A stretch of 64,000 bases of DNA from Lophium mytilinum (lineage: Eukaryota). The notes beneath the pieces were generated by a model. That model did no database searches. It worked only from the letters and a program-made list of their open reading frames with translations, and was not told where the DNA came from. Positions 1-64,000 of the stretch are shown here, piece by piece; the stretch's first letter is position 1, and each line of letters begins with the position of its first letter. The DNA is taken from positions 1,557,520 through 1,621,519 of the forward strand of contig MU004193.1 in NCBI GenBank assembly GCA_010093605.1. The letters run 5' to 3'. The translations under genes and the position numbers were made by a program.

Positions 1-498
1 GCGAACTATAGTGCCGAGGATATGATCAAGATGCAAGAAGAGTTGGCGAAGTATGGGGTCCCACTGGCAATCAATCAGTGTGAATTCTCGGTCTTGCGTC
101 GCCAGCCGGAAATATCCGGGCTATTGAAAGCTTGTAAAGAGCGTGGCATCGTTTTCCAGTCATACAGCTCCCTCGCCCAAGGCCGACTCACTGGAAAATA
201 CACAAAAAAGAATCCGCCGCCTGTGACGCATCGTTTTTCTTCATACGATATGGCGGATGTTGAGCCTGTGCTCGAGACACTGAGAAGAATTGCAGACAAG
301 CGAGGCGTAAGTCTCACTGCCGTGGGACTCAATTACAATCTGTGCAAAGGGATCACTCCGGTGGTTGGAACTAGGAAGGAACAGCAGGCGATTGATAATT
401 GTCAAGCGCTAGGGTGGCGGCTTTCGAATGAGGAAATCAAGGAGATTGATGCTGTCAGCTTTGAGGGGCATACGACGAGTTTGTGGCAGCAGGGCTGA
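1..498 (+). CDS. Aldo-keto reductase, C-terminal part (gene starts before the window)
   Basis: AKR C-terminal motifs: NQCEFSVLRR, YSSLAQGRLTGKY, PVVGTRKEQQAIDNCQALGWRLS; frame open from the window edge to TGA at 496-498. Confidence 0.85.
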   Translation, partial: ANYSAEDMIKMQEELAKYGVPLAINQCEFSVLRRQPEISGLLKACKERGIVFQSYSSLAQGRLTGKYTKKNPPPVTHRFSSYDMADVEPVLETLRRIADKRGVSLTAVGLNYNLCKGITPVVGTRKEQQAIDNCQALGWRLSNEEIKEIDAVSFEGHTTSLWQQG

Positions 499-1458
499 GA
501 AATAGAAGCAGATATGATTGAAGGAGATATGATGGGAGCAGACATGGCAGATACAGATGGTGATGAAATTGATCCCAGAGACTTTCTAAGAACCGTGCCT
601 CTCCAAAATGATGAACGCATAGAATAGGCTAATCTCGCGAAGCTAAGTTAGAGGTGATCATCGTAATAGTCAAGGCGGTCAATTTTCTATGCACGAAGGG
701 CTGTCGATTCGGCTTTGAAGCGTCATTGAGAGGTCTCCTTCTGCGACGGGTTTCGTGGAGTTTGATTGATCAATCCACCCTTGTAAGGGGCCGAACGCAG
801 GTTGGGGACTAGCGTTTGGGGCCATCTCTTCCGCTGCAGCCTGCAGCCACACAGTCATCGAGGCTTGCAAGTCTGCCTTGTATTGCGGCAGGTGAGAACA
901 TATTCGGGCGTGATAGTACGATTGAGGGAAAAGCTATGGAGATATTAAAATACTGAAGTTTAATGGATAGACATTTGAAATAGGCAACTCCAACCGAACG
1001 GCTCCGCTTCTCCTTTATTTTCGTCGTAGGCTCATTCCATCCACCCTTAACATCTAGACATTATAGCCTTTCCAAATGTCAGCCTTCCCCGACATACCCT
1101 GCTTGGTCTAACCAGCGCCAAAAGCCCTCAAGTACCCTGGAAGTACTCAAAGCCACTATGAAGGACATTCGCTCCGTTTCTCGAGCCTTGCAGCCTTCTC
1201 TTTCAGATCAAAAGCTTCTATGCCCATGTAGGATTGGCCTTCTCAGCCTCGCAGCCCTCGCAGCCTTCTCATTCGACTGCGCCATGCAAAGCGGGCAGCC
1301 AAGTCGCCTGAATTCCTGTTATGCCTCCACGTTTAAGCCAAAGACTGTGGGGAGCCCCCCAAGTCCTCAGCCTGCGTTCCAAAGTCTAATACTCAACACC
1401 CGTCCCACTTTCAGTAGGATTAGCACGCACATAAGCTCAAAGTAGCAAAATAAATACC

Positions 1459-3192
1459 ATGGGCCCACTATCTCCTCTCCGTACTTCGCATTCCAGACCT
1501 GAGATAGAGGACTCCAAGCAACTCCACGCGGTTCTCTATTCTGATGAGCATTTTAGCCTTTCGTCTTCATTTGATCTTCTCGATACAGGAAACATCTCAG
1601 TGCCTTGGATGACAAAGGTTACAGACGAGGATCTTCGTAACAACATAGTGTGTGCCAAAAAGACAAATGCGAGGACTTCCAGAACTAGAGTCTTGTATGT
1701 TCAGCGACTGTAGCACAAAGGTTCTACATCAAAGGTTTCCTGACCAAGAACCTACTCTAGTTTTCTGAGTATGCAAACTCATAACAGCAACTCACGACGC
1801 CTCAACATATCCGCCTCCAGTTTTCGAAGCATCGTAGAGACGTTTGCCATTCCCCGCACCTTCGTTCAAGGCATCTTCAAGGACATGATATGGGATGGCA
1901 ACGGATGCTTTCTTAGCCAAGCTCAAGATGGACATCCAGAGAGATTCGGTACGCATAACCCTTATCCCACGTTATCCTAAGAAAGAACTGAGCGAGCCCT
2001 GCTAACATTCCTTAGACCTCTTCTACCGCAGCGAATGCGGCTTCCACCAGCACCCTCAAACCGCTTTCGTAGCCGACTTTACGGCAAATACGGCAACCTA
2101 CGTCCTCATCGACTGCCCCGACAGTGCTAAAGCTCGTATAGTGCATTCCGTGACGCAAAGCTCTCCGAACGTGCTCGATCGGCCTTTAGCAGTAGATGCG
2201 CTCCTTCTAGACGAGTGTCTGCAAGCATGGCACGATCGGGTCTCTCATTACAGGGAAAAGTTGCTCTCATTCGTACGTTCCACTTAAGTCTGACATATCC
2301 TCCGAAAATTAGAGTACTAAGACTATCCCCAGGAGAGCCAAAACCCCAGAGACGACCACACCGCTCCTCCCTCCCTGGACTCCGACGCAGACAGCGCAAC
2401 CAACACGCTGCACAAACTCTGCACAAAGACCCACCGCATGTTCGAGCACCTCGCCGACCTCGAAGCCTGCGGCCAGTTTCTCCACACCGCTCACGAGCGC
2501 TACAGCACCGCGATCTGCACATCCAATGCGTATCGCGCATCTAATTCCGAATCAAGGGAGGAGGAGAAGAGCACATGGCCGCTGGACCGCCCCTACAGCG
2601 TCAGCGATTCCTTCACGCAGCTTGTCAGCGGCATCGACACCTGCAAGCGCTGGACCGACAACTACAAGTCTCGCACTACTCTGTACGAGAACATGCTCTG
2701 GCACGCTGACGTGCAGACGAATAACGAGATCAACGAGCGTAACGCCGCGGTGCAATTGCGGAACGCCGAGGTCAATCTGCGGATTTCGCGGCTCACGAAG
2801 GAGGATAGTAAGTCGATGATTGCGCTGTCGGTGTTGGCTATGCTGTTCCTTCCGGGGACGTTCGTTGCAGTACGTCACCCTTCCTCTTAATTCTGACGGT
2901 TCAGGATATTATAGTTCGGGAAGTGTAGGTTGTGCTGATGTGCTGATTGTAGGGTATATTCAGTATGGCTTTCTTCACCTCCCCCACGGCGCAGGACTTT
3001 GGCGCCTCGAAATGGATATGGCTATACTTCGCCGTGACCGTCCCGTTAACCGTTGGCTCGTTCCTAGCATGGAGCATTTGGAAACGGCGAGGGATGGACG
3101 GGGAACGCAGCATCAAGACGCGCGATCTTGAGGACGGGCTTGAGATGAACGGGACTCCGCTGAGGAAAATGACCAGTACGGTATCTTCATAG
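1459..3192 (+). CDS. CorA-like Mg2+ transporter-domain membrane protein (multi-exon, about 5 exons)
   Basis: ORF pieces joined by GT-AG introns (approx. 1695-1760, 1948-2015, 2273-2312, 2870-2952); C-terminus DSKSMIALSVLAMLFLPGTFVA-GIFSMAFF...WIWLYFAVTVPLT matches the two-TM end of fungal CorA-like proteins; 5' exons less certain. Confidence 0.7.
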
Positions 3193-3589
3193 ATGTTGAG
3201 AACTGATGTCTGCTGGACGTATTCTGTGTTTCAATACTGGGGTCAACGGATCATGTGATCTTCGATCTTCTACTGTCTAATATCAAAGCTCTGATCGTAT
3301 TCCCCTCTTGCTCCGTTGTTGAAGCGAGTTTGTATATTTATATCTTTACTCGCCCCCTATGCGGGTTTATGTATCACGCTGAGCATAGCGGCTCGAAAGA
3401 CCCTTGAGCACCGAGCGCTACGATGCTCATCATTCAGAGTTAGTAATTTCAGAAACAATTTCTGCTTGCACTCAGCGAAAACCGTATTTAGAAGAGTTAC
3501 CCCTGTGTGTAAGAATAAACTGTTTTAGGCTAGCAATGGAACAAGCCCTCCCTTTCAGTACTGTACCCAGCCAGACATCTTTAGCCTAC

Positions 3590-5099
3590 CTACATATTCG
3601 CAAGCAGGTAAGCCAACCCGGCCCACATCTCCTCTGCACTCGGCAAAATCTGAGCGGCTGGAAGCACGAACCCGTACCGTCCCGTGTCCCGCAGCTCGAC
3701 CGTGAACGAGAACGCCGCCTTGGCCACATCGGTCGCGTAATCGACGCTGTCGCCAGCGACCTGGTAGATCGTGTCGCAGATGGGGCCTTCGGTGAAGCTG
3801 ACCCCGTGGACGGCTTTGATGGCGCTGACGACACCGGTTGAGAGCGAGGTGTACTTGGCGCTGTTGGCGACGACGGCGGAGCAGGAGTAGCCGTACGCTG
3901 ATGTTATTCCAGCAACATTAGCGTTCGGACGCGCTAATGACGTCGAGGGAGATGAGAGGGCTGGGTGAGGTCAACTTACGATACATGAACAGCTGCGAGT
4001 ACGAGTGGAAGTCGAGGTACATCTCGACGCCTTTCCCGCTCGTGAGGCCATCGATCTGCGCTTTCAAGGCTTTAGTCTCGGTACCGTCACCCTGGGCTGC
4101 GCCTCTGTAGTCTTCGGCACAGGGATCGGTGCTCGAGCCGCTGCCGGACCAGACGTAGGGCCAGTTGCGGTTGATGTCACGGCCGACGCAGGAGTTGCCG
4201 GAGTTGACTTGGCGGTTCTTGCGCCACATGCGGTCGTTGGTTTGGGTGTACGCGAAGCCGTCGGGGTTGACGATGGGGCTTAGGCGGGAGATTAGATGGA
4301 TGTCTTGGGACGAGAAGGATGGGGTGTAGAGAGGTGGCTTACGTGATGTAAAAGTCGTATTTGTCGACATAGGCTTTGATAGAGGTATCTGAGGCGTATT
4401 TGGTGAGGAGTGTATAGGCTGCGTATTCGACGACCTGTTCATGACTTAGTTGAGATTTCGTGCCGAAAATAGTACTAAACTCACCATTGAAGTGATCCAT
4501 TCCCGTGCATGGACATTTCCGTGCCAGACAATAGCCTTCTTAGAGCCTTTCCCTCCACTGCCCCAGATGTGGATGCCAGTGAGATCTCGCCCACTGTTCG
4601 ACTTCCCCGCGGAAATGATCTCAGAGTTGGATGGATAGGAAGCTTGGAGATCCTTGAGAAACTGAGTATGGTCCGCGATCGGGTGATATGCGTTGAACCA
4701 GGTAGCATTCGCACTTCCGGCTGCGCATTCGTTAGAGTCAAATATGCTAGTGTGGTGATAAGGTAACAGGGAATCTTTACCGGCATAAACAGAAAGCTGG
4801 CTTTCCTCCGCGATCGACAGGCCCAGATCCTCGTGCATAACTTCAATGCTAAGATCGGCTGTGTCTGCCTCAAACTTTTCGACTTGAGTGGGTGGCACCA
4901 TAAGGTCAATGACGCCGTCAGCCTTCGGTTTGCCAGTCCAAGACTCTAGCTGTAGCTTGCTGATCAATGACTTGACAGCGGCTACATTAGAACCTACTGA
5001 GACCCGGTAGACCTTGAAGCCATCATACGTAACCTTTGCAGGCACAGAGACCGCAGATGTGAATGCCACACATGCGAGAGCGAGGGCGAGGAACTTCAT
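3590..5099 (-). CDS. Secreted zinc carboxypeptidase, family M14A (carboxypeptidase A-like), multi-exon
   Basis: Signal peptide [16 protein letters not shown], propeptide YDGFKVYRV, zinc motif HAREW, NPDG, RMWRKNR, DINRNW, DFHSYSQ, ELRDTG; last exon ends [13 protein letters not shown] (TAG at 3590-3592). Confidence 0.93.
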
Positions 5100-6258
5100 G
5101 ATAGACGGTTGATACAGATAGAGCGGTTGAAGGAACCGAAACGCGTGTTCTTATACTTCTCCTTGAGGTGAATCCACGAAGGCGCCATCATTGCTTCTCT
5201 TAGCAGCTTCCTCTCGCGTCCCCGCAATCCACGTCGTACGCTCGTTATCGCGGCAGGAACAAGGCCGATTTTAAGTGCCTGGGTGAATTAATATAAATCA
5301 CGACGTATCACGAAGTCCTGCTTGCGTGACAACAGGAGCATGGCCCGCCGGCCGCTTGGCAATTGGATGGGAGATTCCTATTTAAGCCTTGTAGAAAATC
5401 ACGGCACCTCCCCGCCAAGGATCTGCTGCCGGCTGCGGGCACCAATGTTAAGCTTCTTATCGGGGCTCATTCTGGGGCCTTAGATCTTCCTGCGGGAGGA
5501 GGGGTGAAACAATCCAGTGACCTTCCCATTTAGGGGCTTTCGTGGGTCGCTCAGTCGGCCTCTTACTTGATGCAGTACGTGCTCCAGACGACGTCGCCAC
5601 TGTCTTTACTTGATGAGCACTCTTGTTATTAATATAGGTTGTCATAGGGTGGGTGTCACCATGTTCGGTTTGGAAGGTTGAGGTTGGCTGAAGGTTGAGA
5701 AGAGGGCGATTTAGGCCTAATTGGGTATAGCGTAACGACTCTCACCACGTGATATGCCTGAGTTTCCATCATTTCTCCTGTATTTGCTGAACTCATTTTC
5801 TCTCAAAAGGTCCGCGGTATAAAATGTGTAAAGTGGCGGCTAAGAGCTGCCTTCATGTTTCTGTTGTCTTTCTCATTCTTCTACAATTCATGTCGGCTAT
5901 TCAAAACCAGAATCGGCCAAGTGCCCGAGGACTTCCCGTCCCTCGAGTCCATTTCTCGATTGTACACCATCCTCCTAAGACCGTCTTGAACTAAATCGGC
6001 TTCGTCCCTCATGTCACGACTTCGGCAAATGGCCACAATGGTCCTTAGAAACCCGCCGAATACATGTGCAACATGCCGAGCCATTCGGGGGCGGACAGCA
6101 CGCATCAGTCGAAGCTCCGGCTAAGGTCCCTCGGACCGCCCGTCCCCGCCGGCCTGCAGTGGTGTCCCCAGATTCCGACGAGTCTCACCATCTCGTCGGC
6201 AGCTGCTCTCACTTCCTCCTAGCTTCTATCTAGTTATTGCAGAGGGCGACATGGTCGC

Positions 6259-9192
6259 ATGGATGCTTCCGCCCCACTCCCGCCTGCAGCTCCGCCATCT
6301 GCTGACGAGAACGCCGCGAGGATCAAGAGGGCCAACCAGGCCTGTCTGAATTGCCGAAAGCGCAAGTCGCGATGCCTCTTGTAAGTCCGGACGTTTTACA
6401 TTCTGCCCGAATAGCGCATGTATGGTGTTTCTTCAGGCGCGGACGGGCTCTGAAACATCCCAAACCTAGCGTCTATCATTGCGTATCTTTCGATAGATGG
6501 AGCATGCTTCGTAGAGCTCTTAGGCGACTTATGCACAGTCAAAGCGCCATGGCTATTATGTTTATGCCGCTGCGAGATAGTCAACATGTACTAATGTATA
6601 TACTACTATAGAGACGTGGATGGCACAGTCCCCTGCCTCCGTTGCAAGCGCGATAACCTCGAATGTGTACTCGGCGGCTCCAATCGAGGTGGCCGACGGG
6701 TGCGCCGCAAGACCCTCGATCCCCAAATTCTACCCTCCCCCTACAACCAAGAAGACGCAGGCTATCACGGCCTAGGGAATGTCGGGACATGGACAACACA
6801 ACCCAATGCGCAAGAGCGGGCCGCAGATGGATCCCACCAGCGGCCAGACGATCAAATGCCGCGGTCCGGTTCATCTTCCACCCAGGACGACATCTCATTC
6901 CCGAACCTACAAAATCCTTCAGATGCCCTAGGAATACTAGCAAGAGTCGCGGAGACCAGCACAGGCGACAATACAGGCATTCAAAATGGACACCGGCTTG
7001 CGAATACAATGGCACATCGCAGGGAACCGTCTCTGGCGCAACAGATGTCGTACCGGCTTTTGGATTTGGGGATCCTCACCATTCCCAGAATGATGGACCT
7101 GCTTATGCGCTACCGTCAACATTATCACCCTTATTACCCTCTGGCTGCCCCACATGTTTTTGATCCGAGACGGCTAGCGGAAACAGTTCAACGCGATGTG
7201 CACCTATTGACTGCTATACTGCTCATATCCTCGAAGGACCTTGTAGAAGAACCTCAAATATACGAGTCGTGTACAGAATATATGAAGACGCTGGTGTCCG
7301 ATCTCGCCGCCGGTGGAGACGCAGACGTCGAAGCTGTCGAAGCGCTTTTGATTCTCGCAGAGTGGGCACCCTACACGCAGCGCGCCTCCGGAAAGGTAGG
7401 CCGGGGAGAAGAAGATAAAGAAAGTTGGATGCATGTAGGGCTAGCGCTCCGGATTGGCTACTTTTTAGGTCTTGACAAATACTCTTTCCGAGTAATTGAT
7501 GATGGGAAAGATGTCCAGCATAACCGCAAACGTCTGGTCTGGACAGCCTGCTATATATCAGATCGACAGATCTCGATTCGAATTGGCAAGGCATTTTGGT
7601 CTAGAGGGTACGTAAACCTTCTCGTTATTTGTTCATTATTGCATGCGTTCGCTATAGGAGTATTCCATGAGAGTCCATCAATCGCACTATCAGCCACTCC
7701 ATGGACCCTCCACACTACCATCCAATCGAACCATTGTCTCTAGCCGCATCGATTGAACTACAAAACATATCAAGAAGCTTGAGAGTCACATGTCCACGTC
7801 TTTATACCCAGCTTACACCTATGTAAAATAATAATTTGCATCCTGTCCCTGAGCTGTTGAGATCACTTTCATCATGAGTCCCATAATGTCTTCGTTGTTT
7901 GTGTTCTCTTCGTAATGTCTTATATCCATACGAATCATCTAACGTCTGCTAGACCTGGCCCTTTGACTACGCTTCGCCGTGAAGATTATCCGGCCCTTTT
8001 GCCAGAGAGCCCGAACGAGGAGGACTACGCAAGCATATTCCAGGCTACCCTCGAATTGACACAACTTTGCAGTAATGTCCACGATGTCCTCTATTCAAAT
8101 CCGGGGTCGAGTTTCAGGTCGCACCTCAGCGGGGGCTACATCAAATTCATTGACGACTTCCGGTCCGCTATTTACGGATGGAAAAGCGTATGGGGAACTC
8201 TGACCTGTACGTCCCCTCTAATCTCTCCAAACTATCGGCAACTAATCCAGCCCGCAGGCTCCCCCCAACTAAAAGCCACTCTTTTAATGTCCTACGACTA
8301 CCTCCGTCTCTACACCAACGCCTTCGCCTTCCAAGCCACCGTCCGCCGCGCCCTCCCCACCACCAGCACCGGGTCTTCCACCCTTCCCAACCCAGCCTCC
8401 CCCAATACCTCCACCCATCCACACCCAAACCCCCCTCCGCCGTCTAACCACTCTATTCAGGCCCCCTCGCGCGTCTTCTACAATAACGTCGCCAGCGTCG
8501 GCGATGCCCGATTCATCTATGAAGGCCTCGACGCCGCCAAAGCCATCCTCAGCACGGCCAACAACTTCGTCGACCCCGAAAAATCCCTGCGCTTCATGCC
8601 GCTGCGCTTTTACCTCTACCTCGTCTACGCTGGCGTCTTCCTATACCGCGCTCGCTGCGTCGGCGTCATCGGTGCTGACGAGGAGCGCGCCGTCCGCGCC
8701 ATGATTCAGGAGACTGTCTCTCGTCTCCAGCGCAGCGCTGTGGGCAACGGTACCGGCAGCGGCCTCCAGCACCCGGGGAGTCGCTACAGTCAGCTGCTGA
8801 AGTTGCTTTGGGCGAAGGTTGGAAGGAAGGATCGCGCGCGAGCTGCTGCGTACCCGGCGAGCGGTTCGCAGCCGCATCATGCGGCGCGTGGGAGTGTTGG
8901 GGAGAATGCGCTCCCACAGACGCCGGGCATGTCGAGGCCGCCGCCCAGTCAGGCTGGGAGCGTGACAACCGGGGAGAGCCCAGCGGTGACGGAGCAGATG
9001 GGGGATTTCAGCTGGACGGATCTTATGGCGGTAGGAGAGTTTGCGATGGGTGGGGGGCAGGGGACCCAGCAGGCGCAAGGCGAGGATGGGGGGTTTTGGG
9101 GAGTGAGCTTTTTGCCAGTGGATATGGGGTTGGGCGGGCAGGCTATGGGTTGGGAGAATGGGTTTGATGGGGAAATGGGGATGGCGTTTTGA
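6259..9192 (+). CDS. Zn(II)2Cys6 transcription factor with fungal TF middle-homology region (Aro80-like)
   Basis: Exon 1 from ATG 6259 gives ACLNCRKRKSRC; intron 6381-6611 joins to PCLRCKRDNLEC, completing the six-Cys cluster; RLVWTACYISDRQISIRIGKAFWSRG-PGP across an intron at approx. 7608-7952; short in-frame intron near 8207-8257. Confidence 0.88.
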
Positions 9193-10495
9193 GGGGGAAG
9201 GGCCTCAGGAAATTAGAGTGGGTGCTGGGTGCTGCCGACTGTTCTAAGAAAGGATATAAAGCGGCTACTCAGCTTATAGATATAACCTAGATAGTTCCTT
9301 TTAATCTCTCCACCATCTACCCCCCTTACCAGCCCTACAAACCCTCTAACACTCACCATCTAACCCATTGCCAAGCCCCACCATCTCCAGCCACCTCACT
9401 CACCCCTCCCCCACGAAGCCTATTGCTAATTAGAAAATCCAACCTATAATCCTCCCGTGTCATGTCCCCTCCCATGCTGCCCCGAAAATTTTCCCGCCCC
9501 CCTCCCGCGTTCCCGCGGCGGTGCCCAGCCTTCCTATCACGCCACCAGTCAGCCGCTCCGCTCCGCCGCGCCGCCAACATCTCAAAGTCGGGTTCTAGAT
9601 TGCCATCTCGGCTACTATCGACTCAAGGATGCAGATATCGAACAAATCCCGCATGCTTTGGTGGAAGGCGCTGCTGGGGTGTCGGGATGCCGAGTTGGGT
9701 AGGATGGGACGAGGGTGCGGCTAGAGGAGGGTGAAGAGGGGTTACGGTGCCTGCAAGGGCTTGTTGGGTTTGGGGAGGTCTATGAAGTGAAGGGGATGGA
9801 GTGTGATGTGTGATGTGTTCTTTAAGATTTGAGGTGGATAGGTGGAGGATGAGTTGAGACGCAAGGTGAGTTTTGAACAGTAGGAATCGAGATCAGGGGT
9901 GTTTTGACTAGATGGAAATGGTGGGTATATGGTTGGTCCTTAGCTACGAATCCTGCTTTACTACTGACTGACGCTGGCAACGTCAGTATCGCTATAGTGG
10001 ATAATACGATAAGGCTGTGTGAAAGACATGGGTGTGAAGAGAGTCTGAGAGTCAAAGAAAGTCAACAAAATCTAGCACCTCTTCCCCCACGCTTCCCTAC
10101 CACTTTGTCATTCTGTCACAACATTGTAGTCATGGTGTAGCAGCTCTAGGCTATCCTTTTCCCCTCCATCTCGCCGAACCCTCGCGCTAGGCTACTCAGC
10201 ATTCTCGTAAATCTGGGTTCTGGGGTGCAGGAGTCCGTCTAACGTTCTCTAGCGCCGTGAACTCTTTCCTCTCCGGTCAAGATGTGTCAAGTTAGTTGAT
10301 TGATGCAGTCATCTTACTGCTAGTATCACGACGCTGTAACCAGATCCCTTCTTCATACAAGACATGCCAAGTCGCTTTACAGCTCCACCCAGGCCTTTGG
10401 GAATCGGAAGCAACTCCTAAAATACCCCTCTGCTTCGACCGAATGTGGTAATGCTATAAGCGAAACTACCGTGCTAAAACGCTTCACGTGGCCAG

Positions 10496-12041
<1,546 letters not shown>

Positions 12042-12288
12042 CTAGTTAACTGTATTCTAACATGTTATACCATACCAACTCAAAGTCTTCTTGCTTGAAT
12101 GCAGATTAGTCGATCTATGATCTCTTTCCTAATGGTTAGTTTCCTGGTGTGATGGATGATGTTTCACATTGGATGAAAATCGCGAGCTCAGCTTAATCGG
12201 TGAATATCTCATCACTACATTGTATTACTAGTCACGCTGTCACGTCGGTCTCATCAGGTACCTCAACACCGCGCCACCGCGCATCCTC

Positions 12289-12690
12289 CTATCTACTTGA
12301 CCTCTTAAGCCTTCATATCACCGCTTATCCCCTCAGCTACGGGTGCATCGGATGCGCTAATTGTTTCATCAATAGGCGGGCTTCAGATGGCCGACAGCAC
12401 TTGGCGGTTTCTCGACCTCTTTTACGATCGTTCCTGACACAAATTTCATACCACTGTTCTAGCAGTCCCTAGAGAAGCGTCAGTCGCCGCGTGCCCACCT
12501 CGAATAGCCCGCCCGAAGTTTATGCTGGTTTAGATGAGAACGAAAAAGAATTTGACTCAGAAAGGAACAAGCGCAGTCACATCACGTGATGTTACTTTCG
12601 ACCTCTTTTGAAGCTGCAAAGATCTCATATCTTTGGATGCTTTCGCTATTGGACGCTTATCGATCTCGGTCTAGGTTATTTAGCTTGTAA
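12289..12690 (+). repeat. Diverged direct repeat, copy 1 (pairs with 15868-16216)
   Basis: Colinear shared blocks: ctcttaagcc-tt(c/t)atatca, tgcatcggat, ctcgaatag, gcccgcccgaagt, tagatgagaacg, ctcagaaag, atcacgt(g/a)atgttactttcga, tctcg(g/a)tctaggt. Confidence 0.85.
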
Positions 12691-12751
12691 AGCTCACATT
12701 ACAGCCACTAAGACATTCAACATATCATTACTGGTGTCTTCAACACCAACG

Positions 12752-13054
12752 TCACACAAGTTCCAAATGCCCCCTTTCGCCGACCTGGTTAGAAACCCTC
12801 AGCAAATCCCACGATAACGTCTTATCTAAACAGAAATAGCCTGCTCTCTTATACTGCGGCAAGTCCCCTAGCAAACGCCTCACCATGATACCATGAAGGC
12901 GCCATGCGTTCGCCGATGCCTTCTCGATTGAAACAAGGGGTAAGAAGGCTATGCCCTCACATCTACCAAAGTCTACAGGCCCATCCGGGAGCAACGTGAA
13001 TCTCGAGTCCTTGAAATCGTACAACTGTCCCTCAAGTTTCAGCGTACCATACAA
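12752..13054 (-). pseudogene. Probable C-terminal remnant of a HET-family gene
   Basis: Short ORF without an ATG start, ending ...LHGIMVRRLLGDLPQYKRAGYF, which resembles the G-l-v-l-r...Y-x-R-x-G-x-F tail of many HET proteins; no N-terminal HET domain; lies directly downstream of the intact HET gene. Confidence 0.35.
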
Positions 13055-13193
13055 GATGTTATCTCCCGGGCCCTAAACACCCAACTACCCAGTACTGCAA
13101 AGGACCATCATATCTCATCCCATGATTTAGCTTCTCCTCACGCTTTCCAAACCTCTTGGTAATTTTATCACAATACTGTAGTCATGCGCCGCC

Positions 13194-15521
13194 TCACCGC
13201 AGTCCGAAAATTTCCCTTTTACTCGCTGAAGAGTACCACTTGCCGTCCATGACATCGTGGATATAGCAGGACCCAACCAGTTTGTATTCATTACGAGTCT
13301 TCATCGGTCTTAACACGTAAGGTATCGTCGCACGGCTCAATACCACGACGATGTCATTCTTTTGCATCGATCCAGGCCCGATACCAAAGTAACCCTCCCA
13401 AGTATAGAATATACGTCGTCCAAGAAGTCTAATCTCGGCTAGTCGTGCATAGTGAGTTTCTGTGAAGTCGTGTTTGTGCACTGAGATGGAAAAATCGTCT
13501 TGATAACGTCCGTACAATCCATGGAATACCTTACGGCGAAGATCCATAGCACATTTGTAGTCCGGATTCGTAAGTTCTTCCCAGAAAGAGCCTCCTTCTT
13601 TTGTGTAGTCGGGGTCAAAACGTTTTTGAAAAGTGTATTTAAATTTTTTCAACATGGATTTCATAAACGTTAAAAACTCTATGTTCAATGCAGACTCAGT
13701 GTTCTCGTACACAGGCTGTTGATCATCCAGGAGTCCCTGTATAAGAGTAATGGCCATACTTCGAATTTGCGACTCTCGATCTTGATTTCTCTGTCGATTG
13801 GCCTGGTGTATTCTGAACCAAAGCTCTAAAATCTGATGCGTTGCATCCTCTTCATCCGTTGAGAAACTATTCAACAGTCTCCCATTTCGATGAGGTTCTA
13901 GCAATGCACCGGCATGGTCGACAGTGTCAAATTTGCGTCCGACAACATGGAGCGTATCTTGGGTTATTCTCGCGGGTTTTCCCGCTTTATAATCCCCACA
14001 GGCGGACCAGAGATTTAGCAAGCGTACATCTAGCGATGGACTATCCTCGTTCCATAGTGGTACCCAAGAAGGATGATCCGAGTCCGTTGATTCTGCTGCG
14101 GCAAGGAGGGAAAGATCTCCAGTCGTCTCGATAATACTTTTCGCTGCATCAAAATAGACATCAAAGATGCTCTTGTCATAATTCGGTATCAAGGATGAAG
14201 TGTTGACTTTCCAATCAATCAGACCCAATAGCGCATACACCTTATCTCGTGGATTAGTTGCTTTCCGATGTCGGAAGTCGGATAGAGCATATAGTAGTCC
14301 CCTGGGATCCGAATCCAAGTGATACCGTGTTGTGCTCAGGGTGTCGTAAACGCTACGCACTGCCTTATGCTCTTCTTCCCCCCAGAGCTGACGCACATCC
14401 ACCTCTTGCTCAAGCCACCATGGAATCAACGGCATGATACGCTTCCAGGGAATTTTGGATGGTGGATCACAACCCAAAAGCACAACGGCATCCTGAGCGA
14501 GAACAATCTCTTGAACACACCATATTCTTGTGAACCAAGCGTCTTGAATGAAACTTAGGAAGGCTTCTATCTTTTCCGAGTTTTCTACCACTTTCTTGGC
14601 CAACTTTTCCTTGAGCGCCTCTGGTCCTGCGTAGACTTCTTCCGGCAGAATTAATGCTGACTTGATGGATTTCCCAGCCCCTCGAAGCTTTTCCATCAAT
14701 TCCATAGCTTCAATCGTTATTTCGGGCCCGTGATACCAGTGCTTGTAGGTAATGGACACTACGACTCGCGAAGCCTCAGAGTAGATGGTTTTCATAAGCT
14801 GCACTTGCCCGGTTTTCTCATCGTTGTCATCTTGATTGATACAAACGTAATCGATCCATAGGAGACGTCTTTCGTCTTCATAACGCAGTTGCTTCAACGC
14901 AAAAAGGAGGTTTGGAGTGACATCAATGCGGTAACCATCGCAGAGAATTGGCTTCAATTTGGTGCTTGTTCCCCATACATACGAAAGCGCTTCGTAAGCA
15001 GGTAGATTGTCGGTTTCGTGTACCACCAGCTTGCATTCGATTTGTGCATCTACTTTCCCAGGTAAAATGACAAGAAGTCGGACTTCGTAGCCGTTGAGCC
15101 GCTTTGTGTACATGTACATCGGTACAGGTTCTCGACGTCCACTGGGCAATGTGTTTGTAGCCATGATAGACCGGGATGGAACCTTGCTAGGAACTGGCGC
15201 CAATGGCTTTGACGGTTGTCGCAAGGGAGTTAAAGTAGCAGGCTTCAGTGTCCCATTGGAATCGTGCGACTTGGGCGATTTGGATGCCTTTGGTGCAGGA
15301 GGCTCTTCAGGTAGAGGATTTGGATTGGAAAGCTCTTCTGCCGTGATGGAACCCAGCAACTCCAAAGGTTTGGACGCCCTTGGGGCAAACGGCGTAGCCT
15401 CGCCATTGAAGCTTTGGGTGCGGACGGAATTTGAAGCTCGCGGAACGAAATCCTTGACGGCTGCATCAAGCTTGATCGTCGAAGGAACGAAAGCACTCGC
15501 TTTGGGATTGAGATAGCTCAT
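13194..15521 (-). CDS. HET-domain protein (HET-6-like), 775 aa, with N-terminal PAM2-like motifs
   Basis: Intronless ORF: EVRLLVILPG, YEALSYVWG, LWIDYVCINQDDNDEKTGQVQLMKTIYSEA, WFTRIWCVQE, ATNPRDKVYALLGL, PSWVP, GYFGIGP...DIVVVL...PYVLR...LVGSCYIHDVMDG. Confidence 0.93.
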   Translation of the reverse strand: MSYLNPKASAFVPSTIKLDAAVKDFVPRASNSVRTQSFNGEATPFAPRASKPLELLGSITAEELSNPNPLPEEPPAPKASKSPKSHDSNGTLKPATLTPLRQPSKPLAPVPSKVPSRSIMATNTLPSGRREPVPMYMYTKRLNGYEVRLLVILPGKVDAQIECKLVVHETDNLPAYEALSYVWGTSTKLKPILCDGYRIDVTPNLLFALKQLRYEDERRLLWIDYVCINQDDNDEKTGQVQLMKTIYSEASRVVVSITYKHWYHGPEITIEAMELMEKLRGAGKSIKSALILPEEVYAGPEALKEKLAKKVVENSEKIEAFLSFIQDAWFTRIWCVQEIVLAQDAVVLLGCDPPSKIPWKRIMPLIPWWLEQEVDVRQLWGEEEHKAVRSVYDTLSTTRYHLDSDPRGLLYALSDFRHRKATNPRDKVYALLGLIDWKVNTSSLIPNYDKSIFDVYFDAAKSIIETTGDLSLLAAAESTDSDHPSWVPLWNEDSPSLDVRLLNLWSACGDYKAGKPARITQDTLHVVGRKFDTVDHAGALLEPHRNGRLLNSFSTDEEDATHQILELWFRIHQANRQRNQDRESQIRSMAITLIQGLLDDQQPVYENTESALNIEFLTFMKSMLKKFKYTFQKRFDPDYTKEGGSFWEELTNPDYKCAMDLRRKVFHGLYGRYQDDFSISVHKHDFTETHYARLAEIRLLGRRIFYTWEGYFGIGPGSMQKNDIVVVLSRATIPYVLRPMKTRNEYKLVGSCYIHDVMDGKWYSSASKREIFGLR

Positions 15522-15867
15522 GTTGAGAAATATAGAGCAGAAACTGCAACTTTGACGTAGATGGGCAGGGAGATTTCAGCTGGGGCTGTGTTGCAACTGA
15601 GTAGGCAACAGCGAAGAACGCGATGAAGGTAACCACCGCAATCGAAATCTAAAGGAGCAAGGCTAAGCGTCTGTAATTTTCTATTTCGAATTCGCTGGTA
15701 TGTTTGAAGATGTCTGATCTACGTGCGAATGGCATTTGTATTCCTCTGAAATCGCCTTGCCAAATCTGAGGTGGTGAAGAAGAAGATGTTGACCTGCTAC
15801 GGCGGTTGTTCTGTTATGCTTGGATGCACGTCAGCCTATATGTATGCTGATCTATAAAAGCGAATAT

Positions 15868-16216
15868 CTATCTAGTCTAACTCTTAAGCCTTTATATCAG
15901 CACTAATCCCCTTAGCAACAAATGCATCGGATTTTCACTGTGTTCCCTACTAAAGATTTCATTGCCGTATAAGCAGTTGCCAAAGGAGCGTCAATCACTG
16001 CGTGTTCATCTCGAATAGATACCTAGAACCTGCCCGCCCGAAGTCTATGTTATTATAGATGAGAACGGAGAGCATTTCAGCTCAGAAAGATGCGGACGCA
16101 GCTGTATCACGTAATGTTACTTTCGAACCCTTTTAAAGCAATATAGATTTTATATCTTTAAGATGATTATTCTTTTAAGGGTTTAACGTCTCGATCTAGG
16201 TAGCTTAGGTGGTAAA
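15868..16216 (+). repeat. Diverged direct repeat, copy 2 (pairs with 12289-12690), with RIP-like transitions
   Basis: Same block order as copy 1, with several C>T/G>A differences (cttcatatc>ctttatatc, cctcagc>ccttagc, cacgtga>cacgtaa, tttgaagc>tttaaagc) and indels. Confidence 0.85.
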
Positions 16217-16493
16217 TTGACTTTCTGGACTTACGCGATTAAAGAGGCCCTAAATCCGTGACCCGGGATAGTTTTGAGCCCCCTAGCCACGACTTCACAT
16301 ATTCTGGCGAAGTGTATCTAACTCTGCATCTTATCCTACTTTGCCGACTCAACAACAAGATCATTTCTTCAAACCAAGCCATGCCAAGCCCCTCTACAGG
16401 TTGTTGAGAAGCGGAAGCACCTCCTACCCCGCTATCCATCACTCACTCAACCAAGAAAGGCATAAAAAAAGCTCTGGCAGAAAAAGAAAAGAA

Positions 16494-16967
16494 ATGTCAA
16501 TGTCAAAACTAACCAACCCACCACCGATACCGGCCAGCCCTCCCCCAACACAGCTCTCAACACACATGCAAAATCTGCTGAAAGGTCTAGACTTACTCAC
16601 TCGTTCGTTACTATCACCACCCGCTCACTATCGCGCGCCTTGGTACGCTGACGGGCTAGACCCACATCTCTACCAAGCCCCAACCGCGAACTCCCTCTTG
16701 GCAGAGCGACTTCTAGAAATTCTAGAGCACCAGCTCTCCTCGCGCTTCCCGCGTCACAGCGCCCGCCCGAGATGGGCTGAGAAACGCATCACTCCACTCA
16801 CAAGGCGTCGGCGTCCTCGCTCGCTCGCTACCCCCTCCCCCGCCGTTAGACGCAGATATGCAAGTCATTTTCCGCTCGGGGAGGTCCAGCCGTTCGAGTG
16901 TGGGCGGCGTGGCTTGGCGGGGTGGCCACCTTTCCCCGTCTCGTTACGGGTGATATGCCCAACCTAA
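16494..16967 (+). CDS. Hypothetical protein (uncertain)
   Basis: Open frame from MSMSKLTNPPP with helical-looking segments (MQNLLKGLDLLTRSLL, LAERLLEILEHQL); no recognisable domain. Confidence 0.25.
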   Translation: MSMSKLTNPPPIPASPPPTQLSTHMQNLLKGLDLLTRSLLSPPAHYRAPWYADGLDPHLYQAPTANSLLAERLLEILEHQLSSRFPRHSARPRWAEKRITPLTRRRRPRSLATPSPAVRRRYASHFPLGEVQPFECGRRGLAGWPPFPVSLRVICPT

Positions 16968-17891
16968 CATCCACGGTGTCGAAACCTTGTCTGATCGAGT
17001 AGTAGGTTTGTTGTGCGACAAAGCGCACCCCACGTTTCGTAGAACCCAACCTCGCGCCTTCGGGCCTTGAGAGTTCCGTCGGCGTGGCTGGCGGGTATAG
17101 CTTGTCAGGGCGCGGGGCGCGATAACAAGGGCTGAGGATGTTGCCCCTCAGCATGTTGCGTGCGAAAGAGCGGGGTCGTGTCGGCCGAGCGCTGACATCA
17201 TGCATCATGAGGCTGCCTTGCTGCCCCGCTTTCGAAAAACGTGGTGGTTTTGATTGGGGCGCGTCTGGGCGATCAATGGGTTGCGCGACGATGAAGGATG
17301 AAGGAGTACAGGGGTGGATTACCACTTTTGGGGGATGCTCCAGAGAATTGGGTGGAGATGTATGGGAGCGGCGAAGATAGGATAGGGAGGGTTGAAATAG
17401 GTGTCTTGATAGAAAGCTGGTATAGAGATGAAGCTTGATAGCACTTGCATATAGAAGAGAAGTTGGAATGACATTTCAACGTTCATTACGAATATATACC
17501 AGTGTCCCAGCAATAATAATGAACCATTTCCATGCCCCTACTGTATTGTAGTTCTCCCCTGTATCCGTCTTTCATCTACAATAATCGCGACAAGTGAGGG
17601 CATTTGAAAATCATGTAGTGTACTCCAGTTCCCAACTAAACCAGCCTCGGATATCAGATGCTCTCGAATCCGAGGTCTTTTGCCTTCCCCATGAGCGCCT
17701 CTTCCAAACAACACCGAACATGTAATCCGTCGTCTCTTCGGGATCAATCCAAAAGGGTAAAATAGAATCTCGAGATAAAAGCAACACAACGCCACTTATG
17801 CAGATGAAGCATATACTGCTGTGACAACTCAAGAAAAGGAGGCGAGCTTGGGTTCCTCGTATGTATGTGTAGATCAGAAAAACTGGGTTGT

Positions 17892-20000
17892 CTAGTTCCA
17901 GCCCTCACCCATATCGAAGCGATGTTGGAGCGCCTTGGCCACACGCCTCTCTGGCTTCGGCGGGATGTGGCGATGGAGATGTTTCTTTCGCTCCATCATC
18001 TTGGAAGAGCCCTTCTTAGCTTGCGATACGTCGATGCAGCAAGTCTGGTCCTCGAAGCTGTCGGGACAGCAGCACTCGATGTTCTTGAAGTAGGAGAGTT
18101 TTACGATGTCGCGGACTGGAATGCGCTTTTCCGGGATGGGGTGCAACATCTTAAGGAGGAGACGTTTGATGGGAGGTGGGCCAATGAGGCCAAAGAGCAT
18201 GCCACACTTGGGGTAGCCGTCGTCGCCCTCAGTGAGTTGGCCGTCGGGGTGGTTCTCGAGCCATTTCGTCCAACCAGCCTCGAATTTATCATAGTTGCCG
18301 CCATCCTTCTGGGCACCGTCCCAAGGACAGCCCCCGCAGGTCATGGTTAAGTAAACAATGGCACAAGACCAGACATCCAGAGGACGAGGATCGTAGCTCC
18401 TTCCTTTGATGAGAACTTCGGGCGCAATGTAGGGCATACTCCCACAGATTCCAGATGCCGATAATCGCACTTCGCCCATGTTCTTTCCACACTCTCCTCC
18501 TGCAGCTCGAAGGCCTGGATGCTCGCCACTGAAGACCTCAGCAACACCGAAATCAGAGATCTTGAGATGTCCGTCTTTGTTCAGCAGTAGATTCTCTAAT
18601 TTGATGTCCCGATGAGCGATGCCGTGGCTGTGCAGGTAGTCGACTCCACGAATCAGCTGCTTGAAGAGGCAGAGGCGGTCGGTTTGAGAGTAGTAGCCAT
18701 CCGAGGCAAAGAGCTTCCGGTCGACCAGAGAGTAGATCTCGCCGTAGTTGCAGTATTCCATGACGTGATTCCATTTTCCGTTGTGATAGCACAGACGCAC
18801 CGTCTCCACGATGTTCGGGTGGTGCAAGCTCTTGGCGATGCAGTACTCGGACTTGATCTTTTTGATGTAGTCGTCTTCGCTCTCGTTTCTTTCCCGATTG
18901 CGGAACTCCTTCACGGCCACCAGCTGCTCTTCACCATTGGCTGCTTCTTTTCGTGCCATGATACGCACCTGTGCTGTTGCACCTTTTCCCAGCAGCTTTC
19001 CACGCTTTCCAGGCATCAGACTCGAGCTTTTGAACTCCTTGTCTAAGTCCACGTGGTCCACGTTGAATTCGTTGGGTAGGCTCGTGCTCAACCGGCGAGC
19101 CTTCATGCCCACGCCTTCGGCTGCCCTCTGCGTGAGAATGTTCGCCGTCAGGCCAACAGTGTTGTCATCCTTTGCGACGTGCGGAATATGGTCGGTTGAC
19201 GCGGACCGTTCCCGCCTGGGGTGCCGCAGTGACTTGCTCCCCCCCCTCGCAATATCAGGGGGGAAAGTTATGCCTTGCCGTGGTGAATTCATGCCGTTGA
19301 GAGCAGTAGACGACTGCGAGTGTTTCGAACTCTTTTCCATGTCCCGCGCCGGGTCGTGCGAAATAGTGCTCGAAGGCGAGCTGGGCGAGGGCGGGGTGTT
19401 GGACTGCGAGGACTTGGGCGTGTTCCGGCCCGAGAGGGAGAAGGAGCTCATGCGACGGGTCTTGGGCATGAGTGCGTTGCCGTTGCTGTTCTCGTTGTTG
19501 CTGACGCTGACGTCAGTTGTCGTTACGGAGAGTTGCTGCGGCGGCTCGGCAGACGGGGTGCGGTGGAGTTTATTCCGCACGAACGAGCCCACACGCTTCC
19601 CCAGACCCTGTCTGGGTTGCTGCGCCGTCTCCACGGAGGTATAGGTCTGCGAGCGCGGAGTCGGCTTGGGTCGCGCAAGGGTCGCTGTGAGAGGACGTAG
19701 CTTCGTCTCAGCGCGAGGCATCTCAGCGGCGGCGGTGTCGACGACGTCGACGGCTCCGTCGTGGTCGAAAGGATGTGGGGAGGTATCGCTGGTGGGTGTA
19801 ACGGGCTCTGGGGGCTCGCTTGCGGTTTCGTTGTTTTCGTCTTCTTCGGGGATGGGTGTTTGGCAGTCGATCAGACGGGAGTCTCTGAAGTTTTGGACCT
19901 CCAGGTGGGCGTCCACGAGCTCACTCTTATGGCCAGTCGATGGAGCTAGGCCGGAGAGGCCTTGAGGCTCGATCAGCGGCTGGGTTTGGGTGGAAGCCAT
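17892..20000 (-). CDS. NPR/HAL-family (Hal5/Ptk2/Hrk1-like) Ser/Thr kinase, 702 aa
   Basis: Likely start MASTQTQ (ATG at 20000); long Ser/Pro-rich N-terminus; GKGATAQV, VAVKEF, EYCIAKSLHHPNIVET, HRDIKLENLLL, DFG, GICGSMPYIAPE, YDPRPLDVWS. Confidence 0.9.
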   Translation of the reverse strand: MASTQTQPLIEPQGLSGLAPSTGHKSELVDAHLEVQNFRDSRLIDCQTPIPEEDENNETASEPPEPVTPTSDTSPHPFDHDGAVDVVDTAAAEMPRAETKLRPLTATLARPKPTPRSQTYTSVETAQQPRQGLGKRVGSFVRNKLHRTPSAEPPQQLSVTTTDVSVSNNENSNGNALMPKTRRMSSFSLSGRNTPKSSQSNTPPSPSSPSSTISHDPARDMEKSSKHSQSSTALNGMNSPRQGITFPPDIARGGSKSLRHPRRERSASTDHIPHVAKDDNTVGLTANILTQRAAEGVGMKARRLSTSLPNEFNVDHVDLDKEFKSSSLMPGKRGKLLGKGATAQVRIMARKEAANGEEQLVAVKEFRNRERNESEDDYIKKIKSEYCIAKSLHHPNIVETVRLCYHNGKWNHVMEYCNYGEIYSLVDRKLFASDGYYSQTDRLCLFKQLIRGVDYLHSHGIAHRDIKLENLLLNKDGHLKISDFGVAEVFSGEHPGLRAAGGECGKNMGEVRLSASGICGSMPYIAPEVLIKGRSYDPRPLDVWSCAIVYLTMTCGGCPWDGAQKDGGNYDKFEAGWTKWLENHPDGQLTEGDDGYPKCGMLFGLIGPPPIKRLLLKMLHPIPEKRIPVRDIVKLSYFKNIECCCPDSFEDQTCCIDVSQAKKGSSKMMERKKHLHRHIPPKPERRVAKALQHRFDMGEGWN

Positions 20001-23000
20001 GGCAATTCTTGGCGGTTGTGGGGATGCTGCGGTGGTCTCAATTGCGATCTGCAGGCGTCTGCATAGGCTGTGTAACCGTTTCAAGCTGCGGCGACACGGA
20101 TTCGGAGTGCTGCGGTTTGACACCAGCCTGGGCGGTCTTGGGACTCTCACTACGCGCGTTGTAACGGACTGGGGCGGTGATAGGCAGAGGCTAGGGTCGC
20201 GGAGCAGAAGCGTATGGCGGGGACGATGTTGAGGGTGTTGTGGGCGTGTTGAGTGGGTCGCAGTCGTTTTGAGGCCATACAAGTGCTATATCGTGTCTAG
20301 AAGCTGTTCTATGGGCGTCGAGGAGGTTGTATTTGTACTGTGCAGCAGTAGAGGTTGTGGGCGAGCCGCATCAGAGCGCGCGGGTCTGCGAGCCTTTTAC
20401 GCCGGGGGCGGCAATGGGTCTGTTTCCACGATAGGCGTAGCTTGCCCAGCCAGATCCAAGCCCTTTGACGTATGGCCGGGTAGCAAATGCCGACCACGAG
20501 ACGCAGCGGTTGAGATTATTATGGAATCGGCCTTTCGCGACAGCGAGCTTCGGGCTCTTCGGTGACGGTTGGTGCTCGGTGACTCGAGTTTTGCAGTGCT
20601 GCAACAGCCGCGTCAAGAGCACTGGCGGGCAGCCGGCCGCTTTAAAGAGGCCGCGATGAGGCTTCACACGCTTCAGACGCACCCCACTGCACGACTCCAG
20701 TAGCTCTCCGAATTTCGCGCAATTGCAGATGATCGATAGCCGGGATCGCATGCCTCGCCGGGACTGCTGCTCGAACCGCGCCCCTCGCCGGCTTGCCCGA
20801 AGTAGCCGCCTGGCAGCGCGCTACGGTTATGTAACTCAGCGCCGACGACGGCTGCAGCAACACCTGCAGCCACGGCTTCAAGGCAGGAGCAGGAGAACGA
20901 CCCGAAGCTGAGAGATCGTGGCCGTCTGTTTGGGTGAGATGACGCTGCGCGATTTTATCCCGCCTACAGCCTGCTCTCCACTCTTCTCCTGCACACATCT
21001 CTCAGACATCGCCAGCCTCTCAGCAGCCTCTCAGCATGTACGCACGCCTAGGACCTGACCGACTGTCTGCTGATGCTCCCTTGCCGACACTGCTACGCTT
21101 CACACCCTCGCCGGATTCCGACTATGCCATGCAGCGGCGAACTCTATGTATGCTGTGGACTCCAGGCCCAGCTGGATGCCAGCCCCAGCCGTTTCCAAGG
21201 CTTGTTTCTGGGATCCCGAACGCTCTTTTACCCGCCGTTTGCGACTGGAAAGAAAGGCGTGGGGGCGATGAGGGGTGCCCTGGGCCTTGACGACGGGGGC
21301 ATGAGAACTGCACGTCAAAATAGCTACAACTTGAGCACAGCCAACAGCTTCACCGAAGCTTGTCACCGCTCATTCCAGGGCTGCTGGAGCCCATAACGAC
21401 TGGCGCTGCCCAATTCCGAATGCCCGCCCGCTTCTCGAGCACAGGATCCCCACAGCGCCAGCAATCTCACACCCCGCACATGTTGTGTCGCCAGCGGCCT
21501 CAATCGCAACACAGTCGACGTGACGATGTTCACCGATCAGCGCCCGGACACGGCCCCGACTGCACCCCGAATTCCTTCTTGCCTCGTGTCCGAGGTGTGT
21601 GGGAGAAGCAAGTAGATGGACATGAAGTGCACGCGGAGAAAGCCCCTTTTCCTGCTCGCAATGAGGCTCCGGAGCGCAACCGACTGCTGTATCTAGGTAG
21701 TTGACTGCGTTTTCTAGCATGTGGAGCCAAATCATAACATGTACGAGCATCGTTCGCCCTTCAGCTCTGCCGGTTGCGTTGTGGTCGACTCCCATTCACC
21801 GGTCGATGACTTCCAGCACCCGGCTGGCTGTTTATCCGTTCATCCCCCACAGCTCACCTGCATTAGTGGAGAGCTTACTTCATGCCCTGGAGAGCGAAGA
21901 TGCAAAGATGCCCTCCCTTGAGCATCGCAGGCTGTGATAGGCCCGTGCTTGCGGTTGACTCGTGGGGGAATGTGGGGAGGCGGGCGTACGTGATGCAATA
22001 CCTGCCTGCATATGCAATGCAGACTTTGAAAGGTTTTCCGCACGTGAGTTGTTTCCTCTATTGTCACCACAAGCCGCCAAGGCCGCACAACCGAATGTAC
22101 AGTTCGAGCTTCGGACGCCTCAGAGATGGCCAGAGTCTCATTTCCAGACCTCAACCACGTCTGCAACTCTGGCCCTGGTAGCCAAGAATTCCACCGTGAT
22201 CGCTGCGACCATCCACGGCTGTGCCTTGGGCTAAGACCAGACGCTACCTGGTACCTCACAGCCTCAAGCCGCGTTAGCATTTTTGCGTGCAATCACACCT
22301 GCGAGCGTGTCACCCTGCAACACAAGAACATCAATTGGCCGTGTCCGCCCTTGCCCTAGCGAATCGCCGTCCGAAGATTCATGTGTCTAGCTAGGCTGGC
22401 GCATGCACGCGGCCACCGGCCCCATGCCCGAGCAATAGCATCCAAAGTCACTGGTTTCAGCACGAGCTCCTCAACATTTTCCCGTAGGCCAACAAAGCAC
22501 GTCCGATGATTCGTTCTGATTATCGCCATTTCCTTACAGTACTAGCTCATAAATTTGGTCACTCGGAAACACGACTGCTATAGCTTCCCTATTACTCATT
22601 CGACACTACTGTAAGGAGTGCCGTAAGTAGAATGTCTATAATTGATTCAAGGTAGTGTAATTCTCGCTGTGTCGGCCTTTACGGCGGACTTGGAGTTGCC
22701 AAAGCCTATCGGGGTACCCCAAACATTTGCAAGGAGTGCCCAAATTCATGTCTTGGTACTGTACTTCTTCAACAGTCGTCATCAGGAAACGCGTAGACCT
22801 CCACTCCCGAAAGTCGGTGCTTGGCAAATTCTGGAGATACACATGTGCTCTAGCTTTATCCTCTATACAGCAGCTCGGGCATGTGTCAGCCGATCCGTAT
22901 AGTTTCGGTGTCCGAATCCAAGCGCGGCTTACCTACATACACGCAGACTCGATGGTACTTCGCCGCCCGATTATCTATACGTCCACACGCATACCAACTC

Positions 23001-24699
23001 TTACTCCGCCCTAGACTAACCACATCACCGACTGACGACGACGACAACACATTATTGTGGAGTTGATCTGACAGATGATGAAACAGCCGGAGCAGATCTG
23101 AAGAATCGCCGATCCATCTGCGACTCCTATCGACTTTCTCGAAACGGAGTGCGTACGGATACTGCCACGGCTTGGCGTTACCTCTATGGATCGCAACGTC
23201 TATCAAACCACACCACCTTCCATGCCACCATCACAAGCTGAATTCCACATCATCCCGCGACGATCCGCCTCGCCAAGAGCTATCGAAAGATCGCCCACCG
23301 TCGCCAGCTTATCACTACCAAGCGTTTGGGGGAAAGCACACACCGCCGGCCTCAGATCTGAACGGAAAGCATGTATGCAGGACATCTCTTAGCTCCCGCG
23401 CCACCATCTGGGCAATCGTTATGCACCCAAGATCCGAAACACGGCTCTGCACGACTAGAAAAAACGGGTACCCGCGTCAGCGCGACGCGGAGCAAAGTCT
23501 CGAGTCTCACATGGACCTTGGCGAACGCGACGGATCCGACATTGTCCGCCGCTTGGCACGCGCCTGCCAAGAGTCAGCGGAGCTGCGGAACGCAGGCCAA
23601 GAGATCGGCGGTAAGTGCGCCTGGGGCGCCGTTTGGCCAAGCGCTGTTGTGCGAGACGGGAATCGTAAGGCGGAGTTTTGTAGATTGTGGTGGCCGGCTT
23701 GGCGGGGATACGGAACTTGGCGTGCTTTAAGGGGACGACGGGAGTAGCCGGCGCAGGTAAGGGGGGCTGGGTGGGTGACGAGGAAAGATTGCGTGGATGG
23801 ACACCTGTGGGCTGACGAGCTTTAGTCATTCGATCAGGTAGGTAGCATTTTCCGCCCTCTTTGCGTCCATAGCATTTCCCTTGGACTGGCAAGGCGTGCC
23901 TAACAACATTTCCAACGAAAAATACCGTAAGCTTCAATCTTTACTTCTTCAAGACCGCACCTACCTTTGTAACCAGCGTCCGGTGCTATGCCTCCTCAAC
24001 TTATGAGTTGAGCAATATGACCGTCGTGCGCTCATGAGCGGTGATTCCTTATTTACTCAATCCTACAAAGAGGTCAGAACCTATGGAAGACTGCCATCGA
24101 AACAAAACAGGGAGAAGTGAACCTCTTCTGAGCACCAATCGCCAGCCACCCAGCCGCATCAGATTACAGCCAGCTCTGCAATCTATTCAAAGGCTAATCT
24201 ATCGACCGCATTGTTAGAATTATGCTTAGAAATCCACTATAATTAGAACCTCCGTTATACCCTTCTAAATCGCACTCCCACATCGCCCATCTCTATTAGC
24301 CCTTAAAATGCAGATACAAGGTTCACTTCGACGTTCTGTCTAGAGCGGAGGAACAATCCCAGTACGGCAGTTTCATAAATCGCAAGTGGCGATGCAGCAC
24401 ATGCTAGGGGTAGGTCTTCATGATCATATTCTGTCACCTCACAAGAGATCCAATCCAGCTTTTCAACTTCTCTCTGAAGCCCACGTCGCATAGCTTACGC
24501 AACATACGCGTCTCCCATGCCCACAGCCTAGGCACGCAGACCTCACTTCATCCCAGCGAGCGGATGTTCCAAAGGGATTAAACAGACGTCAGCCCGGTCT
24601 CCAAACCTCTCCATACCAACCCCTCGCTCCGCTCCAAACCCCACCCCAACCTCAAAATCATACATCCACCCTGCACCCTCCATCCATCCCGCTCTACCC

Positions 24700-25083
24700 C
24701 TACCGCCCCGCCCTACCTCTTGCCCCCTCCAGCCTCCCCACCGCCTTCTCCCGCCCTCTCACAAAAACCCCCTTTCGGATGGGGCGCAGCACTTCCACAC
24801 TCCCCCCACTCCCACTACTCCCCGGCCGGACCAGCAGCGCCGGAAACGCGCAGAAGCCCTCGCCCGCGCCCGCCCAGTCGGCGATGCAGCGCGCGCACTG
24901 CCGCTGGCCTAAGGCGTCTTGCCCCGGCGCCGTCAGTGTGAGCGAGAGGGTGGTGGTGGCGCAGCGTGGGCAGCGGAGATGGTGCTGGTGCACGACGGTG
25001 CGCGAGACGATTGCCGGGCTGTGGAGGGGTGGGGCCGTGTAGAGGGGGGGTGGGGGAGGGGGAGGGGGAGGGGGAGGGGCCAT
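24700..25083 (-). CDS. Small hypothetical protein with poly-Pro and two CxxC motifs
   Basis: MAPPPPPPPPPPPPLY...HLRCPRC...QCARC; GC-rich island in a long intergenic region; an upstream in-frame ATG at 25284 is an alternative start. Confidence 0.35.
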   Translation of the reverse strand: MAPPPPPPPPPPPLYTAPPLHSPAIVSRTVVHQHHLRCPRCATTTLSLTLTAPGQDALGQRQCARCIADWAGAGEGFCAFPALLVRPGSSGSGGSVEVLRPIRKGVFVRGREKAVGRLEGARGRAGR

Positions 25084-27578
25084 CTTCGAGCTGCCGCGGG
25101 GGAACAGTTTCTTAGGAGGCTTACGGCGGGGCGTGTGTTGGGCCTCCAACCCGCGGGATGGAGATGCGGGAGTGGGAGATGGAGGTGAGGGTTGTTGTGG
25201 TTTCGAGCGGAGGCGGATTTGGGGGCGGAGCCGGAGGGTTGCGGTGTATAGGATGGAGAGGTGGAGGGAGAGAGCATCGGACATATGAGTGTAATAGGGG
25301 ATGTGAGAACACGGTTGACATAAAGGGGGTCTGAGACTCTGGGTATGGGTATAGTGGTCACGGAAGTATGCTTACTAGTAGGTAGTGAATCAATGAGTGT
25401 TTGTTTATTGGAACTAATTGCTGGGTTTGATGGCTGCGTCTACAGCCGGTGATGAGGTGATGTGTCGCAGGAAGCAGTTCACAGTAGGTGCTGGACATAT
25501 CGCTGCTGCGCTGTGGCTTCTGATGCGAGCGAAATGCTGGCTGGAAGCGGTGCCAGCACATTGCCGCTTTGGGGTCTGCGATGTCGCATCGACTTTGGCA
25601 ATCCTAGCTTTGGAAAGGGGAGCGCGATGGACTTACATTGGCGAGCTGTAATCTCTTATCCTTCATTAAGGAAAAGGGAACAACGACTTCTGTCTAGACT
25701 TCCTCTCGCTAGAAATGACTTATATGCTCAAAAGATCCCTATCAGCGGCCGTTAACTTCCTCTAACCTGGGTCCCACATGACCTCACGGTCTCTGATGTG
25801 GTAAATATCCAAAAGCCGTGCTTTTAGAGGACCCGGTCTCTGGCTATGCTATTCGCACTAGTCATGGTGGGTTGCAGCTTCGCAGACTTTGGCCCTACGA
25901 AAATGCCTCTTGGGGACGTCACCACAGCACCCATTTTCGCGAAGTCGTCGTTTGCTCGGAAAGTGGGGAACTGCGTGAGGGTATAGGGTGAGCCGGAGGT
26001 GGGGTTGGTCATCGCTGGTTGTTGATGCCCTAGAAGTTTGTTTGGATCCAGGATCGCGATGACGGGAGATGAGTTTGAAGTTTTGAAGACGGCTGAATTG
26101 GGTAGTGGAGCTGGTTTTTATATCCGAAACGATGAATTGTGCGTAACAGAATGTATTGGTATGTGCATATTGAACATTGTTGTATTAAGGCCTTCAGGGC
26201 TGAGTGAACGATAGGATATGTCGGCATTGTTTAAGAGAGATTTGTATTCTAACACCATGTGTTGAGCGGTTCAAAGCGCGTTTCTAGTCTTGACATCAAC
26301 AATGCAGCTGCCAGATCAAACTTCGAATGAGTTGCGGAAATGGCTATGATGATGAACGCGCTGAACAATGAAATCTCCTATCTTGTTTTGATGGTAGAGT
26401 TCCAAGTTTTCGAGTTTTTTAGCAGGCTTGAGTAAATTTTTGACCCGGTAATCAAGCGGACAGATTTTACGTTGGTCTTCTTTTGCAGTCCTTTAACTGG
26501 CCGTGGGTCTTATAACTTCTAAGAGTCGAAATCGCTCGTGTTCTACAATTGTAGCTGTGGCCTAGCTAATAGTTAAGACGGGTTACTGATGGCTCAGCTA
26601 CTCTAGAGATAGCGCGTCAAGGGCTCCTAAACGCAACGATATCCCTTTTCTTAGTAAGAATGTATCACGGGTGGTGCATAGCAGGTTTTTAGGAGAGAAA
26701 TGGACATGACTTTTAACAACCCGAGGTGCGGCGCGGGACGTCAATGTGGAGATTTAGCGCGGTATATTTAGCCAGCGGTCGGTAAATTAGACGTTTGTGG
26801 AGCTCCAGCCACGCCGTTGTGGCCGCACTTAGCACGCGCTGGGGGAACTGTGCAAGCAGTGAGCAGAGTGCAGCATAAAACTTGGAAGCGGCACGAGAGA
26901 TGAGCAGCGAAACGGCCCGGAGCGGCCTGGCTGTGGCGAGTGCCATGCTGGCCGGCTATCAGACCTCCCCGGCCGTTGGCCATGGAGCCATGGAGCCCGC
27001 CTCCTTTCTGACTGTGAGCTGTCCTTCGATGCTGGGGAATGCTGGACAGTTACTGCGACCATCAGCTGTTTCCTACAACGTTTGGCCGCGAACAGCGGGT
27101 AGGAGGGCCGTCTTTAGGCGGTCGCAGGCGGCGTTGAAACAGGGCGCGCCGGTGTTGATAGCTGTAGAGCTGACGCGTGCGGCCTGGGGGGCATCGCTGT
27201 GGCAATTTCCTGGCAGGGGTGCATCCAGCAGCCATGGTGGTGAAGCGAAACTCATCGATCGCGATTGGCATTGCGAACAAGCTTCACGGCTTCCAGCGAC
27301 GCCCAAAGCAACCCACATCTCCGCATCTCGTCCAAGCCCAGACGGTGCTGCTTCTCCGTCCCATGATCTGTGTCTCTTCTATCCACTCCTTCATCACTCC
27401 TTCACCACTCCTTTTATTGCCTACTACCGTACCGCCTCACGCCCACCCGTTCTCGACCACGCGCCGGATCGAGGAATGACTAGCATGCGCCACACCTTGC
27501 CCACCACCACGCCCACCTGAACGTCGCAGCCCCGTCGGCCAGCTTCGCCTGCAACGAGGGGTCCGCGGTGCCAGAGGG

Positions 27579-29996
27579 ATGGGCGACCTGAAGACACGCC
27601 TCACCACGCTGCTGAGAAGGGGCTCCTCCAACTCCAGCAAGACGTTGGCCTCGCTGAAATCGACCGCGTCTAGCGGCGAACCACCGGCGCTACATCCGCC
27701 AAACCGCCCTTCCTCGCTGAAGCTGCCAGACGTCTCCACCAACACTGCCGATCACGACGACGACCTCCATAACCTCGATCACTCTGGCTCGCTGTCAGCT
27801 AGGAGCCAGTCATCACCAGCTTCAAACCTTAGCCGCGGAACCGAGAGCCTCAAGTCAAAGGATCGCCCGACGCTCGCAGATTCCATCGCCGAAGAACCAC
27901 CTGCAGAAGACGCGCAGCCCCCAGTAGCACCGGGCCTGCCGGCTGTGACCCTCGAGGAACCTACGCCAATACCCATTCCCGCCAAATCCGCGAGCTTGAA
28001 AACACCTCAATCCCAACTCGAAGACACAAATTTTCACGGCTCCGACGTCGCGACTCCCCTCCGCAGTCGCGCCCCCAAAGGCACAAAACCGAATCAACTA
28101 GAAGCGCCTGCCATCGTCCGCCGACAATCACTAGTCACAACCTCAAATGCTCGCATAATTAAGACTCTCCTTGATTCCGACCACCAGCCCGAATCTGCTA
28201 GCATTGCCCTTGGACCCGCTTCCCAGGACTACTTCGCCGCTGGAAACTCTACATTCACCGCAGGCATGCTTCACCGGAAGATCTGGGTCAAACGGGCCCA
28301 CGCGTCGGCTACACTCGTGCAAGTCCGGGAGGATGATTTGGTTGACGATGTGCGGGAGATGATACTGAAGAAGTATGCAAATTCGCTGGGGAGGAATTTT
28401 GACGCCCCCGACGTTACTCTGCGTATATTCCCGCGAGATGGAAACCAGAAGGCGGGAGATCGCGTGCTGGGGCCTGACGAGGAGATGTGCCGCACCATCG
28501 ATGCCTACTATCCGGGTGGCCAGACTGTCAACGAGGCTCTTATCATAGACGTCCCTCACAAACGGACACCTCGCCCGTCCCCACGAGCGATACAACAAGG
28601 CGTTCCCTACTACTATGACCAGTCCAACCCTATTGAGAATGCTGCAGAATACTTCCCGCCGATGCCTGTAGTTAACCCTTCGCCAGCCGCGATGACGAGC
28701 GCCTCTCACGACAGTCGAGCTTCAATGTCACATGTGCCGCAGCAACACTCCATCGCCGTTCTCAACACTGGTCAGCTGCCCCCACTGCCATCGCCAGGAG
28801 GCACCCGTCGTGGCCATCACTCGCTACGACCAAAGTACCCTCGACAAAATACCGCCTCTCCAACAACAATGGGAAACTCAACAGCCTCTCTAAACTCATC
28901 CACACGCACCAACAACAGCCGTCCTCGTCATGACTCCACCGCTTCAGAAGCTAAACACCCTGCACACGCTATTGTTCCCATACCAACTCCTCCAGCTGCC
29001 GAGGGGGCTCCTTTGATAAAGCAAGAGTCGTCGCCCCCAACACCTCGCGTTTCCTCGCCTCGACCTAAGAACCGCAAGAAGAAAGGAACCGGGCTCGACA
29101 CCCCCTCACTACCTTCAGGTCTACTCGATGGCTCCGTGCCTCCTATAAACGTTCTGATCGTGGAAGATAACATAATCAATTTGCGAGTTCTTGGGGCCTT
29201 TATGGAGCGACTGAAGGTCCGGTGGCAGCGTGCCATGAACGGGCGGGAAGCCGTAACGAAATGGAGATCTGGAGGCTTTCATCTTGTTCTGATGGATATT
29301 CAATTACCCATCATGAACGGGCTGGAAGCAACGAAAGAAATTAGGAGATTGGAGCGGGTAAACAGCATTGGTGTTTTCAGCAGTGGAAATCACGTGGCTC
29401 CGAAGCTTGCAGAAGAGAAGGAGATTCCTGCAGAAGACAAGCTAGCCGATGGGCTGCTGTTCAAGAGTCCGGTCATCATCGTGGCGCTCACGGCAAGTTC
29501 GTTGCAGAGTGACAGACATGAAGCTTTGGCGGCTGGGTGTAATGACTTCTTGACAAAGGTATGTCCGACCAGACGCCTAATGAGTGGACCGCGCTAACTA
29601 GGTTCACAGCCCGTCAACTTCGTCTGGCTCGAACGCAAAGTTAAAGAATGGGGCTGCATGCAAGCTCTGATCGACTTCGACGGCTGGCGTAAATGGAAAG
29701 ACTTCGCTGCGCAATCCGACAACTCGAAGAGCACCTCGAAACTCACCTCCAGCTTCTCCATCAACACGTCCAAAAAGGCTAAAGCTGGCTCGAACCTCAG
29801 CCCGAACTCTGCCACGAACCCAGCAAACGGCGTCAACGGCACTTCTGGCACCGCAGCAGCGGCTGCCGCGAGTAAAGCGAAGAAGAAGGAGGAAGACAAG
29901 AAGAAGAGAGACAGCATCGGCATGGGCGGGCCGGTCGTCGAGGAGAAGGAATCCGAATCCCCGAGTCCCCTCGATAACTCGGGGGTTCTGACATAA
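27579..29996 (+). CDS. SSK1: Ssk1 response regulator of the HOG pathway
   Basis: RKIWVKR...VDDVREMILKKYANSLGR domain; receiver VPPINVLIVEDN, LVLMDIQLP, DFLTK-PV (intron 29559-29609), then WLERKVKEWGCMQALIDFDGWRKWK, characteristic of fungal Ssk1. Confidence 0.95.
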
Positions 29997-30641
29997 CGAC
30001 ATCACTCTATTTCCTTGCGTCTCGCACTTAATCACAAATGATCCTAAGATCCACCGATTCGACCTCACCCGAACCGAAGCTTCTATGACACGATTCACAT
30101 TGGTCGCAGATTGATCACCCCGTTACTGATGCAACTGAGCTTTAAAAGGCTTCGTTGCCCCGTTCGTCACATCCATATACCACATCTCCTTTGTCAGCCA
30201 GTCCTCATGGAGGTTCTTGCAAGCGTTTTGAATCAGCATGGAGCCTTTGTTATTCGCGAGAAACTCTCGTTTGCTATTGTCGCACCGCCAGAGCTTGGTG
30301 CGGGTTCGCTGGGTTACTGGTGCTGGGTTGCATTTTCCATTTCGATCGTTGGCACCCAAGGGCATTGGGAAGCGTGCCGGCTTTACTACGTACACATTTT
30401 GATGAGCTAAGAACCGAAGGAACAGAAGAGGAGAGGAGGGGAGAAGGAAGGGATATGGGGAGAATGATGACTAATTATTTAATCGTTAATTTAGTGCTAG
30501 ACAGATCAGTGGGAGTAGAATCGAAACCAATCGTCTTTTCGCTGATAACTGCTTTCACTGTGGGTGTTATGGGTGACTATGTTTGAGTGCTTTATTGGGT
30601 CGACTATGTCACGCATATTTCACACATCGCTCCCGTAAGTC

Positions 30642-30740
30642 TTACTCCTATTACTTTTATTACATCCAGTACTCCTAATACATGCATTACGTCCATTACT
30701 CCCATTACGTGCATTACGTGCATTACTCCCATTACTCCCC
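30642..30740. repeat. Imperfect 9-bp minisatellite (NNNCATTAC), about 10-11 units
   Basis: atgcattac gtccattac tcccattac gtgcattac gtgcattac tcccattac plus degenerate flanking units. Confidence 0.8.
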
Positions 30741-31301
30741 TATCCCCTCTCCTCTACCTCCCCAGCCTTCACCCTCCGTGAGTGGGCGCCCGATTCCTCG
30801 TGTACCTCACGTCGGCGTAGCAGTCCGGACCGAGGCCGCGCAACACATCATCAAAACCGTATACGAGGGGAGGAAGATGCCGAGTCGAAACTCGCAGAAC
30901 CCGGAGCTGGGGGACGGGAATCCGTATCATATGTTAGTAGTAGTTGAATCACCGAGAGCCAGAGGCCGCGATAGATACGCACGAGATGGGTACGCAGTAT
31001 ACCAGGCGTGGGTTTGCGAGGGGTCGGTTGCGGCGAGTGAGCGCGTATGGGGGGGTTTGTTGTAAGGGAGGTTGTGAGGGAGCGCGGATGGTGTAGTTGA
31101 GGGTATGGGGAGAGGTAGGAAGGAGGATAAGGAGGGTTTGTGTGAGTTCTTGTAGAGATGGATAGTAAGTGTTCGGGAGAGGAGAGTATCGAAGGTAACA
31201 TGGGGCTTGTAAGTTTTCGGGCGAGGTTGTGGACGAGCGAACGCGAGGAGGAGTGTGATGTATATATTGTGTAAAGTGGCAGTTTCGGACTACCTGCTTT
31301 G

Positions 31302-31480
31302 CAGGAGATGACATCTCTAGTCCTCACAAGCGCAAGGGAGGGTTTTGTAATGTATAGTGTGTATGTTCTGCCTGCTTATTCAGGAGAGATCTTCAGTCCT
31401 CACGAGCGCAAGGAAGGGGATTGTGTAATGTATAGTGTGCATACCCTGGTCTAGCTATTACCCAGGAGATCTCCAGTCCT
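31302..31480. repeat. Tandem repeat of about 80 bp, about 2.2 copies
   Basis: Units start caggaga at 31302, 31381 and 31463; shared agtcctcac(a/g)agcgcaagg and gtaatgtatagtgtg. Confidence 0.8.
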
Positions 31481-31683
31481 TTACTTGGGCCGAGAACGAA
31501 AATGTAGAGATCTCAAATCCTCTACCTGAGCTGGCAGCGATGATGTGGAGTCCTCTTGGTATACCCATCGCCATGAAGACAAAATTCAAAGAACTCCAAC
31601 CCTTCTCAAAACTCCCAAGGAGTGAACATCGCAAAGCTCGTGGTAGCTGCATTGTAAACCCGTAAGCCGCAAACTAAAACCAA

Positions 31684-34600
31684 CTAGTCGGCTTGAGGCA
31701 GTAGACTCCCATCATAAACCCCATCATCCGGCAGCACAGCATACGCAGGTCGATCCGCTGGCTTCAGACTTTCCGGGTCAATATACCTACACGTAAGCGC
31801 AAAACGTAGCTTCCCCATCGGCTCGACGCGGTGCTCGTAGTACTCTTGGATGCCGGTGCCATGCATGATGACAATGTCGCCGTGGCCGAGCTTCATTTCG
31901 AGCGCGTCGCGCGCGTGGCCCGTGGACGTCAGGCCCAGCTCCTTTGGTAGCTTCTTCAGCCTAGCCTTGTAGGCGGCGGGATCTGTGATCTTGAGGGCCG
32001 TAAGGGTGTCGTGGATGGCTTTGCGAGCCTCATATTTCTGGCAACCGGGGAGGGGTGTGGTCGCGAAGTAACTACTGTCCTCTGTCTTTTTTGTCTTTGT
32101 GATGCCGTGGTAGGGGTTCGCCTTCATGCGGATCTTCATCTTTGCGGTGCAGCCTAGAGATAGCGTCGCGATGGTGGGACCGAGGCCGAACTCGCCGTCG
32201 TCGTGGTAGTTTATGGTTTGTTCTTCGAAGTACCCGAGGGCGAGGACTTCGTTAAATTCATTCGGCATGTCTGGGGCGACGAGGCGACCGGCCCAGTTGA
32301 GGCGAGAACGAGTGGTCTTGATGGCGCGGGTGGCCGTTTCAAATGGGTGGCTTTGGGGCCCAGCGACGAACTTGTAGGGCATACCGTAATTGACGACGAA
32401 GTGGTTAGTGAGCGACGGGCCCTTGAGCTGGCCTTTCGGCAAAGGGCTACGGCGCAACTTGATGTCGTTGAGCTGGAGGTCTTCGAACATATCATTGGGA
32501 CCATTGGGCTCCTCGTTGATGGTCTTGTTGGCGATGAGGTGTGCGATAAAGCCGTCGATGCCGGGGATATCGAAGTAATTAATCCGGTAGTTGTGCGCAA
32601 ACTCTACGCGAAGCTTGACGGGAGAGCCCTTACCGATGAGATCCCTGGAGAAGGCATATCCGGTTCCTAGCGGGAAGTATGGATCGCGCAGAGAGGTAGC
32701 AGGGACGAGTGTGTGCTCCAGCCCGTACGAGAAGCCGCAACCATTAGCAGCGCATTCCCATCCCTCCCAAGCCTCTCGGGAATTACAACGTCCGCACTTG
32801 GGGCAGGCGAAGCCTTTCCAGGCCTCGAGAGATAGGTTCTGCCCTTGAATTGGGAGTGCGCTGACGGTCAACAGCTCGGGGCGGATTGGGGATGGTTCGC
32901 TGCAGTGAGGCCACGGAGTATGAGCTGTGAGAAACCGCGGATCGTACAGCAAGCCATCCTCTCTTGGTTCCGATCCATCTGCGAGTTTCCAAAACTTCAA
33001 GCAAGTTGGGTGCAGACACATCCAGCCATTGATGTAGACTTGCAGGCTCTCATGACTGCAAGCATTGCATGGTTTCGCTACTGGTGGCTCAAGATCGCCG
33101 AGACCAATCGGCTCCGGCCAATTTGAAGGCACCCACCAACAGTTCTTATAAGGTCTCAGTTTCTCAAACCGGTACCGGATCATCTTATAACCTTGCGTTT
33201 TCTCCCACCAGACATGTGTGGGCTTGAACCAATCCATCACACAGTAAGCATGGGGAGGCTGGGAAGGGCAGGTCGGGTTGTTCTCTCCCACAATGATAAC
33301 CACGGGGTTGCGCTGTGCAATGTTGTTTAGGACATCTAGCACTTGAGAGGTCTCTTTCTGGTCGCTTTTCACGACCATTTGGCCAGATGTTTCGTCTTTG
33401 GACTTTCCACCCCCAGCACGGGAGATGACGACATTCTTACCCATGTAGTCCCGGGGGTGGCTGTTCGAGTCAAACATGAATGCACGCGCAAGCCCATCGG
33501 TGCAATAGCCGCCACCCTGGTACGCCCTGTAGTATGGCAACGTCTCGCAGAGAGCTTGCCTGCCGTCGGCCCAAACCTGAGGAGGATTCGAGGGAGCAGA
33601 CTTCGGTCCGGATCCAGACGGGCGAGTATTCGAGATCTGTTTTGCAATATCCCAAAGATATAATTCTTTTTCAGTGGCCACAAAGTCTTCAGAATGCACC
33701 AACGACTGGGGGCTAGATCCATCTGTAAGTTCCGAGCTATCGACTTGTGTTTCAACAGCGTTTGGGGTCTGGTCTGTAGTCGGACCCCAAGGCGGAGGGA
33801 GATTGAAGTCAGGAATTACAAAACGTGATCGAGAAGCCTCGTCGCTGACTGTTGGGTGTTGAGTTGCAGCAGGTGTGATGGGAGAGACGGGAGGCCTCAT
33901 AGGCGCTTCCTTGAGAGAGGCCCTACGGTTGCCTACGCCCAACACCTGAGAATCCTGGAGAGGTGGAGTGGTGGGTCTCTCTGCGAAGTTGGCCTCGGCT
34001 GTGTAGGCCACTGGCGCTCCACTGGGAGACGAAGCATGGTTATCCTCTACTGGATAGCGAGCGTAAAGGTTCGTGATCGCTGAGGATGCTGCGATGGCAC
34101 TTACTCTTCCCGAATGTCTTGTCCCTGAGATTGGAGTTGGCAGTTGCTTGGCAGATTTTGGAGTCCTCGGTGCCTTGGGTGGCTTCGGAGTCCGAGGTGG
34201 TTTGGTAGACCTCGGAGTGGAAGATGCCTTGACTGATATGGGATTCTGGGGCGCCTTGACTACTTTACGAGGCTGCTGCACTTTCGTTGGTTTTGGCGTC
34301 TGCGGTAACCTGGTTTGCTTCTGAGCCTGCCGTGCCGTAACACGTATCGATGCTAGAGGCTTGCGCGTTTTGGCAACAAGAGATCTGACCCTCTGTTCCT
34401 CAATAGCTTCAGGCCAGTCGCTAAGATCGCTAGCCACCGAACTTAGGGGGGAACTCGGAACATCTAGGAGGTTTCCATAGATATCTGTACCGCTTGAGGA
34501 GGGAGTCGCCGGGTTGTTGGATTCACCTTTGTGGCGCTTGGATTCCGGGGCATCTAGGTACTGGTCGCCGCGCTGAGACTCCGGTGAAGGGAGAAATGTT

Positions 34601-34686
34601 GCAGAGACGATCAACGTCTCTGGAGACACTTCCGCGGTGACGGGCTCGTCACTGTATGGCCGCTTCCCCACCCCGAGGTGCGACAT
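31684..34686 (-). CDS. AlkB-like 2OG-Fe(II) dioxygenase with SRA-like and Cys-rich domains, about 1000 aa
   Basis: Likely start MSHLGVGKRP (ATG at 34686); HxD (YHDDGE), IATLSLG, HGDIVIMHG, distal His (EHRV), RFALTCR (RxxxxxR); Cys clusters CNAC/CLHPTC/CPKCGRC/CAANGC. Confidence 0.85.
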   Translation of the reverse strand: MSHLGVGKRPYSDEPVTAEVSPETLIVSATFLPSPESQRGDQYLDAPESKRHKGESNNPATPSSSGTDIYGNLLDVPSSPLSSVASDLSDWPEAIEEQRVRSLVAKTRKPLASIRVTARQAQKQTRLPQTPKPTKVQQPRKVVKAPQNPISVKASSTPRSTKPPRTPKPPKAPRTPKSAKQLPTPISGTRHSGRVSAIAASSAITNLYARYPVEDNHASSPSGAPVAYTAEANFAERPTTPPLQDSQVLGVGNRRASLKEAPMRPPVSPITPAATQHPTVSDEASRSRFVIPDFNLPPPWGPTTDQTPNAVETQVDSSELTDGSSPQSLVHSEDFVATEKELYLWDIAKQISNTRPSGSGPKSAPSNPPQVWADGRQALCETLPYYRAYQGGGYCTDGLARAFMFDSNSHPRDYMGKNVVISRAGGGKSKDETSGQMVVKSDQKETSQVLDVLNNIAQRNPVVIIVGENNPTCPSQPPHAYCVMDWFKPTHVWWEKTQGYKMIRYRFEKLRPYKNCWWVPSNWPEPIGLGDLEPPVAKPCNACSHESLQVYINGWMCLHPTCLKFWKLADGSEPREDGLLYDPRFLTAHTPWPHCSEPSPIRPELLTVSALPIQGQNLSLEAWKGFACPKCGRCNSREAWEGWECAANGCGFSYGLEHTLVPATSLRDPYFPLGTGYAFSRDLIGKGSPVKLRVEFAHNYRINYFDIPGIDGFIAHLIANKTINEEPNGPNDMFEDLQLNDIKLRRSPLPKGQLKGPSLTNHFVVNYGMPYKFVAGPQSHPFETATRAIKTTRSRLNWAGRLVAPDMPNEFNEVLALGYFEEQTINYHDDGEFGLGPTIATLSLGCTAKMKIRMKANPYHGITKTKKTEDSSYFATTPLPGCQKYEARKAIHDTLTALKITDPAAYKARLKKLPKELGLTSTGHARDALEMKLGHGDIVIMHGTGIQEYYEHRVEPMGKLRFALTCRYIDPESLKPADRPAYAVLPDDGVYDGSLLPQAD

Positions 34687-36376
34687 GATCAAGCCCGGAT
34701 AGAGGCACCGAAAGCCTTGACGTAATCTAGGAGAAATGTGGCAGGAAAATGATCCGAACTGAAGGATGGGGACGAATCGCAAGATTATAGTGTTGGTTGA
34801 GGAGTATAAGCGTCGGGAAAAGAACTGAAGAAGGAATGTTGTAATCGTGAATGAACTGGTGAAGGTCGTAGATGACGTCGTAAGAGGAAGATACAGTCTA
34901 TTGTCAGGCGCTGGTAGGCTTGCGTTGACGGCGAGTGAGTTGTCAAGCGGTCGGCTGATCAACTCTAAGCGACACGTAACTGATGAAGGTTATGCGTGGG
35001 TCGTGAAGGTGTAATGTGGATTGGTCGTGTGGAGAGACGCAATTAATAGATATCGCCGGGAAGATCAATGAACCACTTGGGAAGGGCGACAAGACATAGC
35101 CTTCAAATGCGATTGAAGCGCAGCCATCTAGAGAGGGTTGAAGCGACATCGAGGAAGTGAGATCCATGGTGAGGTCGTGGTGGAGACGGCGGGTCGGGCC
35201 GAGAGGGACCGAAGTCACGTTACTTTCCAAATCCATCCCACCTTCTGTAAAGAAAACGTCGTACAGTGAGGTAAGACAAACCCCAAGGAAGTTATGGCGG
35301 TATAGTAGGAAGAGTGATGAAAGAAGGAGTTCTTCGAAACTGCTACATTAGCAAGTATATAACGTATCCAGCTCTAGCAAGCAGTCATGCAAAATGTCGG
35401 ACATAGGTCCGAAGACCCTCGCAAAGAGTACATTGCTGCGAATGAAAACGAAGAAATGTTGTAGACGAGACGGAATCTGACACTCTCGTAGTACAAACTT
35501 TCATTCCGTATTTCTTGGTTGGTTTTTGAAGCGACCTCATGCTTTCAGTTAGAATAAGTCATTACCTTGAGATTACACTTGTGACGGAGTATGCCCCGAA
35601 TCAGTTGACGAGTTTCCCTCATGTTATCAAAAATCAACTGAATAATACCTAAAGGAAAGACTGACATGGAGCCCAAATTTCAAACAATGTCTAGTCACCA
35701 TAAGTACGAGACCATCCTTAGAAGGCTTGCTCTCGGTTCATTCATGTTCACCTATATTCCTTTCCTACCTTTTTATCAAATCGTCGGGTATGCCTCCTTG
35801 TCAATACGTTGAACAAGAGAGGAAGGCGATACTTACAGTCAAATGCTGGTTTCTACCCCTCCGAAAATGGACGTTTGTAACGCCGTTTATAAGGGCCTTT
35901 TCCCTCGTGCTAAGAGCAAGGCCTTAGCCTCGCGTACTTAAGCGCTGGAAGCTCTGTCTGGCAGCAAGATTAAACCCAGTCTTAGGAGATTAGGACATAC
36001 TGCATGCGCCTCGCATGCTGGATTCGCATGATGCTAGTGAAAAGGTGGTGTCAAATATTGACTATCTTTCTATCACAGTGGATAAGAGTGCTCGGAACCC
36101 CAGGTTCAACTCTACCATAGCCTCGAACGTGCAGGACAAAGCGTCGGGCGTCAGGGGAAGGTCAAGATGCAACGGCCGTCTAGGCTACTTCCACAGGGCG
36201 ACTCACAGTTTTTTCGTTCCGTAAGATTCCCGCGATTGAAAGCCAACTTAGTATCGCCTAGGCGGCTTTTTGGTATATCCGGACGCTAGCATACACCCCA
36301 ATACCATTCACTTCCTTTTAGATCCTCCTCACATTTTCTACCGACCGTCTTCGATTTCGGCAATCTTCTGCCTTGA

Positions 36377-38436
36377 TCAAGCCGCGGTAATGGTCAAGAA
36401 AAGCTTCTCCCTTTTCATACAAAGTGCAGTCACCAATCCCACCGCACCCGCCACGATGACCAGGATATAGCCATCTGCAATAGCGTCAACGATTCCGTCA
36501 ACGACAATCTTCTTCACTCTCGCATCTGCGCGCTCAAACACAGCGCTCCTCGCCCCGGCCAAGGCAGCCCTGATATCTGCGTGCGTGAAATCCATGCCTT
36601 GCAGCGCAGCACTCACACGGCGGAATCCCACATTCTGGAAAACAGAAGATGTGATAGTCAGCGCGAGCGTAGTGCCCCCAATCTGCGCCGTATTGATATA
36701 GCCAATAGAATCTGCAACACGATGCGGCTCGACTATCGCCGCAGCAATCGAGTACGTGCCCTGGGCTGCCAAACCACCACCAACAGCCAACAACACGCTG
36801 TATCCGTATATTCTGCCATTTGGAGTGCCAGCATCGACAGTAGTGTACATCAACGCGCCGCCGATGATCGCGAATATAGATGAGATGAGGTAGAACGGCA
36901 TGTAATAGCCAACCTTTGGCAGCAGCGCGCCATTCAGAACAATGAAGAAGATTGTGAAGATGAGCAAGGGCAGGAGCCGTACGGCAGAGTCGGTGCCGGA
37001 GTCGCCACGGGCGAAGGCGAAGAAGATTGGGATGTAGTACATGGGGATGAGCATGCAAGTCATGCAGCATGTTATGCCTATGTAGAGCAGTATGAGCGTT
37101 CGGGAGCGGAGGAAGTCGGCGGGAAAGATTCGGGCGGCAGGTGTTGTGAGGACTGAGAAGTATTGCGTGATGACGAAGGCAAGAATGATCAGTGGACAGA
37201 GCACGAAGAGTGCAATAGTACGACCGTCGTCCCACGCCCAGGTTATACCGCCAAAGGTAAAGAGGAGGACGAAGGAGGTCCAAGATGCGGCATTGAGAAG
37301 GGACCCCAGCCAGTCCATCTGTCTAAACTTGGTACGGAAGGAAATGTCGGGTCGAGGCTGGTATGAGTCGAGAATTAAAAGAGCAGGAAGGAAGATGGCG
37401 AACAGAACGAGGTTGATGTAAAAAGACTGAAATTGGTTAGTAGGTATGAGGAGCTAGAAAGGGAGTATCTTACCCATCTCCAAGTAGCCCCGCTGTCCGA
37501 AAAGAGGCCTCCAATGACAGGACCCATGATGGTTCCGAAGCCCCAGAAAGCTCCAATTCCACTAACGTAGATAGGTCGTTTCTCAATTGGGGTATTAACG
37601 GTGACAAGGGTCAAAACTCTGCAGGGCAGTCAGCAACATGTGAGGAATGGCGAGGAGCATCTCATCATACCCAAGATAGCTACCAGCTCCACCAACGCCG
37701 GTCCAAACACGGCCTACGATGAGTGCGTTCATTGACTAGATCATGTATCAGTACGTGAAGACGAAGCTAATGGAGTTGATCAGAACGAGTTCAGTAAAAT
37801 CATACCGGTGCACCACCACAAAGCGCGCTACCTGCTTCAAACATAGTCACGCTTCCGAGATACAACCTACACAATGTCAGTCAATCACAGCGACCTTTAG
37901 CTTTCTTTTCTTTCAACGTACCACTTATTGTCAAAAAGACTGAAAGCTCGACTCCTGGGAGATCACTACCATTAGTTCCCTTCAATAGCTGACACGGGGT
38001 ATCCTATTCCGAAGAACGCTCAAAACACTCACAGGGTAAAGATCGTAGCCGCCCCTCCAAGAGGGAATCCGATACCAAGCCAGCCGAGTTTGTCCACTTC
38101 TCCAAACGTCTCAACAATCGGCGCTTGGATATCTGCAACGATAGTCGTGTCGAGGCCGTAGAGAAATGCCGTAGCGTAAAGGCTACCGATTACCAGAGTC
38201 CATTGCCACTTGTTGTACTGAGATCCAGGAATTGCTCCTGATTGTTCGATCGAGTTGTCAGGGGCCTGCTGACGCTGACGTTCTATATCTTCGTCGAGAT
38301 CAAGGTCTTCTTTCTCCACGTCGGGGGTCTTCAGGTCTCTGAAACTAGGGTTCGATATGTCTGCTTCGCTTCTCTTGAGATCAGAAGCTAGGTCGATGTT
38401 TGACACAGTCATTGGAGTGGCTATTCCTTCTGTCAT
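36377..38436 (-). CDS. MFS drug/toxin efflux pump, DHA2 (14-TM) type, multi-exon
   Basis: FLYGLDTTIVADIQ, FEAGSALCGGAP, ALIVGRVWTGVGGAG, GPVIGG...ATWRW, DWLG; exons splice in frame at GT-AG sites. Confidence 0.9.
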
Positions 38437-40258
38437 TTTGGGTGATCATATGATTTTAGAAATCTAGAAATCGAAATGGAAAGACAAAAGCAAATCTAAC
38501 CGAAAGCTCTAATGGATGAATGGAAGGTACTTTGGTACTTTCAACTTGCAGCATGATTCTCATATGAACATATACAAGGGTACGAGGATAGAACACATAC
38601 CAAGAGATTCAATCGCTGATTAGTATGCAAGCCTGCGCTGTGTCATATACGGTATTACCAAGCGTAGAGAAATTCGCTTGTGCAAGGGACCTCGAGTATA
38701 TGATAGGACTCTAAATAAATGCCAAGATGATCGGCATAAGCTTATGGTGGTATTACCTCCTGTCAAGCTCGGAACAATCCGCTTGCGTAGGGGATTTAGA
38801 GTATACGATAAAGGAATAACCGGTGCCTTTTTAGTTGCCGTATTATGAGAAACCGTAGTGATCGGCACGACTTCGTCATCTCTATTCTTCTCTAAAGTAG
38901 GGTGCATGTATACGTATGCATACTACTGTCTATGAGTGTCTTCACAAGGTGTTGGGCGACGTTTTGCTAGATTTGACTGAATTGGCAGAAGACACACGAT
39001 GGCGGCATAAAGTTCTCCCTTTCACAAGATAGGCGCTTGTCTTTATCAAAATTGGCAAGTAATTTTCCCTATGACTCTGACATGTCTTGCGCTAGAAAGT
39101 AATCAAGATTAGTAAATGATGTAAGCCACAAATGCTTCGGATTTAACGTATTCTGTCCGAAACGGAACTGAAGTAGTTATTGGATATTTGTCATCGAAGA
39201 GTCGAAAGGGCATGGTTAAGTTCTGTAAAGGTAGAGGTAATAATTCTCATAAAGCTCTCTGCGAGCTCGGTGGACTTTACTTACCCTTGCAGTTACTAAT
39301 TCCTGCCCAGGCCTCGTGTCTGGCTGCGGGATTGCTGGTTCAGTTATTCAATCTACATAAACCTCTTGCTATTAGTTACTAGAAACCACAAGCACTTGTT
39401 AACGGTTGTAATATCATGCTTGTTCGTGCATCTCGTCGCGCATCGCCTCCAGGTATGGGCCTAGAACTAAGTGAAGGAATTGTCCACAGTAGAAGGCAAT
39501 GGGGAGAAGCATACGCCTTGGGTACTACTTCGTTGCCAATGTCCATACCTGTATCTGTTTGCTGTCAAGCTGCGGGCTTGGGCACGATGCCAGCCGGTAT
39601 GTCCTTTACTCGAAATGCGCCGCAGAGCAAATAGCACTTGACGAGAACTCAATCTCTGCATCGGCCAGTGGCTGATATGAAGCAGACTGTGCAACTGGAC
39701 TAGGACTTGGTTCTGAGGTATCCATTGAGAGTGTATTCTTGGAAGCGCTTGCAAGAGAGACGACAGCACGCGGCAAGTTTAGATGCGGGCGCTGCGATAT
39801 CAGAAGTTACAATTCAAAGCTGTGTATTTATTCGATTTAGATTGGATTTTGATTCCATTTGTATGCATAGGATGTGGTAGATGCGGTTGTGGTTGTGGCG
39901 ATGAAAATCATTTTTGTTGCCCGGCCAGCGGCGTTTGTTGTTTCAGTTTCGTCATCCCCAGCCTCCTCCGTTCAACCACCTCCATTTCGCTCCCAAACCC
40001 CCCAACCACCACGCATATCAGTACCGCCACAAGGCTAAACCACCTTTTCTTTTACACTCAACATTCGTACTGCATTGCACGTCTGACTAAAATTTAGTTC
40101 CATCCTTCGCATCGTCAGCACCGCCTTCTCGAAACTTCAAGGCCGGCCTTCATTCCGACTCCACGACCGACTGCAAACCACATTCCACCACCTGAGCCTA
40201 GGCTCAAGCCTTCGGGCAAACCAAATTCCCCCAACAATCGCTCCACGAGAAACACACC

Positions 40259-41698
40259 ATGGCGCCCCTCCCAGCATCCCTCATCTCTCTACTCCCTCGC
40301 AGCCTCATCTCCTCACCCACATCGACAACCGACCTAGACCCACGCAATCCATCCGAACTCTCACCCATCGCCATCCATGATCTCCACCACCACCTCTCCA
40401 AGCGAGCCCAAACTGGCGACTTCGGTGCAGGTGTCAAGCCAGCCAACGAGATCAACAATGTCGGCTTCCAAGTCCTCTTCGCCCTCATCGGCGTCGGCAT
40501 GGTCCTCGGCAGCATCTGGTTCTTCTTCTGGGCCAAGAACGGCGGCTTCAAGTGGAAGAAAGACGACTGGGACGACTACAAATCCACCGTGCTACGACGC
40601 AAGGGACCAGACGGAAAGACACTATCCAACGCAACCAAGAGCACGAGACTCGGCGGCGGTAGCGTAGTTCACGGGGGCAGCTACGGCAACACCGAGACGG
40701 TCAGCGATGGCTACACGGACGAGACCGCTACATCGGCAGACCCGAACGAGATGCGGGAAGCGGAAGCTGGCCAGCGTCATGGGTTCGGCATCCGTGGCGG
40801 CAACGGCCGCAAGCAACGCAACGAGAGCAGCTCCAAGCACAAGGACCCCGAGCTGCGTCAGTATCGCCACGAGAAAGCCGCTCGAGTGGGCGGGCTGAAC
40901 CGCGCCTATGACGGCACCTACCACGACTACTCCAACAGCTCCGACATCTCGACACAACCTCTGACGCAGCCCAAGAAAACCGACAAGAAAGCCCAAGATA
41001 AACGCGCCAAAGAAGCCAAACGCTCCGAGAAGAAAGCCCACGCCGCTGAAGAAAAAGCACGCAAGGAAGCCGAGAAAGCGAGCAAGAAGAGCAAGACTCC
41101 TAAGGCTACCAAGCAACCCGAGATGGCCGCTGCCGTTGTCCTCGCCGAACCCGCTGGATCTTCTGCCTCTCGACCTGTGGGCGCGCCTGCCTCTGTCCCA
41201 CACCCTGACGCTCTCCGCGCCGCTCGCCGCGCCGCCCCGTCAGCTGCCTACTCTTTCATCTCCGGCGACGACACCAACACTGTTTACACAGGGGCCTACA
41301 CCGCGCCTTCCGCACCATCGGAGGCTGACAACTCGTATTACTCGTCCTACCGCCCGCACGCGGCAGCTCAATCTCAGCCGCGCGATCGTGAAGCCCGCCC
41401 TGCATCGCACTCGCGTCATTCGTCGCCGCGCAAGCAACATCGGTCGTCGCGCCAGTCACCGGCTGCGTCTGATATCTTCAGCGACGGCACTCAAGATACG
41501 GGCACCAAGAGCTATCCTTGCTACATCCCCGGCCTCAGCGCTGGGAGTGTAGGCGTGAGCGAGAGCGTGAGCCAAGTTGGTGGACGGAGTGAGAGACAGG
41601 GGAGGGAAAGTCCGAGGAAGGGCAGGGACGTAATGGACGGATACCGCCGTGGCGGAGTACGGGGTCGTAGGGACAGCTTGAGCGACAGCGACTCGTGA
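40259..41698 (+). CDS. Hypothetical single-pass membrane protein, 479 aa
   Basis: Intronless ORF with C-ending codon bias; one TM (VLFALIGVGMVLGSIWFFFWA), then DWDDYKSTVLRRKGPDGKTLSNATKST; Lys-rich segment and disordered tail. Confidence 0.85.
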   Translation: MAPLPASLISLLPRSLISSPTSTTDLDPRNPSELSPIAIHDLHHHLSKRAQTGDFGAGVKPANEINNVGFQVLFALIGVGMVLGSIWFFFWAKNGGFKWKKDDWDDYKSTVLRRKGPDGKTLSNATKSTRLGGGSVVHGGSYGNTETVSDGYTDETATSADPNEMREAEAGQRHGFGIRGGNGRKQRNESSSKHKDPELRQYRHEKAARVGGLNRAYDGTYHDYSNSSDISTQPLTQPKKTDKKAQDKRAKEAKRSEKKAHAAEEKARKEAEKASKKSKTPKATKQPEMAAAVVLAEPAGSSASRPVGAPASVPHPDALRAARRAAPSAAYSFISGDDTNTVYTGAYTAPSAPSEADNSYYSSYRPHAAAQSQPRDREARPASHSRHSSPRKQHRSSRQSPAASDIFSDGTQDTGTKSYPCYIPGLSAGSVGVSESVSQVGGRSERQGRESPRKGRDVMDGYRRGGVRGRRDSLSDSDS

Positions 41699-44370
41699 AG
41701 GAGACGAGTGGAAATGGATTGTTTTGATGAGAGTTGATCGTGAGCGTTGTATGATGGAGATGGATGAAGTACACTTCGGCTTTTGTCGGTGTCGGCGTTT
41801 TGGGACCTGGGTGAATACTCCAGACTGCACACTTGTATAGCATGGCATGGTATGGCATAGGCATGACGGGACTGGGATGAACTGAGATGGATTGGACGAC
41901 GACTGTATGTATGTAGAAAATAAACCCGACAATCAAACACCCACAATCATACACACGTGTAGATTTGTACGATTGAAAGAAGTAGAGAGCTAAATATGGT
42001 TGTGAATCATGGGAAAGAGCTTACGATGACCCGAGGTATTCTATGACACTCTTCCGTGGCCCCTTGTGCTGTTTACTTAGTGCAACAACGAAGTCCTGGA
42101 TCTATTATATGGGCTACTGCAGTCTCGAGACCAGACATGATAGTGGTCTTTTTCTCGTTAGGTTTCTCAACGGACTTACTGAATCATCGTATAGAATCCT
42201 TCGTATCTACTCTTCCTTCTAGCAACGCGAGCGTTTCCCTTTCCGACTTTAGATGCGCCTAGGGGACCCTCTTTTGTTACAACATTACTCTATCAAGCGT
42301 CCAGCGGCCTTGAAGATCAGATATAATAACCCCGCATGGGGAAGATCGATGGCAGAGTGGCACCTTTCAGCCAGCCATGGTGAAGTCATGATTCCTTTTG
42401 CTCGGTTCACATAGCCGGCGACATGTCGCCAGTCTCCACTATGGGCGATGCGAGATCGCAGCTAGCCATCGGCAGGCCTCTCCGATTGGAGTGCGCGCGC
42501 GAGGCGGGATTGCCGAGGTATTGGGGAGGGGGCAGCTGAAGGGGAGAGGAGGAGCTGCAGGGTGGATCGCCCTGCAGCGTGCTGCAATGCGTGATGGTGT
42601 GCATGGTGAGTGTGATAGGTTGAGCGAGAAATGGAAATGGTATGAGTGATGTGATTGGACAAGCGAGGAATGTAAGACTAGAAGAGGGTGGAGCAGATCA
42701 TGCGCGATAAAGAAGAGTGAGATAACGGAGATGAATCTGCGAAAGAGGTGGAAAGATGGTTGGCGGGGATGAGAGCTCTGCTAAATCGCTAGCACCCGCT
42801 AGTGACAGCTTCTTAACCAGACAACCGCCGTTGACGACGAGAAATAGAGGAAGTGATTCCGAGAGTCTAGATGTGCTGCTTGTTGCGGAAACAGGATTGG
42901 ATATAAGCTTCACCGATATTGAGCATCAGGCGCGGTGGCCGCTGACACCCAAGCCACGCCGATATCTGAGCAAAGGCGTCAGAAATCAGATCATGGAAGC
43001 TTTGCGGCGGTCGGAGACGATACCGAGTGAAACCTCGATGGAGTTCTGGCTGGCCGGCACACACCGATGAGGCGTGCGTAATGCGGAGAGGTGGGGGATT
43101 GGGCATGTGGCTTCGAAGTCGTCACCTATCTGGCACTCTTCGGAATGGAGGCGTTGCTTCCTCAGAAGCTGTCATGAGTGTCCAAGAATGCCTAAAGCAT
43201 ATGGGTGTATTGGATGGTAGGGCTGAGTGTGCTGCCAGTGATCGCTTAGGCCGAACTGGCGTTCACGCATCAGCAATGTCATCGCCGTCAGGGCTGGATG
43301 GAAACATGGATTCGCCATCAGTCAGCTCCGCCATGGCCTGGGACGCGAGAAAGCCGATAAGGGGTGGGTGGGTTGGCTTGACTAAACAGAGAATTGGGAG
43401 GCGAAGCGGTCCATCTAAGAAATTAGAATAGAGATGGTGTAGGAACTCCGAGGGAGGTTTGTGTTGCCTCGCCTCCGCAAACAGGCGCCTGACAGGCCCG
43501 AAGAAGTCCCTCGATGACCTCTTTGGCCAATTCACGCCCTTCTCGCGCATACAGATCGGCCGGCGCCCTGCGTCAATCCTGCATGTCCTGCTTGCTGTGC
43601 GACGCGGCTGCTTGCCCCATGAGCAGCTCCTCATGCGGCCAGGTCAAGGCCCCGGCGAGGTGTTGCCCTCGACGCAGATGACCGCTCGGCGTCTTTCTCA
43701 GCACACCATCAACGAGCATCACGCGTCGCCGCCGTCGCCCACACTCGCAAGTCATGTACGCCTTGTATTGCTTCTTTCAGACACCCTGCACGCCTAGGCT
43801 TCCCGCATGCTTCCGCTACTGTGGGTGTGCTGCACTGCAGGGCGCACCGGGTTCCCAGCTGAGCAGCTCTCGCGATCATGCATCTATATAGTCCTATCAA
43901 GATCCGCCCCACGAATCGTTCTTGAGATCAGAGGCAGCATTGTAGGTGGTGGTTGTTGCATTTCATTCTGTTTGCCTCTCCACGTTTCCATCTCCTCTAG
44001 GCAAAAGCATCCCTAGGCTCAAGGCACCACCCCTCTGTCTCAGTCTATGATTCACACCCTGCCCCTGCGCCTCAGTGATATTCCACGCGGCTCTTGCGAA
44101 GTGCGTATGCGTATGTCACGTATATAGCCACCTGCGCGTGCATCTCCGACCCCTCTACCTCTTCTCTCCCCCGCTCCTCTACAAGATACTGCCGTCGTTA
44201 CTGTCCCTGGCGCTCGCTCCTCATCTCCCCCAATTCTACTGCCAGTCCATCGACCGGCCGCGGGCCGGATATCAAGAGGTCTGAGGCATCACCGTCGTTA
44301 ACGCCAAACACCGCGCCAGGCCTTGCCTCACTACTCTAACAAGAGGACACCTGGACCTCTACCCGTCACG

Positions 44371-45045
44371 ATGCCGTCCTTCATCAACTCCAGGACCTAC
44401 TCTTGGCCACCGTCACCCACTCACCTCTCGCTGTCCAGCCTGGCCGACGCTCCTTCCAAGTCCACTGGCCTCCCAGACATCGACGATGACCCATTCGCAC
44501 ACTTCCTGACTCCTGTCAACGAAGAAGACGACCCCTTTGACGCGCTCTCTCTCTCCGCTGGCATCATCTCCACCCCCGAACCCACGGCCTCAAAGACCAC
44601 GAAGTTCAAGTCCAGCGTTGCGCAGAAGTGGGCCCGCTACGTCGCCCGTCACCACGCAGACCTCCACGAGCAGTACCACCCAACGCCCGAGGAAGACCCG
44701 GACAACGACGACGATGACGAGGCATTCATCGTCGACCTGGACGATGCGCGTTTGGTAGATACGCCGCGTACTAGGGATTTGCTCTCGACGCCTGCCATCA
44801 CGCTGTCGCAGCCGACGAGGGGCCGTGCGCAGGAGCTGCTGGTGCCTGGGCACAGGCGACGGAGGGGTCGCGCGAGTAGGACGCTTTCTGGTCACCGACA
44901 TAGCTGGCGCGAGCCGAGTCCGGAGTTGTTTACCGTTGCTGAGGTGGAGGAGGCGGAGAGTCCGGTGCGTGAGAGGAAGAGGCGGATTGCGACCGATGAT
45001 GGTGACCGATTGGGAATCCGGAGGTCGGAACGGGCGAAATTATGA
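44371..45045 (+). CDS. Hypothetical protein, 224 aa, ending in -AKL
   Basis: ATG at 44371 (MPSFINSRTYSWPPSP); DDDPFAHFLTP and HSWREPSPELFTV segments; coding-like codon bias. Confidence 0.7.
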   Translation: MPSFINSRTYSWPPSPTHLSLSSLADAPSKSTGLPDIDDDPFAHFLTPVNEEDDPFDALSLSAGIISTPEPTASKTTKFKSSVAQKWARYVARHHADLHEQYHPTPEEDPDNDDDDEAFIVDLDDARLVDTPRTRDLLSTPAITLSQPTRGRAQELLVPGHRRRRGRASRTLSGHRHSWREPSPELFTVAEVEEAESPVRERKRRIATDDGDRLGIRRSERAKL

Positions 45046-46302
45046 CTTCGGTTGGTGCTGAGCTGTGGAGGGTGTTTAGGGATAGGGCAGGCGGAGTGAC
45101 TTGTTGCATTGAAAGGCGTTTGGGATCATCGATGGGACTGTTCCGACTTTTTCTTTTCGAACCTCTGGTATGCATTTTCTGGCTGCATCTATTGGCGTTT
45201 GAGACTTTCCTTTTCTGCATATCTCGGCGTCATCCTCTTTCGTTGTTCTTCTTTTCCCTTCCAGAATGGGTCTAAGGACTGGGTGCCATCAATCTCCTTC
45301 GCATTTGCATATTGTATCCTGCATACATCATTGGGCGGCGTTTAGAGCCTTAATACTTTTCACTCTTCCCTTAGTAGCACATCACCGTCAGTAATAGTAT
45401 TCCGTAATAGCATTGAAACGAGCAATAGACACATCTAGGCAACAAGGCAATGATCCATCCCGCAGGTGACACGTGAGCACTCACTAGAAAGCATCAGATC
45501 ACATGAACGCTACTTTCTCCCGATATAAAACCTCAGTAAAGACAGACCACTGCTGTTCGATATGGAGGAGCAAGTGTTTGCATACCTCGCGACGACACAC
45601 AGATGAATGGATTCCCAGAATGGTAGGATTGGCAAGACTGCATCCGGCATCACTCATGAATGATGATACTAAGCAGCTTCTCTCATTGAACCTACCCATC
45701 ATCACTCTATCCATCGCGCCACTCACAATCAGCACCTAAACATCCTCATCATTATCAATGAATTCCTAAGCACCACCCCACAAACCCTACCATGGAATGC
45801 TAACATAGTGAGTTTTGCAGCCACCAACGCCCACCGACACCATCATTTTTCTGATGCTGTACTTTTGTCTGTTCAAACCCGAATGCGTACTGTCCTGAAC
45901 AGAGGTTGAGGAATGCGAGGGAGTTTTATACTCGTCGAAGAAAGGGGGGAGACAGTGTCACGTGCGAAACACATAAGATGCTAGTAGTCACTCAGTTAGC
46001 AAGCTGTGTAACAATGACTTACTATAAGGTAGGACGGAACTCATACATTCATGCTTCAGTAGATCCACATCACGTGATGAATTATGACGCACCGGAACTT
46101 TTCAATGGCCGAGCGAGGGGTCCGAAATTTTTGTCTGAGCGTTGCTCGAATTTCTAAGCACCACGAGAAAACCATCGCCTTCCACCACCATCGCATTGCT
46201 CAGCAAGGACAACAAAGCCCCCTTCAGAGCGCGCAGAACACATCTCTCCTTACCGCCAACCTCCCCTCCGATTCTCCTCAATCTCACAGCACATCCACCA
46301 CA

Positions 46303-47893
46303 ATGTCCGCCCACCAACCCCACCACCAGGGCGGCGACGAGGAGGACGAGAACGAAGAAATCATGCTCGACCCCAACGAAGCAGGCGAAGAGATCCCCTC
46401 AGACGAAGACGAGCCCATGGACTCTGACGACGACGACTACGACGGCGCCGAACCCACTACTCTCGAAGAAATCGCCCTCCAAAACGACAGCGCCGCCCAC
46501 TTCGACGCCCACAACGACAGCATCTTCTGCATCGCGCAGCACCCTGTGCACCCAGCTATAATCGCGACCGGCGGCGGCGACGACTGCGGCTACATCTTCG
46601 ACGCGACGCCCGCCCCAGGGCCCGTCCTTCCCCCGAGCTACGAGAGCAATCCCCAGCCCGTGGAGCGCGCGTCGCTGGAGAGCCTATTCAAGCTCGAGGG
46701 ACACACAGACAGCGTCAACGCGATCGTCTTCACAAAACCGAAAGGACAGTACGTCGCCACCGCCGGCCTGGACGGCAAACTACGCGTCTGGCAGGGCGAG
46801 CCTGCGGGCCGGCGGTGGAAGTTCCTCGCCGAAGCGCAGGAAGTCGAAGAGATACAGTGGATGGAGGCGTGTCCGAACCCCGATCACCCGAACACCCTCG
46901 CGTTCGGCGCGAATGACGGGAGTGTGTGGGTGTATAAGATCGATGCGGCGGATAAGGCGAGCCCGCTCACCATTGTGCAGGCGTTTTATCTACATACTGA
47001 GGCGACGACGGCGGGCGCGTGGACGCCGGATGGGAAGCTGCTGGCGACGGTGGCGGAGGATAGCAGTTTTTATGTTTGGGATGTGTTTGGGGAGGCCAGT
47101 GCTGCGGGGCTGGCGGATGGGCAGCATGTGGTTGGCTTGACAGGAGTTGATGAGCGGTTTAGGGTTGAGGGGGGCTTGTACAGCGTTGCTGTCGCACCGA
47201 ATGGAGCCTTTGCTGCGGTGGGAGGGCGAGAGGGGCAGATTCGAGTTGTGGGATTGCCACGATTAGGAGTTGAAGCTTCAGGTGCAGCCAGTGGGAAGGG
47301 CGCAGGGGCTAAGAGCAAGGCTGGTGGCACGAAGCTCGCTGGTGTACCGAAATCAGTGGCTGCGGGAGCATCGGCTGGGCAGTCAGGGCAGATTCTGGCG
47401 AGTCTGGCGGCTGGTGTGGACAATGTTGAGACGATATCGTTCTCGCAGCCTCCGTTGACGCTCATGGCGGCTGGAAATGTGGACGGTTCCATCACGCTTT
47501 TCGACACGGCACATCGGTTTGCAGTACGGCGAAGCATCCAAGGAGCACACGAGGACGACGAAGGCGAGCAGCCGGTCGTCAAGGTCGAGTTTGTGAACAG
47601 TTCAGGTCAGGCAGGAGGGCTGCTCACATCGGTCGGATATGACGGAGTTGTCAGGCGGTGGGACGCAAGAGGTGGCACTGCAGCAGCAGCAAAGGGGCTT
47701 GTGGGTGAATGGAGAGGACATAGGGGTGGAGGCGAAGGGGGTGGCATCATGGGGTTCGTGCAGGGAGATGGCAAAGCCGTGGTTACAGCGGGTGACGAGT
47801 AAGTCCACTGCCTATCTGATTGCATGATTGTGGTAGAAAAGTGCTAACCTATCATTTAGTTCGGTATCGCTAGTATTCCCCACACCGATATAG
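46303..47893 (+). CDS. SQT1: WD40 ribosome-assembly chaperone Sqt1 (AAMP-like)
   Basis: Acidic N-terminus, LQNDSAAHFDAHNDSIFCI, ATGGGDD, GHTDSV, EVEEIQW, FGANDGSVW; intron 47799-47859 gives VTAGDD-SVSLVFPTPI*. Confidence 0.8.
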
Positions 47894-48338
47894 AACGATC
47901 TTCGCATCAATGAGTTATGATTCACGACTCGAGGATCTTTCCTGCAATCTTTGGTGATCATATGCAAACTTCCTTTGATGGAACGCGGATCAGGTCTATT
48001 ACCCTTCGATCACGTTTTGATATCCAATCTCTGGAACCATGCCATTGCCGTGGCTTTGCGAGAGCGAGTCGTGGGACAGCATACCCAGTTTGAATATCGC
48101 TTCCGAGATAGGGTCTACTACCGTGAGTCTATCGCAGCCATCAATGTCGCGTACGAAATTTCGCGGCGGTTTTGGGGGATTTGGAAGTCGAGGAAGAATA
48201 CCCGAGCAGGCGCTTCCAATGCACAAATCATTAGACATTACGGAAAGATCTTGCGGCATCCATGTTGATAGCAAGTTTAACCATATCAAGTGGCTAGTGA
48301 GCCAAAGCCCTATGGATGGATTATCTCATCTATAGAGT

Positions 48339-50203
48339 CTATAAGATTTCTCTAGTATGCGACATACTGTAAGGATCAGAGAACCCAAGATTAAAGGCCA
48401 AATCAGAGCCGAGGAACTTCTCCCAATCAAATAGATCCAACTCCATCTGATCAGTTTCCCAGGGTGCAGTTAGAAGATTACCTTCATCCCCTTGAGCAGC
48501 AGCAAAACCGTTCCCGGCCGAAGTGTGCGAAACGGATGCTCGAGATTCCGTTTCACCCGGCGCGCTGACTGAATATTCCTCGCTGCCCAGGATTCCTTGC
48601 GTGCTTCGACTAAGCGTCTCTGCTGCTTCTAACTTATTTCTCTGAAACATCCGAACAAGATACTCCGCCATTCTCACCACCTTCTGCACTCTCTTGGTGG
48701 GAAAATACTGCTGGATAATCCTGAGTGCAATCATACTGTCCTCGACCAATGCCAAACTTTCCGTGGTGTCCATGGACAGCGCAACGCATAGGAACTGGAA
48801 CGGGAAATGCAAAACATGCCACCTATAGTGAAGAGGTTAGCTCTGAGACACAACGAGCAGGAGCATATGGGGCAATTCTCTCACCATGGCTGGCTGTCTT
48901 TTGCAAGACGAACTGCTCCCGCTAGTCCTGGTTTGGCTGTACAAAGGATACGCGCTAAAGTGCGCTTTGGGATGACTGACGATGTGAGGCGCATGAATCG
49001 ATAGATGCACAAGGCGTGATTCGACTTGTGGAGTTGAAGTGCATCGTGACTGGACATGGGGAGTGCGTCGATGTCGTCGAGTATCTTGGTAAGTTCCGCG
49101 AGGGATTTATGCTCGGGGCTGTTGGTGAAGCGTAAAGAGACGACGTAGAGCGAGATCAGCGTGGAAGTGTGGTCCAGAATGCCAGGGGGGGATGGAGTTG
49201 GAGGTGGGCATGATATAGTGACAATATCTCTATCCCACTGCGATGGATGGAACTCATTGCGGATCCTGTCGAGTAGACGAGCAATCCAATGTAGTTTGCG
49301 GTGGATCTGAGCTTCATCCATCAAGCTAGTTGCATTCCCAGTTGAGCATCGGGAGTCTTGTTCATTTCTTGTGTCGTCGCTGGAGTGGCCCTCCAGAGCA
49401 AGGATAGAAGAGCGACTTGCTTGCCAGGCGGCACGAGGATCCACAGCCATGCGGAGATAGAGCACTCGGAGTATCCTAGCGGTTGCAATTGGAAGCGAAG
49501 AGCGCGACAATCGATCCACTGGGGTCCATCTCTCCAATAATTTTTGTCCCAGTTCCACGATTTGGGACTCTCGATGAAAAGCATTCGCGCCAGAAAACAA
49601 GGAGCCCAACGCAATGACTCCACAAATAATTGCATCAAACTCACAAGATTGACTGGATGAGGAAGTCCATCGATCCTGCAGCTGCTCCCCGAAGCGCCCC
49701 TGGTCCACTATTGAGTAGACTGGATTCACCTTCTCAAAGTATACTTGAGAATAAAGGCTGGCTTCTTCTAGCCCAGCCAAATCTATGATGGATGTCTCGT
49801 AGGCCGAATCAAGTCGCAGGCCAAGATTCCACGAAGAATACTCGAGCGGTTGGGTTTCTCCATTGCTCAGCTCTGCCATGAGATGACGCGCAAATGTATT
49901 CCCGCTTGGCACCGGTGCGACTGAACTGATTTGCTTCGCAGACCGCTTCTCGACTACTTCAGGAACCGCTGTTGGGACTTCATCATTCTGTATGACGGAT
50001 GTAGTCGGTGATAAATGCTCCTCACTTCTCTTCTCACCCTGTATCCTTGCTCTCCTGCGCGGACGAGAAGAATAGGAGCAGATATGTTCATATCTCCTGC
50101 AAGAATAGCATGGCTCTTTCCCGTCACATTTCCGTTTCGAATGACGACATTGCTCGCAGGCCTGGCGAGATTTCCGGCGTCCGACATTGCCCTCCGAAGA
50201 CAT
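48339..50203 (-). CDS. Zn(II)2Cys6 transcription factor
   Basis: MSSEGNVGRRKSRQACEQCRHSKRKCDGKEPCYSCRRYEHIC; YFEKVNPVY; intron 48823-48884 gives QPWWHVLHFPFQ. Confidence 0.88.
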
Positions 50204-50612
50204 AGTGAGCACAAGTAATGTCGAGCTGTTGCGGGCGGAAGACGTGCGGGTTGAAAGGAAAGTGAGGATATCGGTCCAAACGGGAACGGGACGAGCGGGA
50301 TGAGCGGAATTCGCGGCGTTTGAGCAAGGACCAATCAAGAGCACCCATCCATCAAGTCAACCCTGGAAATCGTAAAGCCCAGAAATAAGTCAAACGAAGA
50401 TTTTCATTCATCATCTTGCATCGGATGTTGCGGGTTGGACGGAAGAGCGAAGCTTAACAATCCATAAGCAATATGTTACACTGTTTTCGCAGAGCGAATT
50501 TCTAATACACTACCTCCTTCGCTCTATAAAGGTCAACTTCATAGAATCATGCATGTCTTTTACAATTTGACAACCGTTTCCCTTCTCCGATATCTAATAT
50601 TTCTTCTTTGCC

Positions 50613-52292
50613 ATGTCCCTACCATCATATCTCCAGTATCGAAGATTACAGACAGGTATTCGACAACAAGAACGAAGGTCAGCTAAGTCTTGGAAAAATC
50701 GTTACATAGATTAAACTGACTTGGGAAGACACGAAACCGAAGCTGCTAGAGTGACAAGCCATTCGCAGCCCAATCACCTCGATTCCACCACCGTCGATAC
50801 AGAACAGAGCAGTTTCATCATCGTGACATTCTCGGATGTCAACGACAAAAACAATCCTCGGAATTGGTCATTTACAAAGAAAGTGTGCACTACACTCATA
50901 CTCCTCTTCCCCGGTCTTGTGGGGGGATGGGCATCAGCCAACGACTCTACAATCATCCCTCAGGCGCAGAAGACTTTTGGAGTCAGCACCATCACCGAAT
51001 CTCTCTCGACTGGGCTCTACTTGATTGCGTTTGGTCTCGGCAGTCTGGTTGCAGGCCCGTTTTCAGAATCGGCTGGCAGGATCCCCGTGTTCGTAGGCAC
51101 GTCGGTCATATTTATGTTGTGTATCCTACCATCAGCTCTTGCACCCAACATAGAAACGCAGCTGGCTTTTCGGTTCTTCGCCGGCTTGGTCGGTTGCACG
51201 GCAATTACAACTTTCGGCGGGTGTGTGGCGGATCTTTGGGCACCAAATGAACGGACCCTCGTCTTCTCACTGGCATCCTGCATCAACTTCTGTTGCGTTT
51301 TTCTCTCGCCAGTCGTTGGTTCCTTTATTGGAGAGAGCACGACACTGAGCTGGAGATGGACGGAGTGGATCGTGCTCCTGGCCAGTGGCATTTCTACCAT
51401 TCTGATTGCTCTGCTCGGATATGAGACGTACGCGCCAAAGATCCTGTCATGGAAGGCCGCTATACTGCGTCACGAAACCGGCAACGATCGCTTTCGGTCA
51501 GAGAATGAACTCAAGCTAGAGCCTCTCTGGCGTCGGCTGCTGAATAGTACTTGGCGCCCTTTTGATATGCTCATCCATGAGCTTTCTGTGGCGTTATTTA
51601 CCGTTTACCTCATGGTGCTATTCGTTGTCTCTTTTACCTTCCTGACTGGATATACATACCTCTTCGGCGGTATCTATGGCATGTCACAAGAAATTGTGGG
51701 GCTCTGCTTTCTAGGCCTTGTCGTTGGCATCCTCTTTGCCGCCGGGTTGGCCATCCCCTTACATATCAAGTACAGCCGCGATCTTCACGCAGCAAAGGCG
51801 AAAGGCTTCGAGTCTCTTCCTCCGGAGGACCGGTTATGGTTCGCTATCATCACTGCTCCATGCCTACCTGTCGGCTTGCTTTGGATGGCATGGACCTCCT
51901 TTTCATCCATCAGTCACTGGAGCAGTCTGGTTGGAAGCACCCTCATCGGCGTCGCCTTCCTCGGAACATTCATCTCGTCCTATCTTTACACGTTTGACGC
52001 ATTCGAATCCTCGGCTGCCAGTGCGCTGTCGGTTGGGGCGGTCGTCAGGTACGTTGCTGCTGGGATCATGGTACCGGTTTCGATACCAATGTATGAGAAG
52101 TTGGGGGTACACTGGACCTTGACTCTCTTGGGTTGCATTAGCACGATTCTGACACCGGTGCCATTTGTTATGTGGAAGTATGGAGACGCAATTGGAAAGA
52201 GAAGTAGAGTGGCCAGGAAAAAAGCGCTGGCTGAGGGTCGACATGTTCAACCCAGTGAAGGACCCGCACCGGTTCCTTTGGGGTCGGTGTAA
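50613..52292 (+). CDS. MFS transporter, DHA1 (12-TM) type
   Basis: ATG 50613, intron 50678-50728; NPRNWSFTKK, GPFSESAGRIPV, WRWTEW, ETYAPKIL, PPEDRL, ASAL. Confidence 0.9.
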
Positions 52293-52661
52293 TTGCAGTC
52301 ATCTCATGGATGGCCCTACGCAAATGGAGGCAATTGCGACCAGAATTGATGGGCTGTAAAAAACTGGACTCTCCTAAAGAGCAAACTATTATGCTTTACT
52401 GAAAGACTTATAATTCACTACACTGCTGTCACTCTGACGTGCCTGGGCTCTGAATAGGATGTATTATCAAGTCTAGAGCTTCGTCAGAATTATCTTGACT
52501 CTCCCAAGGAAAGGTGAGGCTGAACGTAACTCTCGAATCAATCCCGCTTACGAAAACTACGCGACGGTTGTGGGGGAATTGGGAAAGAGAGGAAGAATAT
52601 CCGAGCAGGCTGTGAAAATGATGTACGCAGTTGAGGTAATGAAACATGTCGGGTACTCTAG

Positions 52662-53704
52662 TCATGTGAAGGCTATTTTTTGCAAAGCCTCATACATCTG
52701 CGTAGTTGTCATATTGTAATCCGGTTTAAAGCCATCATACACCCACATATGCTCGAAAAGTCCGAAGAGGCCGAACACCTTATCTCGCCGATCTGTACAT
52801 AGCTTGTGTCGCATGCTATGAGCGACATCGAGAATGTCAGGGGCGGTACGGTGAGTTCCACCCCAGCTCCGATCGAGCTGGTTTCCAATCTGGAGATCCA
52901 ACATGTCGAGCAAAGGTTGCATGTTGACCGTCCCAAGCCCCATCTGTTCCCACTGTGGTAGGATCTCGGCGTATTTGATCATTCTAATGAACCGTCCTAC
53001 CGCTACACTATCATTCGACTGCCATTTTACTTTATGTTGTCCGCAAATTAGAACTGCAGTGCCGGACCGTCCGACCTCTTGAACTACCCATATCCTCTGG
53101 AACCATGACCGGTTCATGATGTCCAAGAGGCCAGCTTGTACAACGGATGATGGATAATGTTCCCAAATCGGATGAGGCTGCGGTCGGGGCTCGTTTGCAA
53201 AGTAGCCAAGGACCTTCATACCAACAACAGTATTAGGGGTTGCTTCGCCTAGCCATACTAGAACCGATGTGGCTTGCTCATATATCAGTCCCATCATGGC
53301 AACCTGCTGATTGCGCTCTTCGATGTCGCCTTGGTTGATGCATATATAGTCAACCCAATTAGTCCTATGAGAGTCTGGAAATCGTAAATGGCGGAGAGCA
53401 GCTTCCAGTGATTTCGTGACCGACACAGGAGTATCATCAACCAAAATGGTTGCACAATCGCCCGTTCCACCCCATACATAAGACAAAGCTTCGAATGATT
53501 TTCGTGCCGGCCCTAATGTATGGCATTTCAAGCTGCCACTTATGACATCACCATCGAAACCGGGATGCAGATGAAATAGACGAAAGTCGCTTCTTTCACG
53601 CTCGAGGGGAGTAAAATGGACTGGGGCATCTCGCTGTTCAGGTATTTAGCGTGCGTGAAAATTTGCCGAGAGACGCATCTGATACCAGAGTGGGTACGTA
53701 CCAT
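52662..53704 (-). CDS. Short HET-domain protein (about 324 aa)
   Basis: ATG|intron 53634-53701|RDAPVHFTPLERERSDFRLFHLHPG; FEALSYVWG, WVDYICINQGDIEERNQQVAMMGLIY, WFQRIWVVQE, CTDRRDKVFGLFGL, PDY; start could extend to 53866. Confidence 0.85.
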
Positions 53705-54504
53705 TGCTGCGGAAGTGGCATGACTGTTCGTTTCTTCTGAGGTAACGCGTAGCCAAAAGCCAAAGGAGATAGTGTGAACCGTGGAGATCGGCAGAAGGTG
53801 ACCTAGTCCAAAGCATGGAAACGTGAATTGCCACGCTTTGACGATATGCTCGAGATACGAGAACATGTCTGGTCACTGTACAGCCTTGTGCGTATTCAGA
53901 CGCTGCCCCAAATTCTATAGAGTACTCTACTGACGAGAAATTATGAAAGTATGAAATTGTGAGTGTCGAAACAACTGAAATCTAATCGCATTTGGGATGG
54001 AGTAATGTTAAGTGTAACATGAAGGCTACGAAGCAAAACTGAGCACAAAGGGGAGAGAGAGTTGGCCTACCAGGCTGCTGCCTGCCGTCTGCCAAGAAGA
54101 AGCGCAGGATCATCACGCGACCGTTTAATCACGTGAATTTCTTCTCACATTTCATTCGTCCTGTCAATGCTTTCTACTTGATAGGCCTTGATGCGGTGTA
54201 CTGTACAGCTATCTCCCTAGAGCTCGTTGTTTGCATCGCAAGTTGATGAAATAGCTTACTTTTTGACACCTTGGTATTATGATTCTTTTGGAACCCTCCA
54301 AAACACTACCGTGGTCTGCAATGGCACAGCTCAAATCAGAAACGGTACTGATCGTGGCATTATAATCTTGCGGGGGGTCTTCCAAGCACTACCATGGTCC
54401 GCACCGGCACATCTCTAGTCAAAAATTGGAATCCTGATCGATGCAGAGCATTTTGTAATATATGAGATATGCCTTCTCACCTTTGAACTCATCTCCTTAA
54501 CAGG

Positions 54505-54530
54505 ACACACACACACACACACACACACAC
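54505..54530. repeat. (AC)13 microsatellite in the 5' region of the secreted-protein gene
   Basis: Perfect AC dinucleotide run. Confidence 0.95.
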
Positions 54531-54603
54531 GAAAATTGCTACTCAAGAACATAGAGTCCTCTTCTTTTGACAAACGTAGCCACATAACCTACCACTCCTC
54601 AAC

Positions 54604-55914
54604 ATGAAGCCAACCGCCCTTCTCTTCCTCGGCCTCGTCGCCTCCCTCCCCGGCACTCTTGCTACCCCCATCCTTTCTCAGAATGGGTCTGCTAAGACTG
54701 GACGCCCGTCTACGACTCATTCTGAGCTGAAAATGGCCCATTTCCACGAGCACATTCAGCTGCATGGTACACCCACAGACGCGACAAGCCTGTTTCACAT
54801 TCCAGACTTCATCGAAGACTCCTTGAAAAAGCATGGCAGGCCCAACACCACCAAATACGTTCTCGATGATATTTCTGGCTTCCTAGACAAGCTCAACCCG
54901 TCGGCTAAGCCCTCTGCCACACCTTCTCCCAACCCCTCTCCCATTCCCCACGCGCCGCTCCGCTGGGAGCTCAGCCCGCACGAGAAGATGTGCCACAACA
55001 AAGCCGCTCTCCGCATCATGCGGACCAACTGCGAAAAGTGGTACGCAAAGGTGCTGAAAGACCCGAGCTTACGCGACCGCAAAAGGAACAGAAAGCCGCA
55101 GTCGGTCCGCGATGCTGGGTGCGCCAGTAAGCACTGGGACGAGATGTCGTCATGTAATGAATATGCGGCGAAGACGTGGAAAAACTTTAACTATGACAAT
55201 GATGGGATTGATAAGCGGGAGGGGTTTCAGCCGGGGTATGCTAGGGAGCAGGAGGACAGAATGAAACCGGGCCCCGAGAAAGACAAGGTGAAGAAAGCGC
55301 GGGAGGAGAAAGAGAAGGGGTGGATTCAAGATGCGAAGGATTGGAGGGAGAAGACGGGGAGGTTCAAGGTCGAGGGGAAGAGTGAAGTTAAGGATAAGGA
55401 GAAGCCTCCTGAACGCCACGGGGACAACGCCCTAGAAACGCGAGGTGACCAGCCGTGTAAATTATCAGACATCACTGACGCAGCCATGCTCCACGACCAA
55501 AGGCTTAAGTTCGGTTCGGAAGGCAACGTGCCGCCCCCCTCTACCCTCCAGAAGCGGGGCAGAAAACGTGATATCGATTGCCTCCTCTCCCACCTCATCC
55601 ACCGCCAAGAACACCTTTGCGAGGACTACGAGATCTTCATGCGCAAGCACCCGCAGTACGACCCCGGCCCCGAGAACGAGCTGCCGGGCGGAAAGTGGAC
55701 CCCGGAGCGCGCGCAGCTGGACCACATCCAGTACAAAGATGGGGGCGTAGAGACCGAGTTCCCGAAGGGGTATCCGCTGCCGCCGCGTTCGAAATTGAAG
55801 AAGCCGCCGAAGGGCGGGTGGGAAGAGCCGCCGGAGGATGGGTTTTCGCACTCGCAGAGGTGTTGGGATGGGTGCTATATCGGCGGATCACCGTTGAAGA
55901 AGAAGAAGGAGTGA
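54604..55914 (+). CDS. Secreted protein, candidate effector or multi-peptide precursor, 436 aa
   Basis: Signal peptide MKPTALLFLGLVASLPGTLA; 9 Cys; Kex2-type sites IDKR, LETR, LQKR, GRKR; TATA-like aatatat near 54458. Confidence 0.75.
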   Translation: MKPTALLFLGLVASLPGTLATPILSQNGSAKTGRPSTTHSELKMAHFHEHIQLHGTPTDATSLFHIPDFIEDSLKKHGRPNTTKYVLDDISGFLDKLNPSAKPSATPSPNPSPIPHAPLRWELSPHEKMCHNKAALRIMRTNCEKWYAKVLKDPSLRDRKRNRKPQSVRDAGCASKHWDEMSSCNEYAAKTWKNFNYDNDGIDKREGFQPGYAREQEDRMKPGPEKDKVKKAREEKEKGWIQDAKDWREKTGRFKVEGKSEVKDKEKPPERHGDNALETRGDQPCKLSDITDAAMLHDQRLKFGSEGNVPPPSTLQKRGRKRDIDCLLSHLIHRQEHLCEDYEIFMRKHPQYDPGPENELPGGKWTPERAQLDHIQYKDGGVETEFPKGYPLPPRSKLKKPPKGGWEEPPEDGFSHSQRCWDGCYIGGSPLKKKKE

Positions 55915-56861
55915 GTGGGGGGGTTTGAGGGGGACGGTTGGAGGCTAAATCTTAGAAGATGTTGGGGAAATAGGCTAGATTGGAATTAGGCTTTAGGTGG
56001 GAGAAGTACTTCTTGTCGGTACCCTTTGTAGAAATTCTTATAAGTGGAAGTAGAAAATGTAGAACAATACGGCTCGTCCGACAAGACAGCTTCCACAAGT
56101 GGGTGCGTGAGGATATGGAGTGTGGGTGATGCTGGAAGAAAGCCGTCGATAGTAGAGCCTAATACTCCAGCGTATACAACGAATCGAACACTTAATATCG
56201 GGCGGTATGTTTCCCATGATTTGGTGATGCAGCGGAGGTGCTTCATGCCGATCGGGGAGCAGAAAAGTCCTCGGAATGAGATGGTCCAAACTCGACGCTT
56301 CATGTTCGCTTTGCGGATGGTTGACGCTCTGGCCTCTGCGGTGTACTGTACTGGCGGAGGTTTCTCGAGAAGCTTCACAAATGAGCGACATCTTCCAATC
56401 CATGGAGACCAAATCGGAAAACACTTTTCGTGGTGCGTTTTCAGGGTTTATGAACCTCTCTGTAGGACTTCGCAACGTTTTTGAACTTCATCGGAACTGT
56501 TCCCCCGCTATTATGATCCATCTAGTCAATCCATGGGAGTACTGGCAGCATGCGAAAATAATGACGCTTGTTCTTTACACATTAGCACGATTGCCTCGAA
56601 TTGAGGGGGCAGCGATGACGTTGTTTCAAGGCGTTCAAAACCCTCGTATTTGTCAAGTAGATGAAGCTTGTGAAACAGGATACTCAATGTCAAGAACTTG
56701 TCAAAAGAGCGGTTTCGACTTCAAATCTTACTTCTCTTCACTGTTCATCCAAACCAATCGTCCTGGTTGTATCGTACACCCTTCAATGAAATCCCCTCAT
56801 GATGGCGGCAGCTGACCGCATCATCTTTGTGCATCCACGGCACATCTGGGAGCAAGAAGGC

Positions 56862-57362
56862 TTAGTAGCGGCTTACTCCCGACGTCAAAGTGAGAGGATA
56901 TGGGAACTTACGAAACCCAACATACTCTGTCATCCACGTATAGTCTTTCGTCGGCTCTACAACCTCCCAAGCCCCATTTTCCACCGTCGCACCGCTCACG
57001 ACGATGTTGTAGTACTTCGTCAATCCGTACTCTGTGTCTGCCATTTTCCCGCTTGGGACGAAGCACTCGTGTTTGATTTTTTCTGGTGGGAACTGGTCAC
57101 AAAGGTTAACACTGTGACTAATGTAGTGCAAGAAATAGAGCCTGGAGGTGGGGAAAGATGGTTTCGCGCCTACATAGAAATTGCAATCAACTTCTCCGGG
57201 GCGGCACCAATCCCCAATCACGATGCCGTTGACATGTGGCTGGACAGGCTCAACCCTCCAAGTTTTTCGTGGCCGGGCACGGTACTGCGGTGGCTTCGGC
57301 TTTTCTTCCATGGCAGAAGACGAGGCGGGAAGCTGGGATGGTGAGGTCATATCGCTGCCCAT
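56862..57362 (-). CDS. Divergent DUF427-like (NTP_transf_9) small protein
   Basis: EYGLTKYYNIVVSGATVENGAWEVVEP...YVGF resembles the DUF427 pattern KG-A-YY-x-V-V-G...ENAAW-x-Y-x-x-P...VAF; TATA (tatatag on minus strand) near 57422-57428. Confidence 0.5.
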   Translation of the reverse strand: MGSDMTSPSQLPASSSAMEEKPKPPQYRARPRKTWRVEPVQPHVNGIVIGDWCRPGEVDCNFYVGAKPSFPTSRLYFLHYISHSVNLCDQFPPEKIKHECFVPSGKMADTEYGLTKYYNIVVSGATVENGAWEVVEPTKDYTWMTEYVGFRKFPYPLTLTSGVSRY

Positions 57363-57555
57363 GTAACTCAATTTATCGTGAATAATGTTTGAGGGTTTGG
57401 AATAGCGGAAGTGTTAGCGCTCTATATACCCATTCGGGCTTTCTTAAGAGTTGTCTGCCTGAACAATTAGCCTTGAGTATATTGCGTTGTCGTGTGGACG
57501 AAAGTTAGGGACTGCTTAGCCACCTTGAACCATTGTAATATTTCCGATCACGTGA

Positions 57556-60500
57556 TGTAAGAATTTAGAGGACAATAGATATTAATTCTATATAGGAATC
57601 TAGCTAGGCTATATATATATTAGAGAGGCCCGTATAGGCCTTAATTATACTAGATCTATATAGAAAAGTATTTCTATAGTAGATCTATATATTATATATA
57701 TAATATCTAAATATTAACTATATATTAAAAATTCTATATTCTTTTCTTCTAGATCTAATTTACTATTAAATTATATTTATAATAGTATATTATACTTACT
57801 ACTTTATACTATATATTATTAGTATATTAGGCTATTAGCTTCTTTAGAAGCTTTAAAGCTTCTAGAAGTATATAATACTATAAAAGGTGCGTTAGTAGGC
57901 GGTAATATTATAGTAATATTACCTAAAAGGGGTTTAGAATTCTTTAGAGGTCTACTACTATATTAGTAGAGAATAATAGAGGTATTAGAATATTTAATAG
58001 CTTAATAGTAAAAAAGAATTAGAAGAGATTATAAAGTATTTATAATAAAGGGAATTATAAAGTAATATAAATATTAGTATGCTAGCGCGCATTAGGTTTT
58101 AATATATAATTAAAGCTATAATAGCTAATAATAGGCTTATTAGAGATCTTATAAAGTTTCTTATAATCTAGTAAGAAGCTTATAATCTTATATAGGTCTA
58201 AAAAGCTATTAGTATATTATAAAGTAGTAAGTAGTAATCTAAAAGTAATAAATTTAAGAATCTAGAGTATATATAAGGCCTTTTTAATACTTTTATACTC
58301 TTTCTTCTATACTTAACTTTCTTCTTTAAAATTTAAGCTTCTTTTAACTTTAAAGGTTTATTAAAGACTCTTATAGCTTTTCTTCTTATTACTATTATTT
58401 TTCTTTATTAATTCTTTTATTAGGACTCTCTTTCTCTTAGCTTTTAGGCTACTTCTTCTTACTTTAAGTTAGTATTATAATATTACTTAATACCTAGCTA
58501 GATTCTATAGCCTCTAGCTTACTTTATTTAGAAAGAGGTAGAGATAGAGGTAATAATTCTTTAGACCCTAGCTATAGTTATAAGGTTCTACGCTCTTATA
58601 AATTCTTAGGTATTTTAGCTTATAAAGCCTTATAGGCCTATAGTAAGTTTCTAATAATAGTTTAACTCTTTCTCTTAATAAAGCTAATAAAATCTAGTTA
58701 CTATTATACTTATATTAATTATTAACCTTTTAATAGTCTAGAGGTTCTATAATTTATACTATATATAGCTAATAGCCTTTAATAACTCTATTCTACTTTT
58801 TTAAGCCTTCTAATACTATACTATAGCTCCTAATTATCTAAACTACGCTAAATACCCCCTAAAATTTAAAGGTAGTAGTAGAGCTTAAAGAAATATACTA
58901 CTTTAAGAGTTTCTTAGTAATATTAGAAATAATAAACTAATTTTAAATAAAAACTATAGCTATACTTTACGCTTTATAGGGCTTCTTAAATAGTATTTAG
59001 GCTTAAAAGTAGATTATAGTAAGAATTCTAGAGCTTCTTCTACCTTTAGGGCCTATAACTACTACTTAAGAATATTCTTAGAAGGCTATTAGTTTAGTAA
59101 ATATATTTAGGCTTATAATCTAGATAGTTTTTCTCTCTATTAAGAATTCTATATAGAATATTATTAGTAGAGTAGTAAGGGGACTTATTTATTCTAAGGT
59201 AAGTTTAGCTTTACTTTTAAAGTATCTTAGAACTTAGCTAATACCTATTATAGAAGGGTAGACTCTAATAGCTTATTAAAAGACTACTAGAGCTTATATT
59301 TAATAAGGTTACTATAATATTACTAAGTTTATATCTTCTCTTTATAACTAAGAATCTCTTAAGAACCTAGCTAAGAATATAGTATGCCTAGCCTTAGCTA
59401 TATAGCTACTAATAGAATTAATTTAAAAAAAGACTACTATACTACTATATAATCTAGATATTTTTTATACTTCTAAATCTTTAATAGCTTAATATTACCT
59501 ATAAGGCTCTAGTAGTACTTCTACTTAGGCTTTTAGTTTAAGATCTAGCTTCTAGTAATTATCTATAGCTATATTAGGTTTAGAAAATATAGCTACTTTA
59601 GGTTCTAGCACTTAAGATCTAAGGTAATACTTTCTAACCTCTTCTACTTAGCTCTTAACTTCTCTAATTTCTTTAACCTCTTATTATTCTTCTTTAGGTT
59701 CTCTATAGCGCTTTTAAGAGCCTACTTCTAATATACTATTAAGCTGCTGCTTATTCTAGTTATCTATTAGTAATAATAATAACTCTACTAGAGAGACCTC
59801 TCTAAACTCTACTTAGTATTAGATAGGCTTTCTAAATACTATTCTCTAGAAGAATAGGGCTAGTAAGTATAGCTAAAATATATTAACTTAGAGTGCGCCT
59901 TTAAAATAGCCTTAGAAGAATAATAATAGCTATTCTAGTAGTAGTAGTAGCTATAGAAGTCCTAGTAGAAAAAGTTCTAGTAGTAGAATAGCTACCTAGA
60001 AGAACTAAGAGTATATTAGCTTAGCTAGTATTAATAGAAAAGTATTAATTTTCCCTTCCCTTCTAGATATAAGAAGGGTTAAGTATAATAGAAGTATAAG
60101 CCTAGCTTAGTTAATCTCTAATATAGGTTCTTAAATTTATTATCTTTTTAATTCTCTAGAGATAAAATATAGCTAAATAAGTAATAATAAAGAATTAAAC
60201 GCTTAAATCTAAATTAATAAAGGAAAATCTAGGTAATAAATATATAGAGTTCTTTTAATACTCTATTAGCTTAGAATAGAAGCGCTATTTAAGCTCTCTT
60301 ATACTTTCTTCCGCGCAACTCTATATTAAGAGCTTAGGTAGATTATATTATAGATGTATTAAAATTACTATCTAAATCTAACTTATAATTACTACTAGTA
60401 TTCTTATTATCTTTAATATCTATTATACTAGCATTACTACTAGAGGAGCTCTCTAATTAAATATTAGAGTTAGCATTCTTATTTAAGAACTTATTATTTA

Positions 60501-61338
60501 TACGCATTTTAGTATTCTTAGCTCTTAAGTTAATTTCTTTATTCTATAGCTCTGTAGTATTATTAGTTTAAATAATAGTATTACCCCTTAGCTATATAAT
60601 AATAGTATTTCTATTATACTTATTATTATCTTAGTATATAGTATTAGGTAATTAGGTAGTAGTATTTATACTTTTAGGTATTCTATTACTATCTTAAGCT
60701 ATTTCTAATAGTTTTCTATTATTAGTATCTATAGCTAGTACTAATACATTATTAGGTTATTCTATAGGTACTGCGTAATTACTAGTTCTCTATAGAATAT
60801 TAAGCTTATTTTAACTTATCTCTAGCTTATATATATAAACTTTCTAATAGGTATTTATAGTAGTTTTACCTATATCTTTATATTATATAACTATAAAGCT
60901 AGTAACCTATACTAGTATAATAGTTAATTAATTCTTCTTAGGTTTCTTTTTCTTAGTAGCCCGTTAGTCTCTCTTAAGAACTTTCTTTTTAAAATCTCTT
61001 AGTATTTAATATAGCTTTAGTTTAGGCAGTTTCTAAGTATTCTTCTTTTCTTTCTAGAAGAGCTCCGCGCCCTTATACTACTATTTTAATTAATACTTAG
61101 TAATCTTCTAATTCTATTCTACTTTAGAAATTATAGTAAACTTAGACTATAGCTTTCTATTAGTATTATCTATATTTAATGCATCTATAATAGTATTATT
61201 ACTAGATTTAATTTCTTCTTAATATATAGTACGCTCTTTATTAGTATTATTAAAATTCTCTTAGTTTTAAAGTACTTAGTTATTATTAGGGCTTAAGGTT
61301 AGAACGTTAGAATTATTAGATTAAATAGTATTAATATT
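57556..61338. mobile_element. AT-rich RIP-degraded repeat DNA of unassigned family
   Basis: Abrupt drop in GC, near absence of CpA/TpG and excess TpA; left edge begins TGTAAG (possible LTR/element terminus); no pol motifs recognised. Confidence 0.7.
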
Positions 61339-61348
61339 NNNNNNNNNN
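61339..61348. other. Assembly gap (10 N)
   Basis: Run of n characters. Confidence 1.
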
Positions 61349-64000
61349 CGGAGTAATATTTATCTATTCTATAGAGCCTCTATTATATAACCTCTAGTTA
61401 TATATTATACATAATTATATAGCTATAATACATCTCCCCCCTCTAAAGAAGCCCCCTAATTAAAGCTTTTATAAGAGAGAGTTCTTTCTATACTAGAGTA
61501 TCTATAGCCGCTTAAATATCTATTAAATAAAGTACCTAATTATATTTTAGCCGTAATATAAATAAAGGAAATAAATTAATTTATAGAGAATTACTTATTC
61601 TTTCTATTTTTATATAGCCTACTATAGCCTTACTATTTTAGTATAGTAGTATTACTATATATAGTTTTACTATATATAGTATTACTATACGCGGTTTTAC
61701 TATAGATAGTCTTACTATGCGTAGTATTACTATGCGCAGTCTTACTATATATAGTCTTACTATAAGTAGCCTTATTTATCTAAACTAAAGCTAGTTATAA
61801 TAGGGCTATAGGGAGCTGTATAATCTTTATAGCTACTATCCCGCTACTAGGTACTTATAATAATCTACGCTATTATATTATATTTAATTATTATGCATGT
61901 CTATAGTTAGGCCTCCTTAATAAATTAATTTAACCGCCGGTCTAGTAATTAAATTATATAGCTTCCGTAGTATTAGTTATATAGAGGTCTATTATAGTAA
62001 GAATAGTAGCTAAGGTTAGTTTCTAGTCTAATAGTAATTAGAATAATAAGTAAGGGCCTAGTTTCTTTAAATATTAGTAGTAGAAATCTATAATAAGGTA
62101 TAGGTAACTATTAGCGTAGTTATAGTTATTCTATTAGAGCTTATTATTCTATCTAATAAACTTAATCTTATATTATAGTATGCCTCTTTTTCTAGTAGTA
62201 GAATTAAAATATCTTCTATCTAGGCAGCTATCTATAACTTCTTTAGTATTGCCTTTCTAGTATATAGGTATTATTTAAATAGGGGGAGGCTTAGAATTAT
62301 ATTATCCTTTTATAGAAATAGCGTTAGCTAGATAGAGAAGCTATAGGTAAAATACTAGATAGATATTCTCTATACCTTTTAGTAGGTTAAGCTTATACGC
62401 GCTTCTATTTTTATAGCTCTCTAGAATCTTAAAGGGGTCTAGCTTTTTAAAGTTAAGCTTCTTATTTAGGCGCGTTATTTTAATAAAGCGTCTATTTAAT
62501 ATAACTTAATTACCTAGGTAATATATATAAGCTAGTTATTATTCTATATTAGTATATTTCTTCTACTTAGCTTAGGCCTATTTAATTTCTATATAGAGAA
62601 ACGCGCGTAATTTATCTATTCTAGTAATAAATTTATCTATAAGTTTTATAAGATAAGCTATTAGCGTGTTTATACTAGGCTTAGTTATATTATTAGATAA
62701 TTATGCGGCTAGTGTAGTGCCTATACTAGAAATATAGCCCTTAGTAGCTATAAAGGGCACTACTCTAGTAGAGGTATTCTTTACTAAGTTAGCTTTAAAC
62801 TTAGTAATAGTAAGAAAGTTATACTAGTTATCTTACTAGTAGTTAATATAAGCCCTAAGGTATTACTTTAGGCCTATATTAGTAACTTCTATTTATCTAT
62901 CTATCTTAGAATAAAATATAGTAGAAAGCTTTAGTTTTATTCTAATATACTTATATAGGCGGAACTAGAAGGTTAAGATAAATTATATTCCTCTATTAGA
63001 AATAATAGATTATAGATATTCTTTAGTGCGCTATACCTATTTAAGAAAGGCTTAGGTAACTTTCTTAGCGTCTATAGTAACTATAGGGATAAACTTATAT
63101 ATCTTAAAGAGCCTATTAATAACTACTATAATATATTAATAGTTCTATCTAAATTATAAGTATTTTAGAAGAGGGCTAATAAAGTCTACTATTAGATTAG
63201 TCTAGTATTAGTTAGAGATAGAAAGTAGCTTAAGAAAGCCTTATTTTACCTTACATGCGTGTTTAATATAGTTGCACGGCTAATAGGCCTTAATATAGCG
63301 GTTAATATTAGAGGTTATTTATAGCTAGAAGTAGTATATTAAGATATAGTTATAAGTAGATATAGTTCTACTATAACTAACTAGTAGTAGTTTATAGAGG
63401 CTCTTAATAATAGCTAACTAGAGTTTCTTCTTAGTAGAAATATATAGATAGTTCTTTTAAATAAAGATAAGGCTATTATAGATTATATAGTTATAAAGTT
63501 TAAGCTTAATGCTATAGTTCTTAATAATATTAATAGGTAAGCAGCGTAGTTTAGCTCTAATAGCGTTCTTAATAGCGTTAGTAATAATATTATTAGTAAG
63601 GGCCTCTTATATATAATCTATAATATCTTACTCTATAGTACTATTAGTAGAGCTATTCTATAACTTCTTCTACCTACCTAGTAACTTCTATAGTTTATTA
63701 TTAAGGTTACTCTAAGACTCTTCTTAATTAAGTTCTACTTTACTAAGGTTATATATTATTACTATAAGGAAGACTATATTATAAGTTACGCTATTAGTTA
63801 TAATATAAGCTAATTTAATAGTATAATATATTTCTAGTTTAAGATTATAGTCTTTTAAGATAGTCTATTACTAAATCTTATAGCGCTTATTATTTTTATC
63901 TAGTATATTACCTAGGCGCCTAGTTAGTAAATTAGCCTTACTATTATCCTTTTCTAGTCTATATATAATCCGGAAATTAAACTTAGAGAGAAATTTAGCC
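61349..64000 (-). mobile_element. RIP-inactivated Ty3/Gypsy LTR retrotransposon (chromovirus), 3' part: RNase H end, integrase, chromodomain, PPT, partial 3' LTR
   Basis: Minus-strand translation gives FLSKFNFRIIYRLEKDNSKAN (RNase H end), YF*L*ITSNINRYIKAY*PC (HHCC), VDFISPL, VVINRL, SIISNRGI*FI, LSTIFYSKIDR*IE..N..LK*YLRAYINY**DN* (integrase), KLDPFKI (GPF) and L*YKIKFIR* (chromodomain); stops sit at conserved W/Q codons; PPT AGAGGGGGGAGA followed by TG at 61432. Confidence 0.92.
61648..61767. repeat. 15-bp tandem repeat, 8 units, in the 3' untranslated part of the retrotransposon
   Basis: agtattactatatat agttttactatatat agtattactatacgc ggttttactatagat agtcttactatgcgt agtattactatgcgc agtcttactatatat agtcttactataagt. 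Confidence 0.9.

What the first reader, a model, noticed from the sequence alone, without database searches (positions are those of the whole stretch)
15372..15521. HET cell-death-family protein with three tandem PAM2-like (PABP-binding) motifs
Seen: the first 50 aa read SYLNPKASAFVP, IKLDAAVKDFVP and QSFNGEATPFAP. All three keep the L/F-x3-A/V-x2-F-x-P spacing, and a Pro/Ser-rich linker then leads into a complete HET-6-like protein. Established: PAM2 (xxLNxxAxxFxP, as in PAIP2, eRF3, Ataxin-2) binds the MLLE domain of poly(A)-binding protein and of fungal Rrm4-type mRNA transport proteins; HET domains are fungal regulated-cell-death effectors related to TIR domains. Inference: this effector may be tethered to mRNPs or stress granules, guard PABP, or couple non-self/antiviral sensing to translation shut-off. 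I do not know of a described PAM2-HET architecture.
Basis: partly seen in the sequence, partly recalled or inferred. Interest (0 to 1): 0.85.

Follow-up and report, generated by a model that had tools for sequence, protein, structure and literature searches.

The report
HET death protein with PAM2 repeats
A fungal cell-death (HET) gene carries, on an unusual floppy front end, three copies of the short peptide that other proteins use to dock onto poly(A)-binding protein, hinting that this death effector sits on messenger RNA, although binding is untested and no relative shares the feature.

Summary
Observation confirmed. The intronless 775-codon ORF 13194-15521 (-) begins with SYLNPKASAFVP, IKLDAAVKDFVP and QSFNGEATPFAP (aa 2-13, 16-27, 36-47). 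Three matches to this spacing never arose in 200,000 shuffles. The body is a complete HET-6-type protein (Pfam HET 99.5 bits; family blocks). Residues 1-126 are predicted disordered. Pfam PAM2 sees only motif 1, at its threshold (22.0 bits for aa 1-60, 12.0 in the whole protein). Motifs 2-3 fit only the key positions. None of 120 listed homologues has the motifs. The N-terminus has no detectable relative among 1.84 billion proteins, and there is no orthologue to test conservation. Spliced RNA contigs cover the start region without a gap, but their strand is unknown. Homologues start where our M135 lies, so a downstream start remains possible. Best reading (0.4): a lineage-specific HET effector docked multivalently on Pab1. 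Rrm4 is not a candidate in an ascomycete. The scan had earlier noted triple-PAM2 proteins in giant viruses, on other DNA, but no PAM2-HET. New variant of a known kind; interest 0.5.

The parts
13194..15521 (-). Single-exon ORF of 775 codons plus stop: a HET-6-type HET-domain protein with an N-terminal extension (P0001)
   Evidence: in-frame TGA upstream at 15578-15576
15483..15518 (-). Motif 1, aa 2-13 SYLNPKASAFVP. It has all five key positions of xxLNxxAxEFxP (L3, N4, A7, F10, P12)
   Evidence: Pfam PAM2 PF07145 on residues 1-14: 20.1 bits alone, 22.0 bits within aa 1-60, 12.0 bits in the whole protein. Consensus taken from passages of PMC4466420
15441..15476 (-). Motif 2, aa 16-27 IKLDAAVKDFVP. 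It keeps L3, F10 and P12 and an acidic residue before F; it has D for N4 and V for A7
   Evidence: regex match; no Pfam hit alone
15381..15416 (-). Motif 3, aa 36-47 QSFNGEATPFAP. It keeps N4, A7, F10 and P12; it has F for L3
   Evidence: regex match; no Pfam hit alone
15144..15380 (-). Pro/Ser/Lys/Ala-rich linker, aa 48-126, predicted disordered
   Evidence: pLDDT under 50 for residues 1-126; composition
13197..15131 (-). Folded body, aa 131-775. It begins with the family's usual start block (MYMYTKRL..EVRLLVILPG, M135)
   Evidence: pLDDT 80-98 from about residue 131; alignment A2
14508..14996 (-). Pfam HET domain, aa 176-338
   Evidence: PF06985, 99.5 bits, E=2.9e-28, full profile 1-146. Weak TIR-like structural matches over 172-402, Z 4.4-6.5
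15576..15578 (-). In-frame TGA that closes the frame upstream of ATG 15521
15950..16022 (-). Minus-strand intron (GTATCT...TTTAG) seen in an RNA contig upstream of the ATG. It is either a 5' leader intron of this gene or read-through from the upstream kinase gene
   Evidence: joint 15949->16023, CT..AC on the + strand; splice sites

Best explanation
The ORF encodes a HET-6-type regulated-cell-death protein: a TIR-like HET domain followed by a helical and beta-rich C-terminal part. In this lineage it has gained a disordered N-terminal extension of about 130 residues. The first 47 residues of that extension carry three PAM2-type short linear motifs. [quoted passage not shown] This would place the HET effector on polyadenylated mRNPs. 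Shown here: the ORF, the HET identity, the motifs and their non-random clustering, the predicted disorder, and transcription of the region. Inferred: translation from ATG 15521, MLLE binding, and the consequence. That consequence could be sequestration or positioning of a death effector on mRNPs, surveillance of Pab1, or competition with other PAM2 partners.
For: HET identity: Pfam HET 99.5 bits. 243 homologues at E<=1e-3; the 120 listed all carry PF06985, and most also PF26639. The conserved blocks YEALSYVWG, LWIDxxCINQ, ATNPRDKVYALLGL, PSWVPLW and the C-terminal GYFGIGPG..VVVL..PYVLRP are all present. Motifs: the Pfam PAM2 model matches residues 1-14 at 22.0 bits (E=1.2e-4) for aa 1-60 and 20.1 bits for aa 1-20, against a cutoff of 20. 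Motif 1 has L3, N4, A7, F10 and P12 of the consensus xxLNxxAxEFxP (passages of PMC4466420). Motifs 2 and 3 keep the hydrophobic position 3, F10 and P12, the residues that enter the MLLE pockets (passages of PMC11572963). Three matches in 47 residues arose in 0 of 200,000 shuffles. Context fits a linear motif: residues 1-126 have pLDDT 28-49. [quoted passage not shown] Coding: the 152 codons between the upstream stop and M135 are stop-free only in this frame. That happens in 0.34% of mononucleotide shuffles, in 1.8% of first-order Markov sequences of the same composition, and in 0 of 5,000 with the composition of the upstream non-coding DNA. ATG 15521 has A at -3 (CAACATGA). One RNA contig spans 14863-15579 without a gap or joint, so no intron removes the motifs.
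Against: Pfam does not detect motifs 2 and 3, alone or together. In the full protein the PAM2 score is 12.0 bits, E=0.19, below the cutoff. None of the 120 listed homologues has PF07145 or an N-terminal match to the pattern; the one match among them is at residue 379 of P0062. phmmer of aa 1-60 against 1.84 billion representatives found 0 proteins at E<=1e-3. The word search of aa 1-60 gave 7 candidates, none at E<=10. So there is no evolutionary conservation to show selection on the motifs. Homologues start 10-45 residues before the block that corresponds to our M135: the YxALSYxW motif sits at median position 53 in the 112 of 121 proteins that have it, against 176 here. A start at M120 or M135 would therefore give a canonical protein. 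The strand of the RNA contigs over the start is unknown, and a spliced plus-strand RNA overlaps the 3' end of the gene. If the leader reaches beyond 15735 it holds upstream ATGs. None of four start variants of the ORF is in the 15-billion-protein collection, although the neighbouring kinase's model is. MLLE binding was not measured or modelled.
Confidence: 0.4

Rival explanations
1. The extension is translated, but the motifs are not MLLE ligands. It is a young, fast-evolving disordered tail. Its FxP repeats are a by-product of internal duplication, or they bind some other partner or serve none.
For: Only motif 1 reaches the Pfam PAM2 cutoff, and only marginally and out of context. Motifs 2 and 3 share F[VA]PRAS, which suggests duplication rather than three independent hits. 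There is no conservation anywhere. Among the 112 of 121 proteins that have the HET motif, 8 have even longer pre-HET regions than ours and none of them has the motif, so N-terminal tails come and go in this family. A pattern as short as PAM2 is expected a few times per proteome by chance (my estimate, not computed).
Against: Three copies that all keep the pocket residues in register, within 47 residues of a disordered terminus, arose in 0 of 200,000 shuffles. No DNA-level repeat shows a recent duplication, so the copies have diverged while keeping the key positions.
Confidence: 0.25
2. Translation starts downstream, at M120 (MATNT) or M135 (MYMY), and gives an ordinary HET-6-type protein of about 640-656 residues. 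The upstream 119-134 codons are then leader sequence, or are used only in a minor isoform.
For: Homologues begin just before the block that aligns with M135-G157. M120 has a good context (TATCATGG). The full-length protein is absent from the public protein collection in all four start variants tried. If the leader is long, its upstream ATGs already imply leaky scanning or reinitiation.
Against: An open frame of 152 codons upstream of M135 is improbable by chance (0.34-1.8%; 0 of 5,000 with the upstream composition). ATG 15521 is the first ATG after the in-frame stop and has A at -3. An RNA contig runs from inside the body through the ATG to 15579. The M135-start and M120-start variants are absent from the collection too.
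Confidence: 0.22
3. The gene is a dispensable or decaying member of a large, fast-turning-over HET family, and the whole N-terminal feature is without consequence.
For: HET genes are very numerous and variable in copy number, and only a few are known incompatibility genes (passages of PMC10890737). The C-terminal block deviates from the family consensus: ND for GD and SRA for GG. There is no orthologue; the best hit is 29-39% identical. A second HET ORF in the window looks truncated.
Against: The 775-codon frame is intact. All invariant family columns listed are present in P0001. The model folds confidently (293 residues at pLDDT>=90, pTM 0.75).
Confidence: 0.08

Closest known systems
HET-6 / BH (het-B) type HET-domain proteins of Pezizomycotina (non-NLR HET proteins)
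   Same: HET domain near the N-terminus followed by a family-specific middle part and a variable C-terminal part. Single exon, roughly 600-680 residues for the folded body. All conserved blocks are present (architecture as described in passages of PMC10890737).
   Different: In those proteins the HET domain starts at residue 1 or close to it. Here a disordered extension of about 130 residues precedes it and carries PAM2-type motifs that 0 of 120 listed homologues have. The nearest homologue, from Trematosphaeria pertusa, is 611 aa and only 29% identical.
Upa2 of Ustilago maydis (multi-PAM2 scaffold of endosomal mRNPs)
   Same: Several PAM2 motifs in disordered sequence, one at the immediate N-terminus. 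Multivalent binding to the Pab1 MLLE was shown for Upa2 (passages of bioRxiv 10.1101/455378).
   Different: Upa2 is a 2121-aa basidiomycete scaffold with a coiled coil and a GWW motif, and it has no death domain. Its motifs are conserved among orthologues; ours have no orthologues to compare. No sequence relationship was found.
Classical PAM2 ligands of the PABP MLLE domain (Paip2, eRF3, ataxin-2, Pan3, GW182, Tob)
   Same: Motif 1 fits xxLNxxAxEFxP at L3, N4, A7, F10 and P12 and matches Pfam PF07145 at its cutoff. Two adjacent motifs are known in eRF3 and Tob.
   Different: A replaces the usual E before F in motif 1. Motifs 2 and 3 are degenerate. Three separate copies in 47 residues is unusual. 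The fused domain is a cell-death effector rather than a translation or mRNA-decay factor.
Giant-virus proteins with three tandem PAM2 motifs
   Same: Three PAM2-type motifs in a short disordered stretch, read as multivalent PABP docking.
   Different: Those are small viral proteins on other DNA and are themselves unchecked AI notes. Ours is a cellular death effector. They bear on the guard idea only as a lead that viruses may aim at the MLLE groove.

Membership tests
HET domain family (Pfam PF06985), HET-6-type architecture | Match to the HET profile above Pfam's gathering score | tested here: met
   99.5 bits against a cutoff of 22.5, residues 176-338, profile 1-146 of 146
HET domain family (Pfam PF06985), HET-6-type architecture | Family blocks along the whole length (YEALSYxWG, WxDxxCINQ, ATxPRDKVYALLGL, PSWVPxW, C-terminal GYxGxGP...VLxG..PxVLR) | tested here: met
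   Alignment A2 with 47 homologues. P0001 has all 16 invariant columns, with small deviations in the last block
HET domain family (Pfam PF06985), HET-6-type architecture | Second family domain PF26639, which most homologues carry | tested here: inconclusive
   PF26639 is precomputed for most of the 120 listed homologues. The Pfam copy I could scan did not report it for P0001 even at E<=10. BLAST coverage of 78-85% by many homologues and the C-terminal blocks in A2 argue that the region is homologous
HET domain family (Pfam PF06985), HET-6-type architecture | TIR-like fold of the HET domain | tested here: inconclusive
   VIA-align against 48,161 chains: residues 172-402 match at Z 4.4-6.5. 13 of the 50 rows shown are TIR or ThsB domains (SpbK 5.8, MyD88 5.6, SARM1 5.6, MAL 5.5) and at least 6 are nucleoside 2-deoxyribosyltransferases. 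The tool warns that Z under 8 may be a common arrangement. Foldseek on the whole model: 0 matches at E<=1e-3
HET domain family (Pfam PF06985), HET-6-type architecture | Induces regulated cell death | not testable with these tools
   Needs expression in a fungus
PAM2 motif (Pfam PF07145), ligand of MLLE domains | Match to the PAM2 profile at or above the gathering score (20 bits) | tested here: inconclusive
   Whole protein 12.0 bits, E=0.19: not met. aa 1-60 22.0 bits, E=1.2e-4, and aa 1-20 20.1 bits: met at the margin, for motif 1 only. aa 15-53, holding motifs 2 and 3: no hit
PAM2 motif (Pfam PF07145), ligand of MLLE domains | Key positions of xxLNxxAxEFxP: L3, N4, A7, F10, P12 | tested here: met
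   Motif 1: 5 of 5. Motif 3: 4 of 5 (F for L3). Motif 2: 3 of 5 (D for N4, V for A7). F10 and P12 are present in all three (consensus from passages of PMC4466420)
PAM2 motif (Pfam PF07145), ligand of MLLE domains | Lies in an intrinsically disordered, accessible region | tested here: met
   pLDDT 28-49 over residues 1-126, no secondary structure apart from a 3-residue turn. The alignment has no depth there, so low confidence is partly expected
PAM2 motif (Pfam PF07145), ligand of MLLE domains | Conserved among orthologues | tested here: not met
   0 of 120 listed homologues has it. aa 1-60 has no relative. But the best homologue is only 29-39% identical, so there is no true orthologue and the test has little power
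PAM2 motif (Pfam PF07145), ligand of MLLE domains | Binds an MLLE domain through the motif's Phe and Leu | not tested
   An MLLE alignment was prepared (A1, 43 domains, Pfam MLLE 107 bits), but the complex job could not be run
PAM2-like (PAM2L) ligands of Rrm4 MLLE3 | FxY core flanked by acidic residues, and presence of Rrm4 in the organism | tested here: not met
   All three motifs have FxP, not FxY, and lack the acidic run (definition from passages of PMC11572963 and PMC4466420). Rrm4 is most likely absent in Ascomycota, and the window is dothideomycete-like

The most novel reading that the evidence does not exclude
[quoted passage not shown] When a mycovirus or another invader cleaves, displaces or crowds Pab1, or competes for its MLLE groove, the effector would be released or clustered on poly(A) tails. 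It would then trigger cell death or translational arrest. This would be a non-NLR, linear-motif-based way of wiring fungal innate immunity to the translation machinery.
Probability: 0.12. Interest if true: 0.85.

Novelty: new variant of a known kind. Interest (0 to 1): 0.5.

Why it matters
How HET domains are controlled and what most of the hundred or so HET genes per genome do is unknown; this is stated in passages of PMC10890737. A HET protein with a recognisable docking peptide for a named, conserved host protein would give a concrete, testable partner (the Pab1 MLLE domain). It would also suggest that short linear motifs in N-terminal tails, and not only C-terminal recognition domains or NLR scaffolds, can direct these effectors. 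If binding holds, it links fungal regulated cell death to mRNPs and translation, a link I did not find in print. If it fails, the case is a lineage-specific tail on an ordinary HET gene.

Tried and rejected
- Complex modelling of aa 1-60 with an MLLE domain. The job was prepared (A1 plus P0001 1-60) but never ran. It was not sent on. The machine gave no usable answer. There is no verdict.
- Relatives of the N-terminus. phmmer of aa 1-60 against 1.84 billion representatives gave 0 hits at E<=1e-3. The word search of aa 1-60 gave 7 candidates, none at E<=10. The ESM Atlas gave no usable hit.
- PDB by sequence. The N-terminal 134 aa hit only a ribosomal protein bL17c (E=1.2). aa 1-30 hit only Ten1 (E=1.5). 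aa 31-50 hit nothing. Solved PAM2 peptides are mostly shorter than the 20-residue floor of that file (recalled).
- Foldseek of the whole model against the PDB: 0 matches at E<=1e-3.
- DNA-level tandem duplication behind the three motifs: no convincing repeat in 15100-15600.
- Whole genome: none is held for this window. Earlier notes near this place: none.
- Sequencing runs: no RNA holder is listed as such. The one holder, X1, is labelled 'RNA?'. Its contigs carry spliced joints.
- The bin 13812-14212 has no contig cover. I draw nothing from it.
- Rrm4 / PAM2L reading: rejected.
- Literature. 'PAM2' with 'HET domain' gave 1 unrelated paper, seen as a search listing only. 'PAM2' with 'TIR domain' gave 131 papers; the 10 listed concern TLR ligands such as Pam2CSK4 or TIR signalling, none the PABP motif. 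'MLLE' with 'heterokaryon incompatibility' gave 0 papers.
- Source annotation. Exact look-up of the ORF from M1, M120, M135 and M137: none is in the collection.
Full report
**What is there.** On the minus strand, window 13194-15521 holds one uninterrupted ORF of 775 codons. The three motifs are SYLNPKASAFVP (aa 2-13), IKLDAAVKDFVP (aa 16-27) and QSFNGEATPFAP (aa 36-47). All three fit [LF]x3[AV]x2FxP. ATG 15521 is the first ATG after an in-frame TGA at 15578-15576.

**Is it more than chance?**
- The pattern occurs 7 times in the six-frame translation of the whole window (127,996 residues). Three of the seven are these motifs, and one of the other four contains a stop.
- In 200,000 shuffles of the N-terminal 134 residues, one match arose in 1.2%, two in 0.004%, and three never.
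- Three matches also never arose in 20,000 shuffles of the whole protein.
- Motifs 2 and 3 are followed by the same PRAS, so the copies probably share an origin. At the DNA level, however, no tandem repeat is left. The copies have therefore diverged while keeping the key positions.

**The protein body.**
- Pfam gives HET (PF06985) at 99.5 bits, E=2.9e-28, over residues 176-338.
- A search of 5.8 billion clusters gave 243 homologues at E<=1e-3. The 120 listed are HET proteins, most of them also with PF26639, of 429-1147 residues and at most 29-39% identical.
- An alignment with 47 of them shows every family block in P0001, from YEALSYVWG to the C-terminal GYFGIGPG...PYVLRP.
- AlphaFold2 on that alignment gives mean pLDDT 74.1 and pTM 0.75, with a confidently folded body from about residue 131.
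- The published remote likeness of HET to TIR domains (passages of PMC10890737) is only weakly echoed here. VIA-align against 48,161 chains matches residues 172-402 at Z 4.4-6.5. 13 of the 50 rows shown are TIR or ThsB domains, and several more are nucleoside 2-deoxyribosyltransferases. The tool itself calls Z under 8 uncertain.
- Foldseek on the whole model found nothing at E<=1e-3.
- A quick tree puts P0001 beside the Trematosphaeria pertusa protein P0002, on long branches.

**The N-terminal extension.**
- Residues 1-126 have pLDDT 28-49 and no secondary structure.
- The stretch is rich in P (23), S (18), A (14) and K (10) out of 134 residues.
- In the homologues the protein begins 10-45 residues before the block Y.Y..L....IRLL.L.PG. 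In our protein that block is MYMYTKRLNGYEVRLLVILPG, starting at M135.
- The YxALSYxW motif sits at median position 53 in the 112 of 121 proteins that have it, and at 176 here. 8 of those 112 have still longer pre-HET parts, and none of them has the motif.

**Is the extension coding?**
- The 152 codons from the upstream stop to M135 are stop-free only in this frame.
- That happens in 0.34% of mononucleotide shuffles, in 1.8% of first-order Markov sequences of the same composition, and in 0 of 5,000 sequences with the composition of the upstream non-coding DNA.
- The start context is CAACATGA, with A at -3. M120 has TATCATGG and M135 has ACCGATGT.

**How PAM2-like are the motifs?**
- The consensus is xxLNxxAxEFxP (passages of PMC4466420). 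The conserved Leu and Phe enter the pockets between MLLE helices 2-3 and 3-5 (passages of PMC11572963).
- Motif 1 has L3, N4, A7, F10 and P12. Motif 3 has F3, N4, A7, F10 and P12. Motif 2 has L3, D4, V7, F10 and P12, with an acidic residue before F.
- The Pfam PAM2 model sees only motif 1: 12.0 bits (E=0.19) in the whole protein, 20.1 bits for aa 1-20 and 22.0 bits (E=1.2e-4) for aa 1-60, against a cutoff of 20.
- aa 15-53, with motifs 2 and 3, gives no hit.
- So there is one threshold-level PAM2 and two degenerate copies that keep the pocket residues.
- The motifs are not PAM2-like (PAM2L) sequences. Those have an FxY core after acidic residues and bind Rrm4. Rrm4 is most likely absent in Ascomycota (passages of bioRxiv 10.1101/467787).

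**Organism.** The neighbouring kinase (17895-20000, minus strand) finds its best named relatives in Dothideomycetes: Lepidopterella palustris at 64% identity and many Pleosporales at 51-60%. Other ORFs in the window are typical of Pezizomycotina. These include a Zn2Cys6 factor, MFS transporters, a WD40 protein and a second HET ORF. The only MLLE protein to expect is therefore Pab1.

**Conservation.** None could be shown.
- No listed homologue has PF07145 or an N-terminal pattern match.
- aa 1-60 has no relative at E<=1e-3 among 1.84 billion representatives, and none through shared words.
- Even a conserved kinase has no relative above 64% identity apart from the window's own model. The lineage is thinly sampled, so the absence of an orthologue says little either way.
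- The ORF itself, from any of four starts, is not in the protein collection, although the neighbour's own model is. It may be unannotated in the source.

**Transcription.**
- One public run (X1, coded, kept as contigs, labelled 'RNA?') holds 71% of the sampled words.
- Laid on 9000-21000 it shows eight joints with canonical splice dinucleotides, so it derives from RNA.
- One contig spans 14863-15579 and another 14509-14865, without gaps or differences. The motif-coding region is therefore present in RNA and is not spliced out.
- Contigs do not tell the strand.
- Upstream, a minus-strand intron (15950-16022, GTATCT...TTTAG) is removed in one contig. This shows minus-strand transcription running towards the gene, either as its own leader or as read-through from the kinase gene that ends near 16235.
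- If the leader is that long, it holds ATGs at 16075, 15927 and 15735 with short ORFs.
- A spliced plus-strand RNA without any long ORF overlaps the last 500 bases or so of the CDS.

**Mechanism.** My best reading, at 0.4, is a lineage-specific HET effector whose disordered tail docks multivalently on the Pab1 MLLE domain.
- The precedent for multivalency is Upa2 of Ustilago. It has four PAM2 motifs, one at the very N-terminus, and its binding grows with motif number. The same text says most PAM2 proteins have a single motif (passages of bioRxiv 10.1101/455378).
- What docking would do is inference. It could hold the effector on mRNPs, let it watch Pab1, or let it compete with other PAM2 partners.
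- The scan's earlier, unchecked notes of giant-virus proteins with three PAM2 motifs (e1-5501053, e1-5510682) are a lead that viruses aim at this groove. I did not test them.
- The rivals are a translated but non-functional or otherwise-used tail (0.25), a downstream start (0.22) and a dispensable family member (0.08).

**What I could not do.** I fetched 119 PABP loci from metagenome contigs with a back-translated MLLE signature. I built an alignment of 43 MLLE domains whose first member is of fungal type (Pfam MLLE 107 bits). Binding therefore stays untested.

**Novelty.** I found no paper joining PAM2 or MLLE with HET or heterokaryon incompatibility. One search gave one unrelated paper, seen as a listing only. 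One search gave none. The 10 papers listed concern TLR ligands or TIR signalling. The library misses most subscription journals. The parts are known; the combination is new. It rests on one gene in one genome, without conservation. I rate it a new variant of a known kind, interest 0.5.

Noticed in passing
window about 12378-13695 (+); introns 12479-12533, 12787-12838 (cut +1), 13389-13442: A spliced plus-strand RNA with three GT..AG introns and no long ORF in any frame. It runs antisense over the last 500 bases or so of the HET coding region, so it is a possible natural antisense or convergent non-coding transcript.
   Followed up: partly
window 15579-16235 (-): RNA contigs continue upstream of the HET start, with a minus-strand intron at 15950-16022. 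Outside that intron the stretch holds ATGs at 16075, 15927 and 15735 with short ORFs. It could be a long regulated leader or read-through from the kinase gene.
   Followed up: partly
window 52662-53645 (-): A second HET-domain ORF (Pfam HET E=3.5e-31, 327 codons stop to stop). Its frame is closed by stops soon after the domain, so it is a truncated paralogue, a pseudogene or an intron-bearing gene.
   Followed up: partly
window 58001-64000: An AT-rich block (GC 24-26%) with strong RIP signatures: TpA/ApT 1.77 and (CpA+TpG)/(ApC+GpT) 0.09, against 0.61 and 1.27 in 40001-56000.
   Followed up: partly
window 17892-20000 (-), RNA contig 16235-20603: A HAL4/SAT4-like protein kinase ORF of 702 codons, covered by one unspliced 4369-nt RNA contig. 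The collection's own model of it is only 482 aa (100% identical over 69% of the ORF), so the public model may be N-terminally short.
   Followed up: no
window 13194-15521 (-): The HET ORF is not in the 15-billion-protein collection from any of four possible starts, although the neighbouring gene's product is. It may be unannotated or modelled differently in the source assembly.
   Followed up: partly
window 12001-16000: The HET gene sits in a stretch of lower GC (0.455-0.473) than its flanks on the high-coordinate side (0.51-0.59 in 16001-22000).
   Followed up: no
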